Below are positions 1-64,000 of a stretch of 64,000 nt of DNA, one piece after another. The number at the start of each line of letters is the position of its first letter. The stretch's first letter is position 1. The position numbers and the translations under genes are program-made. A model generated the notes under the pieces. That model did no database searches. It had not been told where the DNA came from and saw nothing but the letters and a program-made list of their open reading frames with translations. This DNA comes from a virus: IMG/VR virus record IMGVR_UViG_3300027971_000043, positions 1 to 64,000 of that record; one strand, given 5' to 3'.

Positions 1-28
1 CGGTAGCCGCGTTGCTTGGAGGTGCAGT

Positions 29-979
29 ATGTATATTCTTAGCCGTAGTTTGGTTCGAATTGTGGGGGTATTTGCGATCATTCTGTCGTCGGTTGCTGGA
101 GCAGAAGAAAGACAAATACTTCCTTCTGTAGTCAGAATTCAGGTAATCACACCCAACGGTACCATGAGGGGTACGGGGTTTGCGGTTGAGGGTGGCGTCA
201 TCACAGCTGCCCACGTAGTCGAGAAATCAAACGAAGTCGATATCCTGTGCGGAGACGGCGACGATACGGTGGCATTTAGCGGTGATGTAGTCCGGAAAGA
301 TACTTTACTAGACCTTGCGTTTATTAAAGTTAAGAACGACTTTGACAAAGTTATTGATTTGCCGCCGGTCAAGTTCGACACGTCATTCCCCGTGAACCCC
401 GGTATCCCTGTTTATGCCATTGGCAATTCTTTGGGATTTACCCGTTCTATTTCCGCGGGCATCGTATCTGCCTCCGGTAAGAAGTCGGGAGAACGTTTCC
501 TGTATTCCGATGTGCTAACCAGGAAAGGCAACTCGGGCGGGCCGTTGGTCAACTCAAAGGGTGAGGTTATCGCCATTACTCTGGGGACAATCGACTTCAA
601 TGTAATAGGAGAAGCTAAGACAAAGGATTCCAATCCTGAGTTTACTTACTGCGTCCCGGCAGCTGATATCGTTGAGTTCCTAGAATCCCATAAGACCAAT
701 AGAAAGAACAATGCTTTCGTGGGCGTCCTTGGTAAATCGGTTACCACGGGTTTAGACCACCCTGGACTTGAGCAAGCCCTCCAGATAACGCGTACAGTGC
801 GTCCCTGTGGCCTCCAGGCGGGCGATATAGTCTATCTGTTAGCAGATCAGCCAATCACCTCACAACGCGATATAGTAAGGGTTATACGCACATTACAGCC
901 TGGTTCGCTGGTTAAGGCTGATATCCTTAGGAACGGTAAGTTCGAGACAGTTAATGTTTCTGTAGCTGAAACTCCTTAA
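29..979 (+). CDS. HtrA/DegQ-like trypsin-family serine protease with C-terminal PDZ domain
   Basis: Signal peptide; catalytic motifs TAAHVV, DLAFIKV, GNSGGPLVN; PDZ-like GLQAGDIV...ILRNGK. Confidence 0.9.
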   Translation: MYILSRSLVRIVGVFAIILSSVAGAEERQILPSVVRIQVITPNGTMRGTGFAVEGGVITAAHVVEKSNEVDILCGDGDDTVAFSGDVVRKDTLLDLAFIKVKNDFDKVIDLPPVKFDTSFPVNPGIPVYAIGNSLGFTRSISAGIVSASGKKSGERFLYSDVLTRKGNSGGPLVNSKGEVIAITLGTIDFNVIGEAKTKDSNPEFTYCVPAADIVEFLESHKTNRKNNAFVGVLGKSVTTGLDHPGLEQALQITRTVRPCGLQAGDIVYLLADQPITSQRDIVRVIRTLQPGSLVKADILRNGKFETVNVSVAETP

Positions 980-980
980 C

Positions 981-1544
981 GTGACTTTTGATACCCGTAC
1001 CGACCTGGTTAGGAACCTGGTTAGATCGGGAGGAGTAATCGCGGAGGTCGGAGTCCTCAACGGAGAGTTTTCAAAAGAGCTTATCAACATCCTCAACCCT
1101 TCCAGGATCTACATGATCGACCGATTCGCGGGCAACTGCTTCTCGGGAGATCGGGATGGAAACAACGGAGCAGTTTACGATCTAAATGCAGCTCACAGCA
1201 GTCTTGTGGAATATGCTAAGTCGAATCCAGCGGTAACTGTTTTGAGGGGGGATAGTTCAACGTTGTTGGGCACGTTAGAACCTGACTCGCTGGATATGGT
1301 CTATCTGGACGGTGACCATGAGTACTCGGGTTGCAAGAAGGACGTAATTGCGTCCTGGAGGCTATTAAAGGCCGGTGGATGGCTTATGGGCCACGACTAC
1401 GCTACCAACATGGACAAAGCGAAATCTAACTATGTTTTTGGCGTAAAGAAGGCTATCGACGAATTCTGTCAGAACTATAACCAATCCATCCATGCCCTTG
1501 GAAACGATGGTATGGTATCCTTTGCTATTAAGATCTCTAAGTAA
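981..1544 (+). CDS. Class I SAM-dependent methyltransferase (Methyltransf_24-like)
   Basis: EVGVLNG, DMVYLDGDHEY, LKAGGWLMGHDY motifs. Confidence 0.85.
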   Translation: MTFDTRTDLVRNLVRSGGVIAEVGVLNGEFSKELINILNPSRIYMIDRFAGNCFSGDRDGNNGAVYDLNAAHSSLVEYAKSNPAVTVLRGDSSTLLGTLEPDSLDMVYLDGDHEYSGCKKDVIASWRLLKAGGWLMGHDYATNMDKAKSNYVFGVKKAIDEFCQNYNQSIHALGNDGMVSFAIKISK

Positions 1545-1630
1545 TTGCATTAAAAGTGGAAGCACTTCTGCTTTCAGCAAAGAGACTTACGTAGGGTACA
1601 TGTACGTTTTGTAAGTCGTTGATACATGGA

Positions 1631-1950
1631 TAGGGTGGGGGTATGAAACGATGGTCGAATTGATCTATGTGGTTGAGTATTAGGATTCTAGGATTCGAAG
1701 GGTGGTAGGGTGGGGGGTGTAGGGGTGGTTTTGAACTCGTTGTTCCTACAGCTTTGTGTGTGCGGCGTGTGTGTGCAAACACCCGGAACGAGTTGGGATA
1801 CCCCCACCCAGTGGGACCACCCCCACCCTCTCTTTCTTTATATTTATATATATTAATAGTAAACATACACTTAGACAAGGACCCAAGGTTCGAAATTTGG
1901 GTGGGGGTACCCATTTTTGACCCCCCACCCTAGAGCATACCCCCACCCTA
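1631..1950. repeat. Array of GGGTGGGGG(G)T repeats in both orientations around an AT-rich core; candidate replication origin
   Basis: Copies near 1633, 1708, 1899 (+) and 1800, 1819, 1920, 1939 (-); TAGGGTGGGGGTATG 1631-1645 is the exact reverse complement of 1936-1950; AT tract about 1830-1866. Repeats are certain, function is inferred. Confidence 0.75.
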
Positions 1951-2667
1951 AATCGTAGCCCTTTGGGGCCAAACTCGAAGCAACGAAGCCATTTCCTCAT
2001 ATTTATCGACCATGGTCTTCTTGAACCCGCAGAAATGGTGCAATCGCTTGGATAGGTCAAATTCGTTGTAGCCGGCGAACAGTTGTACCTTTTGGGCTAT
2101 GTCGTGGCACTTGCCCACCTCGAAGTCTGTCGACAGGCAGATACCGTAGTTATAGGATGACTGCTCCAGGATAGCGTCATCTGGTAGTATCGTTTGGATA
2201 TGGGGCTCAAACAAGGATCTGACCTTGGCCGTGAACCTTAGGTCTTTGAACCCAAAGGTCCCAGCATTTAGCCCTTTTAGCATAGTGAACTTTAGCCTAT
2301 CCAAATTGGGTGCTCGCTTGTACTGAAACCATTCGTGACACATATCGTGCCGCTCTTCGGTTACAATCGTAAAGTCTTTGGTGGGGTCGATCAAATCCAT
2401 CGGGTTGCCGAAGTAGATAATGTCCGGGTCAAGAAACAGATAGTAGTCATATCCCTTAGGGATAAGTTCTGAGTACTTGAGGAAACCGCCGTACAAGTAG
2501 TCCTTTGAATCTACGATTGTTTTATGTTTGAATCCTTCTGGCCCCGGCTTGTTGGACATTACGCAGAAGTCGACGTTGTCCGGTAGAGTCATGTTCGCGA
2601 CAAGCAGATCGATACATTTGTGAGACTCCTCATTGAAGTCAGTCGCCGTATAGACCAGAACTCTCAC
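1948..2667 (-). CDS. GT-A fold glycosyltransferase (GT8/GT34-like)
   Basis: FLDPDIIY DxD motif, LNAGTFG, LEQSSYNY, HHFCG. Confidence 0.75.
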   Translation of the reverse strand: MRVLVYTATDFNEESHKCIDLLVANMTLPDNVDFCVMSNKPGPEGFKHKTIVDSKDYLYGGFLKYSELIPKGYDYYLFLDPDIIYFGNPMDLIDPTKDFTIVTEERHDMCHEWFQYKRAPNLDRLKFTMLKGLNAGTFGFKDLRFTAKVRSLFEPHIQTILPDDAILEQSSYNYGICLSTDFEVGKCHDIAQKVQLFAGYNEFDLSKRLHHFCGFKKTMVDKYEEMASLLRVWPQRATI

Positions 2668-2674
2668 GCGGCCG

Positions 2675-2702
2675 ATTGTATTTTGTCCTTTACAAAAGTC
2701 AA
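2675..2702 (-). promoter_or_regulatory. sigma70-type promoter, probably leaderless mRNA
   Basis: TTGACT-16-TACAAT, 7 nt before GTG at 2667. Confidence 0.7.
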
Positions 2703-2726
2703 AGGGATTGAGACACTGTACGGACG

Positions 2727-2945
2727 ATGAAGGCGACCCTTGAGTTTAATCTCCCCGAGGAGGAGACCAATTTTAGATATGCTATGAGCGCACACGATAT
2801 GGCGATGGTCATTACGGATCTTGGAATCTTTCTCCGTTCGAAGATTAAACATGAAATCTCAGATCCCGACCGACTCAACGCTTATGAAAATGTGCGCGAT
2901 GAACTTCATTCTTTGCTCGACGACCGAAACGTCACCCTCCCATGA
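2727..2945 (+). CDS. Conserved small phage protein
   Basis: MKATLEFNLPEE N-terminus resembles a common phage hypothetical family; ATGA overlap with next gene. Confidence 0.7.
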   Translation: MKATLEFNLPEEETNFRYAMSAHDMAMVITDLGIFLRSKIKHEISDPDRLNAYENVRDELHSLLDDRNVTLP

Positions 2946-3169
2946 AGCATCGAATCTTATCCCATCTGTATTACGCCCTGGGGCATGTATGGAGTTACTT
3001 CATGTGCTGGACTGGTTTTGGTTACCGCTTTTACTCTTGGGCGATGGAGAATTCCGTTAACCACGATATTGACTGTTCGCTTTGGAAGCCTGCACCCGAA
3101 AAGAAAATGGCTCGGTACCGGACAGCCCCGTTGGGTAAGAAAAAAAGCAACCGGCGCCGAAGATCGTAA
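2942..3169 (+). CDS. Hypothetical protein with basic tail
   Basis: ATGA overlap upstream, stop abuts next ATG. Confidence 0.6.
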   Translation: MKHRILSHLYYALGHVWSYFMCWTGFGYRFYSWAMENSVNHDIDCSLWKPAPEKKMARYRTAPLGKKKSNRRRRS

Positions 3170-3802
3170 ATGCCCACACTCAACGAAAACATCCCGAGTT
3201 TCAAGGCGCTGGTAAGGAAATCGTTCTTTACCAAAGACGAGACAGATAGAAACGAATTCTACAACGTATACGTGTTTGCCTTGCAGTCATACCCCGGGAC
3301 CATTCTCACCTTCCATGTGATGACCGATGCAGGGATGCTTCGAAGCCGAGTACCCATATCTGAGATCTATACCCACGAGCCCACTAATGACATCCCGTTT
3401 AACTACAAACAGCTTTGGGACTGCTTTAGCGAGAACGTGACCGTCAGCGAGTACAGCTTTCTTGGTTATCACAGAGCCCAGATTGTTTTGAGGGACGGAA
3501 CCAAGGTGTGGGGCACCTACCTATTTACGGTTGACTGGTTTAATAACCCCTACTCGGACGAACCCTCTGATTACAAATGCGGCCATGTGTTCGCCGCGGA
3601 TGACGGGTATTTGCTTTGCATGCCGAACAATCGAATCTTCTGGAGAGACTCCAACTGGGTAACCAAAAAGCTTCCCGAGGACCTCAAGCAATTTAAGGTG
3701 GACACCGAGCTACCTTCTGTGGAGAATCAGTCATCCCGATGGGTGACGGAGGATACAGACTCTTTCTACTACGACATCCATAAAAGAGAAGAGTCAACAT
3801 AA
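3170..3802 (+). CDS. Conserved phage hypothetical protein
   Basis: 210-aa ORF with LNENIP, QLWDCFS, YLFTVDW, PNNRIFW motifs; function unknown. Confidence 0.75.
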   Translation: MPTLNENIPSFKALVRKSFFTKDETDRNEFYNVYVFALQSYPGTILTFHVMTDAGMLRSRVPISEIYTHEPTNDIPFNYKQLWDCFSENVTVSEYSFLGYHRAQIVLRDGTKVWGTYLFTVDWFNNPYSDEPSDYKCGHVFAADDGYLLCMPNNRIFWRDSNWVTKKLPEDLKQFKVDTELPSVENQSSRWVTEDTDSFYYDIHKREEST

Positions 3803-3813
3803 AGGAGACACAT

Positions 3814-4569
3814 ATGAAACAACCCAAGATCGTAACCATCGGCACCCCCGCCTACGGCGGCCAGGTAACTAGCGGCTTTGCCACCGCACTAGCCGCATCT
3901 GTTAGCCTGTTCCAGAGCTACAACATGGAGTTGCATTGCATCCTCTTGACCGGACACTCTGTGATTCAGATGGCCCGCAACCGGGTACTTCGCGAGTTCC
4001 TTAAGACGGATAGCGAGATGCTTGTCTGGATTGATTCCGACATTTCATGGAACCCAATGGATTTGCTTAAGCTTTGCTTGCACGACGAGGAAGTAGTTGG
4101 CGCGACTTATCGAAAGAAGGTTGCTACTACCACCGAGTTCACAGTCCAATTGAAACGCGGAAACCTTGACCCCGACAAGCGCGGCTTGCTTGAAGTTGAC
4201 CGTATTGGCACTGGGTTCCTTCGCGTAACCCGCAAAGCCCTTGAAGATTTGACCAAGGACTGCAATCATCTCGACCTGCACAACAAGGCTAGCGAGTCCC
4301 ATACGATTGGCGGATCGGGCAAGTATCAGGACTCCCAGACCGAGTTCATCCACAATGTATTTGAGGTTGGGATTTACAAAGGCGAGTTCCTTTCTGAGGA
4401 CTTCATCTTTTGCGAGAAGCTCAAAGAGAAGGGCTACAAGATTATGATGGATACCAAAATTGATCTTGGCCACGAAGGGCCCTACATATACCGCGGAAGC
4501 ATTTCCCATTTCTTGGAATACATCAAGAAAGAAGATGCCGAGCCCGATGGTAAAGACAAAGTGGATTGA
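3814..4569 (+). CDS. GT2-like glycosyltransferase
   Basis: TPAYGG, ARN, WIDSDI, GTGFLRV, LSEDFIFC, LGHEG; AAGGAG RBS. Confidence 0.8.
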   Translation: MKQPKIVTIGTPAYGGQVTSGFATALAASVSLFQSYNMELHCILLTGHSVIQMARNRVLREFLKTDSEMLVWIDSDISWNPMDLLKLCLHDEEVVGATYRKKVATTTEFTVQLKRGNLDPDKRGLLEVDRIGTGFLRVTRKALEDLTKDCNHLDLHNKASESHTIGGSGKYQDSQTEFIHNVFEVGIYKGEFLSEDFIFCEKLKEKGYKIMMDTKIDLGHEGPYIYRGSISHFLEYIKKEDAEPDGKDKVD

Positions 4570-4960
4570 CCTAGCCATGCGGCTGGCCGACGCCGCGGCA
4601 AAAACAAGTCAGGATCAGTTCGTCCGAGTCGGCGCAGCGGTGCTCCGGGAAGACGGCTCCGTATGCGGGATTGGATACAACGGATATCCCCCGGGCTTTG
4701 AACTAACCAAACAGGAATCCTTGGACCGCGATTACCGGCGGGACTTTATGGTCCATGCCGAGACCAATGCCCTTGCTTACAGTCGCCCGGGCGAGCCACA
4801 CCTTTTGGCCGTCACTTACCCGCCTTGTAAAGCTTGCGTCCTGGAAGCAGTCCGATATGGCGTCAAATACATTGCTTACCGCGAGAGCAAGGATCGCGAC
4901 ATCTTTCCGTCTGACTACTTGGCGGCTCGGCTCGGTGTTACTTTGATCGTAGAAAAATAA
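4535..4960 (+). CDS. dCMP deaminase
   Basis: VGAAV, GYNG, HAETNAL, PCKAC zinc-deaminase motifs; start 4535 or 4547. Confidence 0.9.
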   Translation: MPSPMVKTKWIDLAMRLADAAAKTSQDQFVRVGAAVLREDGSVCGIGYNGYPPGFELTKQESLDRDYRRDFMVHAETNALAYSRPGEPHLLAVTYPPCKACVLEAVRYGVKYIAYRESKDRDIFPSDYLAARLGVTLIVEK

Positions 4961-5034
4961 AATAAATTTTTAAAGTACATATACGGTATTTTGGGTTTTT
5001 TCCGAGGGGGGTGGGGGTGGGGGTGCGTATCTCC

Positions 5035-5070
5035 TATGGGTAGATGATCCGATAGGATCGCCAACCCATA
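5035..5070 (+). promoter_or_regulatory. Leader hairpin with GATCC-GATA-GGATC cap
   Basis: TATGGGT/ACCCATA outer stem, GATCC/GGATC inner stem, just upstream of the RBS of gene 5094. Confidence 0.6.
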
Positions 5071-5093
5071 ACACTAAAAAGGAATAACATAAA

Positions 5094-5591
5094 ATGAAAT
5101 CGAAACAAGTAGCAATCAGCACAGCGAAAGACGCACTCGCACTCGTGGCGTCAACGGCGGAAAAAATCGTGGTTCGTTCGGCGAATGTCGAGCGAGCGAT
5201 CAAACCCAAATACGCATCATTTCACGATGGCGTTGCCTTGGGAATGTCGGGAAGAATCCTCTCACAAAAGAAATACGATGAAGCATACGGCAAGAGGATG
5301 ACACCAGAGGCTCTCTCCCTCTCCTACCAAGCGATTCAAGAAAAGATGAACACGCTAGGCGTTGATGCTTTGAATCGTCAAGCCAAGGCGGTAGGTGACG
5401 GCAAGCGTAAGGTGACTCGCATCTTCGCAAACCTCTCCAATGGTCGCACCATTGTCGAGACGATCACCACTAACAAGATGATCGACATCGAAGCCGTGGT
5501 CGAGGAGACGAAATTGAATGGCAAGGCGTGCGTATCTGCGGAACAGGCACAGGCCATTGCCCGCAACTTGGCGAGGCACAAACTCGCCTAA
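5094..5591 (+). CDS. Hypothetical early protein
   Basis: AAGGA RBS, 165-aa ORF followed by a terminator. Confidence 0.75.
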   Translation: MKSKQVAISTAKDALALVASTAEKIVVRSANVERAIKPKYASFHDGVALGMSGRILSQKKYDEAYGKRMTPEALSLSYQAIQEKMNTLGVDALNRQAKAVGDGKRKVTRIFANLSNGRTIVETITTNKMIDIEAVVEETKLNGKACVSAEQAQAIARNLARHKLA

Positions 5592-5605
5592 CGATTCGAG
5601 GAATC

Positions 5606-5642
5606 GAGGGGGGTGGGGGAAATCCCCACCCTCCTCTTTTTT
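5606..5642 (+). terminator. Intrinsic terminator
   Basis: GAGGGGGGTGGGG / CCCCACCCTCCTC stem followed by T6. Confidence 0.8.
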
Positions 5643-5699
5643 GTCAAAATCCAAAATTCACTATCATTATCAAGACAAGTGAGCTCTACATCAATGAAT

Positions 5700-6155
5700 C
5701 TAAGAATCAATGACCTGTCCCGCTACGCTATCGTTTCGAAGAACCGCGAGGTTCACGATGGTCTTGCCATTGCTTCCTTGATTCGAAGAAGCCAAGCCCA
5801 ATGTGGGGCGGGCAATGCGGTCAACCTTTTCGAGGACTTCAATATGATCTTTCAATTCTTTTCTAGTTCCAGGCATCTCGGCTTCGAGGACATCCAAGCT
5901 GTGGTCAACTTGATTGGCGATGCGGTTCAGATATCGGGACTGTTTATCAGTAGCATTCTGCACAACCTGCTTATCTATCTGCGTGCTAAGCTTCACAAGA
6001 TTTGCATCTTTCCGTGCAGCCCACTTGCATCTCCTAGCCTTGCTATCCAAGGTGTTGAGGTTCAAGCCATACGTCGATGCAATGAAGCTACGAGTCTTAC
6101 CACTTACGAAGTCCTTTTCGACAGCCTTCCAGTCAACATTCAAAGCTTTGGGCAT
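5700..6155 (-). CDS. Terminase small subunit-like HTH protein
   Basis: DWKAVEKDFVSG...IASTYGL...KARRCKW resembles the TerS N-terminal HTH; helical middle; VNLAVL-type tail. Confidence 0.6.
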   Translation of the reverse strand: MPKALNVDWKAVEKDFVSGKTRSFIASTYGLNLNTLDSKARRCKWAARKDANLVKLSTQIDKQVVQNATDKQSRYLNRIANQVDHSLDVLEAEMPGTRKELKDHIEVLEKVDRIARPTLGLASSNQGSNGKTIVNLAVLRNDSVAGQVIDS

Positions 6156-6161
6156 AAGCTG

Positions 6162-6190
6162 AGTTTATAGCCCATCGTGCATTAGGTCAA
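6162..6190 (-). promoter_or_regulatory. sigma70-type promoter, leaderless
   Basis: TTGACC-17-TAAACT, 6 nt before ATG at 6155. Confidence 0.6.
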
Positions 6191-6239
6191 TGCATCTTTG
6201 AATCAATGAAACACCAACCAAGAAAGACACTGAACTACA

Positions 6240-7019
6240 ATGAGTAACCCAGCGTATCTACAGAACTTCGGCAAGCTCCGTAAGGACATGCGGAAGCGTG
6301 AAGTGAGCGACACTATGTCTGCATCGGGCAGATGGGACGACCTGTTCCTCAGGGCAAGCAAGCCCTACCTACGCAAGAAGACTCGCCGTGAGTCAATGCG
6401 TAGGGAGACCAAGGTCTATGTAGCCAAAGGTTGCAAGCCTATCCCATTCATTCCTAACGGAGAGGTCACAACCCTCTTGGGCTTTACCTCTGACCCCTCC
6501 AAGGTCAAGTATCGTCTCGACTCCCCGAGCTATCCATCACGGGCAAGGGAGCTATCCCAAGAAGACCGCAAGCCTCAGACCTTCACCAAGCTTGTGCCTA
6601 CCGAGTGGAAGGATGTCTATTCCTCCCTGCGCTCAATGGTGCACAAGATCAGGATGCGTGACCGCAAGCTGACTAGGCAACTGGTCAAGGACTTCGCCCT
6701 GCTCTGGCCTATCCGCCATTCGCTCGCCAAGTCTGTGGGCAAGCGGGTCGAGGCTGAGATGTCCGCTGGCTTTACGGATGCCGTGCTGGTATCCCGCTCG
6801 CCGTCGGTGCCCAAGGTTGAGATGGTCATCAAGGCCAAGCCTCGCAAGGTCGGCAAGTCTGTCTATGAGGAGTTCGAGAAGATCAAGTCTATCCTACGCA
6901 AGATTGACCACAGCTCTCAACTGGCTCACGAGTCTTGGGATAAGAAGATTGCATCCGAGAGGCAAGATGCAATCCGCCGTCAGCGGGTCTTGCTGTCCAT
7001 CATTGAGGCTGGCAAATGA
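6240..7019 (+). CDS. Basic hypothetical early protein
   Basis: 259-aa K/R-rich ORF, ATGA-coupled to next gene. Confidence 0.75.
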   Translation: MSNPAYLQNFGKLRKDMRKREVSDTMSASGRWDDLFLRASKPYLRKKTRRESMRRETKVYVAKGCKPIPFIPNGEVTTLLGFTSDPSKVKYRLDSPSYPSRARELSQEDRKPQTFTKLVPTEWKDVYSSLRSMVHKIRMRDRKLTRQLVKDFALLWPIRHSLAKSVGKRVEAEMSAGFTDAVLVSRSPSVPKVEMVIKAKPRKVGKSVYEEFEKIKSILRKIDHSSQLAHESWDKKIASERQDAIRRQRVLLSIIEAGK

Positions 7020-7267
7020 ACTGCGTTATCTGTGACGATCTGATTGAACCAGCACGCTTAAACCTAGGCTTTTCAAAGTGCAAGGGCTGTGCCTTTCTGC
7101 ACCCTGAAGTCAAGGTCAAGGGAGCTATGGTCTATTCGGATAAGACGGCGGGGGCAATCAATGTGATGAGTCCTCAAAGCTTCAGTGATTACAAAAGAAT
7201 TTCGCGCAGGGTCGGTCAGCGTTCTGCACTACGGAATGTGCTTGATGCTGGCGGTCGCTCGCAATAA
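7016..7267 (+). CDS. DksA/TraR-like C4 zinc-finger protein
   Basis: CVIC-DDLIEPARL-...-CKGC pattern. Confidence 0.65.
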   Translation: MNCVICDDLIEPARLNLGFSKCKGCAFLHPEVKVKGAMVYSDKTAGAINVMSPQSFSDYKRISRRVGQRSALRNVLDAGGRSQ

Positions 7268-7286
7268 CCAAAAGGAGACACATACA

Positions 7287-7412
7287 ATGCAAACTGAAAC
7301 GGTAGATTGCCCCGTGTGCAAAGGCACGGGCTTGGATTGGAACAATGTATGGCCGACTGGCATGGCCTCGCACTGCGAGGAATGCGATGGCTACGGCGAG
7401 GTAAACAAATGA
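7287..7412 (+). CDS. 41-aa CxxCxGxG zinc-finger mini-protein
   Basis: AAGGAG RBS; CPVCKGTG and CEECDGYG. Confidence 0.65.
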   Translation: MQTETVDCPVCKGTGLDWNNVWPTGMASHCEECDGYGEVNK

Positions 7413-7774
7413 GCGTGATACTACCAATCGATGCTTACATTCAACTCAACGGCATCGAGTACTACGGCAAGGTGGTAAGGGACGGAACCCGAAACCACCA
7501 CCCTATGTCGGAGTATGTCGGCAAGCGGAAGTTTGATGTGGCCAAGATTCAGTCGGACGATAGCTGGACGCATTGGTATGTCTTCGAATCCGAGATGCCA
7601 TTGCCCAACCACTATGACTCCACGTTCGTTCACTCGCTGGACTATGCGAGCTGGATTGATGTGGACAGGGACGACTGCGAAGCTCCGGGACAGATGTTCC
7701 GTCGCAGAGCTAACATCTGGAGGATGGGTCGGTGGAAGATGCTCATCACCCAAAGCGGAGGGAGGGACATATGA
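7409..7774 (+). CDS. Hypothetical protein
   Basis: ATGA overlaps at both ends. Confidence 0.65.
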   Translation: MSVILPIDAYIQLNGIEYYGKVVRDGTRNHHPMSEYVGKRKFDVAKIQSDDSWTHWYVFESEMPLPNHYDSTFVHSLDYASWIDVDRDDCEAPGQMFRRRANIWRMGRWKMLITQSGGRDI

Positions 7775-8055
7775 GAGGTAGACCCATCGATCTTAAACAC
7801 GTCGTGAGCAATGCCAGCCAAGCTTACTATAATCGAAGGCTGAATTTTACCGACTGGAAAAAGAACCTCAATATGGCTAACCGCCGGAGCCGAACGACCC
7901 TCGCAATCAAGCGGAGCGAGGGCTTGGATTATCAGTACGCGTTGACTGATATTCATCGGAGCATCATCAAGAAAGTTATGATGACACCCGATGAAGCTTA
8001 CAACCGAAACAAGGTAACCAAGAAGCTTGGGCTTGCTTGGGTTATGTGCGGATGA
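7771..8055 (+). CDS. Hypothetical protein
   Basis: GGAGG RBS, ATGA coupling. Confidence 0.6.
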   Translation: MRGRPIDLKHVVSNASQAYYNRRLNFTDWKKNLNMANRRSRTTLAIKRSEGLDYQYALTDIHRSIIKKVMMTPDEAYNRNKVTKKLGLAWVMCG

Positions 8056-8140
8056 GTACCGAGACAATCAATCTATGGTACTGGCTGTTCGCACAGACCC
8101 CTTCACCAAAGCTTCATCACGGTAATAACTAAGGAGGAAT

Positions 8141-8320
8141 ATGCAAAGCAAACTATATAACAAGATGCTGAGTATCTATTACAAGCGGGGTGCGTGTGGA
8201 GTATATCACTACGCCAATCGCCACCCAAAGCAGTTCGAGAAAAGTGAACAGTGGTGCAATCAGTGCGAGGCAGAAACGCCCCGCATCAAGAGAAGAAAGA
8301 GCTGTGCCGTTTGCGGATAG
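8141..8320 (+). CDS. 59-aa zinc-finger protein (not in ORF track)
   Basis: AGGAGG RBS; CNQC...CAVCG; its TAG stop begins the repeat element. Confidence 0.65.
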   Translation: MQSKLYNKMLSIYYKRGACGVYHYANRHPKQFEKSEQWCNQCEAETPRIKRRKSCAVCG

Positions 8321-8370
8321 ACACAGTGCCCCCCTAGCACGGGGGCACAAGTCTGGCCGATAGGCTGGAA
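8318..8370 (+). repeat. Structured intergenic element, copy 1
   Basis: TAGACAC + GTGCCCCC/GGGGGCAC hairpin + AGTCTGGCCGATAGGCTGGAA (21 bp identical to 11067-11087). Confidence 0.85.
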
Positions 8371-8406
8371 ACAAAAGTAACACTAACCAAGAAAGGAACA
8401 TTTAAT

Positions 8407-8646
8407 ATGTTCTTCAAAGTAAAAGATAACAACAAGGTAGTAATCGAAGTGAAGCAAGGCGTATCGTCGGACGGGAGTCTGACTGGTCGCTTCTACACAG
8501 CCAGCATCAACGGATGGACTGGCGAGGGTCTGACTGAGCAGGACGCTGTGCGCGATCTTGACCAGACTCGGGCAGAAGCTTTAACCAAGCTTCACCACAA
8601 CAACCGCGCGTTTGGTACTCGGTTAACCTTTGAGGTTGCCCAATGA
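8407..8646 (+). CDS. Small protein, weakly HicB N-domain-like
   Basis: GEGLTEQDAVRDL resembles the GxTxEEA motif; AAGGA RBS. Confidence 0.55.
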   Translation: MFFKVKDNNKVVIEVKQGVSSDGSLTGRFYTASINGWTGEGLTEQDAVRDLDQTRAEALTKLHHNNRAFGTRLTFEVAQ

Positions 8647-8779
8647 TTTGGGGCGACTTCTTTGAGGTGATGACTATCATCATCCAGTTATTGATGGCGT
8701 TCATGATCATCCCAGCATGTCTTGTGTGTAGCGCGATTCTCATCGTGCGTCTTCTCAAGATAGTAGAAAAGGAGATCAA

Positions 8780-9133
8780 TTGAAAGCTGGCGACAAAATC
8801 TGGGTAGATGCCCAGATGATCGAGATCCTAAAAGGTCATAACTTGGGGCGGAAGTTCCGCTTGAACACTGGTGTGGTCGAGGTGGCTGGTGACATCTACA
8901 CCGACGACACGATGGTGCCAAAGGAATTGAATGTGAAAGTCGGTGACGCCCGATGGGTGAGCTTACCTCTTGGTGAGCTGGAACGCCCTTGGCGTTTCCC
9001 AACCTTCCGCCGTCTGCTTGCGGTTATCCGCTCGTGGACTGGTGACTGGTTGTTCCGTGCTCGCAAGCTCGAGCAGGGAATCGACATCGAAGAAACAATT
9101 AACAATGAGGAGAACGACAATGATCAAAGTTAA
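8780..9133 (+). CDS. Hypothetical protein
   Basis: AAGGAG RBS before TTG start. Confidence 0.6.
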   Translation: MKAGDKIWVDAQMIEILKGHNLGRKFRLNTGVVEVAGDIYTDDTMVPKELNVKVGDARWVSLPLGELERPWRFPTFRRLLAVIRSWTGDWLFRARKLEQGIDIEETINNEENDNDQS

Positions 9134-9465
9134 GCTTGGTTGGGGGTGGATGCGTTTCCACTTCTTCGCGAACAAATTCAACAATGCCATCGTGGCTAAC
9201 GTGGAGTTTCGGCCTCTCGGCTTTGAACTCTACCGCGGTAGTCATTCGGTAATGATCTACTTGGAGCTTGTCATCGGCACGCTGATGATCAAGTTGAGCA
9301 AATGAAAGCTGACAAATACTTAGATACTTGTACAGAAGCAGAGTGTGAGTTTGTATACGAGAGATTTTATGGCCAATCGACGCATGAATTGGTTGAAGAT
9401 CTCCTAAGTTACATTGACCACGAACCTATCAAACAATTAGTCGAAAACTATAGAAAGGAAACAAA

Positions 9466-9852
9466 ATGAGTTACCCAATCGAAGTAGTAGCCGAGAAGGG
9501 AACGCTCCAGCGCAGGCTTGGGCTGACTCCTATCGACCGAACCACAACCGCAGACTTCCCGAAAGGGAAGATAACTATTAGAACAAACAGAGTTCCAACC
9601 TTATCAGAGGGCGGAGCTTATGCGTTCTACTACACCGACCCCGAAGGTGATCGGTCAGTGTGTCACGTTGGGCCCGTGTACCGGTACACAAGTCAGGGGA
9701 GAACTGCCAGTGATGAGATGTATTATCACTTCAACTCTGGTTGCTTGAGGAAAACTCAACTCGATGCGTTTGTCACAACCATCAAGGCCATCGAAGCCAA
9801 AGTCGATGCCCTGATGAGAAAGGAATCCAATGGCTACCAAGAAGAAATCTAG
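9466..9852 (+). CDS. Hypothetical protein
   Basis: AAGGA RBS, coupled ORF. Confidence 0.65.
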   Translation: MSYPIEVVAEKGTLQRRLGLTPIDRTTTADFPKGKITIRTNRVPTLSEGGAYAFYYTDPEGDRSVCHVGPVYRYTSQGRTASDEMYYHFNSGCLRKTQLDAFVTTIKAIEAKVDALMRKESNGYQEEI

Positions 9853-10216
9853 TAAGAGGAAGCTGACCAAAGACGAGTTCAAGCGTATTCTCAATACGCA
9901 CCGTCAGGATAAGCTTACCAAAGACCAAGCTGGAAGGCTCAAGATACTCGACTTCATCGACATCTACGCTGACGACGAGCACAAGGAAAACATCATCCTA
10001 CTCGATGGCTTGGACAAAGCTTTCCTCGGGCTTTCCCATCGAGATGGACAACACGGAACACAAGTGGCGGTGTATGGAATCTATTCCTGCATTCACACAC
10101 TTCAACTCGACAACAAGTGGAGTTGGGATGAAGCTGAAGAATACTTCTACTTCAATACCCGCTGGGCTTATGTTGGCGAGTATACCCCGATGTTCATCGA
10201 GGAGATGATGCGATGA
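9830..10216 (+). CDS. Conserved phage hypothetical protein
   Basis: DGLDKAFLG...VAVY...EAEEYFYFN...YVGEYTP resembles a widespread phage family. Confidence 0.75.
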   Translation: MATKKKSSKRKLTKDEFKRILNTHRQDKLTKDQAGRLKILDFIDIYADDEHKENIILLDGLDKAFLGLSHRDGQHGTQVAVYGIYSCIHTLQLDNKWSWDEAEEYFYFNTRWAYVGEYTPMFIEEMMR

Positions 10217-10461
10217 ATGCCACACTCACAGCTCAAGAAATTAAGCTAGGTGATACTGTTTGGTGGCGTGGTAGTTGGGGTAACGAAGGCTGGAGGGAGG
10301 CAAAGGTCAAGGGAATTGACCTTGTGCGTTCTGGCCAGAAGGAAAACGGAATCCCTATACCTTGGGTACCAGTTGAAGCGATCGGAAGCTGTGTGTTCGA
10401 TCTTGACAATGGTCACTGGGGGTATGGGTATCAAATCAAACCAAAGGAGCAAACAATATGA
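10213..10461 (+). CDS. Hypothetical protein (SH3-like)
   Basis: IKLGDTVWWRGSWG...DLDNGHWGYG. Confidence 0.65.
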   Translation: MNATLTAQEIKLGDTVWWRGSWGNEGWREAKVKGIDLVRSGQKENGIPIPWVPVEAIGSCVFDLDNGHWGYGYQIKPKEQTI

Positions 10462-10709
10462 GCGTAGTAAGAGAAAACGGTTGCACAGTAATAACTGGAA
10501 AAGATATTGAAAAGTACAGACTACTGATAGCAATCCAGGGCCTGGAGACTCACGTCCGAACCAATGGGCGGATGCGACTCTCACGATTTGCCACACCCAA
10601 ACGGTGTATGGAAATCGTGAGTGAGTTCACACGTAAGAAATACAAAAGATCAGATGCAAGAAAGGCGGTCGATGAAGGCCGAGCTTGGCTGGCGGAGGCG
10701 ACGGTATGA
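10458..10709 (+). CDS. Hypothetical protein
   Basis: AAGGAG RBS, ATGA overlaps. Confidence 0.65.
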   Translation: MSVVRENGCTVITGKDIEKYRLLIAIQGLETHVRTNGRMRLSRFATPKRCMEIVSEFTRKKYKRSDARKAVDEGRAWLAEATV

Positions 10710-11032
10710 GAATCGAAGTTGAGAAGGATGATGTTAAGTTCGAATACGACGGCAAGAAGTATTCGGTAACTGGCACAGCCATCCACAATACCGAGAAGGA
10801 AGACATCGGTATTGGTTCTTATGAGTTCTGGGGTTCGCGCGGTTATGACAGCCAGATTGTCAACCAAAGCGAGTTCTCAGAATGTGAGTTCGATAGCTTG
10901 GCAATCTATCCAGACGAGGGAATGGAAGAAGTTCCAGAACCTTCTAAAGAACTTGTCGAGGCTGCGCAGGAAGCTCTGTATTCCGCGACCTACGAAATCG
11001 CGGAAGAACGGGCTGTCGAGTTAAGCGACTAG
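10706..11032 (+). CDS. Acidic hypothetical protein
   Basis: GGAGG RBS, ATGA overlap; EDIGIGSYEFWGSRGYD motif. Confidence 0.7.
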   Translation: MRIEVEKDDVKFEYDGKKYSVTGTAIHNTEKEDIGIGSYEFWGSRGYDSQIVNQSEFSECEFDSLAIYPDEGMEEVPEPSKELVEAAQEALYSATYEIAEERAVELSD

Positions 11033-11087
11033 ACACTCTGCCCCGTCGTTCGGACGGCGGGGTAGCAGTCTGGCCGATAGGCTGGAA
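11030..11087 (+). repeat. Structured intergenic element, copy 2
   Basis: TAGACAC + CTGCCCCGTCGT/ACGGCGGGGTAG hairpin + AGTCTGGCCGATAGGCTGGAA. Confidence 0.85.
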
Positions 11088-11103
11088 CCAAACGAAAACC
11101 AAA

Positions 11104-11436
11104 ATGAAAGGACACAATATGGAACTAACAATACCATCAGAAGTGGTAGATGAGTTCGGTCGGGCGACCGAGTGGCTCAAGCTATCCAATGAGAAACGCA
11201 AAGAGTATCGGAGTCTATTCCTAGAATCCGCGAAGCAAGGAATCAAAAGCTGGGTAGGCCAGCACTTCACGGTTCAGATGGATGAGCACGATAAGGCAAG
11301 ACTTGCCAAACCTTTGCTCAAATCTAACCTGCTCAAGTATCTGACGCCAGAGCAAGTGAACCACATCATCGATGCCTCAACAGTATCGAGCGAAGAGTGG
11401 CACTTTACGGCGCGAAGGATTCCGACAGGTGAGTGA
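11104..11436 (+). CDS. Hypothetical protein
   Basis: 110-aa ORF after the repeat element. Confidence 0.65.
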   Translation: MKGHNMELTIPSEVVDEFGRATEWLKLSNEKRKEYRSLFLESAKQGIKSWVGQHFTVQMDEHDKARLAKPLLKSNLLKYLTPEQVNHIIDASTVSSEEWHFTARRIPTGE

Positions 11437-11618
11437 GGCTGTAAAGATTGCAAACGAGATAACAAAGTGGGATGGCTACGCTTTGTTTGACAAAGACAAT
11501 GTATTACTCAACGACCAGTTATTCACACACTACGAACGGGCGCAGAAAATTGCTTCCTGTTACGAGAATGGTGAAGCCATCATCTGGAAAGTTGAACTGA
11601 ACAGAAAGGAAAAAGTCA

Positions 11619-13961
11619 ATGATAATCACATCTAGTAGAAACACGCCAGTATCGAGCGGGGTTACCGACACGATCGACTACAAGATCGATGTGTCCAACC
11701 TCGGCCACATTGCTAGTATCCTACGCAAAGCTTACTCTGACCCGATCAGAGCGGTTGTGCGTGAGTACGGCACCAATGCCTGCGAGGGTCACATCCTCAA
11801 TGGTAAAACCAACAAGCCCATCCAAGTCTCGCTTCCGACTGGTATGAAGCCAGTCTTTACGATTCGTGACTTCGGCCCTGGACTTGGCAAAGAGAAGTTC
11901 CAAGAGCTGTTCTGCTCGTATGGCGGTAGCGACAAGCGGGCAAGCAACGCCTTCACGGGCTGTCTTGGTATCGGTTGCAAATCGTATGGTGCCTACACGG
12001 ATGCCATCACGGTAACCGATTACAACGGAGTTACTCCCCACAAAGACGGAGTCAAGCGTATCTGGAATTGTCACATCGACGAGAGTGAGGTGGGCAAGGC
12101 ATCGCTGTTAAGCGAGACCAAGACCAACGAACCCTCTGGTGTTGAGATCTCGATTCCAGTTCGGCCACAAGACATTAGTAGATTCCGCGAAACTGCGCTG
12201 CAAGTCTATCGTGTCTTTGATGTCCGTCCCGACATCGTTAACCTATCGCCAGAAGAGAAGAAAGCATATGCCACTCAGACATACAAGGATGGCATTATCA
12301 AAGGAACCAACTGGTCTTTCAATGGTGAAGGTCAAAGCTGGCTCCAGATGGGTCTTGTGCTTTACCCGCTCAAGTCCGACTTCTCTGGTTCACCTGTACT
12401 CAAGCAGTTGATTGATGCTGGAGTCTACGTGAGGGTCGATCTTGGCGATGTCCAAGTCGCTCCGTCTCGTGAGGACTTGCAGTATTCACAGAAGACAATC
12501 CAAGGCTTGGTCAAGCATCTCAATCCAGTCATTGACTCGATGGGGTCGACCTTGCTTGCGGATATTCAAGCGGCTCCAGACTTCTTCCAAGCTCACATGA
12601 TCTTGCGTAGATTCACTGGCACTGGCGGATATAGTTCCTCCAGTTTTCGTGAAGGCATTGTCAAGAAGCTGAAAGGCAAGCTGAAGTGGAAGGGAATCGC
12701 TATGTATGATGACAATCGAATTCCTCTATGTGTCTCGCCTCTCAAGAAAGACCAGACTGAAATCGAGTTGCTTAGATCTCACGGCATCACCGCTATGAGC
12801 ATAGGCAAGCGTAGTTGGGGCAAGGCTAGGTTCAATGTCGATCGCTCCGTTGACGAGCTGATTGTCCACAAGGACACACTCGTCATGATCAACGATACTG
12901 GCACTGGCTCTGGTGAAGCTCGCGTTCGTCACTGGTTGATGAACGGTGGTCCGTCTGGCGCGACCGTGACTATCATCAACTTCAAAAACGGTGGCAGGGA
13001 GTTCCTTAACAAGACTCTCCCTTGGTTCGCGACGACGACATTCCAACAAGTGTCGTCCCTGCCAATGCCCCCACCGAAACAGAAAGGTGTGGACGCAAAC
13101 GGAGTTGAGGTTGAATACGACAAGAATGTCAAGCACACCAAGGGGAATGTGTTTGGCTTGCCTGCTAAGTATCAACGCCAAGACAAGCGTAGTGACTACT
13201 GGGGAATCTCAGCAGCACCTACGACTGGCAAGAAAGTCTATGTCACACTCGACCAATTCAAGTGGTCAATGCCTGGTAAAGACTACGAGATGGAGGAGTA
13301 TTATCCTCTGTATCGGGCAAAAGAATACTTGAAAGCAATCGGGTATTGCGATCAAATCTATGGCGTGAAGGAAGCTGATGTCGACAAGAAGGTTGATGCA
13401 ACTTGGACTAAATTACAGGATGCAATCGAGGAAGGGACACGAGCTTTTCTCAAAGCTCATCCCGATAAGGCTCAGAAGATTGCTGATCGTTATGCTGTCT
13501 TGGGTTTCTTCAACTCTCGATCGGTATACAACAGCGATCGTTTTAGGAAAGAAGGATGCTTCTTTGAGCGATGCTCGCTTGGTCGTTGGGTAAATTCCAA
13601 GATTGGTCCACTCAAAGACGTCAAATCCGACAGCCCATTCCGAATCTTTATGGAAAAGGTTCTAGAGATGTCTGGAGGATGCGCAGAAGAAGGAGACAAA
13701 GACTTGCCAGTCTGGCTTGAAGAGCCAAGGAATACTTGGGCTCTTGGCCGATCGAACAACGATGATAAGAAGGGTGTGTATCAACAACTCAAAGCGTTGT
13801 TGCCCAAACCTTCTTATGATCTGAAAGTCGAGGGAACCAAAATAGCTTCGAGGTATCCATTACTTTGCCACAGTAACTGGCAATCAGATGTAATGGAATA
13901 TCCAACCGAACACACTGTCGAGTATGTGCATCTTGTAGATGCAGCTCGCAAAACAAAATAA
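11619..13961 (+). CDS. rIIA: rIIA-like protein with N-terminal GHKL ATPase
   Basis: YSDPIRAVVREYGTNA, IRDFGPGL, GCLGIGCKS; immediately followed by rIIB. Confidence 0.9.
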   Translation: MIITSSRNTPVSSGVTDTIDYKIDVSNLGHIASILRKAYSDPIRAVVREYGTNACEGHILNGKTNKPIQVSLPTGMKPVFTIRDFGPGLGKEKFQELFCSYGGSDKRASNAFTGCLGIGCKSYGAYTDAITVTDYNGVTPHKDGVKRIWNCHIDESEVGKASLLSETKTNEPSGVEISIPVRPQDISRFRETALQVYRVFDVRPDIVNLSPEEKKAYATQTYKDGIIKGTNWSFNGEGQSWLQMGLVLYPLKSDFSGSPVLKQLIDAGVYVRVDLGDVQVAPSREDLQYSQKTIQGLVKHLNPVIDSMGSTLLADIQAAPDFFQAHMILRRFTGTGGYSSSSFREGIVKKLKGKLKWKGIAMYDDNRIPLCVSPLKKDQTEIELLRSHGITAMSIGKRSWGKARFNVDRSVDELIVHKDTLVMINDTGTGSGEARVRHWLMNGGPSGATVTIINFKNGGREFLNKTLPWFATTTFQQVSSLPMPPPKQKGVDANGVEVEYDKNVKHTKGNVFGLPAKYQRQDKRSDYWGISAAPTTGKKVYVTLDQFKWSMPGKDYEMEEYYPLYRAKEYLKAIGYCDQIYGVKEADVDKKVDATWTKLQDAIEEGTRAFLKAHPDKAQKIADRYAVLGFFNSRSVYNSDRFRKEGCFFERCSLGRWVNSKIGPLKDVKSDSPFRIFMEKVLEMSGGCAEEGDKDLPVWLEEPRNTWALGRSNNDDKKGVYQQLKALLPKPSYDLKVEGTKIASRYPLLCHSNWQSDVMEYPTEHTVEYVHLVDAARKTK

Positions 13962-13982
13962 AAACGAAAGGACACAGTAAGT

Positions 13983-14834
13983 ATGAACTACATCATAACT
14001 GACGAAACAATAACAGCGGTCATCAACGGAAAGTCTCACACTATCCGCCGTGACCACGCAAATGCAAAGATGGTAATCAACGCGATCGCAGAGGGTCGTG
14101 CGGAGGGTGACATCGAGCAATTGATGGACATCACCAACGCGCTCAATGCGTATCTCGGCAACTCCGTCGAGGTAAAAGACGGTTCGGTGTATCACCGCGG
14201 TGAGATCGTTGACGAGCGTATCGCCAAACGAATCCTCAACTTTATGCAGGAGAATCTACCTGTTGAACCGATGACTCGGTTCTTGGAGAATCTCTACAAC
14301 AACCCGAGCCACAATAGTCGCGCTCAACTGTATCAATTCTTGGAGCACAAGAACATGCCGATCACTGAGGACGGCTGTTTCTTGGCCTACAAGTCGGTTG
14401 ATCAGAACTACAGGGACCACCACACTGGCAAGTTCTCGAACAGAGTTGGCCAGGTGTTGAGTATCGCTCGTCGCAATGTGGACGACAATCCCGATAACGG
14501 ATGTTCCTACGGATTCCACGCTGGCTCGCTCGAGTACGCTGGTAACTTCGGTGGCTCTGATCGTCGGGTCGTGATCGTCAAGATCAACCCCGAGGATGTG
14601 GTGTCAGTCCCCAATGACTGTGAGTTCCAGAAGCTTCGCACTTCCAAGTACGAAGTTGTCGCGGACTACACGGGACCACTACCCAAGACGTACGCAGAAA
14701 CGTACGACTCCACGGAAGATGACATCTACGAAGAGGACGATGTCGAGACCGATGAAACTGACGGCGACGACAGCCTCGTTACGGCCATCCGTGCCGCGGC
14801 TCGTCAGTTGCTTGACGCAGTAGAGAATCGCTAA
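13983..14834 (+). CDS. rIIB: rIIB-like protein
   Basis: FLENLYNNPS, PITEDGCFLAYK, CSYGFH, VKINPEDVVSVP, KLRTSKYEV. Confidence 0.92.
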   Translation: MNYIITDETITAVINGKSHTIRRDHANAKMVINAIAEGRAEGDIEQLMDITNALNAYLGNSVEVKDGSVYHRGEIVDERIAKRILNFMQENLPVEPMTRFLENLYNNPSHNSRAQLYQFLEHKNMPITEDGCFLAYKSVDQNYRDHHTGKFSNRVGQVLSIARRNVDDNPDNGCSYGFHAGSLEYAGNFGGSDRRVVIVKINPEDVVSVPNDCEFQKLRTSKYEVVADYTGPLPKTYAETYDSTEDDIYEEDDVETDETDGDDSLVTAIRAAARQLLDAVENR

Positions 14835-14840
14835 CCATTC

Positions 14841-14869
14841 GGGGCGGGTGGGCAAATCCCATCCGCCCC
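14841..14869 (+). other. GC-rich hairpin after rIIB without a U tract
   Basis: GGGGCGGGTGGG-CAAAT-CCCATCCGCCCC. Confidence 0.65.
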
Positions 14870-14884
14870 ACTTGAAAGGATATT

Positions 14885-15124
14885 ATGATCTACACGAAAA
14901 AAGAATTGAGAGACAGGGTTGCTGCTATGGACTCGAAGGAAATCTGCTACGCCTTGATTTGGACGCAAGATGAATTCGATGGTTATTTCAATGACCAACA
15001 GATCAGCAAAAGCGATTGGGAATCTGCGCTTAGTAGCATTGATTCCGAAAGCGAAGAACAATCTGTCAAAGAAAGTATTGAGATGGAAATCCAAAACCTA
15101 ATTGATGAAAAGGAGACTGCATGA
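14885..15124 (+). CDS. Acidic hypothetical protein
   Basis: AAGGA RBS. Confidence 0.6.
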   Translation: MIYTKKELRDRVAAMDSKEICYALIWTQDEFDGYFNDQQISKSDWESALSSIDSESEEQSVKESIEMEIQNLIDEKETA

Positions 15125-15272
15125 AAATTAAATATATGACAAAAGAAAACTTGATTAAAAAACTTGAAGACCTCAAGACGTCTTATCCCAAAACGGATGA
15201 GCGTCCTGCGAAAGGCGACGAATCCGCTAGCCTGTACGCCAGACACATTGTGGAAGAACTTGCGAGACGGTC

Positions 15273-15554
15273 ATGATGGAAGCTGTATATACAGGTAAGC
15301 AAGCTAAAGACATTGCGGGAACCAAGTTCCCCTATGGATTGGGCTGGCATAAAGATGACGCGGCCATCATCGAAACATTGAAGCTTCGAGGCGGAGACGC
15401 TTCGACTCTTCTTGCCGAATGGTGTGAGGCAACTGGATTGGACAGCAACAGCAATCTGGTCCGCAAGGAACGGTTCGAAGGTAAGAAACCTTGGAATCAA
15501 AAAGAACAGAACAAGAAGATTTACACCCGTGAAATCAAACTTGCTCAAATTTAA
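15273..15554 (+). CDS. Hypothetical protein
   Basis: Coupled ORF in the early operon. Confidence 0.55.
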   Translation: MMEAVYTGKQAKDIAGTKFPYGLGWHKDDAAIIETLKLRGGDASTLLAEWCEATGLDSNSNLVRKERFEGKKPWNQKEQNKKIYTREIKLAQI

Positions 15555-16371
15555 TCGCGGTAACGCGAAGCTTGGACGAGACATATGGACGTTCAGTCTA
15601 CCCGCAGGATTCTCCTGCCCAGGTGCGCTGGAGTGTTTGTCGAAAGCCAATCGAGAGACGGGCAAGATCACGGACGGTGCCGACACCAAGTTCCGTTGCT
15701 TTGCCGCATCTGACGAGGCTCAGTACAAAAACACACGGTTGCAGAGGTGGCACAACTTCGAGTTGCTGAAAGGCAAGTCGACCGCAGAGATGTCCGCGTT
15801 GATTCAAGAAAGTCTACCAAGACAGGCTGGAATCATTCGAGTTCATGTCTCGGGAGACTTCTTCAATCAGTTCTACTTTGATGCGTGGATGCATGTGGCC
15901 AGATGCCAACCACTCCGCACCTTCTACGCCTACACCAAAAGCTTACCCTTCTGGCTTAGGCGTGTCGGAGACATCCCAAAGAACTTCGCCCTCAACGCAA
16001 GTCGAGGCGGAGCACACGATGAACTGATTGCCAAGCACGACCTTAAGTATGCAGAGGTTGTGTTCAGCACCAAGGAGGCAGAGGACAAGAAGTTAGAGAT
16101 TGACCACGATGACAGCCACGCTTACAAGTCTGGCAAGCCGTTTGCGTTGCTCATCCACGGGACACAGCCCGCGGGTAGTTTTGCGGCTAAGGCATTGTCT
16201 GCCCTTCGCAAGATTGGGTGGACTGGATATAGCAGAAAGACAGTGGCTGCCGTTGTCCTTTGTCTTGCAATGATGGATTGCGTTCCAGATAAGTACTGGC
16301 CAGTATGGGCCAGACCTGGAAACGAAAACATATTATCGAAGATCAAGATCTTCGGAGAGGAGATGGTATGA
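15529..16371 (+). CDS. Phage GP88-family protein
   Basis: GNAKL, FSLPAGFSCPGALEC, RVHVSGDF, FYAYTKS; probable start GTG 15529. Confidence 0.8.
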   Translation: MKSNLLKFNRGNAKLGRDIWTFSLPAGFSCPGALECLSKANRETGKITDGADTKFRCFAASDEAQYKNTRLQRWHNFELLKGKSTAEMSALIQESLPRQAGIIRVHVSGDFFNQFYFDAWMHVARCQPLRTFYAYTKSLPFWLRRVGDIPKNFALNASRGGAHDELIAKHDLKYAEVVFSTKEAEDKKLEIDHDDSHAYKSGKPFALLIHGTQPAGSFAAKALSALRKIGWTGYSRKTVAAVVLCLAMMDCVPDKYWPVWARPGNENILSKIKIFGEEMV

Positions 16372-16586
16372 GTCTAATAAATAGAGCATCAGTTAAGCGG
16401 TCGGCTCTGGACATGGCGAGCGCCAAGTTCAAGGAGCGTAATAAGACGAGGATGGAAATGGGGCTTGCCCCTACGAAGTCTGCCCCGTCGAGAGTTAGTA
16501 GTGAATTCATTGACACCTTCGAAGCCAAGGTCATTGGCTTGCTGAGTGTTATGGTTCATGAGCACAAGTCAGGAGCAACACTATGA
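16368..16586 (+). CDS. Hypothetical protein
   Basis: GAGGAG RBS, ATGA overlap; SLINR...RVS.EF motif. Confidence 0.6.
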   Translation: MSLINRASVKRSALDMASAKFKERNKTRMEMGLAPTKSAPSRVSSEFIDTFEAKVIGLLSVMVHEHKSGATL

Positions 16587-16743
16587 GTAAAACAAAAAAA
16601 ATAACACCAAGGATGGTTGAGGATTGGTTAATAGAAATGGATGATGTCTATTACATTTTAGCCGATATAGCCAATGGCAAAATCAAACCATCAGAGTTAA
16701 AGTCAGACATTTCAATCTATATAGATAACGAAAGGAGCTCACG

Positions 16744-16968
16744 ATGAACTGTTATTGTATTACAAAACCGACGGAACAAAAGTTCTTGTCGATCGATGAA
16801 ACGTGGGTGGACTTTGAGACGGGTATCCGTAACGACTCCATCCGAGGCTACACCAACGAAGAGATGGAAGCCTTGAACAACGATGCAACGAAGCATGGAG
16901 GCGAGGTGCGACAGCATCCGTCTCCCGACGGAGTCACACTTCCCTTGTTTTATGACTGGGGTACGTGA
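16744..16968 (+). CDS. Hypothetical protein
   Basis: AAGGAG RBS. Confidence 0.55.
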   Translation: MNCYCITKPTEQKFLSIDETWVDFETGIRNDSIRGYTNEEMEALNNDATKHGGEVRQHPSPDGVTLPLFYDWGT

Positions 16969-17590
16969 AGTATTTGAGGGACTGAAGTCCCGAGAGGTCA
17001 GCCGTTACGTCAACTACTGGGACAAGATTAAGCCCAAGTCCCGAGATGATGAGTGGCGCTTCTGGGTCTTCTCGATTCTCGCGGCCAACTTCGGTTGGAA
17101 GCAGAACGTGAAAGCCTTTAACGCAATCAAGAATCGCGACTCGTGGAAGTCCGACCTTGGCAAGCTACAGTTCGAACTGTACCAAACCAAGACTGGACTG
17201 TGGCGGACCAAGGCCGTGAGCATCTGGAAGTTTGATCAGATGTTCGCTGCCAAGCCGCACATCTTTGAGCGATATACCAACGAGCCGTTGATGCAGTACC
17301 GTGATCGGATTGCGGACAACGTGCCAGGATTGGCGATTGCTAAGTCAAGCTTCTATGTGGAGATGAAACATCACGAAGAGTCAAACGTTGTTTGCCTCGA
17401 TCGCAGGGTGTTGAAGTCTATCCACAAGAGAGACAGAAACGTGAACAGGACTGACTACCTCGCGCTTGAGAACGAGTGGCAGACCTGCTCAAAGGAATAC
17501 GGTATCCCTGCGGCTTCTGCCAGATTCATCTGGTGGGACAAGTTGCAGGGGTATAAAAATAGTCGGTACTGGAGTGAGGTATTAGAATGA
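16952..17590 (+). CDS. HhH-GPD DNA glycosylase-like protein (Ogg2/N-glycosylase type)
   Basis: RDRIADNVPGLAIAKSSF (HhH), VVCLDRRVL, YLALENEW...FIWW. Confidence 0.7.
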   Translation: MTGVREVFEGLKSREVSRYVNYWDKIKPKSRDDEWRFWVFSILAANFGWKQNVKAFNAIKNRDSWKSDLGKLQFELYQTKTGLWRTKAVSIWKFDQMFAAKPHIFERYTNEPLMQYRDRIADNVPGLAIAKSSFYVEMKHHEESNVVCLDRRVLKSIHKRDRNVNRTDYLALENEWQTCSKEYGIPAASARFIWWDKLQGYKNSRYWSEVLE

Positions 17591-17790
17591 AAAAAGTAAA
17601 TGGTGAGATTCTTTGGGGTGCTGGCGACAGCATCCACAAGATCTCGTTTATCGCAGACGTGGACACAGCCAAGGAAAAGGTCGACAACCTTAAACTTGAA
17701 CTGGACCCGCAGTTCCTTGATGACGTTCTTCAGAACGTGTACAAGGCGGGTGCAGACGAAGCCCTCCGATTGGCCGCTGTCCAAGGATGA
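17587..17790 (+). CDS. Hypothetical protein
   Basis: ATGA overlap, GAGG RBS. Confidence 0.55.
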   Translation: MKKVNGEILWGAGDSIHKISFIADVDTAKEKVDNLKLELDPQFLDDVLQNVYKAGADEALRLAAVQG

Positions 17791-18232
17791 CAAAGAAACC
17801 ACGTAAAGGATTATGTATGCTGGGAATGGTACTACTCTGTTTCCAGCTCGTAGGCTTTATGGTTGTGACCTGGTCGGTCTACTTAATGTACGTTGGTGCA
17901 TACCATAGAACTTGCGAAATGATAGAGAAGAAACTACTTGGGCGCTAAATTAAAAATGCTCGCCTAACCACGTTTCAAAGTCATCCAATTTATTCCCGAG
18001 TTCCTCGGGGGTTATGATACCAAGAGAACAAGCCCGCGCAAATTGCAGAATATCGGTGACTTGTTCTGGAAGTATCGCAAACTCCGGGGACTCGGGAATA
18101 TTTTTTAACACAGTTTCATCCTTCTTCCGATAAGTATACACAAAGTTTTAATAATTGAAAGCGTAACAAGGCACGTAAGCCAAATAATATCACGCTTTGT
18201 GTTCCTCATTTCCCCATTTTGTCCCAGCCATA

Positions 18233-18260
18233 TTGACTTGGCAACCCCATTAGTCAGCAT
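18233..18260 (+). promoter_or_regulatory. sigma70-type promoter, leaderless
   Basis: TTGACT-16-CAGCAT, 6 nt before GTG at 18267. Confidence 0.55.
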
Positions 18261-18266
18261 TGAATT

Positions 18267-18521
18267 GTGCCTAAGAAGCTCGCAGAAGCAAAGTTCGGCG
18301 AACTATCCGAACAGTTCCTCCGTGTATTACTCGCCGCAGCTGCGGTCGATGGTAAATCGGAAGAGTTGGTTATTACCCGCAAGGCTTTCCATGATCTGCA
18401 CGAGAAGTTAAAGGAAGGTTATAATCCAGAGATTGATGTTTGGTATGAGGACAATGAGCTTCACGTAGCCTTAGCCTGGAGCGAAGTTCCTATTGTTGGG
18501 TTCAGAAAAATCCGTGGCTAA
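18267..18521 (+). CDS. Hypothetical protein
   Basis: 84-aa ORF directly after the promoter. Confidence 0.6.
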   Translation: MPKKLAEAKFGELSEQFLRVLLAAAAVDGKSEELVITRKAFHDLHEKLKEGYNPEIDVWYEDNELHVALAWSEVPIVGFRKIRG

Positions 18522-18620
18522 AAATAAAAAGAAAAAGCTTAAGAGCTTAATCGATCACTCGCATCGACCACGCCAAGGCTTGCTCGATAAGGTTGCCAAG
18601 CTGGCGTTGTACCACAAGAA

Positions 18621-19955
18621 CTAACGGCTTATTTCTTCCCAATCAACGGAAGTGAATAAATCAGCATTGGGATTGTTTGCTGCGCAAACAACTGAAAACT
18701 CAAAGGCTGTTCCTAAGATACCATTTCGTTCTAACTGATTGGCGAAGAGGGCTTCTTTTAGAATATCGATACCTCCACCAGTTTGCTGGGTGGTGCTGAA
18801 ATAACCAGACGCCATAATTCTTCCCGCTGTCGTGAGTGTTGTTGCTGTAAGGTTGTATTCTACCGCGCTGTCGGCGCCAGCGCTCACCCACGTTCCCCCT
18901 GAAGATATACTTGCGTTCCTAACCTGCCAGTTAAAGGTGTCTCCTGTGGTTTTTCCAAGCAAAGAGAGAGCTGTTATGATAACTACGGCATCCGTTCGGT
19001 CTACAGGAGGAGTGCTAGCGGAAGACTTCAATCTGAGTGTGACGACTGGATAAAAGGTTCCAGCTGTGGTTAGTCTAAAGGGGCTTGTGACCGCAGTCCC
19101 GACAGCGTGTTGGGCTCCTCTCAATTCATATCCGCCTTCGGATAAAACCGTAGAGCAAACTTGTTTGAGGGTGCTGGAGCTAGAAGTAACCCCTGTGTTT
19201 TTAATTTCGTACCGAAGTGGGAGACTTGCCGTTGTTATATAAGTTGACGTAATTAAATTGGCATGATGAAACGAATGACAAAGAATAAACTGACCGTTAA
19301 TTATAAATCCTAGACGAACAGTTCCAAGACCTAACCATTCGATGTCCATCCAGAAAATCTGGGCTTTTGTAATATCAAGAGTTATACCAGAAGGGCCAGT
19401 CCCATCAAGCTTGTCCCCATTCCAATCAGCTTGAGCTACTGGGATTTCTGTAACGATTCCAGTTACCAAAGACCGTTCAACTAGACTCAACGCGTTACCA
19501 TAAAGCTCAACATATAAGCCGTTATCATCGCCATAATAGCCAACCCTCTGGCGAAGATTTGTTTTAGTTGGACTCATAACAAATGTATTCATGACCAATA
19601 AAGATTTTCCAGGTTGGTAAGAAAATACTTTTGTTGTCTCTCGAATTATCTCGTCATTATTTGCTGTACCAATTGTTAAATCCATGAGACCCTGGCTCGC
19701 GTTGAAAGTAGCTGAAGCGGTGCCAGAAGTATAAGTCGACCACAGCCCATTGTCCCGATAGCGATGGCTGGAATCAAAAAGGGTGAAGGGTTCGGAGACC
19801 CTTAAACGACCGAAGGAATCGGTGGGGAACGACCCAATAATACCGCCAGATCCACCACTCGAAAGGTTATCAAGGCTACTGGAGATCTTCTGGAGACTGC
19901 GAACTTCCGTGTCTGACCAGAGAGGTGTGTTATTCTCTGGAAAATATTCAGGCAT
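18621..19955 (-). CDS. Conserved beta-rich phage protein, probably virion-associated
   Basis: DSFGRLRVSEPFTLFDS, YQPGKS, DIEWLGLGTVR motifs of a common aquatic-phage family. Confidence 0.75.
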   Translation of the reverse strand: MPEYFPENNTPLWSDTEVRSLQKISSSLDNLSSGGSGGIIGSFPTDSFGRLRVSEPFTLFDSSHRYRDNGLWSTYTSGTASATFNASQGLMDLTIGTANNDEIIRETTKVFSYQPGKSLLVMNTFVMSPTKTNLRQRVGYYGDDNGLYVELYGNALSLVERSLVTGIVTEIPVAQADWNGDKLDGTGPSGITLDITKAQIFWMDIEWLGLGTVRLGFIINGQFILCHSFHHANLITSTYITTASLPLRYEIKNTGVTSSSSTLKQVCSTVLSEGGYELRGAQHAVGTAVTSPFRLTTAGTFYPVVTLRLKSSASTPPVDRTDAVVIITALSLLGKTTGDTFNWQVRNASISSGGTWVSAGADSAVEYNLTATTLTTAGRIMASGYFSTTQQTGGGIDILKEALFANQLERNGILGTAFEFSVVCAANNPNADLFTSVDWEEISR

Positions 19956-19969
19956 ATTTTCCTATCCGA

Positions 19970-20746
19970 CTATTTGATTGTGGCGTATCTTCCGAGTCCC
20001 GTTTTTTGTAGAGTGGGAGCTTCAAATTTTGATCTATCATAAGTTAAAGTTACAGATTTAGTATCTCCTCCACCAACTCTCAACTGTTCCGCCGCATTTC
20101 TATCCTCAAGTCCACTTACTTTTTGAGCTACTTTTGTTGGGTCTAATTTACTCTGCATCCACGAAGCGGGTAACAAAGAGCCAGTCCCGTATATACCTTT
20201 AAATGCGCCAGCTTTTTCTTGACCCGCTCCTGTACCACCAGCAATTACCTGTTGAGCTGCCGAGCCAGCTTCAATTACTCCAGTTTTTGTTTTAGCCATT
20301 TCCTGAGCTTTCTGAGCTTCGGCAAAAGCTTTATCATATGTTGACTCTTGAGCTTTCATTTTACCAAGCAAAGCAGATTCTTGTTCGACTGCCTTAGTGA
20401 TGCCAGATACAGCGCTTGGGTCCCAAGATTTTAATGGCCCCTGCTTACCTTGTACGTAGGCTGTTCCAGGCGAAAGGTATTGCCCAAGTATTGCCTCTCC
20501 CGCTTGAGAGCCTCGCGCTAACTCTTGTGCTGATTCATAAGCACTTTTTGGTCGCGGCTTTCCGTAGTTAGGGTTAAAATATTTATTCCAGTTATATGGG
20601 TCGAGCATTTCCGGAGTTAGTTTAAAATTTCCTTCAGGAATAGTGCCATCAGTGTTATATACGCCTCCTATTTTACCGGGCCCTCGATACCGTTCGTCGA
20701 ATCGACTGTACGAACTAAGATTAGCAAATTTCCCGAGAACTGGCAT
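19970..20746 (-). CDS. Cys-free A/G/Q/K-rich protein, possible internal virion protein
   Basis: Starts MPVLGK, ends KTGLGRYATIK. Confidence 0.7.
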   Translation of the reverse strand: MPVLGKFANLSSYSRFDERYRGPGKIGGVYNTDGTIPEGNFKLTPEMLDPYNWNKYFNPNYGKPRPKSAYESAQELARGSQAGEAILGQYLSPGTAYVQGKQGPLKSWDPSAVSGITKAVEQESALLGKMKAQESTYDKAFAEAQKAQEMAKTKTGVIEAGSAAQQVIAGGTGAGQEKAGAFKGIYGTGSLLPASWMQSKLDPTKVAQKVSGLEDRNAAEQLRVGGGDTKSVTLTYDRSKFEAPTLQKTGLGRYATIK

Positions 20747-20747
20747 A

Positions 20748-20885
20748 TTAATACTTCCCTAAACCTCGACCTTTGTTCCGGACTTTTGGCATGACGTAAG
20801 GCTTCTTATCTACTTTAAGAGATGGCGATTTGTCGGTCGGCATCTTCGCATTCTTTTGGTTCATGTTAAGAGAGTAATTTTTCAT
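20748..20885 (-). CDS. 45-aa basic protein (not in ORF track)
   Basis: MKNYSLN...KGRGLGKY; fills the gap between neighbours with 1-nt spacers. Confidence 0.65.
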   Translation of the reverse strand: MKNYSLNMNQKNAKMPTDKSPSLKVDKKPYVMPKVRNKGRGLGKY

Positions 20886-20886
20886 A

Positions 20887-21042
20887 TTATTTGTTCTTGG
20901 ATTTACCGGCTGCACTTAAAGCAATCGCAATGATTTGCGCTCTTGGGCGCGGTGTTCCACCAGCTCCGCGGGCTTTTCCTTTTTTCTTATTATCAGCGTA
21001 AAGTTCGCTGATGTTGGCTGAGACATTTTTACCTAATGGCAT
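20887..21042 (-). CDS. 51-aa basic protein
   Basis: MPLGK...NISEL...QIIAIALSAA resembles a common small phage family. Confidence 0.7.
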   Translation of the reverse strand: MPLGKNVSANISELYADNKKKGKARGAGGTPRPRAQIIAIALSAAGKSKNK

Positions 21043-21052
21043 AACTTTTAGT

Positions 21053-21250
21053 TTACTTGGACTCCTCTCTATCGTCAACACCATCCTCATTAACATCTTT
21101 GAAGGCACCGGGATCGCGGGTAAAAATTTTCTTAGCCAGCATATAGCGTTCTTCAGCAGACATTTCTGTCCACATTTCTGTCTTACCTCTTGGCTTCCAA
21201 AGGATTAGAGCAACAACAATAAAGACAAAAAATAAAACGGGCCAGAACAT
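21053..21250 (-). CDS. Small membrane protein with a DxNxDG loop
   Basis: N-terminal TM segment; DVNEDGVDD. Confidence 0.6.
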   Translation of the reverse strand: MFWPVLFFVFIVVALILWKPRGKTEMWTEMSAEERYMLAKKIFTRDPGAFKDVNEDGVDDREESK

Positions 21251-21480
21251 TATTTACCTAACCCTGTTTTTTTCTTCCAGCTTATCCGTTCTGAACTCGT
21301 CTTTTTTCTGGCGGCTGAGTTACACATTGACTTGGTGGGGCGACAAGCTGGATAACTACCACCACTGTCAGCCGACTTCCGGCCACATGGACCGCCTGTC
21401 TTACAGTTAATCCACCCTTTCCCTTTGTTCCTGGAAAACCAACCATGCAGGCCCTTCTTCTTTTCGAGCTCGAAGCCCAT
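21250..21480 (-). CDS. Small basic Cys-containing protein (DUF5872-like)
   Basis: GLHGWF...WINCKTGGPCGR...YPACRP. Confidence 0.7.
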   Translation of the reverse strand: MGFELEKKKGLHGWFSRNKGKGWINCKTGGPCGRKSADSGGSYPACRPTKSMCNSAARKKTSSERISWKKKTGLGK

Positions 21481-21629
21481 TATTTCTTCCCCTTGTTACC
21501 CCAGTTTGCTGCTCCAACTTTGCGACATCGAACAAGTGCACCACTGGCATAAGCGGATGGCCACACTTTGTAGCGAGCCTTTACCTTTTGAGTGCAAGCG
21601 TCGTTAGCTTTCTTTTTACCTAAAGGCAT
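21480..21629 (-). CDS. 49-aa basic protein
   Basis: DAC..KVKARYKVWPSAYASGALVRCRK resembles a conserved aquatic-phage motif; start MPLGK. Confidence 0.75.
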   Translation of the reverse strand: MPLGKKKANDACTQKVKARYKVWPSAYASGALVRCRKVGAANWGNKGKK

Positions 21630-21630
21630 A

Positions 21631-21897
21631 TTAACAACTCCAAAGAACTTTTCGGGCCCAATAATTAGCTGACAGTTTCCCATCACCCCCTTTAATCCCA
21701 CCACTCCTAGCACAATAACTCTTTCGCCTTTTGGCACTATGATGCTGAGTAAAATCTTTCATTGAGCTATCTCCAAAATGAATAATTCTTTCTTGCCCGC
21801 CAGAGCAAGCTTTGACAACTTTCTTCTTGCCCGGCCTCCACGACTTGCGCGGTTTGTTGCAGGGCATGTCGGCTTTGCTGGGCTTCCCTAGAGGCAT
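21631..21897 (-). CDS. Small basic protein (DUF5754-like)
   Basis: IIHFGD...RRKSYCAR...SANYWARKVLW. Confidence 0.7.
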   Translation of the reverse strand: MPLGKPSKADMPCNKPRKSWRPGKKKVVKACSGGQERIIHFGDSSMKDFTQHHSAKRRKSYCARSGGIKGGDGKLSANYWARKVLWSC

Positions 21898-22445
21898 TAT
21901 CGCTCCTGTGTTTGACCAATCCTCGAATCAATGACGTCTGAATCTAGGATCGGTACTTTCTTGAGGATCATATCCATGTCCTTTGAAATCCTTTGGAGAT
22001 TGGTGGTGTAGGGCTGAAGGCCACCAGTAAAGTATCCTCCCTGCTTTAAGCCCGTTGCATATCCCGCTACGTTGGTCGCAGACAAAGCCCCGCTATATCG
22101 AGGCATCTTAAGTTTCCTAGTCCAGTCCTCAAAGAACTGGTTGGGGCTTTCATAAGTCTTGAAAGGTTCGATGGCGGGTGCGTTGTTTTCTCCTTCAGTT
22201 GTGGCCATCTTTACCTGAGCTTCTCCAGCCTTGGCTTTGACTCCGCCTAGATTACCATATTTTTTAGCCAGCTCGGACTCACCGTATCCTGACTCCAAAG
22301 CTGTCTGCGCCAAGACCCACGACGGATCGATGCCCAAATCTGCTGCCGCCTTCATCGCCGGAGAAAACATCTTCTTAACGTACGCAATTTTCTTTTCGGC
22401 CTGCGGGCCTAGTTGCTGTCTCCAATCTTGGGTTTCGTCTGCCAT
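21897..22445 (-). CDS. GH73 glucosaminidase/FlgJ-like muramidase, likely virion-associated
   Basis: LAQTALESGYG, NLGGVKA, TTE, GGYFT; Cys-free and follows the ejection proteins. Confidence 0.85.
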   Translation of the reverse strand: MADETQDWRQQLGPQAEKKIAYVKKMFSPAMKAAADLGIDPSWVLAQTALESGYGESELAKKYGNLGGVKAKAGEAQVKMATTEGENNAPAIEPFKTYESPNQFFEDWTRKLKMPRYSGALSATNVAGYATGLKQGGYFTGGLQPYTTNLQRISKDMDMILKKVPILDSDVIDSRIGQTQER

Positions 22446-22458
22446 GGGGTTATTCTAA

Positions 22459-25400
22459 TTACTTTCTTTCTGGAAACAAGATACCCTCTTGATTTTTTTC
22501 AAGTAGAACATTTTGTAGGATAGGATTTTTTATCGTCTTGTTGACTTGCTGCATAAAGGTGATGAATTGGGGTCTACTCATTTTCTCCAGTTGAGGAATA
22601 AATGGAGCTAGGAAGTTCTCTATTACAGGCCCAGCACGTTGCATCCATTCGTACTTTTCGTCATTTGTTAACTCTCGGCTGATTTGGAAAAAGTCATCTG
22701 GTGTTAGAGTAACTCCATTGGCAGCGGCATCTTTAATCAAATCCATCATGGCATAATTTTTTAACGGACCTGGATCCCAATCTAATGCATATCGGTTAGC
22801 TGCAAACAATGAGATTAATTTATCATGTATTGCCTGTTGGCTACGCTCTCCGTTGTTATAAGCCATACCGTCCACTCCGACTGTAGTGAGACGCCGTAGA
22901 AATGGTACAGTATTTGACATTTGTGTCCTTATATTCCCCCCTAAGAAATCAAGATCTGGTCTCCCAATTTTTGACGCAAAAGGTATTGAGGACATAAATA
23001 CAGAAAGAAGATTTTCCTGATAGGGTCTTGCGCTGGGTGAACCCGTTAAGCCATTATAAGCCTGTTCAATATCTCTTGCCGTTGCATAACCGGGTATAAA
23101 GCTGGCAGTTATATTTCCCGCCAACTTTACTGTTTTATCTATTATCATTTTTGGGTCTGTTCTTTGTGGGCCAGGCGAGGTTAGAGCCATGATTGACCTC
23201 AAACCACTTAAGAATCCTACGTCCAACATCGCCAAAGTTGTGACCATCCCAGCCGCTAGCGTACCCTCCAAAGCAGCTTCTACTTTCGATCTCTTGGAAT
23301 ATCTAACACTTTCAACATAAGAGGCAATAAGAGTAAGAACAGCTTGTATGCCTTGAGGGAAGAATTCAAAAGAAACAAATCTAGGTTTACCGCTTTTAAA
23401 TGTGCCCAGCTGAATAGACTTTAACTTTCCTCCCGCCGCAAGAAATGCTTCTCTTTGTGTTGGATCTGCCGGTCCGTTTAAGTGGATGTTATTTTCTGGG
23501 TCATCTTCTCCCGACATCGCAGGTAAAAATCTTAATCCAATAAGAAAAATTCCCATAAGACCAGTAAACATTTTACCCAACAATAAGTCATGTTCAATTG
23601 TTCCGGGAGTAGGGGGAGGCACAAAATATTTACTATCTTTTAATTTTCCGGCTGATCCTCTAATAAAACGAATCTGAGAAATGATGGGTAAAAACTTTAG
23701 CCCCTCATTTGCCAAGGCTGATCCTGTCCTCAAAAACTTAAGTAGAACTTTAAGTGCTTTAGCTTTTTCCCCAAGATCGTTTACAGTTCCAGCTAAAAGA
23801 CCAATATAACCTTCAAAATTATTTGTAAAAGAAGTTTGGGCTGCCAACGTTTGAGCTCTTTTTGTGATTTCTTTTACGGCATCTTCGTCCGGTCTATTCT
23901 GAGCTATAATCTCTTCTACCCGTAAAGTCTGCTCAGTCGGAGTAAGACTAAACTCTTTTGCCTCTGCTGCGGCTTTTGCTTCTGCCCGGGATCTAGCTTC
24001 CGGAGACATGTTCAATAATCTGGCAACCTCGGCTTCAATCTCTTCCTGTGTCGTTAGTCCCTGGTCTATGGCTACATTAGTTGCCTCTAAGACCTCGGCC
24101 ATTTTTTTAGTCGATACTTTTATCAAAGCATCTCCAGCTTGCATAGCTCTTCCAAACCAAATGTAAGGACCTAGTAGACCGTATTTTTTACTAATAGCCT
24201 TGGGGTCGAGAGGTAGTGTGTACTCTTTTCCAAATGCTTTTATTGGGAGTTCTGGCCTAATAGAACTTTGTCCCTTTCTATAGGCTTCGGCTTGGTTTAC
24301 GATCGCTTCAAAAGTATTAATGCCGCCATACTCCTGATTCAACACGTCGGAAATATCGGAATAATTACCGCTTAACATTGTATTTAAAGCTGCTGCGTAT
24401 GCTTTTCCTTTTGGAGAAAAGATTGCTTGATTAAGAGAAGGAAGAGCTGAAAGATAAGCTTTGCCTAATGCTTTTTCTTGTTCTTTGTTGAGCGCAGCTC
24501 CAATGGCATACTTTACTCCTCCAGCCGCGGTTAACAGAAAAGCGTTAAGTTCGGCGTTTAATAACGATCCGAACGCGTTGATACCAACAGTTCCAACTGA
24601 ACTTAGTAGACCTGCGGTTTGATAATTAATTAACAAATCAGACCAAACAACGGGAGCAACAAACTTAATGTATTGATACATTTCATTGATTGCTTTTTGT
24701 CTTATCATTCCTTTTGGCAATACACTCAGGGCTTCAATTTTTTTATTAAGTTCTTTGCGTTGTTCCTGAGTCATCTCGGGAAGTCCGAGTTGCGAATGCA
24801 TCTGAACAAAAACGTCATCATCAGAAAGGACTCCAAGATTTGCAGACTCAATAAGCTTGTCTAAAGCAGATCGTATCTTTCGAGTTTTGCGCTCTTTCTT
24901 CTTTTCAAAATTTTCTTTGATTCGTTTTAAGGCGTCTTTTCTCTCGCTAGCAATAAGTTCAGTCATCCCTTCGCGAAGGAAGTCGAGAACTTCTTTCTTT
25001 TGAGCTTCATCAAGATTAGTATTCTCGGTTAGCAAAGCCCCCATTTTATTTTCAAAGTCCATGATATCGCCACGGCTGGCTCGGATAAGACTACGTAGAT
25101 TTGTCTTAGGTCCCCCAATAGACTCCAAAGCCCTAACGGTTTGCTTGAGGCTAGACACAGCAAAGGGTCTTCCAAACGCTTCTTCAATAAACGGTTCGAG
25201 CCCGATTAACTCTTGCTCATTGTAGTTGTTTCGAAGCGATTCCCGAACGTTGTTGATAAACTCTTTAACTTCTGGATACTGTGCAATCCGATCTTTAAGA
25301 ACTTCGGCTTCGGTAGGTTTAGGTAGAGGTTCAAATACAGGTTGTAGCCCACCCATTTCTTTTGTGCGTTGGGCAATCAATCTTCGAGTCCGCATTGCAA

Positions 25401-28400
25401 ACTCTTCAAGAGCATCCTTAACTTTTGGTTGTTTCTGGAGGCGAGCTGCTTGTTTTTGTAAAGCGTCTGCGGAAGCTTCGGCCAGGGCTAATTCCGGAGG
25501 AAGATTATTTGGAACTATTACAGGTGCTTCTTGAGCGGCTTTTGCTTTTGCTTGAGCAACTCTTTGGATTGCTTCTCCTCGCGTGGACGGAGGAGGAATA
25601 ACTTCAGCAGCCTGACCAACTCTAGTGCCAGCTTCTCTCGCTCTCGCTTCTCTTAATGCTTTAGCTTGGAAGAATTCAAGGGCATAGGTTAGGGCAGAGT
25701 CAAAATAAAGTTCCAACTTTCTTCTTACATTTTCTTGATTCTTTGCATCACGCACAACGGGAGCCAACATCACCAACCGTTTGATCTCATCAGCTGAAGC
25801 GGCTGTCTCCCGCGGATTTTCTGAACGTTCAATGATTCCTAGAATGACTCTACCCAAAGCTCTGGACTGATCTGGATCAAGGCGAATGTCATCTCCACCC
25901 ATACCCGGCTCGGGGGCCGCCGCAATATCAGCTCCAAGCCACTCCGTCAAACCCTTACTAACTTCTTCGCTTTCAAGATAATCCGATATCACCGCTTGAA
26001 TCTGCGATAATGTTCCACCCTTTTTGTTTAGATCAACTAGTTTTCCAAGTTGATCCTGAACTGCTTGCAGATTATTTCCTTTTATGGTTTTCTTAGCAGT
26101 CGTAAATTTTTCAGCAGCTCTTCGATTCGCATCTTTTAATGCCATAGCAATTTCGTCATTTTCCTCTGCGTAACCTTGTAGTTTGCCTTTAAGCGTCTTA
26201 TCTATTTGACGATACACAAAAAGTTTTGCTCTTTCGGGATTATCAAAAATTAACGAATCCAGTCCACTCCACATTTGAACTGCCCTTCCAGCTTCAGTCC
26301 CATACTTTTTAGCTGCAATCAGTGCAACATCTATCAATTGACTTTCAGCAAATTTATCTGTTTTTGCTTTTTCTCTAAGCGTGTTCATTAGTTCAAAAGC
26401 AACTCCTGTTTGCACAGGAAGAGAAGCGTTAATATTTCCAGCTAAAAATTGTTGCAATGATTTATCAAATCCATTTTCTGCTATGTAATTTCTAGCGTCT
26501 TCTATCTGTTGTTCTTGTGATACGGATGTGTAATACCATTCATTTAAAAGCCTATCTTTATCCGCTCCTTCAGGAATTTTATCTAAAACATTTAAGGCAA
26601 TATTTTTTACGGCTTGGCTTTCACGAATCTCGGGGGCTGGTACCGGTATGACTCGAGTAATTTCAGGTGGTGGAACTGGAATTGAAACTGTTTCCCCGTC
26701 TAAAGAAACTGAAGTTACAATCGGTTTTTCAGTCACAATCTCTGGGGCTGGAGTTAGCCGACGAGCATAATTGTCATATCCAGCCCTACCGATAGCCGCA
26801 ATCAGAGCACCGCGATTTTTGTAAGTATAATTCCTGCCGTCAAAAATAATTTCGTTACGATCCTCAAACATCTTGGCAACCGTATTTGCCACAGCTCCGG
26901 CCGAAGTCTTAGCTGTCGTTGGATAAGATGGGTAGAATCCAATCTTTACATTGTATCGGCTGTACTCAGAAGGTTCAACCAGATTGACTGGCTCAGTCGT
27001 GGCTATAAAAGCTACAGCTGGCAATGACTCACCCGACTCTTCCATACCTTCCGCAATCTCAAGGGCTTTGTTAGCGATCCCGGGAAGGCTTGCACGTCCA
27101 CCATCCATCACGGATTTAGTCGCGGCCCGGAATAAATTGCGCTCTTGATTGGTAATCATTCCGCGACGAGCTGCGACATCCAAGCCGTCAAGCCAGTCGT
27201 TCACGTCAACCGTCTTGAATAGATCGTCAGCTGCGGTGACTCCAAATACTCCGTCGGTTCGGCCTTCAAGATGATTCTCAATCATTCGATAGATTCGAAG
27301 ATCGTAGGAGTCGAACTTGTTGGCTGGACGTGGCGATGTCGGGGAACGACCGGGTTCGGGCGCTGCAACCGGCCCTGGCGCTGAAGCGTCCACAAAATAC
27401 TTAGAAGTCTTACGAAGATTAGAAATGGCATCTTCGATTCCTTGACGCAACACCAAGCGATCCGTGGCTTGAGGAGCCAAACCCAACCCACGCTTGACCA
27501 CAGTGGCCATGCTATCAAACCACACGCCGAGTCTGGCAAGAACGGACTTGGGTTCTTGACCGACAAGATCCTTAAGGCGTTGTGTCGCTCTGGCAATATC
27601 TTTTGGATCTACTGAAGTGACTTGTTCGGTAATACCACCTGTAAGATTTAGCTGCGATAATTGTCGGATACCTTCCATAGAAACCTGGTAAGAATCATTG
27701 GCCAAAGCTTTTATTTTTCCTTGAATAACAGGATCGGTAATGTCAGATCCAAGTTGAGAATTATAAAGCCTGGCAATAGCCAATCGAGTAGCTTGGCTCA
27801 TACCGTCTCCAATGGCTGTTAGTTCTTCAACTGGATCAAGTCCAAGTTCACGAAAATATCTGTACGTTTCAACGTGAATTGTCTCCTCCAACATAACTTT
27901 GGTTAAGTACGATTTAAAATCTTTTGGTGATACCCGAGATTTACTAACTGCTAGTTTCTCGGGATTAATAATAATTGTGTCGGATTCATTATCGGCTCCA
28001 GCCTGAGCTGCTACGCTATGCTCCGCCATAGGGGATACCAAAACATTGTAAATACGAGGCTGACCTTTGGCGTCTTTGAAGGTGACCGTATTGTCTTTGT
28101 AGTTAGTTCCAAGAACGGAAGTTAGTTCCGTGTCCACAAACTTTTGTTGCTCGGCGGTCGCTTCGTTTGTTTCTCTAACCGGAGCCACAGCCTCTTCGGC
28201 TCGCAGACCTTCAAAGCCAGCACCAACAGTAGCGTCAAGCAACCGCAACTTGGCCCGCATACGACCGATAGTGTTCTGGTCAATCTCAGCCTGCGATTCG
28301 AGGAATACAATGTTGGGACGGCTGGCGCTGTCTACACGCCAGACACGATAGATAAGTTGAACCGCTTGAATCGCGCTGATCGGAGGAGATAGAATGATCA

Positions 28401-31400
28401 TCTCTCGGGACTCGTCACCAAACTTGTCATCCAGTTCGATTCCGGTTCCGCCCATTTCCTTGGTCGCAATTAGAACATCAGCCTCTCCCTCATTAAACGC
28501 AGCCATTGCTTGTTCCTTGGTCTGCTCTGAACCAGTGTACATCCGGGCGATCTTGAGAGTCGGATCAAGCTTGGCGATTGCGGCTTCGAGTGACGCGGAA
28601 GTAGGATTAACTGTCTCGCCTTTAGAGTTTTCATCCGAAACAAATCCAACATATAGTACGGGTTTCTTGCCACGTTTGATTGCATCTACTGCTCGTTTAG
28701 CGGCTGCGTCAACTTTGTATTCTTCAAGCGCACGTTTCTGAGCTGCTGCCATTTGTCGCAAAGCCGAGATGTCCACGTTCTGTGTTCCACCATACATCGC
28801 CTTGATGTCCTCAAGCTGTTGCTTGATCTGATTATCAAGAGGAACATCTTGGAACTCTATGTCGACCCCGTCCAGTTTGAGCGAGCGGGAACGCATGATT
28901 CCGTTCTTCGCCATTCCGTCGAGATAAGCCTCCAACCGATCCTGCATTTCGGTTTCAGTAACTCCTTCGGCCAATTGCCAATAGAATTTCTTTCCGCCCT
29001 TAAGAGCATATTTTTGGAATCCAAGACGACTAATTAAAGCATCGGGCGATTCATTATCAAATATTCCAAGTCGGCCAAGCGACAGCAATTGATCCGGAGT
29101 TTCAAACGGAGTACCTGAGGCCATCAATGTGCGCCCTGCTTTGTTGGCAATGTCATCCATTAACACTGCCCAAGATCGTGTCTTCCCACTTTGAATAGCT
29201 TTGGATAGGTTACGGCCAGAGTGTTGCTCATCCAAAAGAACAACAGTCTTGTCATCAATTAAAGGCAAAAGCTGTTCGAGATATCCAGAATTGTACGTGG
29301 TAACAAGCATCCGACCAGGAACAAACTCAATTGGCAATCCCCTTCCGCTCTCGCCCTTGCCCCCACGAACCGCCAACGGAACGCCTAGAATTGTCGCATC
29401 CTTCTGAATCGATCCACCAATTTCTCCATCGTCCCAGTTCGGTGTAACCGCATCAGGAGCCGTTATATAAACAACCTTATATCCCTTGTTGAGATAGTAG
29501 GCTCCAGTCCCAAGCAACACTCGCGTCTTTCCAGTTCCCGGTCCGTTCGCCAAATAAAACGCCTTGTGCTTGGAGTTCTCGATTGTGGTAACAGCCGCGG
29601 CTACGTCCTGTGCTTGTTCTTTAGACAGATTGGAAAGAACCTGTTGTCCCGCTGGAGCAAGAATCTTTTCGTTGAAAGATTTACCTAACTGGTTGCGGGG
29701 TTCGACGAAGGACTTGGGGATCGGGGTGCCACGAGGGCGCTCAACTCCAGGTCTCCCGGTTGCGGCTGGCGGACGCTCAACAGTTCGTTCCACTGCTTTC
29801 CGCTCCGCTGGAACGGTTTCTTCAAGAACTCGCTTTGTGGTGGTAGCGCGCTCCGCTTCGAGCTCGGCGAGCCTTGCGCGAGCTTCCTCACGTCGATCAG
29901 CGGGCGTCTTGGCTTCAGGTCTTGGGGTTGGTAGTTGTTCTGGTTGTTCATATGTTCCTTCCTCGTTTATGGTTAATCCGCTGTCGCGCAGGATTTGGTC
30001 ACTGACGCGAAGCAGGTTTGACCGGAAAGCAGCCGCAATTTTGTTCTTGGCTTCTCCCTCCGGCATGGCTTCCGAAGCCAGATAAGGCTCGGCAAGTTTG
30101 TTTAATGTGGCGACATAGGCATCGGCTTGTTTCTGTGAAATTGTTCCGTCCTCGGTAGATTGCCGAAGATTGGTATCAATGGCTTCAGTGAGTTCTGTGA
30201 TGGAATCTGGGGTTAGTTTAGAAGCAGCTACGCTTTCAATAAAGTTATCAAACGACCTTAACAGATCGCCTGATCGAGACGATTGAACTTCGCCAAGCAA
30301 AGTCTTGGCGGCAACTAACTCGGCATCATCAAAGAAATTATCGGCTTGCAACTGGCGGAACCGGTCAACATAAGGCTTGATCTGGTTGGCCGTAAGGTTA
30401 CCTTCGCGTACAACTCCGGCCGGTTCCTCAACAGCGCGAACCGGTAGTGTCCCAGCTCGTTGACTGTTTCGATAATTGTTTTCCAAGCCCTGAACAAACT
30501 TAGTTCTGACCGCGGGTTGAAGAGCGTTGATGTTATCAATTGTTGTTCCGATCTTGGCCGCTTCCGAAGCCACGTTTTTTACATCGCCAACCACGGCATC
30601 AAATGCCAGCTTCTCGGCATCCGTGGCCAAAGAGTTTCGGAAAGGTTGCTTAAAGTTTTCGGCAAGGATGGCAAGTGCTTCTTGTCGTTGAGCCGCGGAA
30701 GGAACTTCGACTTGACCCTCCATTTGAAAATCTGTTTCAGTCGCGTCGATCTGGTCGAGTGTCTCGTTGATTGCGCCGGCGACCGCTGGGTTAAGACCCT
30801 GTTCTTCCGCCAGTGTCTCGGCATCCACAGCCTGAGTCCGAAGCCCAGGAGTTTCCATGCTAACCGCCGCGCCAATTCCAACGCCAGCTCGCATGCGGGG
30901 AACAGCCTGACGAATGAAATCCCGAAGACGGCTATTGAAAATAGTGCTTAAGGAAAGATTGCCTTTACCTTGACGCAGTTCATACAGGAACGAATTGATT
31001 GTTCCGTTTGAAACTTCGTCTGCAATGTTATACTTCTGGTAACCAGCCAACGACTTGCTCTGAAGGTAAGTGTTCTTACGTTTGATATAAGCCATCAAAG
31101 TCTCGGCAGGATTCATTATGTTTCGGCCGTTTTCATCAATCGCGCCAAGACTCTGGAGCAATTCAACCGTTGATGGGTTCTTTAGATTAAACACATCGCC
31201 TAGAGCATTTACATCATTCTCTCTGGGGTCGGGGGCTAGCTTCTGGAACTTCTGATAAGATGCTTGTTCGGGATTATTGATAGCCAAGACAACGTCAGGT
31301 CGGGCTTCTAGTTCGGGTGAAATCGCTCCGCTTTTGATTCCCGCATTAGTCTCTCGTTCAAACTGTCCGATCAAGCTGGCTACGCTTTGTTCTCCGCGAG

Positions 31401-33711
31401 CTCCGCGTTCCAACTCTCCCTGACCTTGCATGGCCTGCAACTTGGCAAGCTGTTCTTCAAGGGCCGGAGTTTCTTCCAAAGGAGACTGCCTGATTTTGGT
31501 CTGCAAAGCTGTGATCTGATCGGAAATCTTTTTAGCCCTGAACTCAGCGGGTCTTTCCTCGGCAACCAACTCTTGTTGCTGGGCAAGACGAGTTTCCAAC
31601 GCAGTCTGAATTTGGCTTGGTCCCAGATGCCTCGAAGCGATGGCCTCAATCTCTGGCATCGATCCAGCCGTGTCTAATAAATCGCTGATCTCATCGACCT
31701 GATCTTGTGTGATCCCTGGTTTGTTCTCGATCTCCTGCAAGATTGCATCCTTCTCATCCTGCATAATCTCCGCAGGATCTTCCTTACCGATCCAATTACC
31801 CTCGGCATCCTTGACTCCTAGAACCTGATATCGTGATCCGTCCTCACTAAGCTTTCCGTAAACGCGACCCTGACTTTCAAGCCAGTCAATCTTAGCTTGA
31901 TTGGCGGGGGTGGAAGAAAGGTCAATCGAGGTAACTCCCTTTTGAAATACGTTGACTAACTCATTGAATGCCCCAATAACTTCCTCATCAGTTTCTGGAA
32001 CTCCAGCTTCTATGGTCGGAGGAACTCCCATTTGTTTTGGCTGTACTTGAGCCTGAGCTTCTGCCACTTTGCTTGAAAGCAAAGATTCAATCGCGCCTTG
32101 CTTAGCATTGTTAATCGCTTCATCGGCTACCGCCGTAGTTTCGGGAGCAGTTGTTGGGTCAAGAGAAGCCCGAACATTAACAGCGTCAAAAAGAGCTTGG
32201 GCTTGAGGACTGTTCAGAGATTCTCGAAGCTCAACAATTTGTTGCATTTTCTGATCTTCTGGAATCTTGGGGTCGTTCTTAATTCCAGTGACAGTTTGAC
32301 GGAGAGTATCCGCAAACTTGTCATTCGCCATCTGATTAAGTCTTGCTCTACGACCAACAAACCCTTCGGCCAATACCATGCCAAGACCGATACCGCCGGA
32401 AGCGGCTAAACTTTGCGGAATCTGAGCAATAGGATCTTGTCCACGGGCAATCGCGTCAATCACATCGGATGAAGTTTCTCCGAGAGTTGTTCCAATGACC
32501 TTAGCCGTTCCCTGAACAACCGGGGCAAACGCAGGAAGTTTGGTCTCAAGAGCTTTAGCAACCATGTGATTGGTCAAGGCGCGATCGGCCACGTCTTCCA
32601 ATCTATTGCCGGCTTCCTCGGAAAGGGCTAATACGCCGGCCTCACTCACAATCGAAGCTAACCGTTGTCCCACGTTCAAATTACGCGGGTCTTGGTCGAG
32701 GGATTGGGAGGCTCCGACAACTGCATAAGTTGCGCCCTTGGACAGAGTCGTGGGAACTTTAATTGTCTGCCCCGCAATATCTGCGGCTTTGCCCAACAAG
32801 CCTGTTGCCCCAGCGCCAACTGCCATAAATTGACCCAAAGAACCGGTGGCCAATCCAGCCAAAGTAGATGGCATGTAATTCTTTTGAATTACATCGTTGA
32901 TCCCATTGGTCAAAGCGGCTCGACGGGCTACTTGGTCAGGATCATTTTCGTCAACAATAATGTCTCCGATGGAAACAAAAGGAACGAAAGCATCACCGGA
33001 TTGAACTGCAAAATTACGGAGTCCCGCGGTACCAAGTTTCTTTGTCTTGTCACTCTGAAGGTCTTTGTAGTATTCCTGTGCTCGGGCCAGGTTCATTCCA
33101 ACTTTCGGAGTATTCCACGCGCCAAGCCCGAACTCCATCGCGGGAGCTTGATCCTTAGGGGCGATAGATTTCCCAGCAGTTAATTCATCGGAATAGAGAG
33201 CACCAAGCTCAAGGGCTTTCGCAGCTTGGGTAGAGTCCTTGATTGTTCCAATGTAATTGCGGGATGCCAAACTTTCCTGCATGGCTTTGGCATCTTCATT
33301 CGTAATCCCGAGTCCGCTCTGCAAATAAGATCCAATAACTTTACCCACACCTCCGACAGCAATTTTGGTAAGCCCTAACCAGTCATTGTTTTTTTCGGCA
33401 TCAAGGGTGGCTTGGGAAGTAGATTTTATGTAATCATTAACATTCTTCTGAGCATCCTGCCACGACTGTGTATTAAAAGGAAGTTTACCTTCCTTAAAAC
33501 GGGTGGCTGTTCCGAGTAAAAGATCGTTGGCTTTCGGGTTATCCCGAAGCTCCATAAGTTGGCTGGCTTGAGCCAAAGCCGAAGAAGGCTGGCTTAGTAT
33601 AGAATCAAGTTCGTCCTGTTGCTGGGTCGGGGGTTGTCCAAGAATATCTCCGACAATGCTGTCAAGGCTATTAGGCAAACCAGCATCCAAAGGGGAAAGG
33701 GGATCTGCCAT
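22459..33711 (-). CDS. Giant internal virion (ejection)/polyvalent protein with SF2 helicase, zincin-like and possible sigma-like domains
   Basis: 3750 aa, no Cys seen; GPGTGKT, DEQH, SGTP, GGTGIELDD, RVWR; IIINP...EETIH; third of three ejection-type genes. Confidence 0.85.
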   Translation of the reverse strand: MADPLSPLDAGLPNSLDSIVGDILGQPPTQQQDELDSILSQPSSALAQASQLMELRDNPKANDLLLGTATRFKEGKLPFNTQSWQDAQKNVNDYIKSTSQATLDAEKNNDWLGLTKIAVGGVGKVIGSYLQSGLGITNEDAKAMQESLASRNYIGTIKDSTQAAKALELGALYSDELTAGKSIAPKDQAPAMEFGLGAWNTPKVGMNLARAQEYYKDLQSDKTKKLGTAGLRNFAVQSGDAFVPFVSIGDIIVDENDPDQVARRAALTNGINDVIQKNYMPSTLAGLATGSLGQFMAVGAGATGLLGKAADIAGQTIKVPTTLSKGATYAVVGASQSLDQDPRNLNVGQRLASIVSEAGVLALSEEAGNRLEDVADRALTNHMVAKALETKLPAFAPVVQGTAKVIGTTLGETSSDVIDAIARGQDPIAQIPQSLAASGGIGLGMVLAEGFVGRRARLNQMANDKFADTLRQTVTGIKNDPKIPEDQKMQQIVELRESLNSPQAQALFDAVNVRASLDPTTAPETTAVADEAINNAKQGAIESLLSSKVAEAQAQVQPKQMGVPPTIEAGVPETDEEVIGAFNELVNVFQKGVTSIDLSSTPANQAKIDWLESQGRVYGKLSEDGSRYQVLGVKDAEGNWIGKEDPAEIMQDEKDAILQEIENKPGITQDQVDEISDLLDTAGSMPEIEAIASRHLGPSQIQTALETRLAQQQELVAEERPAEFRAKKISDQITALQTKIRQSPLEETPALEEQLAKLQAMQGQGELERGARGEQSVASLIGQFERETNAGIKSGAISPELEARPDVVLAINNPEQASYQKFQKLAPDPRENDVNALGDVFNLKNPSTVELLQSLGAIDENGRNIMNPAETLMAYIKRKNTYLQSKSLAGYQKYNIADEVSNGTINSFLYELRQGKGNLSLSTIFNSRLRDFIRQAVPRMRAGVGIGAAVSMETPGLRTQAVDAETLAEEQGLNPAVAGAINETLDQIDATETDFQMEGQVEVPSAAQRQEALAILAENFKQPFRNSLATDAEKLAFDAVVGDVKNVASEAAKIGTTIDNINALQPAVRTKFVQGLENNYRNSQRAGTLPVRAVEEPAGVVREGNLTANQIKPYVDRFRQLQADNFFDDAELVAAKTLLGEVQSSRSGDLLRSFDNFIESVAASKLTPDSITELTEAIDTNLRQSTEDGTISQKQADAYVATLNKLAEPYLASEAMPEGEAKNKIAAAFRSNLLRVSDQILRDSGLTINEEGTYEQPEQLPTPRPEAKTPADRREEARARLAELEAERATTTKRVLEETVPAERKAVERTVERPPAATGRPGVERPRGTPIPKSFVEPRNQLGKSFNEKILAPAGQQVLSNLSKEQAQDVAAAVTTIENSKHKAFYLANGPGTGKTRVLLGTGAYYLNKGYKVVYITAPDAVTPNWDDGEIGGSIQKDATILGVPLAVRGGKGESGRGLPIEFVPGRMLVTTYNSGYLEQLLPLIDDKTVVLLDEQHSGRNLSKAIQSGKTRSWAVLMDDIANKAGRTLMASGTPFETPDQLLSLGRLGIFDNESPDALISRLGFQKYALKGGKKFYWQLAEGVTETEMQDRLEAYLDGMAKNGIMRSRSLKLDGVDIEFQDVPLDNQIKQQLEDIKAMYGGTQNVDISALRQMAAAQKRALEEYKVDAAAKRAVDAIKRGKKPVLYVGFVSDENSKGETVNPTSASLEAAIAKLDPTLKIARMYTGSEQTKEQAMAAFNEGEADVLIATKEMGGTGIELDDKFGDESREMIILSPPISAIQAVQLIYRVWRVDSASRPNIVFLESQAEIDQNTIGRMRAKLRLLDATVGAGFEGLRAEEAVAPVRETNEATAEQQKFVDTELTSVLGTNYKDNTVTFKDAKGQPRIYNVLVSPMAEHSVAAQAGADNESDTIIINPEKLAVSKSRVSPKDFKSYLTKVMLEETIHVETYRYFRELGLDPVEELTAIGDGMSQATRLAIARLYNSQLGSDITDPVIQGKIKALANDSYQVSMEGIRQLSQLNLTGGITEQVTSVDPKDIARATQRLKDLVGQEPKSVLARLGVWFDSMATVVKRGLGLAPQATDRLVLRQGIEDAISNLRKTSKYFVDASAPGPVAAPEPGRSPTSPRPANKFDSYDLRIYRMIENHLEGRTDGVFGVTAADDLFKTVDVNDWLDGLDVAARRGMITNQERNLFRAATKSVMDGGRASLPGIANKALEIAEGMEESGESLPAVAFIATTEPVNLVEPSEYSRYNVKIGFYPSYPTTAKTSAGAVANTVAKMFEDRNEIIFDGRNYTYKNRGALIAAIGRAGYDNYARRLTPAPEIVTEKPIVTSVSLDGETVSIPVPPPEITRVIPVPAPEIRESQAVKNIALNVLDKIPEGADKDRLLNEWYYTSVSQEQQIEDARNYIAENGFDKSLQQFLAGNINASLPVQTGVAFELMNTLREKAKTDKFAESQLIDVALIAAKKYGTEAGRAVQMWSGLDSLIFDNPERAKLFVYRQIDKTLKGKLQGYAEENDEIAMALKDANRRAAEKFTTAKKTIKGNNLQAVQDQLGKLVDLNKKGGTLSQIQAVISDYLESEEVSKGLTEWLGADIAAAPEPGMGGDDIRLDPDQSRALGRVILGIIERSENPRETAASADEIKRLVMLAPVVRDAKNQENVRRKLELYFDSALTYALEFFQAKALREARAREAGTRVGQAAEVIPPPSTRGEAIQRVAQAKAKAAQEAPVIVPNNLPPELALAEASADALQKQAARLQKQPKVKDALEEFAMRTRRLIAQRTKEMGGLQPVFEPLPKPTEAEVLKDRIAQYPEVKEFINNVRESLRNNYNEQELIGLEPFIEEAFGRPFAVSSLKQTVRALESIGGPKTNLRSLIRASRGDIMDFENKMGALLTENTNLDEAQKKEVLDFLREGMTELIASERKDALKRIKENFEKKKERKTRKIRSALDKLIESANLGVLSDDDVFVQMHSQLGLPEMTQEQRKELNKKIEALSVLPKGMIRQKAINEMYQYIKFVAPVVWSDLLINYQTAGLLSSVGTVGINAFGSLLNAELNAFLLTAAGGVKYAIGAALNKEQEKALGKAYLSALPSLNQAIFSPKGKAYAAALNTMLSGNYSDISDVLNQEYGGINTFEAIVNQAEAYRKGQSSIRPELPIKAFGKEYTLPLDPKAISKKYGLLGPYIWFGRAMQAGDALIKVSTKKMAEVLEATNVAIDQGLTTQEEIEAEVARLLNMSPEARSRAEAKAAAEAKEFSLTPTEQTLRVEEIIAQNRPDEDAVKEITKRAQTLAAQTSFTNNFEGYIGLLAGTVNDLGEKAKALKVLLKFLRTGSALANEGLKFLPIISQIRFIRGSAGKLKDSKYFVPPPTPGTIEHDLLLGKMFTGLMGIFLIGLRFLPAMSGEDDPENNIHLNGPADPTQREAFLAAGGKLKSIQLGTFKSGKPRFVSFEFFPQGIQAVLTLIASYVESVRYSKRSKVEAALEGTLAAGMVTTLAMLDVGFLSGLRSIMALTSPGPQRTDPKMIIDKTVKLAGNITASFIPGYATARDIEQAYNGLTGSPSARPYQENLLSVFMSSIPFASKIGRPDLDFLGGNIRTQMSNTVPFLRRLTTVGVDGMAYNNGERSQQAIHDKLISLFAANRYALDWDPGPLKNYAMMDLIKDAAANGVTLTPDDFFQISRELTNDEKYEWMQRAGPVIENFLAPFIPQLEKMSRPQFITFMQQVNKTIKNPILQNVLLEKNQEGILFPERK

Positions 33712-33745
33712 AAACCAAACTATTCAAGCAGATTCCTGCCCGACG

Positions 33746-35392
33746 TCAACGATTTTGTCCCTGGTTAACTACGTTTGACTCAGGTGTTTGGCCGAGTCCA
33801 GGGAGTTCTCCCAACTGCTGTTTAAGCTTGGCAATAACTTCCCTTACTGGTCTACCTCGATATAGGGCGTCCGGATTGGCGTTGTACATGTTAACAACTT
33901 CTGCAACCTTGGACATGGTTTCCGGGGATAATTGAACTTTGGTTGCGCCTTGAGCAGAAGGAGCGGTGGGAATAGTGGCAGTGCCAGCCTCGGCAACCAT
34001 TGGAGAATCAATTTTGAGTAGTCTGATTGGGATTTGACCGCTTTGTGCAGTCTCCTGATTGGGTTGGGCCGCGGCGGGAGTCTTGCCGGGTTGAGGGGTT
34101 GTTGGAGTCTGCCCGGGTTGAGCGGACGGGGCGGGTGAAACTGGGGGAAGCCCACGAGTTGACATTGCCTCCATCATTTGAATCATAGGATTTGCGGAGG
34201 GAAGGTCTAAAAGACCTCTCTGATTTACGTCGTCTAACCACTTCTCGTATTCTTTTCGTTTCGCTGGATTTATTTTTCCAGTAAGAGGATTGATTGCAGA
34301 ATCCCAACCAACCGTAGCAGAAAGATCGGGAGGGGCAAAAGGAAATACTCGCTCTGGTTTTCCTGTTTCTTTATTTATTACTACTGGACCCACTTCAGGA
34401 TGTTGAGTTAAAACGTTTGTTATAATCTCATTTGCCCTAGTTTTCCAGCTTAATATTTCTTCATTGGCTTCCGCTTTAGTAGTTTGAAACATGAGTCTAC
34501 TTTTTTCGTTGATATAATTTTCTGACAATTTATCGTCTTTTCCGGGGTATCTAGCTTGCAACTCATCCCATTGTTTTTGAGCAGACTTTGGAAGTTCTCC
34601 TACAATCGCTCGAGTTTCGAATTGTCCCATGGCAGTACCAAGTTCAGCTTTTTGATATTCGTCCTGCTGCTTTGCTTTACCTTGAGCAATTTCAGAATAC
34701 ATTTTAATTAAGTTTTCATCTTTATTCCCTAAGTTATAAAACTCTTCATTTCCTTTAGACAATTCATTCTTTAAACGATCTGGACCAATTTTTGTGACGT
34801 CTAATTCATTAATCCGATTGATGACCGCAACAGCTTGAGGACGAGTTCTTACATTAGTAAAGTCTTGTTCCAACATTCTTTTGTTCGCAACCAAAGCCAA
34901 GGCGTTTTTATAGGCATCGGTTTGTTGTTTTATATTTAGACCCGAAGCATAACCCTTGTTAGTTGCTTCAGCCACCTTAAGACCATCTCCGCTTTCAATA
35001 GCCAGCATCAATTCCGATTCAAGTCGAGCGGCTGAAACCTCTTGCTCTCTAATCGCATTTTTTTGATTCAGTTCCAGAAGAGCTTTTGTCTGTTCAAAGC
35101 CAAACTTTCGTTCATCTAAGTCTCGATCCAAAGCCTTGCTTTGCGCTTCGGATTGCGCTTTTATTAGCTGACCAGCATTTTGAGCATCGGCTGATGCAAT
35201 TCGAGCTGTGTTGATCTGCGCTTCTTGTGCCTGATTTGCAGCTTGTTGATCTAATTGAGCGTAGGACAAAGCCAGTCTATTCTGCTCTTGTTGATCCTGC
35301 TGGAACAATTGTTGTTTTTTCAAGTAGTTCTCGCGCAAATCACCAAGGATTCCCCGCACCTGGCCTACATAATCTGGAGCTACTGGTGTCAT
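33746..35392 (-). CDS. Internal virion/ejection protein
   Basis: Q/A-rich, helical, Cys-free; synteny. Confidence 0.65.
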   Translation of the reverse strand: MTPVAPDYVGQVRGILGDLRENYLKKQQLFQQDQQEQNRLALSYAQLDQQAANQAQEAQINTARIASADAQNAGQLIKAQSEAQSKALDRDLDERKFGFEQTKALLELNQKNAIREQEVSAARLESELMLAIESGDGLKVAEATNKGYASGLNIKQQTDAYKNALALVANKRMLEQDFTNVRTRPQAVAVINRINELDVTKIGPDRLKNELSKGNEEFYNLGNKDENLIKMYSEIAQGKAKQQDEYQKAELGTAMGQFETRAIVGELPKSAQKQWDELQARYPGKDDKLSENYINEKSRLMFQTTKAEANEEILSWKTRANEIITNVLTQHPEVGPVVINKETGKPERVFPFAPPDLSATVGWDSAINPLTGKINPAKRKEYEKWLDDVNQRGLLDLPSANPMIQMMEAMSTRGLPPVSPAPSAQPGQTPTTPQPGKTPAAAQPNQETAQSGQIPIRLLKIDSPMVAEAGTATIPTAPSAQGATKVQLSPETMSKVAEVVNMYNANPDALYRGRPVREVIAKLKQQLGELPGLGQTPESNVVNQGQNR

Positions 35393-35395
35393 AAA

Positions 35396-36847
35396 TTACG
35401 CCAATTGTGGCACATAGGCTGACCCTGTCCAGTTCTGTGCTTGTTGTTGCGCTTGCCGTTGAGCTTGCGCTACGAGTCTTTGTCCTCCTGGCCCTTTAAA
35501 GGCGGAGATTGGAATATCTGCTCCACCAAAATTAAGGCTGGTAACAGAACCCGCGCCAGGAAGATTAGGTCTTGTAGCCGAGTATTCACCCGGTTTGAAC
35601 GACACATATTGCCCCTTCTTAATATCGAACTGACCGGGCAATGCCTGACTCTGCCAAGCGTTAAGGGCATTGGAATTTGAAATTTGGCTATTGTATTGAG
35701 CTTGGTCGGTCAAAGCTCCAAACACCAGACTTGGGGGAACCATTTTACTGGCTTCAAAATTTGCTCGGGCCATGGTAGATTGTTGGGCCATGTTTGCCAT
35801 ATTGTTATATACATCGGAGGATTTTACGTAAACCGCATTAAAGATTGCGTTTGGATCTACGTGATTGTAATTGGCAATTGTACTGAAGATAGTGGCAGGA
35901 TTCGTAATCAATTGGTTTACAAATTCGGCTCCACTAACCGGCATCATTTCGCGACCAACTGTAGCGGCAAGTTTGGCTGTCTGGTCAAGTAATCCAGCTC
36001 CGGCAGTTTGAAGTTGTAGGCTGGTTAAGCCTAGGTCTCTAGCAGCTAAGTTTCGGCCAAGGCCACCTCCGTACAACCCAGTGGTAAAACCTTTAGCGGC
36101 GGAGCTTCTGAAAATTTGATCGACCACGTCCGTCGGTATTTTACCAGCAAGGTAGTTGGATGTGATCTCATTTGTCTTTGCCATGTTCGCTTTGTAACCA
36201 GGCATTGCAGCATCAAACTGATCGATATATTTTTTATTTAAAATCTCGGCCATTTTGTTGGCCTGTGTTCCTATCTTCGTAGGATCATTTAACTGAGCAG
36301 CAGCGGCAGCAGCTTGATTTGTAACATCCGAGATCGACGGATTAATTCCGGCAATCATGCTCTTGATTTGAGCTGGACTTAAATTAAGTTTCTGGGCTGC
36401 GGATTTTGCATCTGCAACAAGTTGGTTTTGGTCAACAAAGAAATTAGGATTTACTCCGCTATTAATCTGGTTAAATGTATTTCTAAAATTACCCATCACA
36501 CCAGAGAGATCAACTCCCTGCATTGTAGGAGCAGCGCCCAAGAAAAATTCAACTGGTGTTGCTTGAGCTTGGCTAGCTCCAGAAAGCCCAGCGCCAAGGC
36601 GTGATCCGGCAGAACCGCCACCCCCGCCAAAAACATTTTTGGCTGGAGTGCGAACACCGCCAGTATCCTTGTACTGGCTCGAATTCGGCATATTAGCCCA
36701 CAAGCTTCCTGGTCCTGGGGCAGAAACCTGTTCAAAAGTTTTCCGACTAGCCGGAGAACTCATATACGCATTCCAGGCGGCATCGCCACTAGAATAAGAA
36801 GGAGCGGCTCCTCCACCACCCAAGAAATCAAAAACCATATTAGCCAT
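35396..36847 (-). CDS. Internal virion/ejection protein
   Basis: G/A/Q-rich, Cys-free; RNLAARDLGLTSL; synteny. Confidence 0.65.
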   Translation of the reverse strand: MANMVFDFLGGGGAAPSYSSGDAAWNAYMSSPASRKTFEQVSAPGPGSLWANMPNSSQYKDTGGVRTPAKNVFGGGGGSAGSRLGAGLSGASQAQATPVEFFLGAAPTMQGVDLSGVMGNFRNTFNQINSGVNPNFFVDQNQLVADAKSAAQKLNLSPAQIKSMIAGINPSISDVTNQAAAAAAQLNDPTKIGTQANKMAEILNKKYIDQFDAAMPGYKANMAKTNEITSNYLAGKIPTDVVDQIFRSSAAKGFTTGLYGGGLGRNLAARDLGLTSLQLQTAGAGLLDQTAKLAATVGREMMPVSGAEFVNQLITNPATIFSTIANYNHVDPNAIFNAVYVKSSDVYNNMANMAQQSTMARANFEASKMVPPSLVFGALTDQAQYNSQISNSNALNAWQSQALPGQFDIKKGQYVSFKPGEYSATRPNLPGAGSVTSLNFGGADIPISAFKGPGGQRLVAQAQRQAQQQAQNWTGSAYVPQLA

Positions 36848-36850
36848 AAA

Positions 36851-38068
36851 TTACGCCATGTTGGGAATTTCACCCATTGCAAACGCTCTCATTTGGATCT
36901 GAGGTCGGCCAATGTTAGCTCCGTCCACCTCTCTTAGTTCTTCTTTCAAAAGATCCACAGCTTTTTCCTCGTAAACTTGGGCTTCAACAAGATTGTTATT
37001 TTCTTCTTTTTCAATGGCAATTGCCATCATCTTGAGGGCGCCGAGGTTGGTGACGATAAGATCGTCATCGTCGCCTGTGACCGGAATAAACTTACGTTTG
37101 GCAAGTACCGTAACGGCAGACCCTTCCTCATTTTCAAAGCCCGGAATTGCATAACGCCTATACTGGGGCAAAGTCTCGTCGGGCGCAAGTATGGCGATGC
37201 AGTATTCGGAACCCGTGGTCGGATCAACTGCATAGACACGGACCCAACCTTTCGTAGGGCTTTTGTTTATTGCATCGATGCTTCTGAAGGCATTAACTGT
37301 GGTGCGGGGGAGTTCTGTTAAAGTTAGTACAGCTGGATTGTTGTAACCAACTTGCCACGGGTATGCGGAATTCAATGATGAGGAAGTCTCTACACTACTG
37401 TCGGGAGCTATAAATTGCCAGACAGACCCGTTATTTACTATAATCCACCCGTTAAGATTTCTGTAAGCGGGTTTTGAGTTTGCTGTGGTATAAAAAGCAT
37501 AAACACCGTTAGCCACAACGGCTGCCCCAGCAAACCCAGAAACCAATACACTAGAATTCCCCGAACCGGCGCTCAAGTTCAAACGCTCGCCGTCGATGTA
37601 GGCTCCGTTTTCCTGCGTCTGGATTCGGTCGTTGTAAGTATCTGATCCGCGAAATAGAATGGTTGAGGTGGCGTCTTCAATAAGATCGGTGTAAACACGA
37701 ATAAAACTTTGAGCCGCCAAAGACCTAAAGCAAGGAACATAGCCACGGTCGACTAACTGCCTCCAATCTCCGGGTTGAGCCATTCCCGGGCCATTGGCCA
37801 TAAATTCATACCACTGGTTATAAACCTGTGCAGGAGCTCCCCCAAAGTTATATCCTAGGATTGATTCAAACTCGCGGGGAAGAGTGATGCACCCGCCGTA
37901 AACACAAACGGAATACCGTCCGTAAGTTCCCGCATAAAGTCCCTTATTGAGCAACCTTTCCTGAGCTTCGTTTACGCGAGCCAAAAGCTGGGGATTATCT
38001 GCGCACATTCCATTTTGGGTAACGCGGGCTAACTGTTGTTTTACCGATCCGTATGTTCTGCGGATCAT
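36851..38068 (-). CDS. Tail adaptor / tail tubular protein A-like
   Basis: RVNEAQERL, ITLPREFESI, helical C-terminus; position in tail module. Confidence 0.6.
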   Translation of the reverse strand: MIRRTYGSVKQQLARVTQNGMCADNPQLLARVNEAQERLLNKGLYAGTYGRYSVCVYGGCITLPREFESILGYNFGGAPAQVYNQWYEFMANGPGMAQPGDWRQLVDRGYVPCFRSLAAQSFIRVYTDLIEDATSTILFRGSDTYNDRIQTQENGAYIDGERLNLSAGSGNSSVLVSGFAGAAVVANGVYAFYTTANSKPAYRNLNGWIIVNNGSVWQFIAPDSSVETSSSLNSAYPWQVGYNNPAVLTLTELPRTTVNAFRSIDAINKSPTKGWVRVYAVDPTTGSEYCIAILAPDETLPQYRRYAIPGFENEEGSAVTVLAKRKFIPVTGDDDDLIVTNLGALKMMAIAIEKEENNNLVEAQVYEEKAVDLLKEELREVDGANIGRPQIQMRAFAMGEIPNMA

Positions 38069-38487
38069 GAGTAGTTCCCTACGTAGACTTTATATTTGTA
38101 TCCGTTGGGGGCGGTTGGAGTGGGCGGAGTTAAAAGTTCTTGCCCCGCCACGGTATAAGTGCTAGATCCCTCTCCCCACGGGGCAATAACATTTGATGTT
38201 GAATCTACGAGCACCATGTCGCCAAAATTAAATTGAGTAAACTCAAGCCACGATCCATTGACAAAAAGATTGACAGTCGAGGGCAAACCAGTTTGAGCAT
38301 TGATCTTGAACCATAATTTATTTTGGTCAGAACCCGTTGGAGTGGAGGAACTAACAACGGCATAACGAAGTTCATCGGGATATTGAACTGAAAGATAAGA
38401 AGATAAAGTTGTTAGGAAGTCTCCAAAATTTCCGGGATAAGGAGTTCCGGCTGGCACACTACCGGAAGTAATCGTTATTTCGGCCAT
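38065..38487 (-). CDS. Tail-associated protein; insert-free paralog of 40515..42341
   Basis: Shared KLWF/KIWI, WLEF/WFEF, GD, PWGE, GYKYK/GFKYK blocks. Confidence 0.7.
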   Translation of the reverse strand: MAEITITSGSVPAGTPYPGNFGDFLTTLSSYLSVQYPDELRYAVVSSSTPTGSDQNKLWFKINAQTGLPSTVNLFVNGSWLEFTQFNFGDMVLVDSTSNVIAPWGEGSSTYTVAGQELLTPPTPTAPNGYKYKVYVGNYS

Positions 38488-38496
38488 AGATCCTTT

Positions 38497-38524
38497 AGAT
38501 TAAAGGGTTGCATTTTTTTGTCAA
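38497..38524 (-). promoter_or_regulatory. sigma70-type promoter
   Basis: TTGACA-16-TAATCT. Confidence 0.6.
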
Positions 38525-40518
38525 GGGAGAGGTCCGTTTCGACTTCCTGACGTAACCGCACTTGTGGCAAAATTATAAGCAGAAGAAGAAGTTATCGAAA
38601 CATCTGTTCTCAAATATGTTAACGACGCTACACTTCCTCCATTTGAATAATAATATAATGCTCCGTTACTAGAGGGTTGACCGCTTGCATTTGCCCCCAC
38701 CCCAAAACCAAAGAAAAAAATGGTGACGGGTAAAAATGGGGCGACATTCGGATTTACCAATGTTTCTCCAGCCTGTGTAAAAGTGCTGAGTCTGTAATTA
38801 TTTCCGGAAGCATATGCTGTAAAACCATAAGAAAGCGGGGAGGCTACAAATGGAGCAAAAGGAGCTAAACCAGAAACAACACCATAATTCCCCCCGGGTT
38901 GAAGATTTACTCCAGATTTTGTAAACGTATACAATAAACTTCCGCTCATGTTGTAAAACTCAAATATAATGTCAGTTGGAGAAAAAAACTGACTGTATCT
39001 AGCAACTAACATGTATTGAGAAATTCCATTGTGATTATAAATACTAAAAGAAGTAAGATTGGTGAGGCCAGTTAAAAATGTTGAGGCAACTCCAGCATCA
39101 GTAATCTTCTTTATGGCAGAGTTGTCCATAAAATAAATAGAATTGTTTGTATCAAAAAGTAATGGACTTTGACCATTTTGCGCGTCATATGCTTGTTGAT
39201 AATAAGCACCCCAAGAGGATCCATTCCATTTAGCAATCCTAAAAGTCGTATTATTATCAACATAAGAAGCATAAATTTTATTGTTAAAAGTTTCGATAAC
39301 TCCACGGAGTTGAATTGTCCCGGGGTATGGGCCAAAAGACGAACCGAGCGTTCTTAAATATCTCGTTCCCCCTAAAAGATTCGAAACATATCTAACTTTG
39401 TTTTGGCCTTCATAATAATCGACAAAAAGAGTTCCGTATGTAGAAGATGGCGATACTTGGCCGCCCCCATTAAAAAGACCCGGATTAATTGTTAAAGTTA
39501 TTGTTTTTGTGATGGTAGGACCTAACACACTTACGGCGGATAGACCTATCGACATGATTCCGGTTTCGGGCCACCCCGAGTTAAGTGTACCGCTTATGAG
39601 CCCAGTAGAAGTATTTATCGATACTCCCGAAGGAAGATTTGTCGCGCCGTATGAAGAAGCTGCATTTGAGGTTCCACCACCCAAAGTAATCTGGTAAGAA
39701 AAAGCCCCACCATCGTCTCCAGTGGTATTTCCACTCGTTATAATTGGGGGTACATTAACAGTAACATTTAGAGTAGCAACTCCAGTAAAGTATTGATTAG
39801 AGGCCGATAATATAATATTAGTTGACTGTGCGACTGAGCCTGGTGGAGTCGCGGGAGTTCCAGAAATTATTCCTGTGCTTGTGTTAATACTTAACCCGGA
39901 AGGAATTGGGGAAGCTCCAAATAATGTTGGAGACTTGGAGGCTGTAATTGTGTAAGGAGTAATCGCAGAGCCAGCGGTAAATGCAAGCGGGGTCAAAGAA
40001 CTCGTAATAACAGGACGTTGTTGAAGGGTGAAAATTAAATTTTGATTTCCAGTTCCAGCAGCATTTGTAGCACTTACGGTTGCTGTAACTGTGATAACGG
40101 CATCATTTGAAACGGATGTGGGTGTTCCAGTTATTAAACCGGTACCCGTATTAACAGATAGGCCCGTGGGTAAACTAGTTGCCCCGTAAGAGAGAATAGC
40201 GGTAGGAGAAGAAGCGGTGATTTGATACGAGAAGGCTGTAGCCATTTCATGCGTCACTGCGTCAACACTAGTAATAAAGGGCGTGGGAGGGGTATTGACA
40301 GTAAGGTCGAGAATAGCGGCGCTTGTTCCTCCAACCCCTCTGGCTAAAATGGTGATGGCAAATCGTCCGGCTTGTTGAAGTTCGCCTGAAATAACACCTT
40401 CTTGGTTTATAGACAATCCTTGAGGAAGATTCTCAGCAGCAAAATAAATTGTATTCGACGCGGTTATAGTACGTGAATACACGCCACCAGCCGTTACTGT
40501 TTGATACACAATTGTCAT
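38521..40518 (-). CDS. Fibre/receptor-binding protein with four putative Ig (He_PIG-like) repeats
   Basis: Four LPxG[LV]S[IV]NxxxGxIxG repeats followed by a beta-rich C-terminal domain. Confidence 0.75.
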   Translation of the reverse strand: MTIVYQTVTAGGVYSRTITASNTIYFAAENLPQGLSINQEGVISGELQQAGRFAITILARGVGGTSAAILDLTVNTPPTPFITSVDAVTHEMATAFSYQITASSPTAILSYGATSLPTGLSVNTGTGLITGTPTSVSNDAVITVTATVSATNAAGTGNQNLIFTLQQRPVITSSLTPLAFTAGSAITPYTITASKSPTLFGASPIPSGLSINTSTGIISGTPATPPGSVAQSTNIILSASNQYFTGVATLNVTVNVPPIITSGNTTGDDGGAFSYQITLGGGTSNAASSYGATNLPSGVSINTSTGLISGTLNSGWPETGIMSIGLSAVSVLGPTITKTITLTINPGLFNGGGQVSPSSTYGTLFVDYYEGQNKVRYVSNLLGGTRYLRTLGSSFGPYPGTIQLRGVIETFNNKIYASYVDNNTTFRIAKWNGSSWGAYYQQAYDAQNGQSPLLFDTNNSIYFMDNSAIKKITDAGVASTFLTGLTNLTSFSIYNHNGISQYMLVARYSQFFSPTDIIFEFYNMSGSLLYTFTKSGVNLQPGGNYGVVSGLAPFAPFVASPLSYGFTAYASGNNYRLSTFTQAGETLVNPNVAPFLPVTIFFFGFGVGANASGQPSSNGALYYYSNGGSVASLTYLRTDVSITSSSAYNFATSAVTSGSRNGPLP

Positions 40519-42341
40519 GGTGTTATTACTGGAAGATCGGGTTGAAGCATTCGAGCGCCGATATAGTACTTGTATTTAAATCCTACTGGAGGAGTTGGTA
40601 AGACTGGGACTGTAAAGTTTGCCTCTCCCCAGGGAGATAAATCATAAACTTTCCCGGACTCACCCCAGGGGAATGTAACATCTTCGTCGTCAGAAGTTAT
40701 AATAATATCCCCCCGGTTCAGGGTAGAAAACTCAAACCATGCCCCTGAAGAATATCGTCTAAGCGCTGGTGTTGCAAAATTTGTTGTCGGAACTGCGTCA
40801 AAAATTTGAATGTTCATTCCTTTGGTAGAGGTTCCGGATGAATTAGTTGCGCCGAGAAGAACAGGAAATATTCCGGAAACCGTTGGCGTTCCAGAAATAA
40901 GACCCGTGGACGAATTTAAACTAAGCCCAGTCGGAAGACCAGTAGCGGAATAAGAAATTACGGGAGCTGGAGAAGCCACAATTTGATACGAAAAAGCAGC
41001 ATTTATAAAACCAGAAGAATAGTCGGAACTAGTAATTTCGGGGGACTCTTGAAGCAGTAATCCCTGGCGCGTTTGATGGTTACTTATTGAAACATCAAAA
41101 GCATTATCTATTGCTCCACTAGAAGTTAGTCTATACGCCTTTGCCGGGAACGTAACACCCGACACAAAACAAGCACCAGAATTTGAAACAGCTAAACTGT
41201 AGAGGGTGGCTCCATTGGCTGCAAAAGAAGTGGAAAAGGTACTATCGACAGAACCATTTGAATTTAAGCGGACTACTTTTATTCCGGGATTATTAAATTG
41301 ACCGCATATGTATATTTTTCCATTTGATGCTTCAACAATATTTTCTATCTGAGAGGTTGTATTAACCGGTGAAAAAGAAGTATCTAGAGCTCCAGTAGGC
41401 AAAAGTCTTCGTAGCAACCCGGATACTTGTTGTGATGCAAATAAAATTTTCTGATCGCCCTGAATCCATAGACACGGGTTCCCAGAGAGAAAATCATTCG
41501 AATAAGGAGTGAAGGAAGTGTCTAAAGAGGCTGTTGACGTCAGACGACAAAATCCTATTCTATTAGCGGATAGGTTTACGCCTTTATAACGATCAAACAA
41601 ACCTCCGATCAAAATGGATCCGTTTGATTGAATCCCCACGGTTGAAATCACTGCTTGGTTTCCGGCTATATTACTAACTCCGGTTGTAGAAACAAAAGTT
41701 GAATCTAGTGTTCCATCAGTATTAATTCTTACTATGCACACGGCGGCGGTTGCATTGTAGGTGGCAAAATCTCCAAAAGCTATAATCTTCCCGTCCGGTT
41801 GAACTTGAAGCCCGCGAACAAAAGGGTAGGTTCCCCCAAAAACTCCAGCAGCAAAAGTTCCGTCTTGGCTCCCGTCGGAATTAATTCTATAAATAGTGTT
41901 TGCTCCGGAACTAGTATTCATAACTGCAATATAATATTTTCCGGAAGGTCCTAAGGCGAGACCACGTATAGAAGGATTAGTAATACTGATCCACGAAACT
42001 GAAAAAGTGTTGTCGAGTGCTCCGGTAGTTGGATTGTAAGCTCGGAGCATAGTGGCTGGAGAATAAGAGTCCGACACGACCAGAATTCTGGTGGCGGAAG
42101 TTCCTGACGGAGGCGGTGGAACTGGAAGTGGAGGTTCAGGAGCATCACCAGGCTGAGGCGTATGAATCCAAATTTTATCGTTGTCCTCTACCGAAGGAAT
42201 AGTACCACCTGTGACATAAATATCCTCAACGTCTGTTCTCTCTACATGAGCATTCAACGCTACGTGATCTACAGTATCCTGAACGGTACGAGGATAATCA
42301 TCAAATCCGGGAGGATTAAAATAGACAGAATACTCGCTCAT
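40515..42341 (-). CDS. Tail-associated protein with delta-60 (DUF5122-like) beta-propeller repeats and one Ig repeat
   Basis: Repeated RxNxDGxLDxTF and QPDGKII; LPTGLSLNSSTGLISGTP; start at ATGA overlap. Confidence 0.8.
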   Translation of the reverse strand: MSEYSVYFNPPGFDDYPRTVQDTVDHVALNAHVERTDVEDIYVTGGTIPSVEDNDKIWIHTPQPGDAPEPPLPVPPPPSGTSATRILVVSDSYSPATMLRAYNPTTGALDNTFSVSWISITNPSIRGLALGPSGKYYIAVMNTSSGANTIYRINSDGSQDGTFAAGVFGGTYPFVRGLQVQPDGKIIAFGDFATYNATAAVCIVRINTDGTLDSTFVSTTGVSNIAGNQAVISTVGIQSNGSILIGGLFDRYKGVNLSANRIGFCRLTSTASLDTSFTPYSNDFLSGNPCLWIQGDQKILFASQQVSGLLRRLLPTGALDTSFSPVNTTSQIENIVEASNGKIYICGQFNNPGIKVVRLNSNGSVDSTFSTSFAANGATLYSLAVSNSGACFVSGVTFPAKAYRLTSSGAIDNAFDVSISNHQTRQGLLLQESPEITSSDYSSGFINAAFSYQIVASPAPVISYSATGLPTGLSLNSSTGLISGTPTVSGIFPVLLGATNSSGTSTKGMNIQIFDAVPTTNFATPALRRYSSGAWFEFSTLNRGDIIITSDDEDVTFPWGESGKVYDLSPWGEANFTVPVLPTPPVGFKYKYYIGARMLQPDLPVITP

Positions 42342-44299
42342 CCGCATTCTCCCAAATCGCTGATGTCCTTGCGGGAAGCATGAAGTCTGAACAGCGCAAG
42401 CTTAGCCTGGCCCTCCCAATAAAGCTTGGCCTGGAACATATAACCAAAATTAGACAACCGATTTGTAAGGTCAAGACAAACAGATTCTGGCTTCACAGTT
42501 CGGACTGTCCTGAATCCATAAGGAAGGTCGGGTGGAGATTGTGTCGTTAGGACTGGAGTTTCCTGTTCGTTGGGTATCGTCTTCTCTTGAATTGAGTAAA
42601 ATAGATTAACAAAGTCTGGACTATATTTCAAATTCCAAGTGACGTCTCCATATACATCTGTAAACCCAACGTCTGCCCGCATAAGAGTCTTGATGTCAAA
42701 GGGAGTTCCAAATGAAAAGCGTTTAGTTTCGACTGAACATTCAATAGGGGTTGTAACGACGCCAGCATTTCGGGAAGGTTTTATTTCGTCGGCATAATCT
42801 GCGAGGGTAACTTCATAGAGGCAATTTTTACCATCTGAATCGCATGTAATTGCAAAACATCGTCTGGAATTGTCGAACGTTCCTTCCACTAGTTTGCAAA
42901 TTTGAAAACCATTCCACTCTCCATCAAATACAGGAACTGGAGCGTTAAGCACTGACCCTGCGTTAAAATCTTTGCTTACAATTTTAGAGAAAACAATGTT
43001 AAACCTTCCGGTGTAATTACCATTTGCATCAGTGATTCTTTGAATTTTTGGAGCTCCACCAAGAAGATATCGACTGTCAAACAAAGCCCCAGGAGCATAA
43101 GTTAGCCATCTTTCGGTATCAAAAGACATTACCCTAGCCGCTTCCAAACTGTCGACAAAACTAACAACTCCGGCCGCATTTATAGTTTGGGCCAGAGATC
43201 TTATTCCTTCTAAAGATCTAAAATACACATCTTTATCTGTAACAATAATTGATTCTTGGTTTTCTGATCCTCGACCAACAAATATCTTTCTTTGCATTCC
43301 TGGCGTAGTTTGCCAAGTTGTGCGATCGTAATTAGTGGCTCGAATAGCGTAAATTGCGTTTTGTGTGAAAACAATAAGATCTCCTTGGCCAACAGAATTG
43401 TCTTGTCCAGGTAAGAACACAAGTCCAGTTATATTCTCGTTAAAATAAAAACTTCCGCCACCAGTTAAATAAATTGTTTCAGTAAACTTAATTTCAGCAT
43501 TCAAGCTTGAACCAACAAGATCTCCGGCAAAAAGGTTATTGTTATTAGCAACCCATAACCGACCATTGCCGTAAGCTACAAGTGAACCTACGGGTATTGA
43601 AATATTGTCGCGAACAATCCCTGGAGAATAAAAAAGAAGCGTGGTAACAATAGTTCTTGTTGCGTCTTTACTTAAAGTAATAGTAGAATTTTCAATATCA
43701 AAAGATGTTACAAAAGTTTCATCTTGTACGGCTCCGGAATTGGAGGCAACCAACATTCCAACTTCAATCCCAACCACATTGGGTACGGCAATGAGATTAT
43801 TGTTTGCCCCCAAAACAGCATCGGTAATCGTCACTGCTGGACTGGCTAATTGTGTTTTCCCTTGGGACCTAAAAGAAGTAGCTCCGTCGTAAACAATAGC
43901 CGGAGAGGTTCCGTCCTGCGAAACCAGAAAAGCGTTTGCTTGCACCAAAGAAGATTTTTGAGATACAAAAGGACTTGCCTCACCAGGAGGAGAAATATCT
44001 CGAGCCTGTGTTGAGGCTTCTAACGGAGCGAGATCGTATAACTTGCCATTAATCAAAGCTACCAAATCCTGTGTATTCCGAATTCGATTTGTGAAGTAGC
44101 AAGCTCCCTGAACAACGCCAGGAGGAAGTAACTTAATAAATTTAAAACCAGGGCGGGTCTTGGGAAAACCATCTCGGACGACAATATTTTCACCCCATGA
44201 GTATTGATTCTCTGAGATTAGGGCTGGGTCAACGGCAGAATTAGCTCCCCCCAGAAAGGACCCCATCCCCTCTGTTAACCTATTCTGGTCGGAAATCAT
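42338..44299 (-). CDS. Tail nozzle/stabilisation protein (tail tubular B / P22 gp10-like)
   Basis: NIVVRDGFPKTRPG, GRLWVA, DVYFRS; beta-propeller composition; synteny. Confidence 0.7.
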   Translation of the reverse strand: MISDQNRLTEGMGSFLGGANSAVDPALISENQYSWGENIVVRDGFPKTRPGFKFIKLLPPGVVQGACYFTNRIRNTQDLVALINGKLYDLAPLEASTQARDISPPGEASPFVSQKSSLVQANAFLVSQDGTSPAIVYDGATSFRSQGKTQLASPAVTITDAVLGANNNLIAVPNVVGIEVGMLVASNSGAVQDETFVTSFDIENSTITLSKDATRTIVTTLLFYSPGIVRDNISIPVGSLVAYGNGRLWVANNNNLFAGDLVGSSLNAEIKFTETIYLTGGGSFYFNENITGLVFLPGQDNSVGQGDLIVFTQNAIYAIRATNYDRTTWQTTPGMQRKIFVGRGSENQESIIVTDKDVYFRSLEGIRSLAQTINAAGVVSFVDSLEAARVMSFDTERWLTYAPGALFDSRYLLGGAPKIQRITDANGNYTGRFNIVFSKIVSKDFNAGSVLNAPVPVFDGEWNGFQICKLVEGTFDNSRRCFAITCDSDGKNCLYEVTLADYADEIKPSRNAGVVTTPIECSVETKRFSFGTPFDIKTLMRADVGFTDVYGDVTWNLKYSPDFVNLFYSIQEKTIPNEQETPVLTTQSPPDLPYGFRTVRTVKPESVCLDLTNRLSNFGYMFQAKLYWEGQAKLALFRLHASRKDISDLGECG

Positions 44300-45204
44300 T
44301 AGACCGCCAGAATATAGGTTGAGACTATAACGTTTAAATTAATGGATACTGAACTGTAGGCATTAGTGCTGTAGTTGTGAAAAAATACATTTACAGTATT
44401 TGTGGCAGAAACAACAGCTGAAATAGACACGTCAGTTTCAAAGGTAGTTGCTGGATTTGTTGCGTATCCAATAGTCACAACATCACCCAAGGCTGCCCCA
44501 GTACAAGTTAGAGAAACACTTTGGACGGAACCAATGGATCCGGCTAGGGTAACAGTAGCTGTAGGCGTAAAAAATAAAAGTTTGGTAAGCTCGGCTGCTG
44601 GAACTCCACTTCCAACACGGAGTCTAGCACCTTTTACGTATCCAGAAGAAACTAATGTATTGCCCGTAACTTCCATGCTGCCGCCAACAGTTAAAGTTGA
44701 TCCTCCGGCAGCAGGACTTACATTGATACCGACCTTATTCAAAACGGCATCGGCTTGGATTAGGGGAAGACTATTTGATCCGCTCACCCTAAAAGCTGGA
44801 TTAACGGAGGTAAAAGACTGATTGATATCAATCGAAGTTAGATTTGGGTCAATGTATCCTGCGACGGATGAGGGTGAGATTCTACGATTTGAAGAAACAG
44901 TTGAACCGGAAGCAACTAAATCTATATTGACTAATTCTACCGTAATTGAAGTTGAAGATACAATAGCAATAACTTGATAGTACCCAGCCTGAGCAATATA
45001 AATATTTTGCCCTAAAGCGATCCAGGCAGAATCACCAACAGAAATAGTTACATTTGATCCTACATTTGGTTGAGTAAAAGAAGCGGTAAGGGTTGTGAAA
45101 GCATTAATACCATTCGTACCGTTAGTGCCGTTGAACCCACCAAGACCCTGAGGTCCTTGAGGTCCGGCTTCTCCAATTACAAGTGTATTACAATCGCAGC
45201 TCAT
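44299..45204 (-). CDS. Fibre-like protein with short collagen-like segment
   Basis: GEAGPQGPQGLGGFNGTNGTNG; C-terminal TGAALGD...VSATNTV domain. Confidence 0.7.
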   Translation of the reverse strand: MSCDCNTLVIGEAGPQGPQGLGGFNGTNGTNGINAFTTLTASFTQPNVGSNVTISVGDSAWIALGQNIYIAQAGYYQVIAIVSSTSITVELVNIDLVASGSTVSSNRRISPSSVAGYIDPNLTSIDINQSFTSVNPAFRVSGSNSLPLIQADAVLNKVGINVSPAAGGSTLTVGGSMEVTGNTLVSSGYVKGARLRVGSGVPAAELTKLLFFTPTATVTLAGSIGSVQSVSLTCTGAALGDVVTIGYATNPATTFETDVSISAVVSATNTVNVFFHNYSTNAYSSVSINLNVIVSTYILAV

Positions 45205-45214
45205 TTAGTCCTCC

Positions 45215-46132
45215 TTATGCGGTTTTGATAATAGCTACTTTAAAGTTGTAAGCAGCCCCCGGGGCAATTATTCCGGATGTCGGATTGTGAGCCCTAACAG
45301 TTACCGTATTAGTAGCAGATACGAAAGCTTCAAAAATAAGCTTACCATTGGTAGTTCCGCGACCAGCCGTATCCAAGCAGGTGACAAAAACAACATCGGT
45401 GGTGGCTGCACCAGTAAGTGTAATTGTTAAATCTACAAACCCTCCTGCGGTGATAGAACCGAAAGAAAGTGATGTAGAAGCACTAATCAAAGCAATCGGC
45501 AACGTTCCAGTGATATTGGGGAGAGTAACTGTTCGGGCGGCGGTGGCTGACCCATTGAGGGTGGTTCTAGTTGTAGAAACTCCAAATTCAATCGACCCAG
45601 TCCCACGGGTATTGATTGAACCACCTCCAGAGGAAGTATTGATCGACCCTCCGGGTTCAGTTCCGCTTCCATTAGTATAAATACTTCCTCCTGGCGCCGT
45701 AACTTCTTCTCCGTGCGTATCGATAACGCCGCCACCACTATCTTCCCCATAAGTATAGATATACCCACCAGCTCCTCCCGTGCCGGCAGAGGTATTGATG
45801 TTGCCGCCGCCATAACCAGAACCAGTACCCCTTGTATCTATGTACCCGCCCGCACCATCGCTTCCTGTTGTGTTGATGTACCCACCACTAGAACCGCCAT
45901 CAGTTGCCGATGTGTCTATGTACCCACCTGCCTGACCTCCCTCGTCTCCGCTTGTTTTAATATACCCACCAGTTCCAGCTAGATTTCTTGTATCGATTGA
46001 ACCGCCGAGTGGCAGAAGAAGAGGGTTTGGGATAAGTGCTGCGACAAGATTAGCGGGAGGAGGAGTAGTATTCGCCCCGGCTGTTCCGCAATCGCAATCT
46101 CGGGCGTAGTTGTCGGGATTAGGAAAACTCAT
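45215..46132 (-). CDS. Gly-rich fibre protein with GGxIxT repeats
   Basis: About 11 GG[YSNV]I[DNKY]T repeats; same C-terminal domain. Confidence 0.7.
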   Translation of the reverse strand: MSFPNPDNYARDCDCGTAGANTTPPPANLVAALIPNPLLLPLGGSIDTRNLAGTGGYIKTSGDEGGQAGGYIDTSATDGGSSGGYINTTGSDGAGGYIDTRGTGSGYGGGNINTSAGTGGAGGYIYTYGEDSGGGVIDTHGEEVTAPGGSIYTNGSGTEPGGSINTSSGGGSINTRGTGSIEFGVSTTRTTLNGSATAARTVTLPNITGTLPIALISASTSLSFGSITAGGFVDLTITLTGAATTDVVFVTCLDTAGRGTTNGKLIFEAFVSATNTVTVRAHNPTSGIIAPGAAYNFKVAIIKTA

Positions 46133-46139
46133 CGCAAGT

Positions 46140-46167
46140 AGTATGGCAACTGGTTTTTGGGAGTCAA
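46140..46167 (-). promoter_or_regulatory. sigma70-type promoter, leaderless
   Basis: TTGACT-16-CATACT, 7 nt before ATG at 46132. Confidence 0.65.
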
Positions 46168-46174
46168 TATGAGA

Positions 46175-46774
46175 CTATATGTTTACGAGTAGACATTCAG
46201 CGTATGCGTCTCCGCGGAATGTTGTAAAAGTAAACCCGCTTGTATCAGCTGAATAAGCAACCGAAACGCCCAGCGTTAATGACTCTCCAGTAAGTAGAGT
46301 TCTTCGACCCCCAGCCGGAGTGGAGGCAAATCCAAAATGATCTGTGATGTTATAGGCAGAAAGAGGATTCTCGACTGTTCCTGAGGTAAAAGCGAAAGAA
46401 TTAGTGACAGTAGTAGTTGTTCCGTTTCTGTAGCCCCGCAGAGTTGGGGCCTTCCAGTTATACCCAAGATAAGTTCCGCTAAGGGCCAATCCCGTTAATC
46501 TTATATACAAGTTTTTAACTATCACGTTCTTTCCGGCGGGAGTACTAAACGCTCCGCCGTCTGTCCCCGTAAAAAGGACAGAATTTACTCCTCCCGCTCC
46601 GATTACTGGGCTAAGTAAATTAAAATTTGTTACCCTCAAAGTAAAGGAACTAGTGGTTGGGTCGAATGGCGGGGTTATTGGCGAAGAAGAAGAAGCAGTA
46701 ACAATTGTCGGCTCAACAACAGGACTTAAAACATTTCTGTTGCGACCCGTTGTGTCCATATCAGACAGACTCAT
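46175..46774 (-). CDS. Beta-rich putative structural protein
   Basis: S/T/G-rich 199-aa ORF, AAGGAG RBS. Confidence 0.6.
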   Translation of the reverse strand: MSLSDMDTTGRNRNVLSPVVEPTIVTASSSSPITPPFDPTTSSFTLRVTNFNLLSPVIGAGGVNSVLFTGTDGGAFSTPAGKNVIVKNLYIRLTGLALSGTYLGYNWKAPTLRGYRNGTTTTVTNSFAFTSGTVENPLSAYNITDHFGFASTPAGGRRTLLTGESLTLGVSVAYSADTSGFTFTTFRGDAYAECLLVNI

Positions 46775-47172
46775 TTATTCGAAACTCCTTTCAATGTATT
46801 CCAATTGTCGCGCCATTTACAGTTAAGTTCAAGATAAATCGACTTTGTACGTGGAAGTTTTTCCCTTGGTATAATAAACAACGCATCCAGAGTTGTGTGG
46901 TAAAATATAAAAATATCGCAGTCTACTTTAGAGTATAACCTTTTTTTCATGTGTCCAAAACCTGGACCTCTTATGGCGAAAAACTTTAATTTCCTGCGTC
47001 GACAATCTTCATTTCCAATAGTAGTTTTAACCTGTACCCGCGCCATATTCCCCTTCCAATCCGTAACTAAATCATACCCGTCATCGTAAATGGGCATACT
47101 CACAAGAAAACCTTGTTCCATCAATTTAGTACAAACCTTCTGTACTCCTATTGCTCCTAGTTTAATACTCAT
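46771..47172 (-). CDS. PD-(D/E)XK endonuclease (PDDEXK_5-like)
   Basis: GFLVSMP...YDLVTD...RVQVKT...DIF. Confidence 0.75.
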   Translation of the reverse strand: MSIKLGAIGVQKVCTKLMEQGFLVSMPIYDDGYDLVTDWKGNMARVQVKTTIGNEDCRRRKLKFFAIRGPGFGHMKKRLYSKVDCDIFIFYHTTLDALFIIPREKLPRTKSIYLELNCKWRDNWNTLKGVSNK

Positions 47173-47711
47173 AACCAGCTCCTTGCGAGCATTGTACACA
47201 ATGGCCGACGCTTGCGATAGACCCCATCCCCATCACGGCTTCCATTATCGTTTGTATTACCCTCTATTGTAACTGCCATTTTACCCTCAATTCGCTCTAT
47301 AAGCCCCGTGTGAGCCACCCTACGCAAGCTTTGGAAGTATATGCCAAAAGCGTCGGCGGGTCCCGGGGTCATGCCTTTACCGCGATCCCAAGTGGGTTTA
47401 ACGACAAAGGATGGACTCCAAGCGGAACGGGGGAATGGATTGGCCTCCTTGCCGAAAGCTTTGTCTCCTACATAGACAACCCAAGCCGCGCACCAAGGAG
47501 CACGACTACCTTCCAGTCCAACTGTGGCTAGGATCTCGTCCACCACGGCCCCGGAGTTTCCGGGTCCTTCTCGAAGTCCGATCGTATTTCTGGCAACTTC
47601 CATAAGGCTTTCCACTCTTGCTCCTCGCGATAATACGACTCCCTGAGCAACTCCCTCTCCGGTACCCAGCAAAGATAGAGATGCCAAAGCCAACGCATGA
47701 ACTATCCGCAT
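47169..47711 (-). CDS. CHAP-domain endolysin with N-terminal signal
   Basis: PWCAAWV, HTGLIE, TIEGNT; hydrophobic N-terminus. Confidence 0.85.
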   Translation of the reverse strand: MRIVHALALASLSLLGTGEGVAQGVVLSRGARVESLMEVARNTIGLREGPGNSGAVVDEILATVGLEGSRAPWCAAWVVYVGDKAFGKEANPFPRSAWSPSFVVKPTWDRGKGMTPGPADAFGIYFQSLRRVAHTGLIERIEGKMAVTIEGNTNDNGSRDGDGVYRKRRPLCTMLARSWL

Positions 47712-48043
47712 AACAGGGCGAAGGCTAAAACGAGTCCTATAAACACGGTGACCAATATGGTCGCTCGCGTCTGACCGTTTAGCTCCCGCCAGTCATCCTC
47801 CAAAGCATTATTATCCATGTACTGGTCTAAAAACTTGAACTCAATATTGATTATTAGCCAAGCTAATGTCACTGCAAAGAGCAACTTAACGCCCGCAAAC
47901 AGAACAACATGAAGGGCTCCAAGGTCTACAACTCCAGCTCCGGGGTCAATAGCGTGAAGGATTGGGCCTAAGGCAAGAAACAAGGCTAAGCCGCACGACA
48001 AAGCGCCCAGTCCTTGGACGTTATCCTTTAGCCACTTTTTCAC
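47702..48043 (-). CDS. Holin-like 3-TM membrane protein
   Basis: Three hydrophobic segments, adjacent to the endolysin. Confidence 0.6.
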   Translation of the reverse strand: MKKWLKDNVQGLGALSCGLALFLALGPILHAIDPGAGVVDLGALHVVLFAGVKLLFAVTLAWLIINIEFKFLDQYMDNNALEDDWRELNGQTRATILVTVFIGLVLAFALLCG

Positions 48044-48433
48044 TTAAAAGAGTTTAAGAAAGGGAAAGAAATTACGCAAGGCCAAAAATGCGGGTAGTAA
48101 GAGCATCCCGCCGATGCCAATCAAACGCCACTTCCACACCATCCCAACGGATTTGCTGTACTTGGCCTCAAGATATTCAAGCCTCTCGGCCATCTCCGAA
48201 CGTTCTTTGAAGTTCTTATCGACCTGAGACTGAAGCTTTAGGATCTGGTCTTTGGTATTGTCCAGCTCATCGGCAACTGGTTTGCAGGCGGGGATTGAAC
48301 GGGCAATCGACTGAGCCTTTAAGACTGAATCAGTTGTGGCCTGAAGGGTGAGTGAACCGGAGGAAGTCGTGCGTGTAGAGATGCACGAACAAAGAAAAAA
48401 TGGAATAACTGCGCAGAAAGAAATTATCCTCAT
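48044..48433 (-). CDS. Candidate unimolecular spanin
   Basis: Lipobox-like FLCSC, coiled coil, C-terminal TM. Confidence 0.55.
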   Translation of the reverse strand: MRIISFCAVIPFFLCSCISTRTTSSGSLTLQATTDSVLKAQSIARSIPACKPVADELDNTKDQILKLQSQVDKNFKERSEMAERLEYLEAKYSKSVGMVWKWRLIGIGGMLLLPAFLALRNFFPFLKLF

Positions 48434-49263
48434 GGCAATCCAAGCCCATCACCAAGAGTGGTTTTGTAAAGCGATCTGATGCTTTCCATATTAGTTGTAG
48501 ATATTGCAGTTGATACCATTGAAAATGCGTATGTGTTTCCAGAGTTACTAGACCCAAAGATATAGAAGTTATCTCCAAATGGATTTGTTGATGGCAAATT
48601 ACCAGACCCAGAGAGTGTCGAGTTTGTCGAGGAATTTAATTTTACATACCCGGTATCTGTTGCTGGTGCGGTAAGTCCAGTCCTAGAGGAGCCAAAGAAT
48701 TGAAAGCCAGAAGCATTGAAAGACAAAGAACCGAAGTCTCTGCCGCCGCTTCCACCAGTTAAATATATTTGACTCTGAGCCAAAAAATTAAATTGCCTTG
48801 CAAATGCTATATAGTTATCTCCTGTTTGATTGCTACCACCACCCTTTAGAACTCCAAAATTTACAGTTCCGCTTGCTGAATTTGAGCAAATAAGAACAGT
48901 TCCATATCCATTGTTTCCCCTAACTAGAGTCGCTAGTGAATTATTCAAAAGCGTTCCTGTTCCAGAAAATGAAACGCCAGTAGTACCCCAAGATGGACTA
49001 GCACTTAATGTTGCATCATAAGTCCCCAACCCACCCAAGCTATATGCAGTCGTTCCAGTTCCAGCATTTTGAGTAGAGCGAAGAGGCCAAGAAACAATGC
49101 TATTGTAAAGCCCCAAATTCTTCAAGCCCTTCACAAACGCATTGATTTGTTCTTGGGCTGTGGCATCTGTAACGCCTGCCCGAGTGAAATACGCAACCGC
49201 GTCTGGATCAAAAGACGAACCAGAAGTTTGCAATAACGATAAACCTAAGCCGAGTTTCGGCAT
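48430..49263 (-). CDS. Putative structural/lectin-like protein
   Basis: MPKLGLGLSL, DPDAVAYF, INAFVKGLK, beta-rich core. Confidence 0.65.
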   Translation of the reverse strand: MPKLGLGLSLLQTSGSSFDPDAVAYFTRAGVTDATAQEQINAFVKGLKNLGLYNSIVSWPLRSTQNAGTGTTAYSLGGLGTYDATLSASPSWGTTGVSFSGTGTLLNNSLATLVRGNNGYGTVLICSNSASGTVNFGVLKGGGSNQTGDNYIAFARQFNFLAQSQIYLTGGSGGRDFGSLSFNASGFQFFGSSRTGLTAPATDTGYVKLNSSTNSTLSGSGNLPSTNPFGDNFYIFGSSNSGNTYAFSMVSTAISTTNMESIRSLYKTTLGDGLGLP

Positions 49264-49269
49264 GGCAGT

Positions 49270-49575
49270 TTATCCTGCCTTGTAGGCTATGACCTTGCTA
49301 TTTGAAGCCAAAGTAAACCCGGTAAACGGTCCGTAAATAATTGTTCCAGCTGTCAAAGCTACAGTGGTTCCAAGGGCACCGACTGTAGAGTTGAGGGCCG
49401 TCAAAGCAGTAAACGTGCTGGTTCCGGAAGCAATAATTTGAATGGAAGCATAGTTCCCAACCACGGCTGCGGTTGTATCAACATAATCAAAACCACGTTG
49501 TCCAAGCGATACAAGCGCGGCATCAGTTTCTTGGGTTACTGAAGGGGCAAGATTTTCATCAAAAAAAGTTGGCAT
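49270..49575 (-). CDS. Small beta-rich virion protein
   Basis: AGTIIYGPFTGFTLAS..VIAY motif. Confidence 0.65.
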   Translation of the reverse strand: MPTFFDENLAPSVTQETDAALVSLGQRGFDYVDTTAAVVGNYASIQIIASGTSTFTALTALNSTVGALGTTVALTAGTIIYGPFTGFTLASNSKVIAYKAG

Positions 49576-49577
49576 AA

Positions 49578-49991
49578 TTAAACTCCTTTAGCGACCAAAA
49601 TTTTAAAAGTGTAGGAACCGGGGTTAACAGACGCAAGAGTAGGGTTTATGGCTCTGACTGTAACTGTATTTGCGGCCGAAACAAAACTGCTAAAAATAAG
49701 AGAGCGAGAGCCGTCTCCTGAACCGCGAATAGAAACGCAATTAACCGAAGTCCAGTCATCTAGTGCAGCTCCCGTAACAGTAACATCGGAATCTAAGAAT
49801 CCACCAGACACCCCAATAGACCCGAAATTAATGCTGGCAGTGGCGGTTAAGAATGCGTTAGCAGCGCCAATATCTGCTGGTGTTAAATTGTTTAAAATTT
49901 GAGTGCTAAAAATAGAAGTAACTTGAGCGGCTAAAACACGGTCAACAGTTGCTACAGCAGAAGCAAAAAAAGGGTTGCGAATTGAATCCAT
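49578..49991 (-). CDS. Small virion protein, largely a stand-alone copy of the fibre C-terminal domain
   Basis: VTGAALDD...FVSAANTVTVRAINPT. Confidence 0.7.
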   Translation of the reverse strand: MDSIRNPFFASAVATVDRVLAAQVTSIFSTQILNNLTPADIGAANAFLTATASINFGSIGVSGGFLDSDVTVTGAALDDWTSVNCVSIRGSGDGSRSLIFSSFVSAANTVTVRAINPTLASVNPGSYTFKILVAKGV

Positions 49992-50002
49992 AAAGTACTC
50001 CT

Positions 50003-50030
50003 ATTGTGTGGTCTTATTTTTATTTGTCAA
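50003..50030 (-). promoter_or_regulatory. sigma70-type promoter
   Basis: TTGACA-16-CACAAT. Confidence 0.65.
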
Positions 50031-50242
50031 CTATGCTTGCCAAAAATCTTTGACCAAAAGAATTCGGCAAAGGTCGAAATCATGAATGTCATTACTGCCA
50101 CGACTCCATATCCCATGTGAATATGCTTCTCCACCTTACCGATTCGTTGGTCGTGCTTATCACGATCGTCAAGCAAGGAATCGAGCTTTTCGTCCATGCG
50201 GGCGGTACGCTCAAGAAGGGTGACTAGATGGTCATTTTCCAT
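50027..50242 (-). CDS. Coiled-coil plus C-terminal TM protein (XhlA/holin-like)
   Basis: ERTARMDEKLD...RIGKVEK followed by a TM segment. Confidence 0.6.
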   Translation of the reverse strand: MENDHLVTLLERTARMDEKLDSLLDDRDKHDQRIGKVEKHIHMGYGVVAVMTFMISTFAEFFWSKIFGKHS

Positions 50243-50495
50243 GACTAAATATCCTATCTAGGGTTGGGTATAACCGTGATTTCATCTTATTGGCAGTATA
50301 GCTCTCAACACCCAACAAAGGCAAGAATAGCTCGAAACAAAGTTCGAACGATTCCCGCTCATAACAGGCTTTGGGCCTGGCGGGTTTCTTGCCGGTGTCA
50401 AGATCCTGGAGATCGTTCCAGGCTTGCTTGACAACCGCCAAGATGAGTTTATCCACGGCTTTACGCCATTTCGTTCTTCGACATTCCTTTTTCAA
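50232..50495 (-). CDS. Hypothetical protein
   Basis: LILAVVKQAWNDL motif. Confidence 0.5.
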   Translation of the reverse strand: MKKECRRTKWRKAVDKLILAVVKQAWNDLQDLDTGKKPARPKACYERESFELCFELFLPLLGVESYTANKMKSRLYPTLDRIFSHGK

Positions 50496-50709
50496 CGGCT
50501 TGAACCATACCCATATCTTCCTCAGGCATTTCGGTTTCAGTTTCTTCTTCGACTTCTTTGCCGGGGGAAACTGCTACACCTTCAACTGCGGAGAGATACA
50601 TGGTAGGTCCTTTAAAAAAGCCGCTGGCCATGAAGTCGAACGAATCGCCTTCAGCAACACCTTCTGGAGGTGTAAAGCCTTTGGGTACGGGAAAAGAGAT
50701 ATTGTCCAT
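50461..50709 (-). CDS. Acidic hypothetical protein
   Basis: FPVPKGFTPPEGV; acidic tail. Confidence 0.65.
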   Translation of the reverse strand: MDNISFPVPKGFTPPEGVAEGDSFDFMASGFFKGPTMYLSAVEGVAVSPGKEVEEETETEMPEEDMGMVQAVEKGMSKNEMA

Positions 50710-50737
50710 AAGATTAGTCTTTCTTGAAAGAGTATGA

Positions 50738-50764
50738 TCCCCCGGGGGATAGAACCCCGGGGGA
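50738..50764 (-). terminator. Hairpin terminator after the capsid operon
   Basis: TCCCCCGGGG / CCCCGGGGGA 10-bp stem; weak U tail. Confidence 0.6.
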
Positions 50765-50772
50765 CCAATTAA

Positions 50773-51024
50773 TTATGAGTTCTGAGCGTTGACGTTATTG
50801 ATCAGGGTGATCAATTCGTTCACCTTAGCAGCAAGCGACTTGAAATTGTTGTTCAAGGTCGTTTGGCTGAAGGTTGCGCCAACGTCGCTAATTGTGTTGC
50901 TCGCGGTGCCGGTAGCGGCAGTCAGAGCCACAGTGTTCGTCCAGTCCGCGCCATTGGCGAGGACGCTACGAATCTGAGCGGCTAGGACATTATCCTGCGT
51001 GCGAACTTGGATGGGGAAGCTCAT
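50773..51024 (-). CDS. Head fibre/decoration protein
   Basis: Follows MCP; NFKSLAAKVNELI coiled coil; strong AAGGAG RBS. Confidence 0.6.
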   Translation of the reverse strand: MSFPIQVRTQDNVLAAQIRSVLANGADWTNTVALTAATGTASNTISDVGATFSQTTLNNNFKSLAAKVNELITLINNVNAQNS

Positions 51025-51045
51025 TTAGAGTTCTCCTTCCTTTAA

Positions 51046-52461
51046 TTAGCTAACGTAGTCAAGGCTGATGGCAGGCCGTGTGTGCAGAACGACATAGCCG
51101 TACTGCGGGAACACGGGCCGAGCGCCACTGGCCAGCACTCCGCGAAAATATCCGACATTGCCGTCCGGATTAAATGCGCGGTCAAGGATGTTAACCCATT
51201 TGAACTCACCACGGTAGTTCTGAGCGTTGAATCCCATTTTGCTGTCAACCGAGATCGCGTTAGGAACCACAGAGCGCATAACATCTTGATGGAAGATGTA
51301 GCTGACTTCATAGGTAGCCGTCTCGTAAGCAGGGTTGATGTTGTACGCCGTACCCTTGGTCGTGGTCTCCCTGCGGAAGGGGAACACGCGGATAAGTGCG
51401 TCGTTAGTCGTATCAAACACGGCGAACCGGGGAGGATACGGATCGATTGAATGGTAGAAACCACCGTAGGAACGCTCAATACCGAGAGGAGTGAGCAATT
51501 CATTCGGCTTGGCATACCGGAAGTCCTGGCGAATGTCAGCATTCAACCGGATCAGGTTTTCGCTGGTTTCAGCACCGCAGATCAACATGAACACCGGAGC
51601 GCCGTTTTCACGGCCCATGGCGTTAGTTCCCGCGCCGTCGCGGATAAGTTTCATGTAGAGCCGCTTCAGAATGCCCTGAGTCAACTGACTCTGTGGGAGA
51701 GCATTGGCAGCAAACGCGCCCGAGTTACAAGTTCCGGTACCAGTGGTAACGGCATTGTAAACGCCAACCAAGTCGGTGGCGCTGATGCTGAAGGAATTCG
51801 TTCCAGTCGAGTTGACAGGAAGAATTCCGATGGTGGAAGCGCTGGGGAGGACGAGGTTACCTTCAGCTGCAACCTGTTCGGTGTACAACTGGCGATAACG
51901 ATCCTGCCAAACCAAGGAGGTCGACTCAGTGAGGACGTCCATGATGTTGGACAGCTGTTCCCGACGTTTCACTGCGAAGCGCAAGTCTTCGAGAGCGATG
52001 TCAGGGGAGTCAACTGATGCCCATTGCAAGCGGTACTGACGAAGCTTTTGACCGAACGAAGCGTTGGTCAAAGGCTGGGGCAGTGCGTTACCAGCAGTGG
52101 ACGAAGGCGAGCTAGAAGACACCGGAGGAGTCGTTCCGCCAGAGATCGTCTGAGTATACGGATTAAATCCAGTATAGGTCTGATCAATAGGGTTCGAGCC
52201 AAGGGTCCGCCAGTTATAACCAGCGTCAGCTGTGATATCACCGGAGGTATAACCGTTAGCAGTGGAGGCTGCAATTGCCCGGGAGGGGTAGAAACGCTCG
52301 AAAGTAACCGAGCTGATCACATCGCCCATCTCCTCGGGGAAGGTTTCTTGCTTGGTGAGCTTGAGCCAAGCGGAAGTGTCAATCGTCCGGCGATAAATTT
52401 CCGGTCCGATACGACCTGCTTCTTTAACAAGAAGCTGCTCAATAGAGTACGTAGTAGCCAT
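51046..52461 (-). CDS. Major capsid protein
   Basis: Position after portal and scaffold, strong codon bias, own promoter and terminator; NYRGEFKWVNI...GYFRG. Confidence 0.85.
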   Translation of the reverse strand: MATTYSIEQLLVKEAGRIGPEIYRRTIDTSAWLKLTKQETFPEEMGDVISSVTFERFYPSRAIAASTANGYTSGDITADAGYNWRTLGSNPIDQTYTGFNPYTQTISGGTTPPVSSSSPSSTAGNALPQPLTNASFGQKLRQYRLQWASVDSPDIALEDLRFAVKRREQLSNIMDVLTESTSLVWQDRYRQLYTEQVAAEGNLVLPSASTIGILPVNSTGTNSFSISATDLVGVYNAVTTGTGTCNSGAFAANALPQSQLTQGILKRLYMKLIRDGAGTNAMGRENGAPVFMLICGAETSENLIRLNADIRQDFRYAKPNELLTPLGIERSYGGFYHSIDPYPPRFAVFDTTNDALIRVFPFRRETTTKGTAYNINPAYETATYEVSYIFHQDVMRSVVPNAISVDSKMGFNAQNYRGEFKWVNILDRAFNPDGNVGYFRGVLASGARPVFPQYGYVVLHTRPAISLDYVS

Positions 52462-52689
52462 ATTAGTATCAATTTCCTTTCATCCTTCCCCCAGCTCGCG
52501 CTAAGGGTCGGTTATGATTTGTAACAACAATGCCAGTTCCTATCGGAACTATCCATCGTCGCCACTGTCAAAACTTTTCCCTGGCGGCATCCCAGAGCTT
52601 TTAATGCCCGAATTCTGCTAGACCGTTTCAATTTTTATAGGTCTTGTTCGGCAAGGGTCTCAATCTTTATACCTGCACCGAACTAGTTA
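52462..52689 (-). ncRNA. Long structured 5' leader of the capsid mRNA
   Basis: About 225 nt with successive stems GTTCGGT/GCCGAAC, AGACC/GGTCT, GGCAT/ATGCC, GCCA/TGGC, TAGTTCC/GGAACTG. Confidence 0.55.
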
Positions 52690-52717
52690 AAAGTATCAAC
52701 CGGATAGAACGTGTCAA
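52690..52717 (-). promoter_or_regulatory. Capsid promoter
   Basis: TTGACA-16-TACTTT. Confidence 0.65.
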
Positions 52718-52731
52718 TACTTTATGCAAAT

Positions 52732-53961
52732 TTATTTTAAGCCACGTTCCAAAGCATCCAAGAAGTTAAGATCGGCTGGCATTTCAGCAGCTGAACCTTT
52801 AGATCTTCCAGAAGATGGGCTAACGGCGCTAAGCTCTTTAGCAAGGTTTTCAAGCTCTGTAATTCTTGCTTGAGACTTGCTTACATAGTCTTGGAATACA
52901 TTCATAACAACTGGCATAGCCGCCGCGCTAAAGGTTAATTTGGCTTTTGAACGGGGGTCGAGTTCGGTATTTTCAATATCCATAGCCTGCTTCTGAATGC
53001 TCTGAATGGTGTTGTTCCACTGTTCATTTCCCTCAATAGGGCGTAAAAGAGCGTTTTCTTTTTGCATGTTTTCCCATTCAGTCTGGTAAGCGGCTTCTAT
53101 TTCGGCTTGTGTTCTCTTTTGAAAAGCTTCATGTTGCTGTCTTTCTTCGGATTCAATCAACTGAAGAACAGTATTAACGTCCTTTGTTAAAATGTCTCTC
53201 CGAGCAAACACTTTGTGAAGGTCTTCGGCTTTGGTTCGGACGGCAAGCGAATCGACTGGGTCAAAGTTGCTGGTGGCTTCTTTAAGCATGGCTCTTCGCT
53301 TGGCCGGGTCAGTTTCTGCCATTGCTACATAAAGATTGCGCGGATCAACGTTTTCGTAAAGAGCGGCAATCTCAGCAACTTCTTTTTGCAAATTCGTTAA
53401 CGGTTCAGTGACGGCTTGTTTATATTCTCGGGTAGACTCAAGTCTGGAAAACTTTAACTCGTTTTCGTACTCATCCCTTTCAGCCTTAAGAGTATCTAAT
53501 TGACTCTGCAAATTTGCCTGTTCAACGGAAGTATTAGAAGAGTCAGTCATTTTTGTTTCCAACTCTTTCAATTTTGTTCGGGCATCTCGCAAGTCTTTTG
53601 TAAGACGCGCCCAAGCAGTTTGAGCTTCAGGTTTTAAATTGTCGGGAGTTTTAATATCTAAGTCATCAGCTGCATCAGTTTTAGCCTGAGAAACAATTTC
53701 TTCTTTACCAGTCAACCGTTTTGTCAATACGTCCAGGGGATTAGTTGTGGTTGAAGCATCCGACTTTTGGAGCGTAACAACTTCCTTACTTTTTGATGGT
53801 TCGGGAGCTACAGCAGCAACGGGTGTAGTTTCCGCAGCCACTGGTTTATCGATGGACTCAAATCCTTTATCCAAAGCATCGGCAAAAGATACAAAATTAT
53901 CTCCTGACGGCGCGGGGGTTGATGCTGGTGCTTCCGGTGTTGCGGTGGCTGTTTCACTCAT
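52732..53961 (-). CDS. Capsid scaffolding protein
   Basis: Low-complexity N-terminus, long coiled coil, between portal and MCP. Confidence 0.7.
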   Translation of the reverse strand: MSETATATPEAPASTPAPSGDNFVSFADALDKGFESIDKPVAAETTPVAAVAPEPSKSKEVVTLQKSDASTTTNPLDVLTKRLTGKEEIVSQAKTDAADDLDIKTPDNLKPEAQTAWARLTKDLRDARTKLKELETKMTDSSNTSVEQANLQSQLDTLKAERDEYENELKFSRLESTREYKQAVTEPLTNLQKEVAEIAALYENVDPRNLYVAMAETDPAKRRAMLKEATSNFDPVDSLAVRTKAEDLHKVFARRDILTKDVNTVLQLIESEERQQHEAFQKRTQAEIEAAYQTEWENMQKENALLRPIEGNEQWNNTIQSIQKQAMDIENTELDPRSKAKLTFSAAAMPVVMNVFQDYVSKSQARITELENLAKELSAVSPSSGRSKGSAAEMPADLNFLDALERGLK

Positions 53962-53973
53962 GGTTTGTTTTCC

Positions 53974-54264
53974 TTATTGGTTTGTGGTTTCTATTTTAGT
54001 TTCCCAGGGTTCTGGTAATTCGTCCTTCTGGACAAAATCTTCCGACAAAGAATTTAATACTCGGATAACTTCAAAATAACCTTCTCTACGCGCATTTAAA
54101 GTCGCGTTCCAATCAATAAAGTCTACTCCAACGGGAGGCATAGTTGGGATTGGAGTCCCAAGATTTGTTAAAACTTTTGCTAACGCTTCACCGGCTTCAG
54201 AGCGACGAAAAGTTTTCCAAGCAATTTTAAAATCGTCTCGTTTGTTCCAGTCGTTTAATGTCAT
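53974..54264 (-). CDS. Small protein after portal (Bbp19-like position)
   Basis: NARREGY motif; synteny. Confidence 0.6.
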   Translation of the reverse strand: MTLNDWNKRDDFKIAWKTFRRSEAGEALAKVLTNLGTPIPTMPPVGVDFIDWNATLNARREGYFEVIRVLNSLSEDFVQKDELPEPWETKIETTNQ

Positions 54265-56531
54265 GCTTTTGGTGCGGTGTTAGTTTTCAACGCAGCACTT
54301 AAACTAGCCGCGGCCTGAGCATCTTGTAAAGCTAATTTTTGTTTCATCTCGGCTTCTTGAAACTTGGCGTCCAGCATCGCTTTTTCTTGTTTCAACTGCA
54401 TATCAAGCTGATGTTCTTGCATTTTCATTTGCATCTGAGGGCTTATAGGTTGAACTTGGCCCTGTTCTAGAGCCGCTTGCTGTTGTTCTTCGTTAGCCTT
54501 TCGGATATCTTCCTCAACATCACGTTGCAAATTGACGACAGCTTCTCGCATTAAATTCATTGCCATTTTAATCTGACCGAGTTCTCCTTGCTTTGTCTGG
54601 TCTTGAGCAATCCTGATAAAATGATCATTAACGTGCTGGAACATTAAGGAGAGATAAGCCAATGTTTGCTGTTTATCTTGTACTTGTTTATTCTGCACTG
54701 CCTCAACAATAGGACTACTCTCGCCGAGATGCACAGATAAATGAACGGAGTGATTTTCGCTAGGCAGAACGGTCATCTGTTTGCCCTCCTGCATTGCAGC
54801 GTTTTCTAACTGAGCAATCTTGGCGTCGGCAGGAATACGATTTTTAACGTTAGGATTTGGTAGATAACGGTCGACCTGATCGTAACCGACTCGAGCAGCA
54901 ATCCGGTCGCGAATTGCGTTGACTTGACCGACCTCATCAAAACGGGGAAGCATTCCCATAAATTCATTGAAGGCCGTAATACGAGCCGCTGGAGAACCTA
55001 ACCCAACGGACTTAACTGGCTCCACGCTGTATACGGCTTTGACTGCTTGCCACGGAACTCCTCTTTCTTCCAAACGAGTACGGAACAGCATGGCTTCTTT
55101 TGCTCCGTCTTCTTCTGGAACCCAAGTATCCCGTTGCAGTCTCCTAAACTGTTCCCGAAGCAATCTGCCCCAAGGAACGTAAAACAAATTCATTGAGTTC
55201 GTTGTAAGAATACTTTCATTCGCTACTTGGGCTTCAACTTCTGTGGCAGTCCTTGGATTTCCGGAAGGACCATTCATTTGAGTCCTATAAGATCCAGTAT
55301 TGCTTTGGCGAACCATCGCCATCTCATTAATTAAAGGCTGAACATTGGCTGCTAAATTTGGGTACTGAGTTTGAACAACATTAAGTCCTGGGGGCAAAAA
55401 CGATAGCGGTCCGGAATACGCCATCGACATTCTAGAAACATCTTCTCCACTTTGGGGTTGAAGAAGAACGGAAGTCTGTAGCATAGCTCCATCTGCCATG
55501 GCGCAACGCAAACGATTGGTCATCTGAATGTGCGGGAAAATCTTATAGCCTAACCCGCGAATAGAGTGATACGTGCCGTTACCAATGCCATATGTAAAAA
55601 TATGAAAAGCTTCTTCAGCGGCTTTAAACTGATTAATCTTCTTAAATAAAAAATCACCACTTCCATCTCTTCGCCCAATCGCGTGTGAATAGGATCCGTC
55701 AAACTCTCGAACGTAATAGTGTACAACGTGAATTTCTTTTGCTCGAACATGAGCAAAGTAAAGATCATTGTTCTTCATTTGCCTCTGGAGTTCTTCCCAG
55801 TTTAAGCCGTCGGCAGGAAAAGTCGTGGTAGCGTCAATAATTGCTTGTCTTGTTGCCTCAACATTCCATCCGGCCTGGGCAGCAATTTTAGGATCTTTAA
55901 TGTACTCGTATAATTCGTGGGTTAGGTAAATCCTGCGAACGCAAGCTATATCGACTTTTCCTTCGGTTGCGGAAGTTCCGCGAGGAATAAAGAAATCACC
56001 AATAGGGCAAACATTCCACTTCCAATTTCGATCATCCTCAAAGAAGGCAATTCCTAAACCTTGCGAAACAAAATAATAAGAAAGCAGTTGTTGTTTAAAA
56101 TAAAAACTGCCCCAATCTTTAGTGATAAGACGATTAAATTCTTCGGCAATAATTGCTCCGTATTCTTCTCTTTGACTTTCGTCGCCAAACTTAGTTCTAA
56201 CGTTTACCAAACGGTCAACAGAAGTTACAAGGTCATTATATGACGTAAGAGCTTTTTCAAGGTCTGCCCCAGCTTCACCGAAATTTAAATTGGCGCGGTA
56301 ACTTTGACCTAGTCTGCGAAGTACGATTGGGTCGTAAGGAGAGGCTCCGTCAAACATATCCATGATCCGAGCGCGATCGCGAGCGGACTGTTCGTCAGCC
56401 AAATACAATTGTTGATACAAACCGTGCAAACCTTTTTGATCGGTAATTCGGGTTTTAGGCGCTTTTCCCTTGTTATCCAAATTTAACAAAGAATCGTCGT
56501 TAGGAGAAGAAATAGGATATTTGGGCTCCAC
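54261..56531 (-). CDS. Portal protein
   Basis: About 756 aa after TerL; RTATEV motif; Q-rich C-terminal barrel; probable start GTG 56531 because the TTG at 56570 coincides with the -35 box. Confidence 0.85.
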   Translation of the reverse strand: MEPKYPISSPNDDSLLNLDNKGKAPKTRITDQKGLHGLYQQLYLADEQSARDRARIMDMFDGASPYDPIVLRRLGQSYRANLNFGEAGADLEKALTSYNDLVTSVDRLVNVRTKFGDESQREEYGAIIAEEFNRLITKDWGSFYFKQQLLSYYFVSQGLGIAFFEDDRNWKWNVCPIGDFFIPRGTSATEGKVDIACVRRIYLTHELYEYIKDPKIAAQAGWNVEATRQAIIDATTTFPADGLNWEELQRQMKNNDLYFAHVRAKEIHVVHYYVREFDGSYSHAIGRRDGSGDFLFKKINQFKAAEEAFHIFTYGIGNGTYHSIRGLGYKIFPHIQMTNRLRCAMADGAMLQTSVLLQPQSGEDVSRMSMAYSGPLSFLPPGLNVVQTQYPNLAANVQPLINEMAMVRQSNTGSYRTQMNGPSGNPRTATEVEAQVANESILTTNSMNLFYVPWGRLLREQFRRLQRDTWVPEEDGAKEAMLFRTRLEERGVPWQAVKAVYSVEPVKSVGLGSPAARITAFNEFMGMLPRFDEVGQVNAIRDRIAARVGYDQVDRYLPNPNVKNRIPADAKIAQLENAAMQEGKQMTVLPSENHSVHLSVHLGESSPIVEAVQNKQVQDKQQTLAYLSLMFQHVNDHFIRIAQDQTKQGELGQIKMAMNLMREAVVNLQRDVEEDIRKANEEQQQAALEQGQVQPISPQMQMKMQEHQLDMQLKQEKAMLDAKFQEAEMKQKLALQDAQAAASLSAALKTNTAPKA

Positions 56532-56541
56532 AAGTTTGGCT

Positions 56542-56570
56542 AGTATGGGGGAAGTGAATGTTCCTGTCAA
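56542..56570 (-). promoter_or_regulatory. Portal promoter
   Basis: TTGACA-17-CATACT. Confidence 0.6.
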
Positions 56571-56581
56571 TCAGATTTCAG

Positions 56582-58318
56582 TTAACCTAAAAACGAAGAT
56601 GTGGACACGGCTTGGTCTAATTTCTTTACTTGCTTTTGCCAAGAATCTCTTATTTTACCCCCAAAAAGAGAACCTGCTTGAATGCCAAGTCTTTGCCTGG
56701 CAAGGTCAAGCCCAAGGAAAAAGGCGTCGGCTAAATCGGGTGATCGGCCAAGACGAAGTTTGTAGTCTCGCTTGGGCTCAATAGTGACCTTACCTCCCGC
56801 TGTGGTTGTATACTTTCGACCGGTCATCTCTTTGGCTAAGTCGGGGAGTATACCTTTAAGCTGGCCCGACCTCATATATTCAACTCCCGAAAACCACAGT
56901 TCGGTAACGCGGTTAGTATACTTATCTAAGCCTCGAATGGGATTAGTAATGCTAACGGGCAAAGCGGATGCTTTTTCTCCAAACTTGATTCGTACAATTC
57001 TTGGGGACCAAAGCTCAGCCAAGATGTCGCAAAACGGATCGCCTGCTCCAGTAGCGTCTATGGCTAGCCGTTCAGGAGGTACACCGGATTCATTGCATAA
57101 CCGAATAACTTCTCGGGCAATCTGAAAGTTTCTGGGTTCTGGTTTGGTAACATCTTCTCTTAGGTGATGGAATTTATGCAATGCTACGGCGGGACCAGAC
57201 TCCTCGCTCTGACCATATTTAATAATGGCGAGAACTGATCTATCTCCTCCATTTGTGAATGCCGGATCAAATCCAGCCAGGAACATAGGAGTATTCGACC
57301 ATCTGGGTTCTTTGGCGACATCGTACTTTCTGAAATCGGCTTCCGAATAAATGCCCTCTTCAGCCCCAACAGGAGCTGGAAAACTTCTTATGAATCTCCA
57401 GAATGACAAGGAGTTTTCTCCCTCGTTCTCAATTGCGTATTTTACTTGCTTGGAGGTTAACAAAAACGGCCATTTATCATTGTGCTCGATGTTGGGTGTT
57501 TTAAGTCCGTCTAAGTGAACGCATTTCCCCGTCTTGGTATCCCACTCATCGGCGTCTACTGTGATTGAATTCCAACCGTCTTTTGGCGTGGAGAACACTC
57601 CAAATGGATCGTACTGCGAATTGAAATTACCTAGGGCGACGCATTGAAATTGAGGGTTAGCATTAAGATTATTAATAGCCTCAAAGACAGAGTTGGTAAC
57701 GTCGGTGGCCTCGTCAATAATTAGAAACACTCTTTTATTCTTTAAACCAATTAGTTTGGCGGTTGCTTCTTTTTCCTTGTCCGGGCTGGAGGGAACCAAG
57801 GTTATGGAGGATCGATCCGAAGCTTCGCCGGACTCAGATACGTCCAGCACAATCTTACCCATCGAGTCAATTAACTTTCCGGGAAGTCCTGGAACCTGCA
57901 TATACCGCTCGCGTATTGAACCCCATAAACGCTTTCTAGCTTCGCGAACGCTGGTCGTAGTAACCAGCACAAGAGTTTCATGCGGGGCGCACAGCCAATT
58001 AACAAGACCCCACATGGCCATAGTAGAAGTTTTAGCTGAGGACTTTGGTCCGGAAATGGCTAGATAGTTATGTTCGCAAGCTCGCTCAATCATCCAGTCA
58101 GCCCAAGGGTGCCAATGAAATCCGTTTTTGCTTTTAGTTTTGTGGTATGGCCATAAAATATCTACCACATTTTTAAAGTGCTGAGCCTTGCCCAAACCTC
58201 CATCTTCCGGGCGCAAACCCCATTTGAAGGCGAGCAATTCAATGTCGAGGTCGCCAGCACCATCGGGCCAGGACTTTCCATATTTCTCTATAGGCAAGGG
58301 ACTACTCTGCATAATCAC
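56582..58318 (-). CDS. terL: Terminase large subunit
   Basis: Walker A GPKSSAKT, Walker B IIDEA, nuclease motifs GFDPAF, IDATGAG, SPDLADA. Confidence 0.92.
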   Translation of the reverse strand: MIMQSSPLPIEKYGKSWPDGAGDLDIELLAFKWGLRPEDGGLGKAQHFKNVVDILWPYHKTKSKNGFHWHPWADWMIERACEHNYLAISGPKSSAKTSTMAMWGLVNWLCAPHETLVLVTTTSVREARKRLWGSIRERYMQVPGLPGKLIDSMGKIVLDVSESGEASDRSSITLVPSSPDKEKEATAKLIGLKNKRVFLIIDEATDVTNSVFEAINNLNANPQFQCVALGNFNSQYDPFGVFSTPKDGWNSITVDADEWDTKTGKCVHLDGLKTPNIEHNDKWPFLLTSKQVKYAIENEGENSLSFWRFIRSFPAPVGAEEGIYSEADFRKYDVAKEPRWSNTPMFLAGFDPAFTNGGDRSVLAIIKYGQSEESGPAVALHKFHHLREDVTKPEPRNFQIAREVIRLCNESGVPPERLAIDATGAGDPFCDILAELWSPRIVRIKFGEKASALPVSITNPIRGLDKYTNRVTELWFSGVEYMRSGQLKGILPDLAKEMTGRKYTTTAGGKVTIEPKRDYKLRLGRSPDLADAFFLGLDLARQRLGIQAGSLFGGKIRDSWQKQVKKLDQAVSTSSFLG

Positions 58319-58346
58319 TTGACAGTTGTCAATTTGAGTTCACTCT
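58319..58346 (+). promoter_or_regulatory. Replication-module promoter
   Basis: TTGACA-16-CACTCT; includes the inverted repeat TTGACA-GT-TGTCAA. Confidence 0.6.
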
Positions 58347-58375
58347 ACGTTCCACGATGAATACACACTTAAAAA

Positions 58376-58777
58376 ATGAACAGTTGTACAAAAGGCAAAG
58401 TCGGAGAACGTGAGTGGCGCGACGTCCTCAAGGCGAAAGGTTTCGAGGCAAGGCGCGGTCGCCAGTTCTCGGGGAGCCCGGAATCGCCAGATGTTGTCAG
58501 CAACCTCCCTTTTCACTTTGAAGTCAAAAGGGTTGAGGCACTCAACATTAATAAAGCAATGGAGCAGGCCAAACGAGACAGTGGCAAGAGTGTGCCAGTT
58601 GTGGCCCATAGAAAAAACAAGTGCCCGTGGCTTGTTACGATGGCTGCGGAAGATTGGCTTGAACTAGTTCGTGAAAAACACTCAGACGCTTGTTCAACTT
58701 CGCTCGTGGCAGGAGAAATCAAAAAGTATTATACTTCAGGCAATTCAGAACCACTCGATCGCGCTGGATTGCTCTGA
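58376..58777 (+). CDS. Holliday junction resolvase-like PD-(D/E)XK nuclease
   Basis: KGKVGERE, PDV, FEVKR, EQA, PVVAHRKN. Confidence 0.85.
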   Translation: MNSCTKGKVGEREWRDVLKAKGFEARRGRQFSGSPESPDVVSNLPFHFEVKRVEALNINKAMEQAKRDSGKSVPVVAHRKNKCPWLVTMAAEDWLELVREKHSDACSTSLVAGEIKKYYTSGNSEPLDRAGLL

Positions 58778-59975
58778 TACTGGAACTGGAAAAACAGTAA
58801 CGGCTTGTTCGGTAGTCAAAGAACTTGATATCCCGTTTGCAATTGTAGCTCCTAAAATAGTTCTTCCGGCTTGGAAAGAATGGTGTAGCACTTTTGGGCT
58901 ACAACCAAAATTCGTACTTAACTACGAAAAGTTGCGTACTGGTAACACTCCTCACATTAAAAAACTAGGAAATAAGCAATGGGAGTGGACGGACAGCAAT
59001 CCTAATTTTATGTACATATTCGACGAGGTGCATAAGTGTAAAAGCTATAAGTCTCAAAATGGGGCAATGCTTGAGGCTGCGAAATCTTCTAAAATCCTGA
59101 TGCTATCGGCTACCGCGGCCGGCAGTCCGTTGGATATGCGTTTTACGGGGAGACTGTTGGGGTTACACAACGGAGTAAACTTTTTTAGTTGGCTTCACAA
59201 GAACGGCGTAGTTAAAGCTCCGTGGGGAGGAATGACTTTTCGTGGGGGCAAGAAAGTTCTTACGGACATCCATTCGAAGATATTCCCGGACAAGGGGGTT
59301 CGGATAAGGATTAGTGAGCTTGGAGATGCTTTCCCAAGCAATCAGGTTAACGCTCAAACGTTTGACATTTCCCCAAAGATCGGAGAACTATATCAGCAAG
59401 TAGAGCGAGAGATAGCTGAACTAAAAGATAAAGCCAAAGACGATAGGGATCCGGAAAGCCCTTTAACAAAACGCCTCCGCATGAGACAGGAAATTGAACT
59501 TTTGCGAGTTCCTGTAATTGTAGAAATGGCGGAAGAATTTCTTGCAGAGGATAAAAGCGTTGTCTGCTTTGTGAACTTCAGACAAACATTGGAAGCAATC
59601 GGAGAGCGGATGAAGAAACTAAAACCTTTGTTTATCCACGGCGGCCAATCTTCTGAGGAGCGAGAAGATAATGTAAAGGCATTCCAATCAAACGCACATC
59701 ATCTATTGTTGTGTCAAATAAACGCGGGAGGAGTTGGAGTGAGTCTTCACGATTTGCACGGAAGGCCACGCGTATCGCTAATTAGTCCAACGTACTCGGC
59801 TATTGACTTGAAGCAGGCTCTTGGTCGTATTCATCGTTCAGGAGCAAAATCGCCAGCTCTTCAATACATTTTATTTGCAGCCAATTCTGTTGAGGAAGAA
59901 GTTAGCCAGTCCGTCAAGAGAAAACTTCGTAACATTGATTTATTAAACGACGGCGATTTGTTAACTCATAATTAA
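58671..59975 (+). CDS. SF2 (SNF2-like) helicase
   Basis: DTGTGKT, DEVH, LSAT, GGVGVSLHD, QALGRIHR. Confidence 0.92.
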   Translation: MKNTQTLVQLRSWQEKSKSIILQAIQNHSIALDCSDTGTGKTVTACSVVKELDIPFAIVAPKIVLPAWKEWCSTFGLQPKFVLNYEKLRTGNTPHIKKLGNKQWEWTDSNPNFMYIFDEVHKCKSYKSQNGAMLEAAKSSKILMLSATAAGSPLDMRFTGRLLGLHNGVNFFSWLHKNGVVKAPWGGMTFRGGKKVLTDIHSKIFPDKGVRIRISELGDAFPSNQVNAQTFDISPKIGELYQQVEREIAELKDKAKDDRDPESPLTKRLRMRQEIELLRVPVIVEMAEEFLAEDKSVVCFVNFRQTLEAIGERMKKLKPLFIHGGQSSEEREDNVKAFQSNAHHLLLCQINAGGVGVSLHDLHGRPRVSLISPTYSAIDLKQALGRIHRSGAKSPALQYILFAANSVEEEVSQSVKRKLRNIDLLNDGDLLTHN

Positions 59976-59978
59976 TCC

Positions 59979-60006
59979 TTGACGGTTGTGATTCCAGAGT
60001 CACAAT
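59979..60006 (+). promoter_or_regulatory. sigma70-type promoter
   Basis: TTGACG-16-CACAAT. Confidence 0.65.
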
Positions 60007-60019
60007 CTACCCCACGCTA

Positions 60020-60256
60020 ATGGACACTCAACACGCAAGGTATAGCCCAAGCACTCTTAAAAGCCGCGAACTCTGCCCAGGGTATGAACCCAAGAGGGAC
60101 GGGGAAGTACATATTGTTACCCAGCGTGGAACCGCTATGCATCACGCTTGTGAGATGAGCGACTTTGAAGATCTTAATGCCGACGAAACCAAACTCGTAA
60201 TGAAATGTTTAGATTATATCGAACGTTTGCGAGCGGAGTTAACTACCGATGCTTGA
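60020..60256 (+). CDS. N-terminal part of a DUF2800/Cas4-like nuclease
   Basis: HARYSPS...CPG...RGTAMH. Confidence 0.75.
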   Translation: MDTQHARYSPSTLKSRELCPGYEPKRDGEVHIVTQRGTAMHHACEMSDFEDLNADETKLVMKCLDYIERLRAELTTDA

Positions 60257-61121
60257 CCTCAAAGAAATTAAGCTGGAGGTTTTTGATCAATGGGGTTTTG
60301 TCGACCGATTGATGATTCGCGGCAGTAAAGCGCATTTGATTGACTATAAGTTTGGGTTTAATCCTGTCGACGACGCGGAACATAACGCTCAGATGTGGGC
60401 TTATACGTTGGGTGTATTTGATAAATATGATTACATCGATGAGGTCACAGTTCACATTTTACAACCAAGACTAGATTTGATTTTCACCCATGCGTTTAGC
60501 CGTGAGGCTGACTACGGGAGAATCCACAAAAGAATAAAAGGAATCATAGACAAATGCAAAAATCATACGGAAGCAGATTACACCCCGGGGGATCAGTGTA
60601 TTTATTGTCACAAATTACCAGACTGCCCAGCAGTCCATGGAGCCACCATGCAAATCGTTAAAGCCTATGACATGGCGCATGACGCTCAACTTCCAGAATT
60701 ATTTCAGCCAAGCCAACTATCCACGCCAGAGCGTAGGGCTCAAGCCCAACGTATTGCAATGGTTATGGAAGCTTGGTGTTCAAGTGTGCGTAAACACAAT
60801 TTAGAGTTTGCCAAAGAGGGTGGTGAAATCCCGGGGTATGGATTAAAAGAAATCCAAGGACGTCGGGAAATCAAAGACTCTCAGAAAGCTTGGGATTTGG
60901 TAAAGAATAAACTTACTCCCGAGGAGTTCAGCTCCGCGTGTGAGATTAAGTTCACAGATTTGGCCGATCTAGTTGCGGCCAAGGCGCCTCGCGGTCAGAA
61001 GACCGTGGCGAAAGAACAACTGGAAGATGACCTCATCGCTGCCGAAGCAATGACGCGCGGGGAGCCATCTTATCAACTAAGAAAAAATAAAGAAGTAAAA
61101 GAGCTAAAACAAATAAAATGA
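60249..61121 (+). CDS. Catalytic part of a DUF2800/Cas4-like PD-(D/E)XK exonuclease
   Basis: GFVD, IDYKFG, NAQMWAY, QPR, CIYC...CP. Confidence 0.85.
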   Translation: MLDLKEIKLEVFDQWGFVDRLMIRGSKAHLIDYKFGFNPVDDAEHNAQMWAYTLGVFDKYDYIDEVTVHILQPRLDLIFTHAFSREADYGRIHKRIKGIIDKCKNHTEADYTPGDQCIYCHKLPDCPAVHGATMQIVKAYDMAHDAQLPELFQPSQLSTPERRAQAQRIAMVMEAWCSSVRKHNLEFAKEGGEIPGYGLKEIQGRREIKDSQKAWDLVKNKLTPEEFSSACEIKFTDLADLVAAKAPRGQKTVAKEQLEDDLIAAEAMTRGEPSYQLRKNKEVKELKQIK

Positions 61122-61834
61122 AAACATCATTCAGTAAGAAGGATAAAGAAGCCGTAGAGGCAAACGAAGACAAAGCATTGGCTGTTGCGGAGAACAAATC
61201 TCCGACTATTACCAATCGCAACGCCGGAGTAGACGGAGAGTTTAAAGCTTCCGACTTTTTGATCCCCAGGATCAATCTTGTCGGTAAAACTGGAAATCTC
61301 AGTAATAACTTCCAACCCGGTTCTTTTGTATTTAACAAAGAACTTGTTGTTGGTAGTAAAGACTCAGCAATGGAAGCAATCATCACTCACATCCAGAAGA
61401 AATACATCCAGGAAATTCCTTACGGAACGGATGTGATTCCAAAGATCTTTGCTTCGCAGGCTGAAGTCGAAGCGGCAGGTGGAACTTTGGATATCTCCGA
61501 GTCCGACGATGTGGATCGGTATATTCCATTCTTGGTTCTGACCCTGTTGGTTGCAGAGCCTAAAGATAAGAATCCGATCTTTTCTCTTGAGGGACCGGAT
61601 AAAAAGAACTACGCGCTGGCGCAATACAACCTCACAAAAAGTGCGTACCGCGGAGCTGGTCGTCAGTTGTTGACTGACAGTCAGACAGTGTTGCGGGGTG
61701 GCCTAACAAAGGGTCGCTACCAGGTGAGTAGCAAGCTCAACACCAATACGATGGGCAGTTGGTTTACCCCCACGTTCAAATTGGCTGGAACAAACAATGA
61801 CGAGTTCCAGGCTTGGGCTTCTAGCTTAATCTAA
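61118..61834 (+). CDS. Putative ssDNA-binding protein
   Basis: Between nuclease and polymerase; DFLIPRINLV, SWFTP. Confidence 0.55.
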   Translation: MKTSFSKKDKEAVEANEDKALAVAENKSPTITNRNAGVDGEFKASDFLIPRINLVGKTGNLSNNFQPGSFVFNKELVVGSKDSAMEAIITHIQKKYIQEIPYGTDVIPKIFASQAEVEAAGGTLDISESDDVDRYIPFLVLTLLVAEPKDKNPIFSLEGPDKKNYALAQYNLTKSAYRGAGRQLLTDSQTVLRGGLTKGRYQVSSKLNTNTMGSWFTPTFKLAGTNNDEFQAWASSLI

Positions 61835-61939
61835 GCAGATGAAGAAGGGGAGACGTTCCGGCATGGTGCGGCGCGAGAAGCGTCGACAGGTTAAGTGTTC
61901 CTTGCCGCGTGAAACACCGGACGTCCTCCGTCGACTTGT

Positions 61940-61968
61940 ATATCTCTTGAGGGATATATTTCATTTTC
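61940..61968 (+). terminator. Possible intrinsic terminator
   Basis: ATATCTC-TTGA-GGGATAT followed by T-rich tail. Confidence 0.4.
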
Positions 61969-61999
61969 AAGTTCAAACACCGACGCAAGTGAAAGGTAT

Positions 62000-62299
62000 A
62001 TGGATCAAGACAAAATAGCGCCAACTGCGATTGAGGTCGCAAATGAGGCTTTTTCTGTAATCTGTAAGATTATGGATAAAGGCTCAGACAAAAGTGTGTT
62101 TGGACAATGGTTTCATACGGACAGCCGGAGATATAATGCCGATCGAATGATAGGGCATGTGTGTCAGGCTATGACACAAATTGACGGCAATAGACCTAAT
62201 CCAGATACAAATGGGGAAGATGCTATTGCTCATTTAGAAAGGGCATTGGTACGAGCTGCGTTTCTTTTATATAAAACTAATAGAGGTAAAATACAATGA
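62000..62299 (+). CDS. dATP/dGTP diphosphohydrolase (DUF5664)-like protein
   Basis: MDKGSDK...W...Y.ADR..GH...GED..AHLERAL.RAAFL loosely fits the family. Confidence 0.45.
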   Translation: MDQDKIAPTAIEVANEAFSVICKIMDKGSDKSVFGQWFHTDSRRYNADRMIGHVCQAMTQIDGNRPNPDTNGEDAIAHLERALVRAAFLLYKTNRGKIQ

Positions 62300-62502
62300 T
62301 GGAACATTTTTGGTTATGGCTTTTTGTGTGGATCAGCAAGCGATGGTTCCCTACTGTCATCTTTTCTACTGATCCAAAAACTGAACGCACTACATCTATT
62401 TTCTTTTTTGACTGTGACGCTCACGCAAAAAAACTAATGGATATTATCCAAGAAAATAAACTAAACCACCAACTAGAAAAGGAGACAACTAATGATAATT
62501 GA
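62296..62502 (+). CDS. Hypothetical protein
   Basis: ATGA overlap, GAGG RBS. Confidence 0.5.
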   Translation: MMEHFWLWLFVWISKRWFPTVIFSTDPKTERTTSIFFFDCDAHAKKLMDIIQENKLNHQLEKETTNDN

Positions 62503-62725
62503 ATGGCTATGGGATCGGCGGGGATTTGCATTCCCCAAAACTGAAACAAAAAGCACCAAAGCAAATATAAAAAAGGTAAAAGCAAATGCAAAAAGAAAAA
62601 CAAAAAAACGAAAATAAATTTACCTCGGAGGTATTAAAGGAGCTAGATTATCTTCTAGCAGAAGGCTTTATATGTTTAACCAACCCGAAGAATCCTACCA
62701 TTGTTTTAAACCAGGAGGCCAACAT

Positions 62726-63028
62726 ATGAAAATTGAAGAAGTTATAGGCAAAGAAGAACTTGAAAAAGAAACCTTTGAATCTCAGAGAAATCTGAATAGG
62801 ATACATCAGTTTTACCACCGGGTGGTGGATCTGGCGGAACAAAACCATAAAACGGCTGCTGTCCTTGTGGAGGAAAACGGCCGTCTACAAATAGAGAACG
62901 AGGGGCTAAAAGAGTTTACCCAGGAACTCTTAGGCTTCATGGCAGACCTTGAGCGGGAATGTTCAGATTGCCGCAGCAGGGCTAGGTCACTCGTCCTCAA
63001 CCAACCACAAATGAAAGAAGATAAATAA
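62726..63028 (+). CDS. Coiled-coil hypothetical protein
   Basis: AGGAGG RBS before MKIEEV. Confidence 0.6.
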   Translation: MKIEEVIGKEELEKETFESQRNLNRIHQFYHRVVDLAEQNHKTAAVLVEENGRLQIENEGLKEFTQELLGFMADLERECSDCRSRARSLVLNQPQMKEDK

Positions 63029-63029
63029 T

Positions 63030-63365
63030 ATGATTGAGTTAGCAGTTCAGATTAAAAACGAAGAAGGAACAGATAAGATCAGCGTTGAGATGCTCCCTAG
63101 AGATGGGGAGGCAAACGCGGTTGAAAAAGATGTGTTGACCGGATTGTTCCCTCTTATGGTGGAACTTCTTAACGGAGTTCTTGGTGGAGAAGGTTTTCGA
63201 AAAATGGAAAAGATGGCGGAAGTTCCAGAACAAGAGTCACGTATTCTGGACAAGAATGGCGCTCCAACATCTATTCCCATGAATGAAGAATACCTTCTTA
63301 AAAAAGGTCTTATCGAGCCACTCGATGGGCCTCAAATCGTAGATAGAAAATCCTTAGAGGGTTAA
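63030..63365 (+). CDS. Acidic hypothetical protein
   Basis: Tightly packed ORF. Confidence 0.6.
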   Translation: MIELAVQIKNEEGTDKISVEMLPRDGEANAVEKDVLTGLFPLMVELLNGVLGGEGFRKMEKMAEVPEQESRILDKNGAPTSIPMNEEYLLKKGLIEPLDGPQIVDRKSLEG

Positions 63366-63366
63366 C

Positions 63367-63648
63367 TTGAAGCGAGCCAGTGAAGGGCTGGCCGAACAGT
63401 TTAACATAATACCGTATCCATTCGTGGGTAAGGATTATGATGAAATCGCGGCCGAGTTTGTATTGCTACGGGAGTCTGGAGTTCGTTCCGCAGAACTTGC
63501 TCAGATGCTTTTGGACGCAATAGAAATCCTTTTACGGGGACTGGCAAAACCAAAAATAACAAAACAAAGAGAAGAAAAACTTACCAGAGATCTGTCAGAC
63601 ATGCTTGGGAGACTTAGCATCCTTGAAGACCTCAACTTTAAAAAATGA
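63367..63648 (+). CDS. Hypothetical protein
   Basis: GAGG RBS; ATGA overlap with polymerase. Confidence 0.55.
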   Translation: MKRASEGLAEQFNIIPYPFVGKDYDEIAAEFVLLRESGVRSAELAQMLLDAIEILLRGLAKPKITKQREEKLTRDLSDMLGRLSILEDLNFKK

Positions 63649-64000
63649 AAAATACATACGCAATCGACTTTGAAACTTATTACGACAAAGAAATATCAAT
63701 CACAACAATGGGGCAGTGGCATTACTTGCGAAACCCCGCATCGGACATTTATATGGTTTCAATTCACGGGCCCGATGTACAGTACGTCGGATCTCCGAAG
63801 AAAGCTCCGTGGGAAAAGATTGATGGTGGAAATTGGTTGGCACACAATTATTCATTCGACGGAGCTGTGCTGGAAAGATTGCGCGAGCTTGGAATAACTA
63901 AAGCAAATCCGTCTAGTTGGTTTTGTACAGCGAATCTGTCTGTCGCTGTCGGTGCTCCTAGAAATTTATTGGGCGCATCGCGGGAACTTCTTAATCGAAA
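63645..64000 (+). CDS. Family A DNA polymerase, N-terminal 3'-5' exonuclease domain (truncated by window; not in ORF track)
   Basis: Manual translation MKNTYAIDFETYYD (ExoI)...AHNYSFD (ExoII)...WFCTA...PRNL, open to the window end. Confidence 0.85.
   Translation, partial: MKNTYAIDFETYYDKEISITTMGQWHYLRNPASDIYMVSIHGPDVQYVGSPKKAPWEKIDGGNWLAHNYSFDGAVLERLRELGITKANPSSWFCTANLSVAVGAPRNLLGASRELLNR

Follow-up and report, generated by a model that had tools for sequence, protein, structure and literature searches.

A conserved module of about 290 residues, at aa ~809–1092 of a 3,750-residue phage protein, is built from a winged-helix-like piece, a basic four-helix bundle, an acidic linker and a four-helix helix-turn-helix (HTH) domain. 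Whether by structure search, by profile–profile comparison or by language-model neighbours, sigma factors come out as its closest known counterpart, each time at a sub-threshold level, and the module is not a demonstrable member of the sigma70 family. A sigma-like two-domain layout with a role in early DNA/RNA polymerase (RNAP) engagement is tentatively favoured from the sequence and the predicted models, as a possibility somewhat short of even. The window, i.e. the whole stretch of 64,000 nucleotides analysed here (positions 1 to 64,000 of IMG/VR record IMGVR_UViG_3300027971_000043), had in a preliminary description been assigned a possible sigma70-like factor at 30480–31120. The strings quoted for it (IADEVSNGTINSF, LSTIFNSRLRDFIRQ, LATDAEKLAFDAVVG and EAAKIGTTIDNINALQPAVRTKF) do occur, in the order given, in the translation of 22459–33711 (−), where the interval corresponds to aa 865–1077. 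The proposal as a whole survives in part: several methods return weak signals in its favour, but no curated family matches, region 2 gives no profile signal and the VSMETP cue fails.

Genomic context and relatives of the giant protein

The module is carried by P0001, the product of a giant ORF in an uncultured phage of ~69 kb (Table 1). The protein is devoid of cysteine (0 Cys in 3,750 aa), and its ORF lies inside a block of virion, tail and lysis genes, flanked by the endolysin gene on one side and by three large genes of no known function together with tail genes on the other. From this gene position, and by analogy with N4, P1 and T7, P0001 is probably delivered into the cell with the phage DNA. 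The context given in the preliminary description was upheld. The ATPase core of P0001 is of SF2 type and Strawberry-notch-like; its Pfam matches are weak, and none attains the curated threshold (AAA_34, E 3e-4; Helicase_C, 1.2e-3; ResIII, 4.5e-3; Helicase_C_4, 0.011), and precomputed PF13872/PF04851 matches are found on many P0001 homologues.

Several unrelated domains are thus combined in a single ORF, namely the SF2 ATPase, the HTH-bearing module and hydrophobic C-terminal segments. The latter reach 1.4–1.69 in 19-residue Kyte–Doolittle windows, and the C-terminal region is among the best-conserved parts of the protein (column identity 0.6–0.75). The E and H columns of the motif EETIH, found by regular expression, are nearly invariant in family alignment A2, and no peptidase family was matched by Pfam in P0001. 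The three-helix bundle at aa 1105–1180 gave structural matches to generic bundles only. Over the whole of P0001, Pfam at E ≤ 1 returned SF2/AAA families only, with no methyltransferase or other DarB-type domain.

The 42 homologues of P0001 are 3,406–4,231 aa long, and 12 representatives were retrieved from a library of 1.84 billion proteins; the carrier protein of these relatives is likewise 3.4–4.6 kaa, cysteine-free and coded among virion genes. Cultured relatives were sought among 50,697 phage records by blastn with 28000–34000 and by tblastn with aa 1–1570 of P0001, with its C-terminal 1,513 aa and with the terminase, in each case without a match. The sole part searched for which a phage record was matched is a 444-aa virion protein (T4-like cyanophages).

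Table 1. Positions in the window of P0001, its parts and neighbouring genes
Feature	Window position	Strand	Residues of P0001	Remarks
P0001, giant ORF	22459–33711	−	3,750 aa	ORF list and translation; putative injected ejection/polyvalent protein
Winged-helix-like piece	31108–31287	−	809–868	acidic; carries VELLQSLGAIDENGR (31123–31167)
Basic four-helix bundle	30877–31116	−	866–945	sigma-2 candidate; pI 10.2
IADEVSNGTINSF	30988–31026	−	896–908	
LSTIFNSRLRDFIRQ	30907–30951	−	921–935	
Acidic linker	30703–30876	−	946–1003	poorly ordered; pI 4.05; contains VSMETP (30847–30864, aa 950–955)
Four-helix HTH domain	30436–30702	−	1004–1092	sigma-4/GerE-like candidate; HTH core aa 1046–1078 (30478–30576)
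LATDAEKLAFDAVVG	30586–30630	−	1028–1042	
EAAKIGTTIDNINALQPAVRTKF	30496–30564	−	1050–1072	
Three-helix bundle	30172–30399	−	1105–1180	acidic, generic
SF2 ATPase core, Strawberry-notch-like	28207–29649	−	~1355–1835	GPGTGKT aa 1390–1396; DEQH aa 1494–1497
EETIH (ExxxH instead of HExxH)	27874–27888	−	1942	possible degenerate zincin-like motif
Hydrophobic, transmembrane-like segments	23182–23589	−	3375–3399, 3483–3510	conserved C-terminal third
Endolysin gene	21897–22445			neighbour of P0001
Tail protein genes	38521–42347			neighbours of P0001
Terminase gene	56582–58318			neighbour of P0001

Layout and conservation of the module

The module holds a constant position in every relative found, ~400 residues upstream of the Strawberry-notch-like SF2 ATPase, and is flanked by long helical, low-complexity stretches. 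An island of conservation is seen at aa 801–950, with a column identity of 0.60–0.67 against 0.41–0.47 in the flanks (701–800 and 1101–1350) and with nearly invariant polar residues in the alignment. The charges follow a fixed order, from the basic bundle through the acidic linker to a mildly basic HTH, and this pattern is kept in members that are just 20–40% identical. The predicted model of the whole module has a pTM of 0.41, which indicates no fixed arrangement of its domains relative to one another.

In model 1 the winged-helix-like piece is predicted as helices followed by a beta-hairpin, with a pLDDT of ~90. The stretch VELLQSLGAIDENGR within it resembles the HA2 winged-helix motif of DEAH/RHA helicases: 8 of the 20 family members match Pfam HA2_N, over 15 residues and with E 0.028 at best, and hhalign against a HrpA/HrpB profile gives P 0.001 over 15 columns with 53% identity at the motif. 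As this value is comparable to those obtained with sigma factors, a P near 1e-3 over a short motif is not specific to sigma. The most conserved columns of the module are those of the winged-helix motif and a loop, not those of the region-2.2-like helix, and the first rows of a Foldseek search with aa 839–951 were Prp22, Prp43 and DHX8 (E 0.9–1.5).

Comparison with sigma factors

Curated models gave no support for a sigma assignment. No sigma model matched aa 801–1125 in Pfam at E ≤ 10 or in NCBIfam, no Sigma70 family was matched by Pfam at E ≤ 10 in any of 20 family members, and a six-frame search of the record with Sigma70_r2 (PF04542), Sigma70_r4 (PF04545) and Sigma70_r4_2 (PF08281) was equally without a match. 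PDB sequence and profile searches returned no sigma factor, the matches being noise at E of at least 0.46 (EsxB, myosin, picornavirus RdRp). In comparisons of structure, sigma factors are the closest known counterpart, with every signal below the usual significance thresholds. With the whole module as the Foldseek query against the PDB, sigma chains, as judged from entry titles and chain lengths, made up 31 of the 45 matches listed. The top match was T. thermophilus sigma-A (6kqg_F; E 0.073, prob 0.35, ~300 aligned columns; sub-threshold), and sigma32, sigma-H, sigma-L, sigma28, sigma-S and RpoE chains were also recovered. Sigma factors were named in 8 of the 50 matches listed from the viral structure library BFVD, and the best named clusters in the ESM Atlas all belong to the sigma70 family at 0.82–0.84, a score below 0.9 being a lead only. 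The structural matches to sigma are tied with unrelated helical folds.

The helices that had been likened to region 2 are predicted to form a helical bundle, and when this bundle (aa 839–951) was folded separately, a sigma-2 domain appeared at rank 1 in the VIA search, at a sub-threshold level; when the query was the whole module, matches to the C-terminal three-helix bundle dominated the result. The likeness does not extend to profile–profile comparison, as hhalign of the bundle alone against sigma region 2 gave no signal (P 0.46 and P 0.2). In the low-confidence hhalign register, I924, S927 and R928 align to Y430, W433 and W434 (E. coli sigma70 numbering), the region 2.3–2.4 aromatics for −10 recognition and melting, and the conserved aromatic and polar residues of regions 2.3–2.4 are absent at the aligned positions in that register.

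The linker contains a single K+R against 12 D+E, and the corresponding part of model 1 (residues ~141–210) has a pLDDT of 40–72. Its VSMETP had been put forward as a counterpart of ISMETP in RpoD region 3.2, a cue that looks like chance on account of its variability and wrong spacing. Of 43 close homologues, 35 retain the pattern [VI]S[ML]ETP and 8 carry TQLEE, RRLET, LDFDK and similar in its place, and VSMETP begins 7 residues past the end of PRMRAGVG, whereas ISMETP lies 55 residues past IRIPVH in 5 of 5 RpoD sequences. In the 4 sigmas of RpoS/RpoH/FliA size that were checked, ISMETP is absent.

The proposed region-4-like HTH stands weakly but reproducibly above noise in hhalign, even though no curated region-4 model matches it. 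Alignment A1 (20 family sequences), compared with a profile of 37 sequences of RpoD, RpoS, RpoH, FliA and ECF sigmas, scored 34.3 with P 8.5e-4, the match running collinearly through 170 columns between regions 2.2 and 4.2. With the alignment reversed, the score was 14.4, and the highest value among 150 block-reversed shuffles was 24.1, so that none came up to 33. Of 36 windows slid along the 3,750 aa, just the four that include aa ~1046–1078 reach 23.7–33.3 on sigma columns 267–299; the highest-scoring window aligned to another part of the sigma profile likewise has 23.7 (P 0.026). Since the bundle alone is without signal, ~33 columns of a generic HTH account for nearly all of the profile score. 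A distant family subset gave P 1.4e-4 (Prob 52.7%) against a sigma profile. An ECF-only sigma profile gave P 0.097. An RpoE-only profile of 81 close orthologues (P 0.058, 23 columns) was too narrow and was replaced by the 37-sequence profile.

The HTH also aligns to LuxR/GerE proteins over 42 columns, including the helix before the HTH, though more weakly than to sigma-4 in both comparisons (P 0.015 against 0.0017, and 0.0047 against 1.4e-4 with the distant subset), the GerE values being approximate because the GerE alignment has a few misframed rows. The GerE profile still works, as its positive control, sigma-4 against GerE, gave P 9e-9. Pfam GerE was matched in none of 20 members, and the module has no receiver or ligand domain.

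Early transcription in this phage

No canonical sigma factor was recognisable in this record by profile searches, and Sigma70_r2 was found in none of five related phage records, of which four are at least 96% complete. For a T7-type RNAP, no PF00940 match was obtained on P0001 or in the six-frame translation of the record; the control search was silent on every genome, and this absence is therefore weak. An N4-like virion RNAP, guessed from the size of the ORF, was considered and provisionally set aside, as searches of P0001 gave no RNAP family in Pfam/PHROGs, no PF00940 (with the same weak control) and no DxDxD motif. An apparent lack of TTGAC promoters in the early block had been taken to fit a redirected host polymerase. 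That argument carries little weight: sigma70-like sites in 1–19000 number 16, against 19.4 ± 4.2 in shuffles, and are neither depleted nor enriched. No recurrent early motif emerged from a k-mer count, in which a 7-mer was common to at most 4 of 16 upstream regions.

Discussion

The closest overall likeness is to the ECF (group 4) sigmas, such as RpoE/AlgU and M. tuberculosis SigH and SigL, which share the order of helical bundle, acidic linker and four-helix HTH and which align as whole proteins, collinearly, to residues ~28–285 of the module model. The differences from them are considerable. The module matches no Sigma70_r2, r4, r4_2 or ECF profile, its region 2 is without sequence signal, its linker is ~60 residues long and a winged-helix piece precedes the bundle; moreover, ECF sigmas are free proteins of ~190 aa, whereas the module is embedded in a 3,750-aa virion-gene product. 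A fold-level resemblance of the module to sigma is close to evenly balanced, falling slightly on the doubtful side, and the full statement, which includes the capture of RNAP, is rated lower than this.

Coliphage N4 offers a second comparison. Its virion RNAP (gp50, ~3,500 aa) is regarded as being ejected with the DNA in order to set off early transcription, and it shares with P0001 the giant size and a short-tailed-phage-like structural module. Unlike gp50, P0001 has no detected T7-like RNAP domain (Pfam, and six-frame with the silent control) and no DxDxD, and the sigma reading, if right, would mean that the phage relies on the host enzyme in place of one carried in the virion. The polyvalent proteins, of which P1 DarB is one, are like P0001 giant, multidomain, coded among virion genes and presumably delivered with DNA (Iyer et al. 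2017, PMC5512222). The abstract of that paper proposes that they 'jump-start transcription or replication', and 'sigma' occurs 0 times in its main text, while its supplements may list further domains. P0001 differs from DarB in that no methyltransferase coupled to the helicase is detected.

It is also possible, if rather doubtful, that the module serves the injected ATPase as a generic accessory for handling nucleic acids. It would bind the incoming DNA and protect it or hand it to the SF2 motor, as P1 DarB and the polyvalent proteins would, with no RNAP contact. The sigma likeness would then come from a common 'bundle + four-helix HTH' and from the many sigmas in databases. The two DNA-binding-type motifs, one HA2-like (8/20 in Pfam; P 0.001) and one an HTH alignable to GerE as well (P 0.015 and 0.0047, both approximate), the basic bundle (pI 10.2), the constant place of the module ~400 aa upstream of the SF2 core and the sub-threshold sigma matches, level with unrelated helical folds, are all consistent with this account, as are the Sno-like SWI2/SNF2 ATPases with wHTH domains that the main text of PMC5512222 describes in polyvalent proteins. 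It leaves unexplained, however, the preference for sigma over other HTH families in four methods (Foldseek in two libraries, hhalign, Atlas embeddings, and VIA with the bundle by itself), and no methyltransferase or other DarB-type domain was detected. The HA2 likeness, at VELLQSLGAIDENGR, is also confined to 15 residues and is in reversed order relative to the ATPase core. In DEAH/RHA helicases (HrpA, HrpB, Prp43), the HA2 winged helix and ratchet directly follow the RecA2 domain, whereas here the motif lies 400 residues before an ATPase core that is Sno/SNF2-like and not DEAH-like.

A mainly structural or assembly role is improbable. As a helical spacer or protein–protein element, the module would pack P0001 in the capsid or build a trans-envelope ejection conduit, its HTH and sigma features being incidental. 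The long helical low-complexity flanks, the generic three-helix bundle next to the module, the pTM of 0.41 and the lack of a match to any catalytic or curated DNA-binding family would suit such an element. Its nearly invariant polar residues in the conservation island (aa 801–950; 0.60–0.67), the HTH signal above 150 of 150 shuffles and the charge pattern conserved at 20–40% identity argue against it. Very unlikely, in our view, is a sigma decoy or anti-sigma-type inhibitor, sigma-derived or sigma-mimicking, that would sequester host core RNAP or block the host sigma and so shut off the host. The fold-level hints would be the same as for a sigma-like unit, and the absence of the −10 melting aromatics in the hhalign register would fit binding without promoter opening; against this, no phage RNAP is detected that could take over (no PF00940, with a weak control; no DxDxD).

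On the sigma-like reading, the bundle, linker and HTH would form a very diverged ECF-type two-domain unit that enters the cytoplasm along with P0001 and the DNA on ejection. There the unit might tether host core RNAP to the incoming end of the genome, so that early transcription would begin ahead of any phage gene expression; transcription may also help to pull the genome in, and the adjacent ATPase could clear or translocate DNA. In its fullest form, namely that a lineage of uncultured phages of ~69 kb delivers within a giant ejection protein a sigma-like module, fixed at the point of entry and fused close to a Strawberry-notch-like ATPase, which captures host core RNAP and loads it on the first DNA to enter, giving early transcription without phage gene expression or a virion RNAP and perhaps driving genome internalisation, the proposal is unlikely.

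Three ways in which phages start transcription are known: the host holoenzyme may serve, a polymerase may be injected (N4, phiKZ-like and crAss-like phages), or the host enzyme may be altered by modifiers that are injected (T4 Alt). No description of an injected or virion-borne sigma-like module was found in the literature searched. Even the conservative reading gives a conserved DNA-binding-type module, composed of a winged helix, a basic bundle and a sigma-4/GerE-like HTH, with clear domain borders. An injected specificity subunit, if true, would be a fourth start strategy, by which a phage takes control of host transcription at entry in a novel manner, and part of the giant virion proteins, a widespread and unannotated class, would thereby gain a function.

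The giant protein and its genomic setting

The whole candidate region is held by a single ORF of 3,750 aa, and the window comprises the first 64 kb of an IMG/VR record of 81,730 bp. The giant protein contains no cysteine. Its only family matches, all weak and under the curated cut-offs, are of the SF2 type (aa 1362-1830: AAA_34, ResIII, Helicase_C and the Strawberry-notch C-terminal domain). In the EETIH motif, the E and H of which are nearly invariant across the family alignment, Glu replaces the first His of HExxH, and no peptidase family matched the protein. Neither a DxDxD motif nor an RNAP family was found. On these features the giant protein resembles phage ejection or 'polyvalent' proteins more than an N4-type virion polymerase.

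Features of the record, the giant protein and the predicted model (L004, record sequence after the window)
Feature	Position	Strand	Remarks
Giant ORF	22459-33711	-	3,750 aa
Endolysin	21897-22445		neighbour of giant ORF
Virion structural protein	18621-19955	-	444 aa; phrog_1645, E 1e-138
Three large unknown genes	33746-38068		neighbours of giant ORF
Tail proteins	38521-42347		neighbours of giant ORF
Large terminase	56582-58318		in surroundings of giant ORF
rIIA/rIIB	11619-14834	+	other strand; rIIA 780 aa, E 3e-87; rIIB 283 aa, E 6e-69
Helicase	58671-59975		other strand from giant ORF
HtrA-like gene	record 68225-69214 (L004 4225-5214)	+	329 aa; Trypsin_2 (E 7e-30) and PDZ_2
End copies	1692-12605 and record 69467-81730 (L004 5467-17730)		diverged copies of each other
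G-run region	4950-5094		A/T-rich run, then long G runs (GAGGGGGGTGGGGGTGGGGGTG) and CC-GATA-GG hairpin before gene at 5094
Similar G-rich hairpin	5606-5636		14-bp stem, T tail; looks terminator-like
HA2-like motif	31123-31167 (aa 849-863)	-	VELLQSLGAIDENGR
EETIH motif	27874-27888 (aa 1942-1946)	-	possible counterpart of a zincin HExxH
Hydrophobic segments	aa 3375-3399 and 3483-3510		in giant protein
N-terminal block	model residues 10-140		pLDDT 80-95; helices, beta-hairpin, four-helix bundle
Poorly ordered stretch	model residues ~141-210		pLDDT block means 40-72
Four-helix unit	model residues 207-287		pLDDT 81-88
Three-helix bundle	model residues 309-380		

The phage, for which no cultured relatives are known, has clear rIIA and rIIB homologues. 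In the replication/early block the HtrA-like gene adjoins a fragment of a family-A DNA polymerase and a primase/helicase-like DUF5906 gene. As the two record ends align as diverged copies (blastn, 11 pieces at 80-97% identity, offset by 67.8 to 69.1 kb and by 69,125 bp in the 3'-most piece), the true genome is probably about 69 kb, as in relatives (67.6-71.0 kb), and the 81.7-kb record seems to carry on past one full genome length into a variant from a second strain.

At 444 aa, the virion structural protein is 66-67% identical to proteins of the T4-like cyanophages S-WAM2, S-RIM12 and S-RIM8; no cultured relative was found for any other tested part of the sequence. The similarity may point to a host among the marine picocyanobacteria or to genes passing between cyanophages. 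The apparent lack of TTGAC promoters in the early block, previously taken to fit an injected sigma, carries no weight for or against that reading. If the host is a marine cyanobacterium, as the virion protein hints, weak -35 elements would be expected in any case.

Conservation of the module

The strings quoted in the preliminary description for a sigma70-like factor were all found at aa 896-1072, in the order claimed, within coordinates corresponding to aa 865-1077. The segment is kept in 42 giant proteins (3,406-4,231 aa, 41-100% identity). When 1.84 billion representatives were searched exhaustively with phmmer, 12 matches and no free-standing form of the module came up; the match lies at residues ~800-1270 in nine proteins of 3.7-4.6 kaa and in a tenth of 2,241 aa, and two 307-aa matches are probably fragments. 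The weakest match, P0053 (1,308 aa, E 6.3e-5), probably lies outside the family, since only a 39-residue stretch matches, in seven places.

In A1, an alignment of 20 diverse members, conservation is highest at aa ~827-945 (PDPREN..ALGxVFNL..TVELLQSLGAIDENGR...NIADEV...FLxELRxGK..ISLSTIFNSRLRDFIRxAxPRMRAGVG), the HTH being less conserved. The bundle is basic in all 20 members (pI 10.2 for the bundle of this phage), and an acidic linker (pI 4.05) joins it to a mildly basic HTH domain. VSMETP, formerly likened to ISMETP of RpoD region 3.2, begins 7 residues past the end of PRMRAGVG, whereas ISMETP stands 55 residues after IRIPVH in five of five RpoD sequences; [VI]S[ML]ETP is retained in 35 of 43 homologues and substituted in eight. 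The likeness is best put down to chance.

Comparison with sigma factors

No sigma family of Pfam or NCBIfam matched aa 801-1125 at E<=10, and Pfam searches of each of the 20 A1 members gave none at the same threshold. Six-frame searches of the record yielded no Sigma70_r2, r4 or r4_2, PDB sequence and profile searches no sigma, and a canonical region 2 is encoded neither here nor in any of five related records, of which four are 96% complete or better. Two defining sigma70 profile features were sought in the module and neither was detected. The module is not assigned to the sigma70 family.

Profile-profile comparison of A1 with a sigma profile (30 sigma genes from five bacterial genomes plus seven RpoE orthologues) by hhalign gave 170 collinear columns (Prob 23.7%, P 8.5e-4), which extend from the helix resembling region 2.2 as far as region 4.2 in the register proposed earlier. 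The native score of 34.3 compares with 14.4 for the reversed alignment and with a median of 13.9 and a maximum of 24.1 in 150 block-reversed shuffles. When the protein was scanned end to end in 36 sliding windows, high scores (27.7-33.3) were confined to those holding the HTH at aa ~1046-1078, and the aligned part spans just 33 region-4.2 columns; outside this HTH the best match scored 23.7. Taken alone, the sigma-4 candidate reached P 0.011 and 0.0017, and the sigma-2 candidate P 0.46 and 0.2. Seven more distant members gave P 1.4e-4 (Prob 52.7%). Against GerE the values were P 0.015 and 0.0047 (positive control, sigma-4 versus GerE, P 9e-9). ESM Atlas neighbours scored 0.82-0.86, a lead only by the tool's rating; the one named family among 30 matches and all ten best named clusters were sigma70-family.

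The AlphaFold2 model of aa 800-1180, built from A1, had a mean pLDDT of 80.2 and a pTM of 0.41. Foldseek found no PDB match to it at E<=1e-3; 31 of the 45 PDB rows listed were sigma chains, judged by the titles of the entries and the chain lengths (6kqg_F was best, with E 0.073 and prob 0.35), with TM-scores of only 0.14-0.16 because the domain arrangement differs. An unbiased VIA search with the whole model filled with generic matches to the C-terminal bundle, and VIA realignment of Foldseek's list placed whole ECF sigmas collinearly across both candidate domains (SigL, 164 of 174 residues aligned). Folded separately (pLDDT 90.3, pTM 0.81), aa 839-951 gave DEAH-helicase HA2 regions as the best Foldseek rows (E 0.9-1.5) and sigma-2 chains at ranks 17-50 (E 1.8-3.5, TMq 0.34-0.39). 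In the viral library BFVD, 8 of the 50 rows listed were named sigma factors (best E 0.13). Measured by the guidance of the tools themselves, none of these values is significant. The highest Foldseek probability against the module (0.72, E 0.14, 162 columns; BFVD row 3) belonged to an uncultured phage's DUF6456 protein.

Possible roles of the module

In the conserved module a genuine HTH of the sigma-4/GerE kind stands together with a winged-helix-like motif and a basic bundle of helices; within the giant protein, which is encoded in the virion module, its place upstream of the SF2 ATPase is fixed. In the main rival to a sigma reading, the module would help the injected ATPase to handle DNA and would not contact RNAP, which we regard as possible if doubtful. 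The HA2-like motif resembles one in the winged helix of DEAH/RHA helicases: 8 of the 20 A1 members match Pfam HA2_N across its 15 residues, and hhalign against an HrpA/HrpB profile gave P 0.001, which shows that sigma is not alone in giving P values near 1e-3 over a short motif. Here, however, the motif precedes the ATPase core by 400 residues rather than coming after it.

The 3Di alignment, the geometric alignment of the separately folded domain, the profile-profile comparison and the language-model features, which are partly independent, all come nearest to sigma, and the closest known family is the ECF sigmas, with evidence sub-threshold throughout. On this ground a diverged sigma-like two-domain layout appears a tenable reading, somewhat short of an even chance. 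A structural role for the module seems improbable, and a sigma decoy, which would share the sigma likeness, very improbable. No description of a virion-borne or injected sigma-like module was found in the literature searched, and the main text of the polyvalent-protein survey PMC5512222 does not mention sigma. The full functional claim, in which the candidate module would capture host core RNAP for early transcription, we consider rather unlikely.
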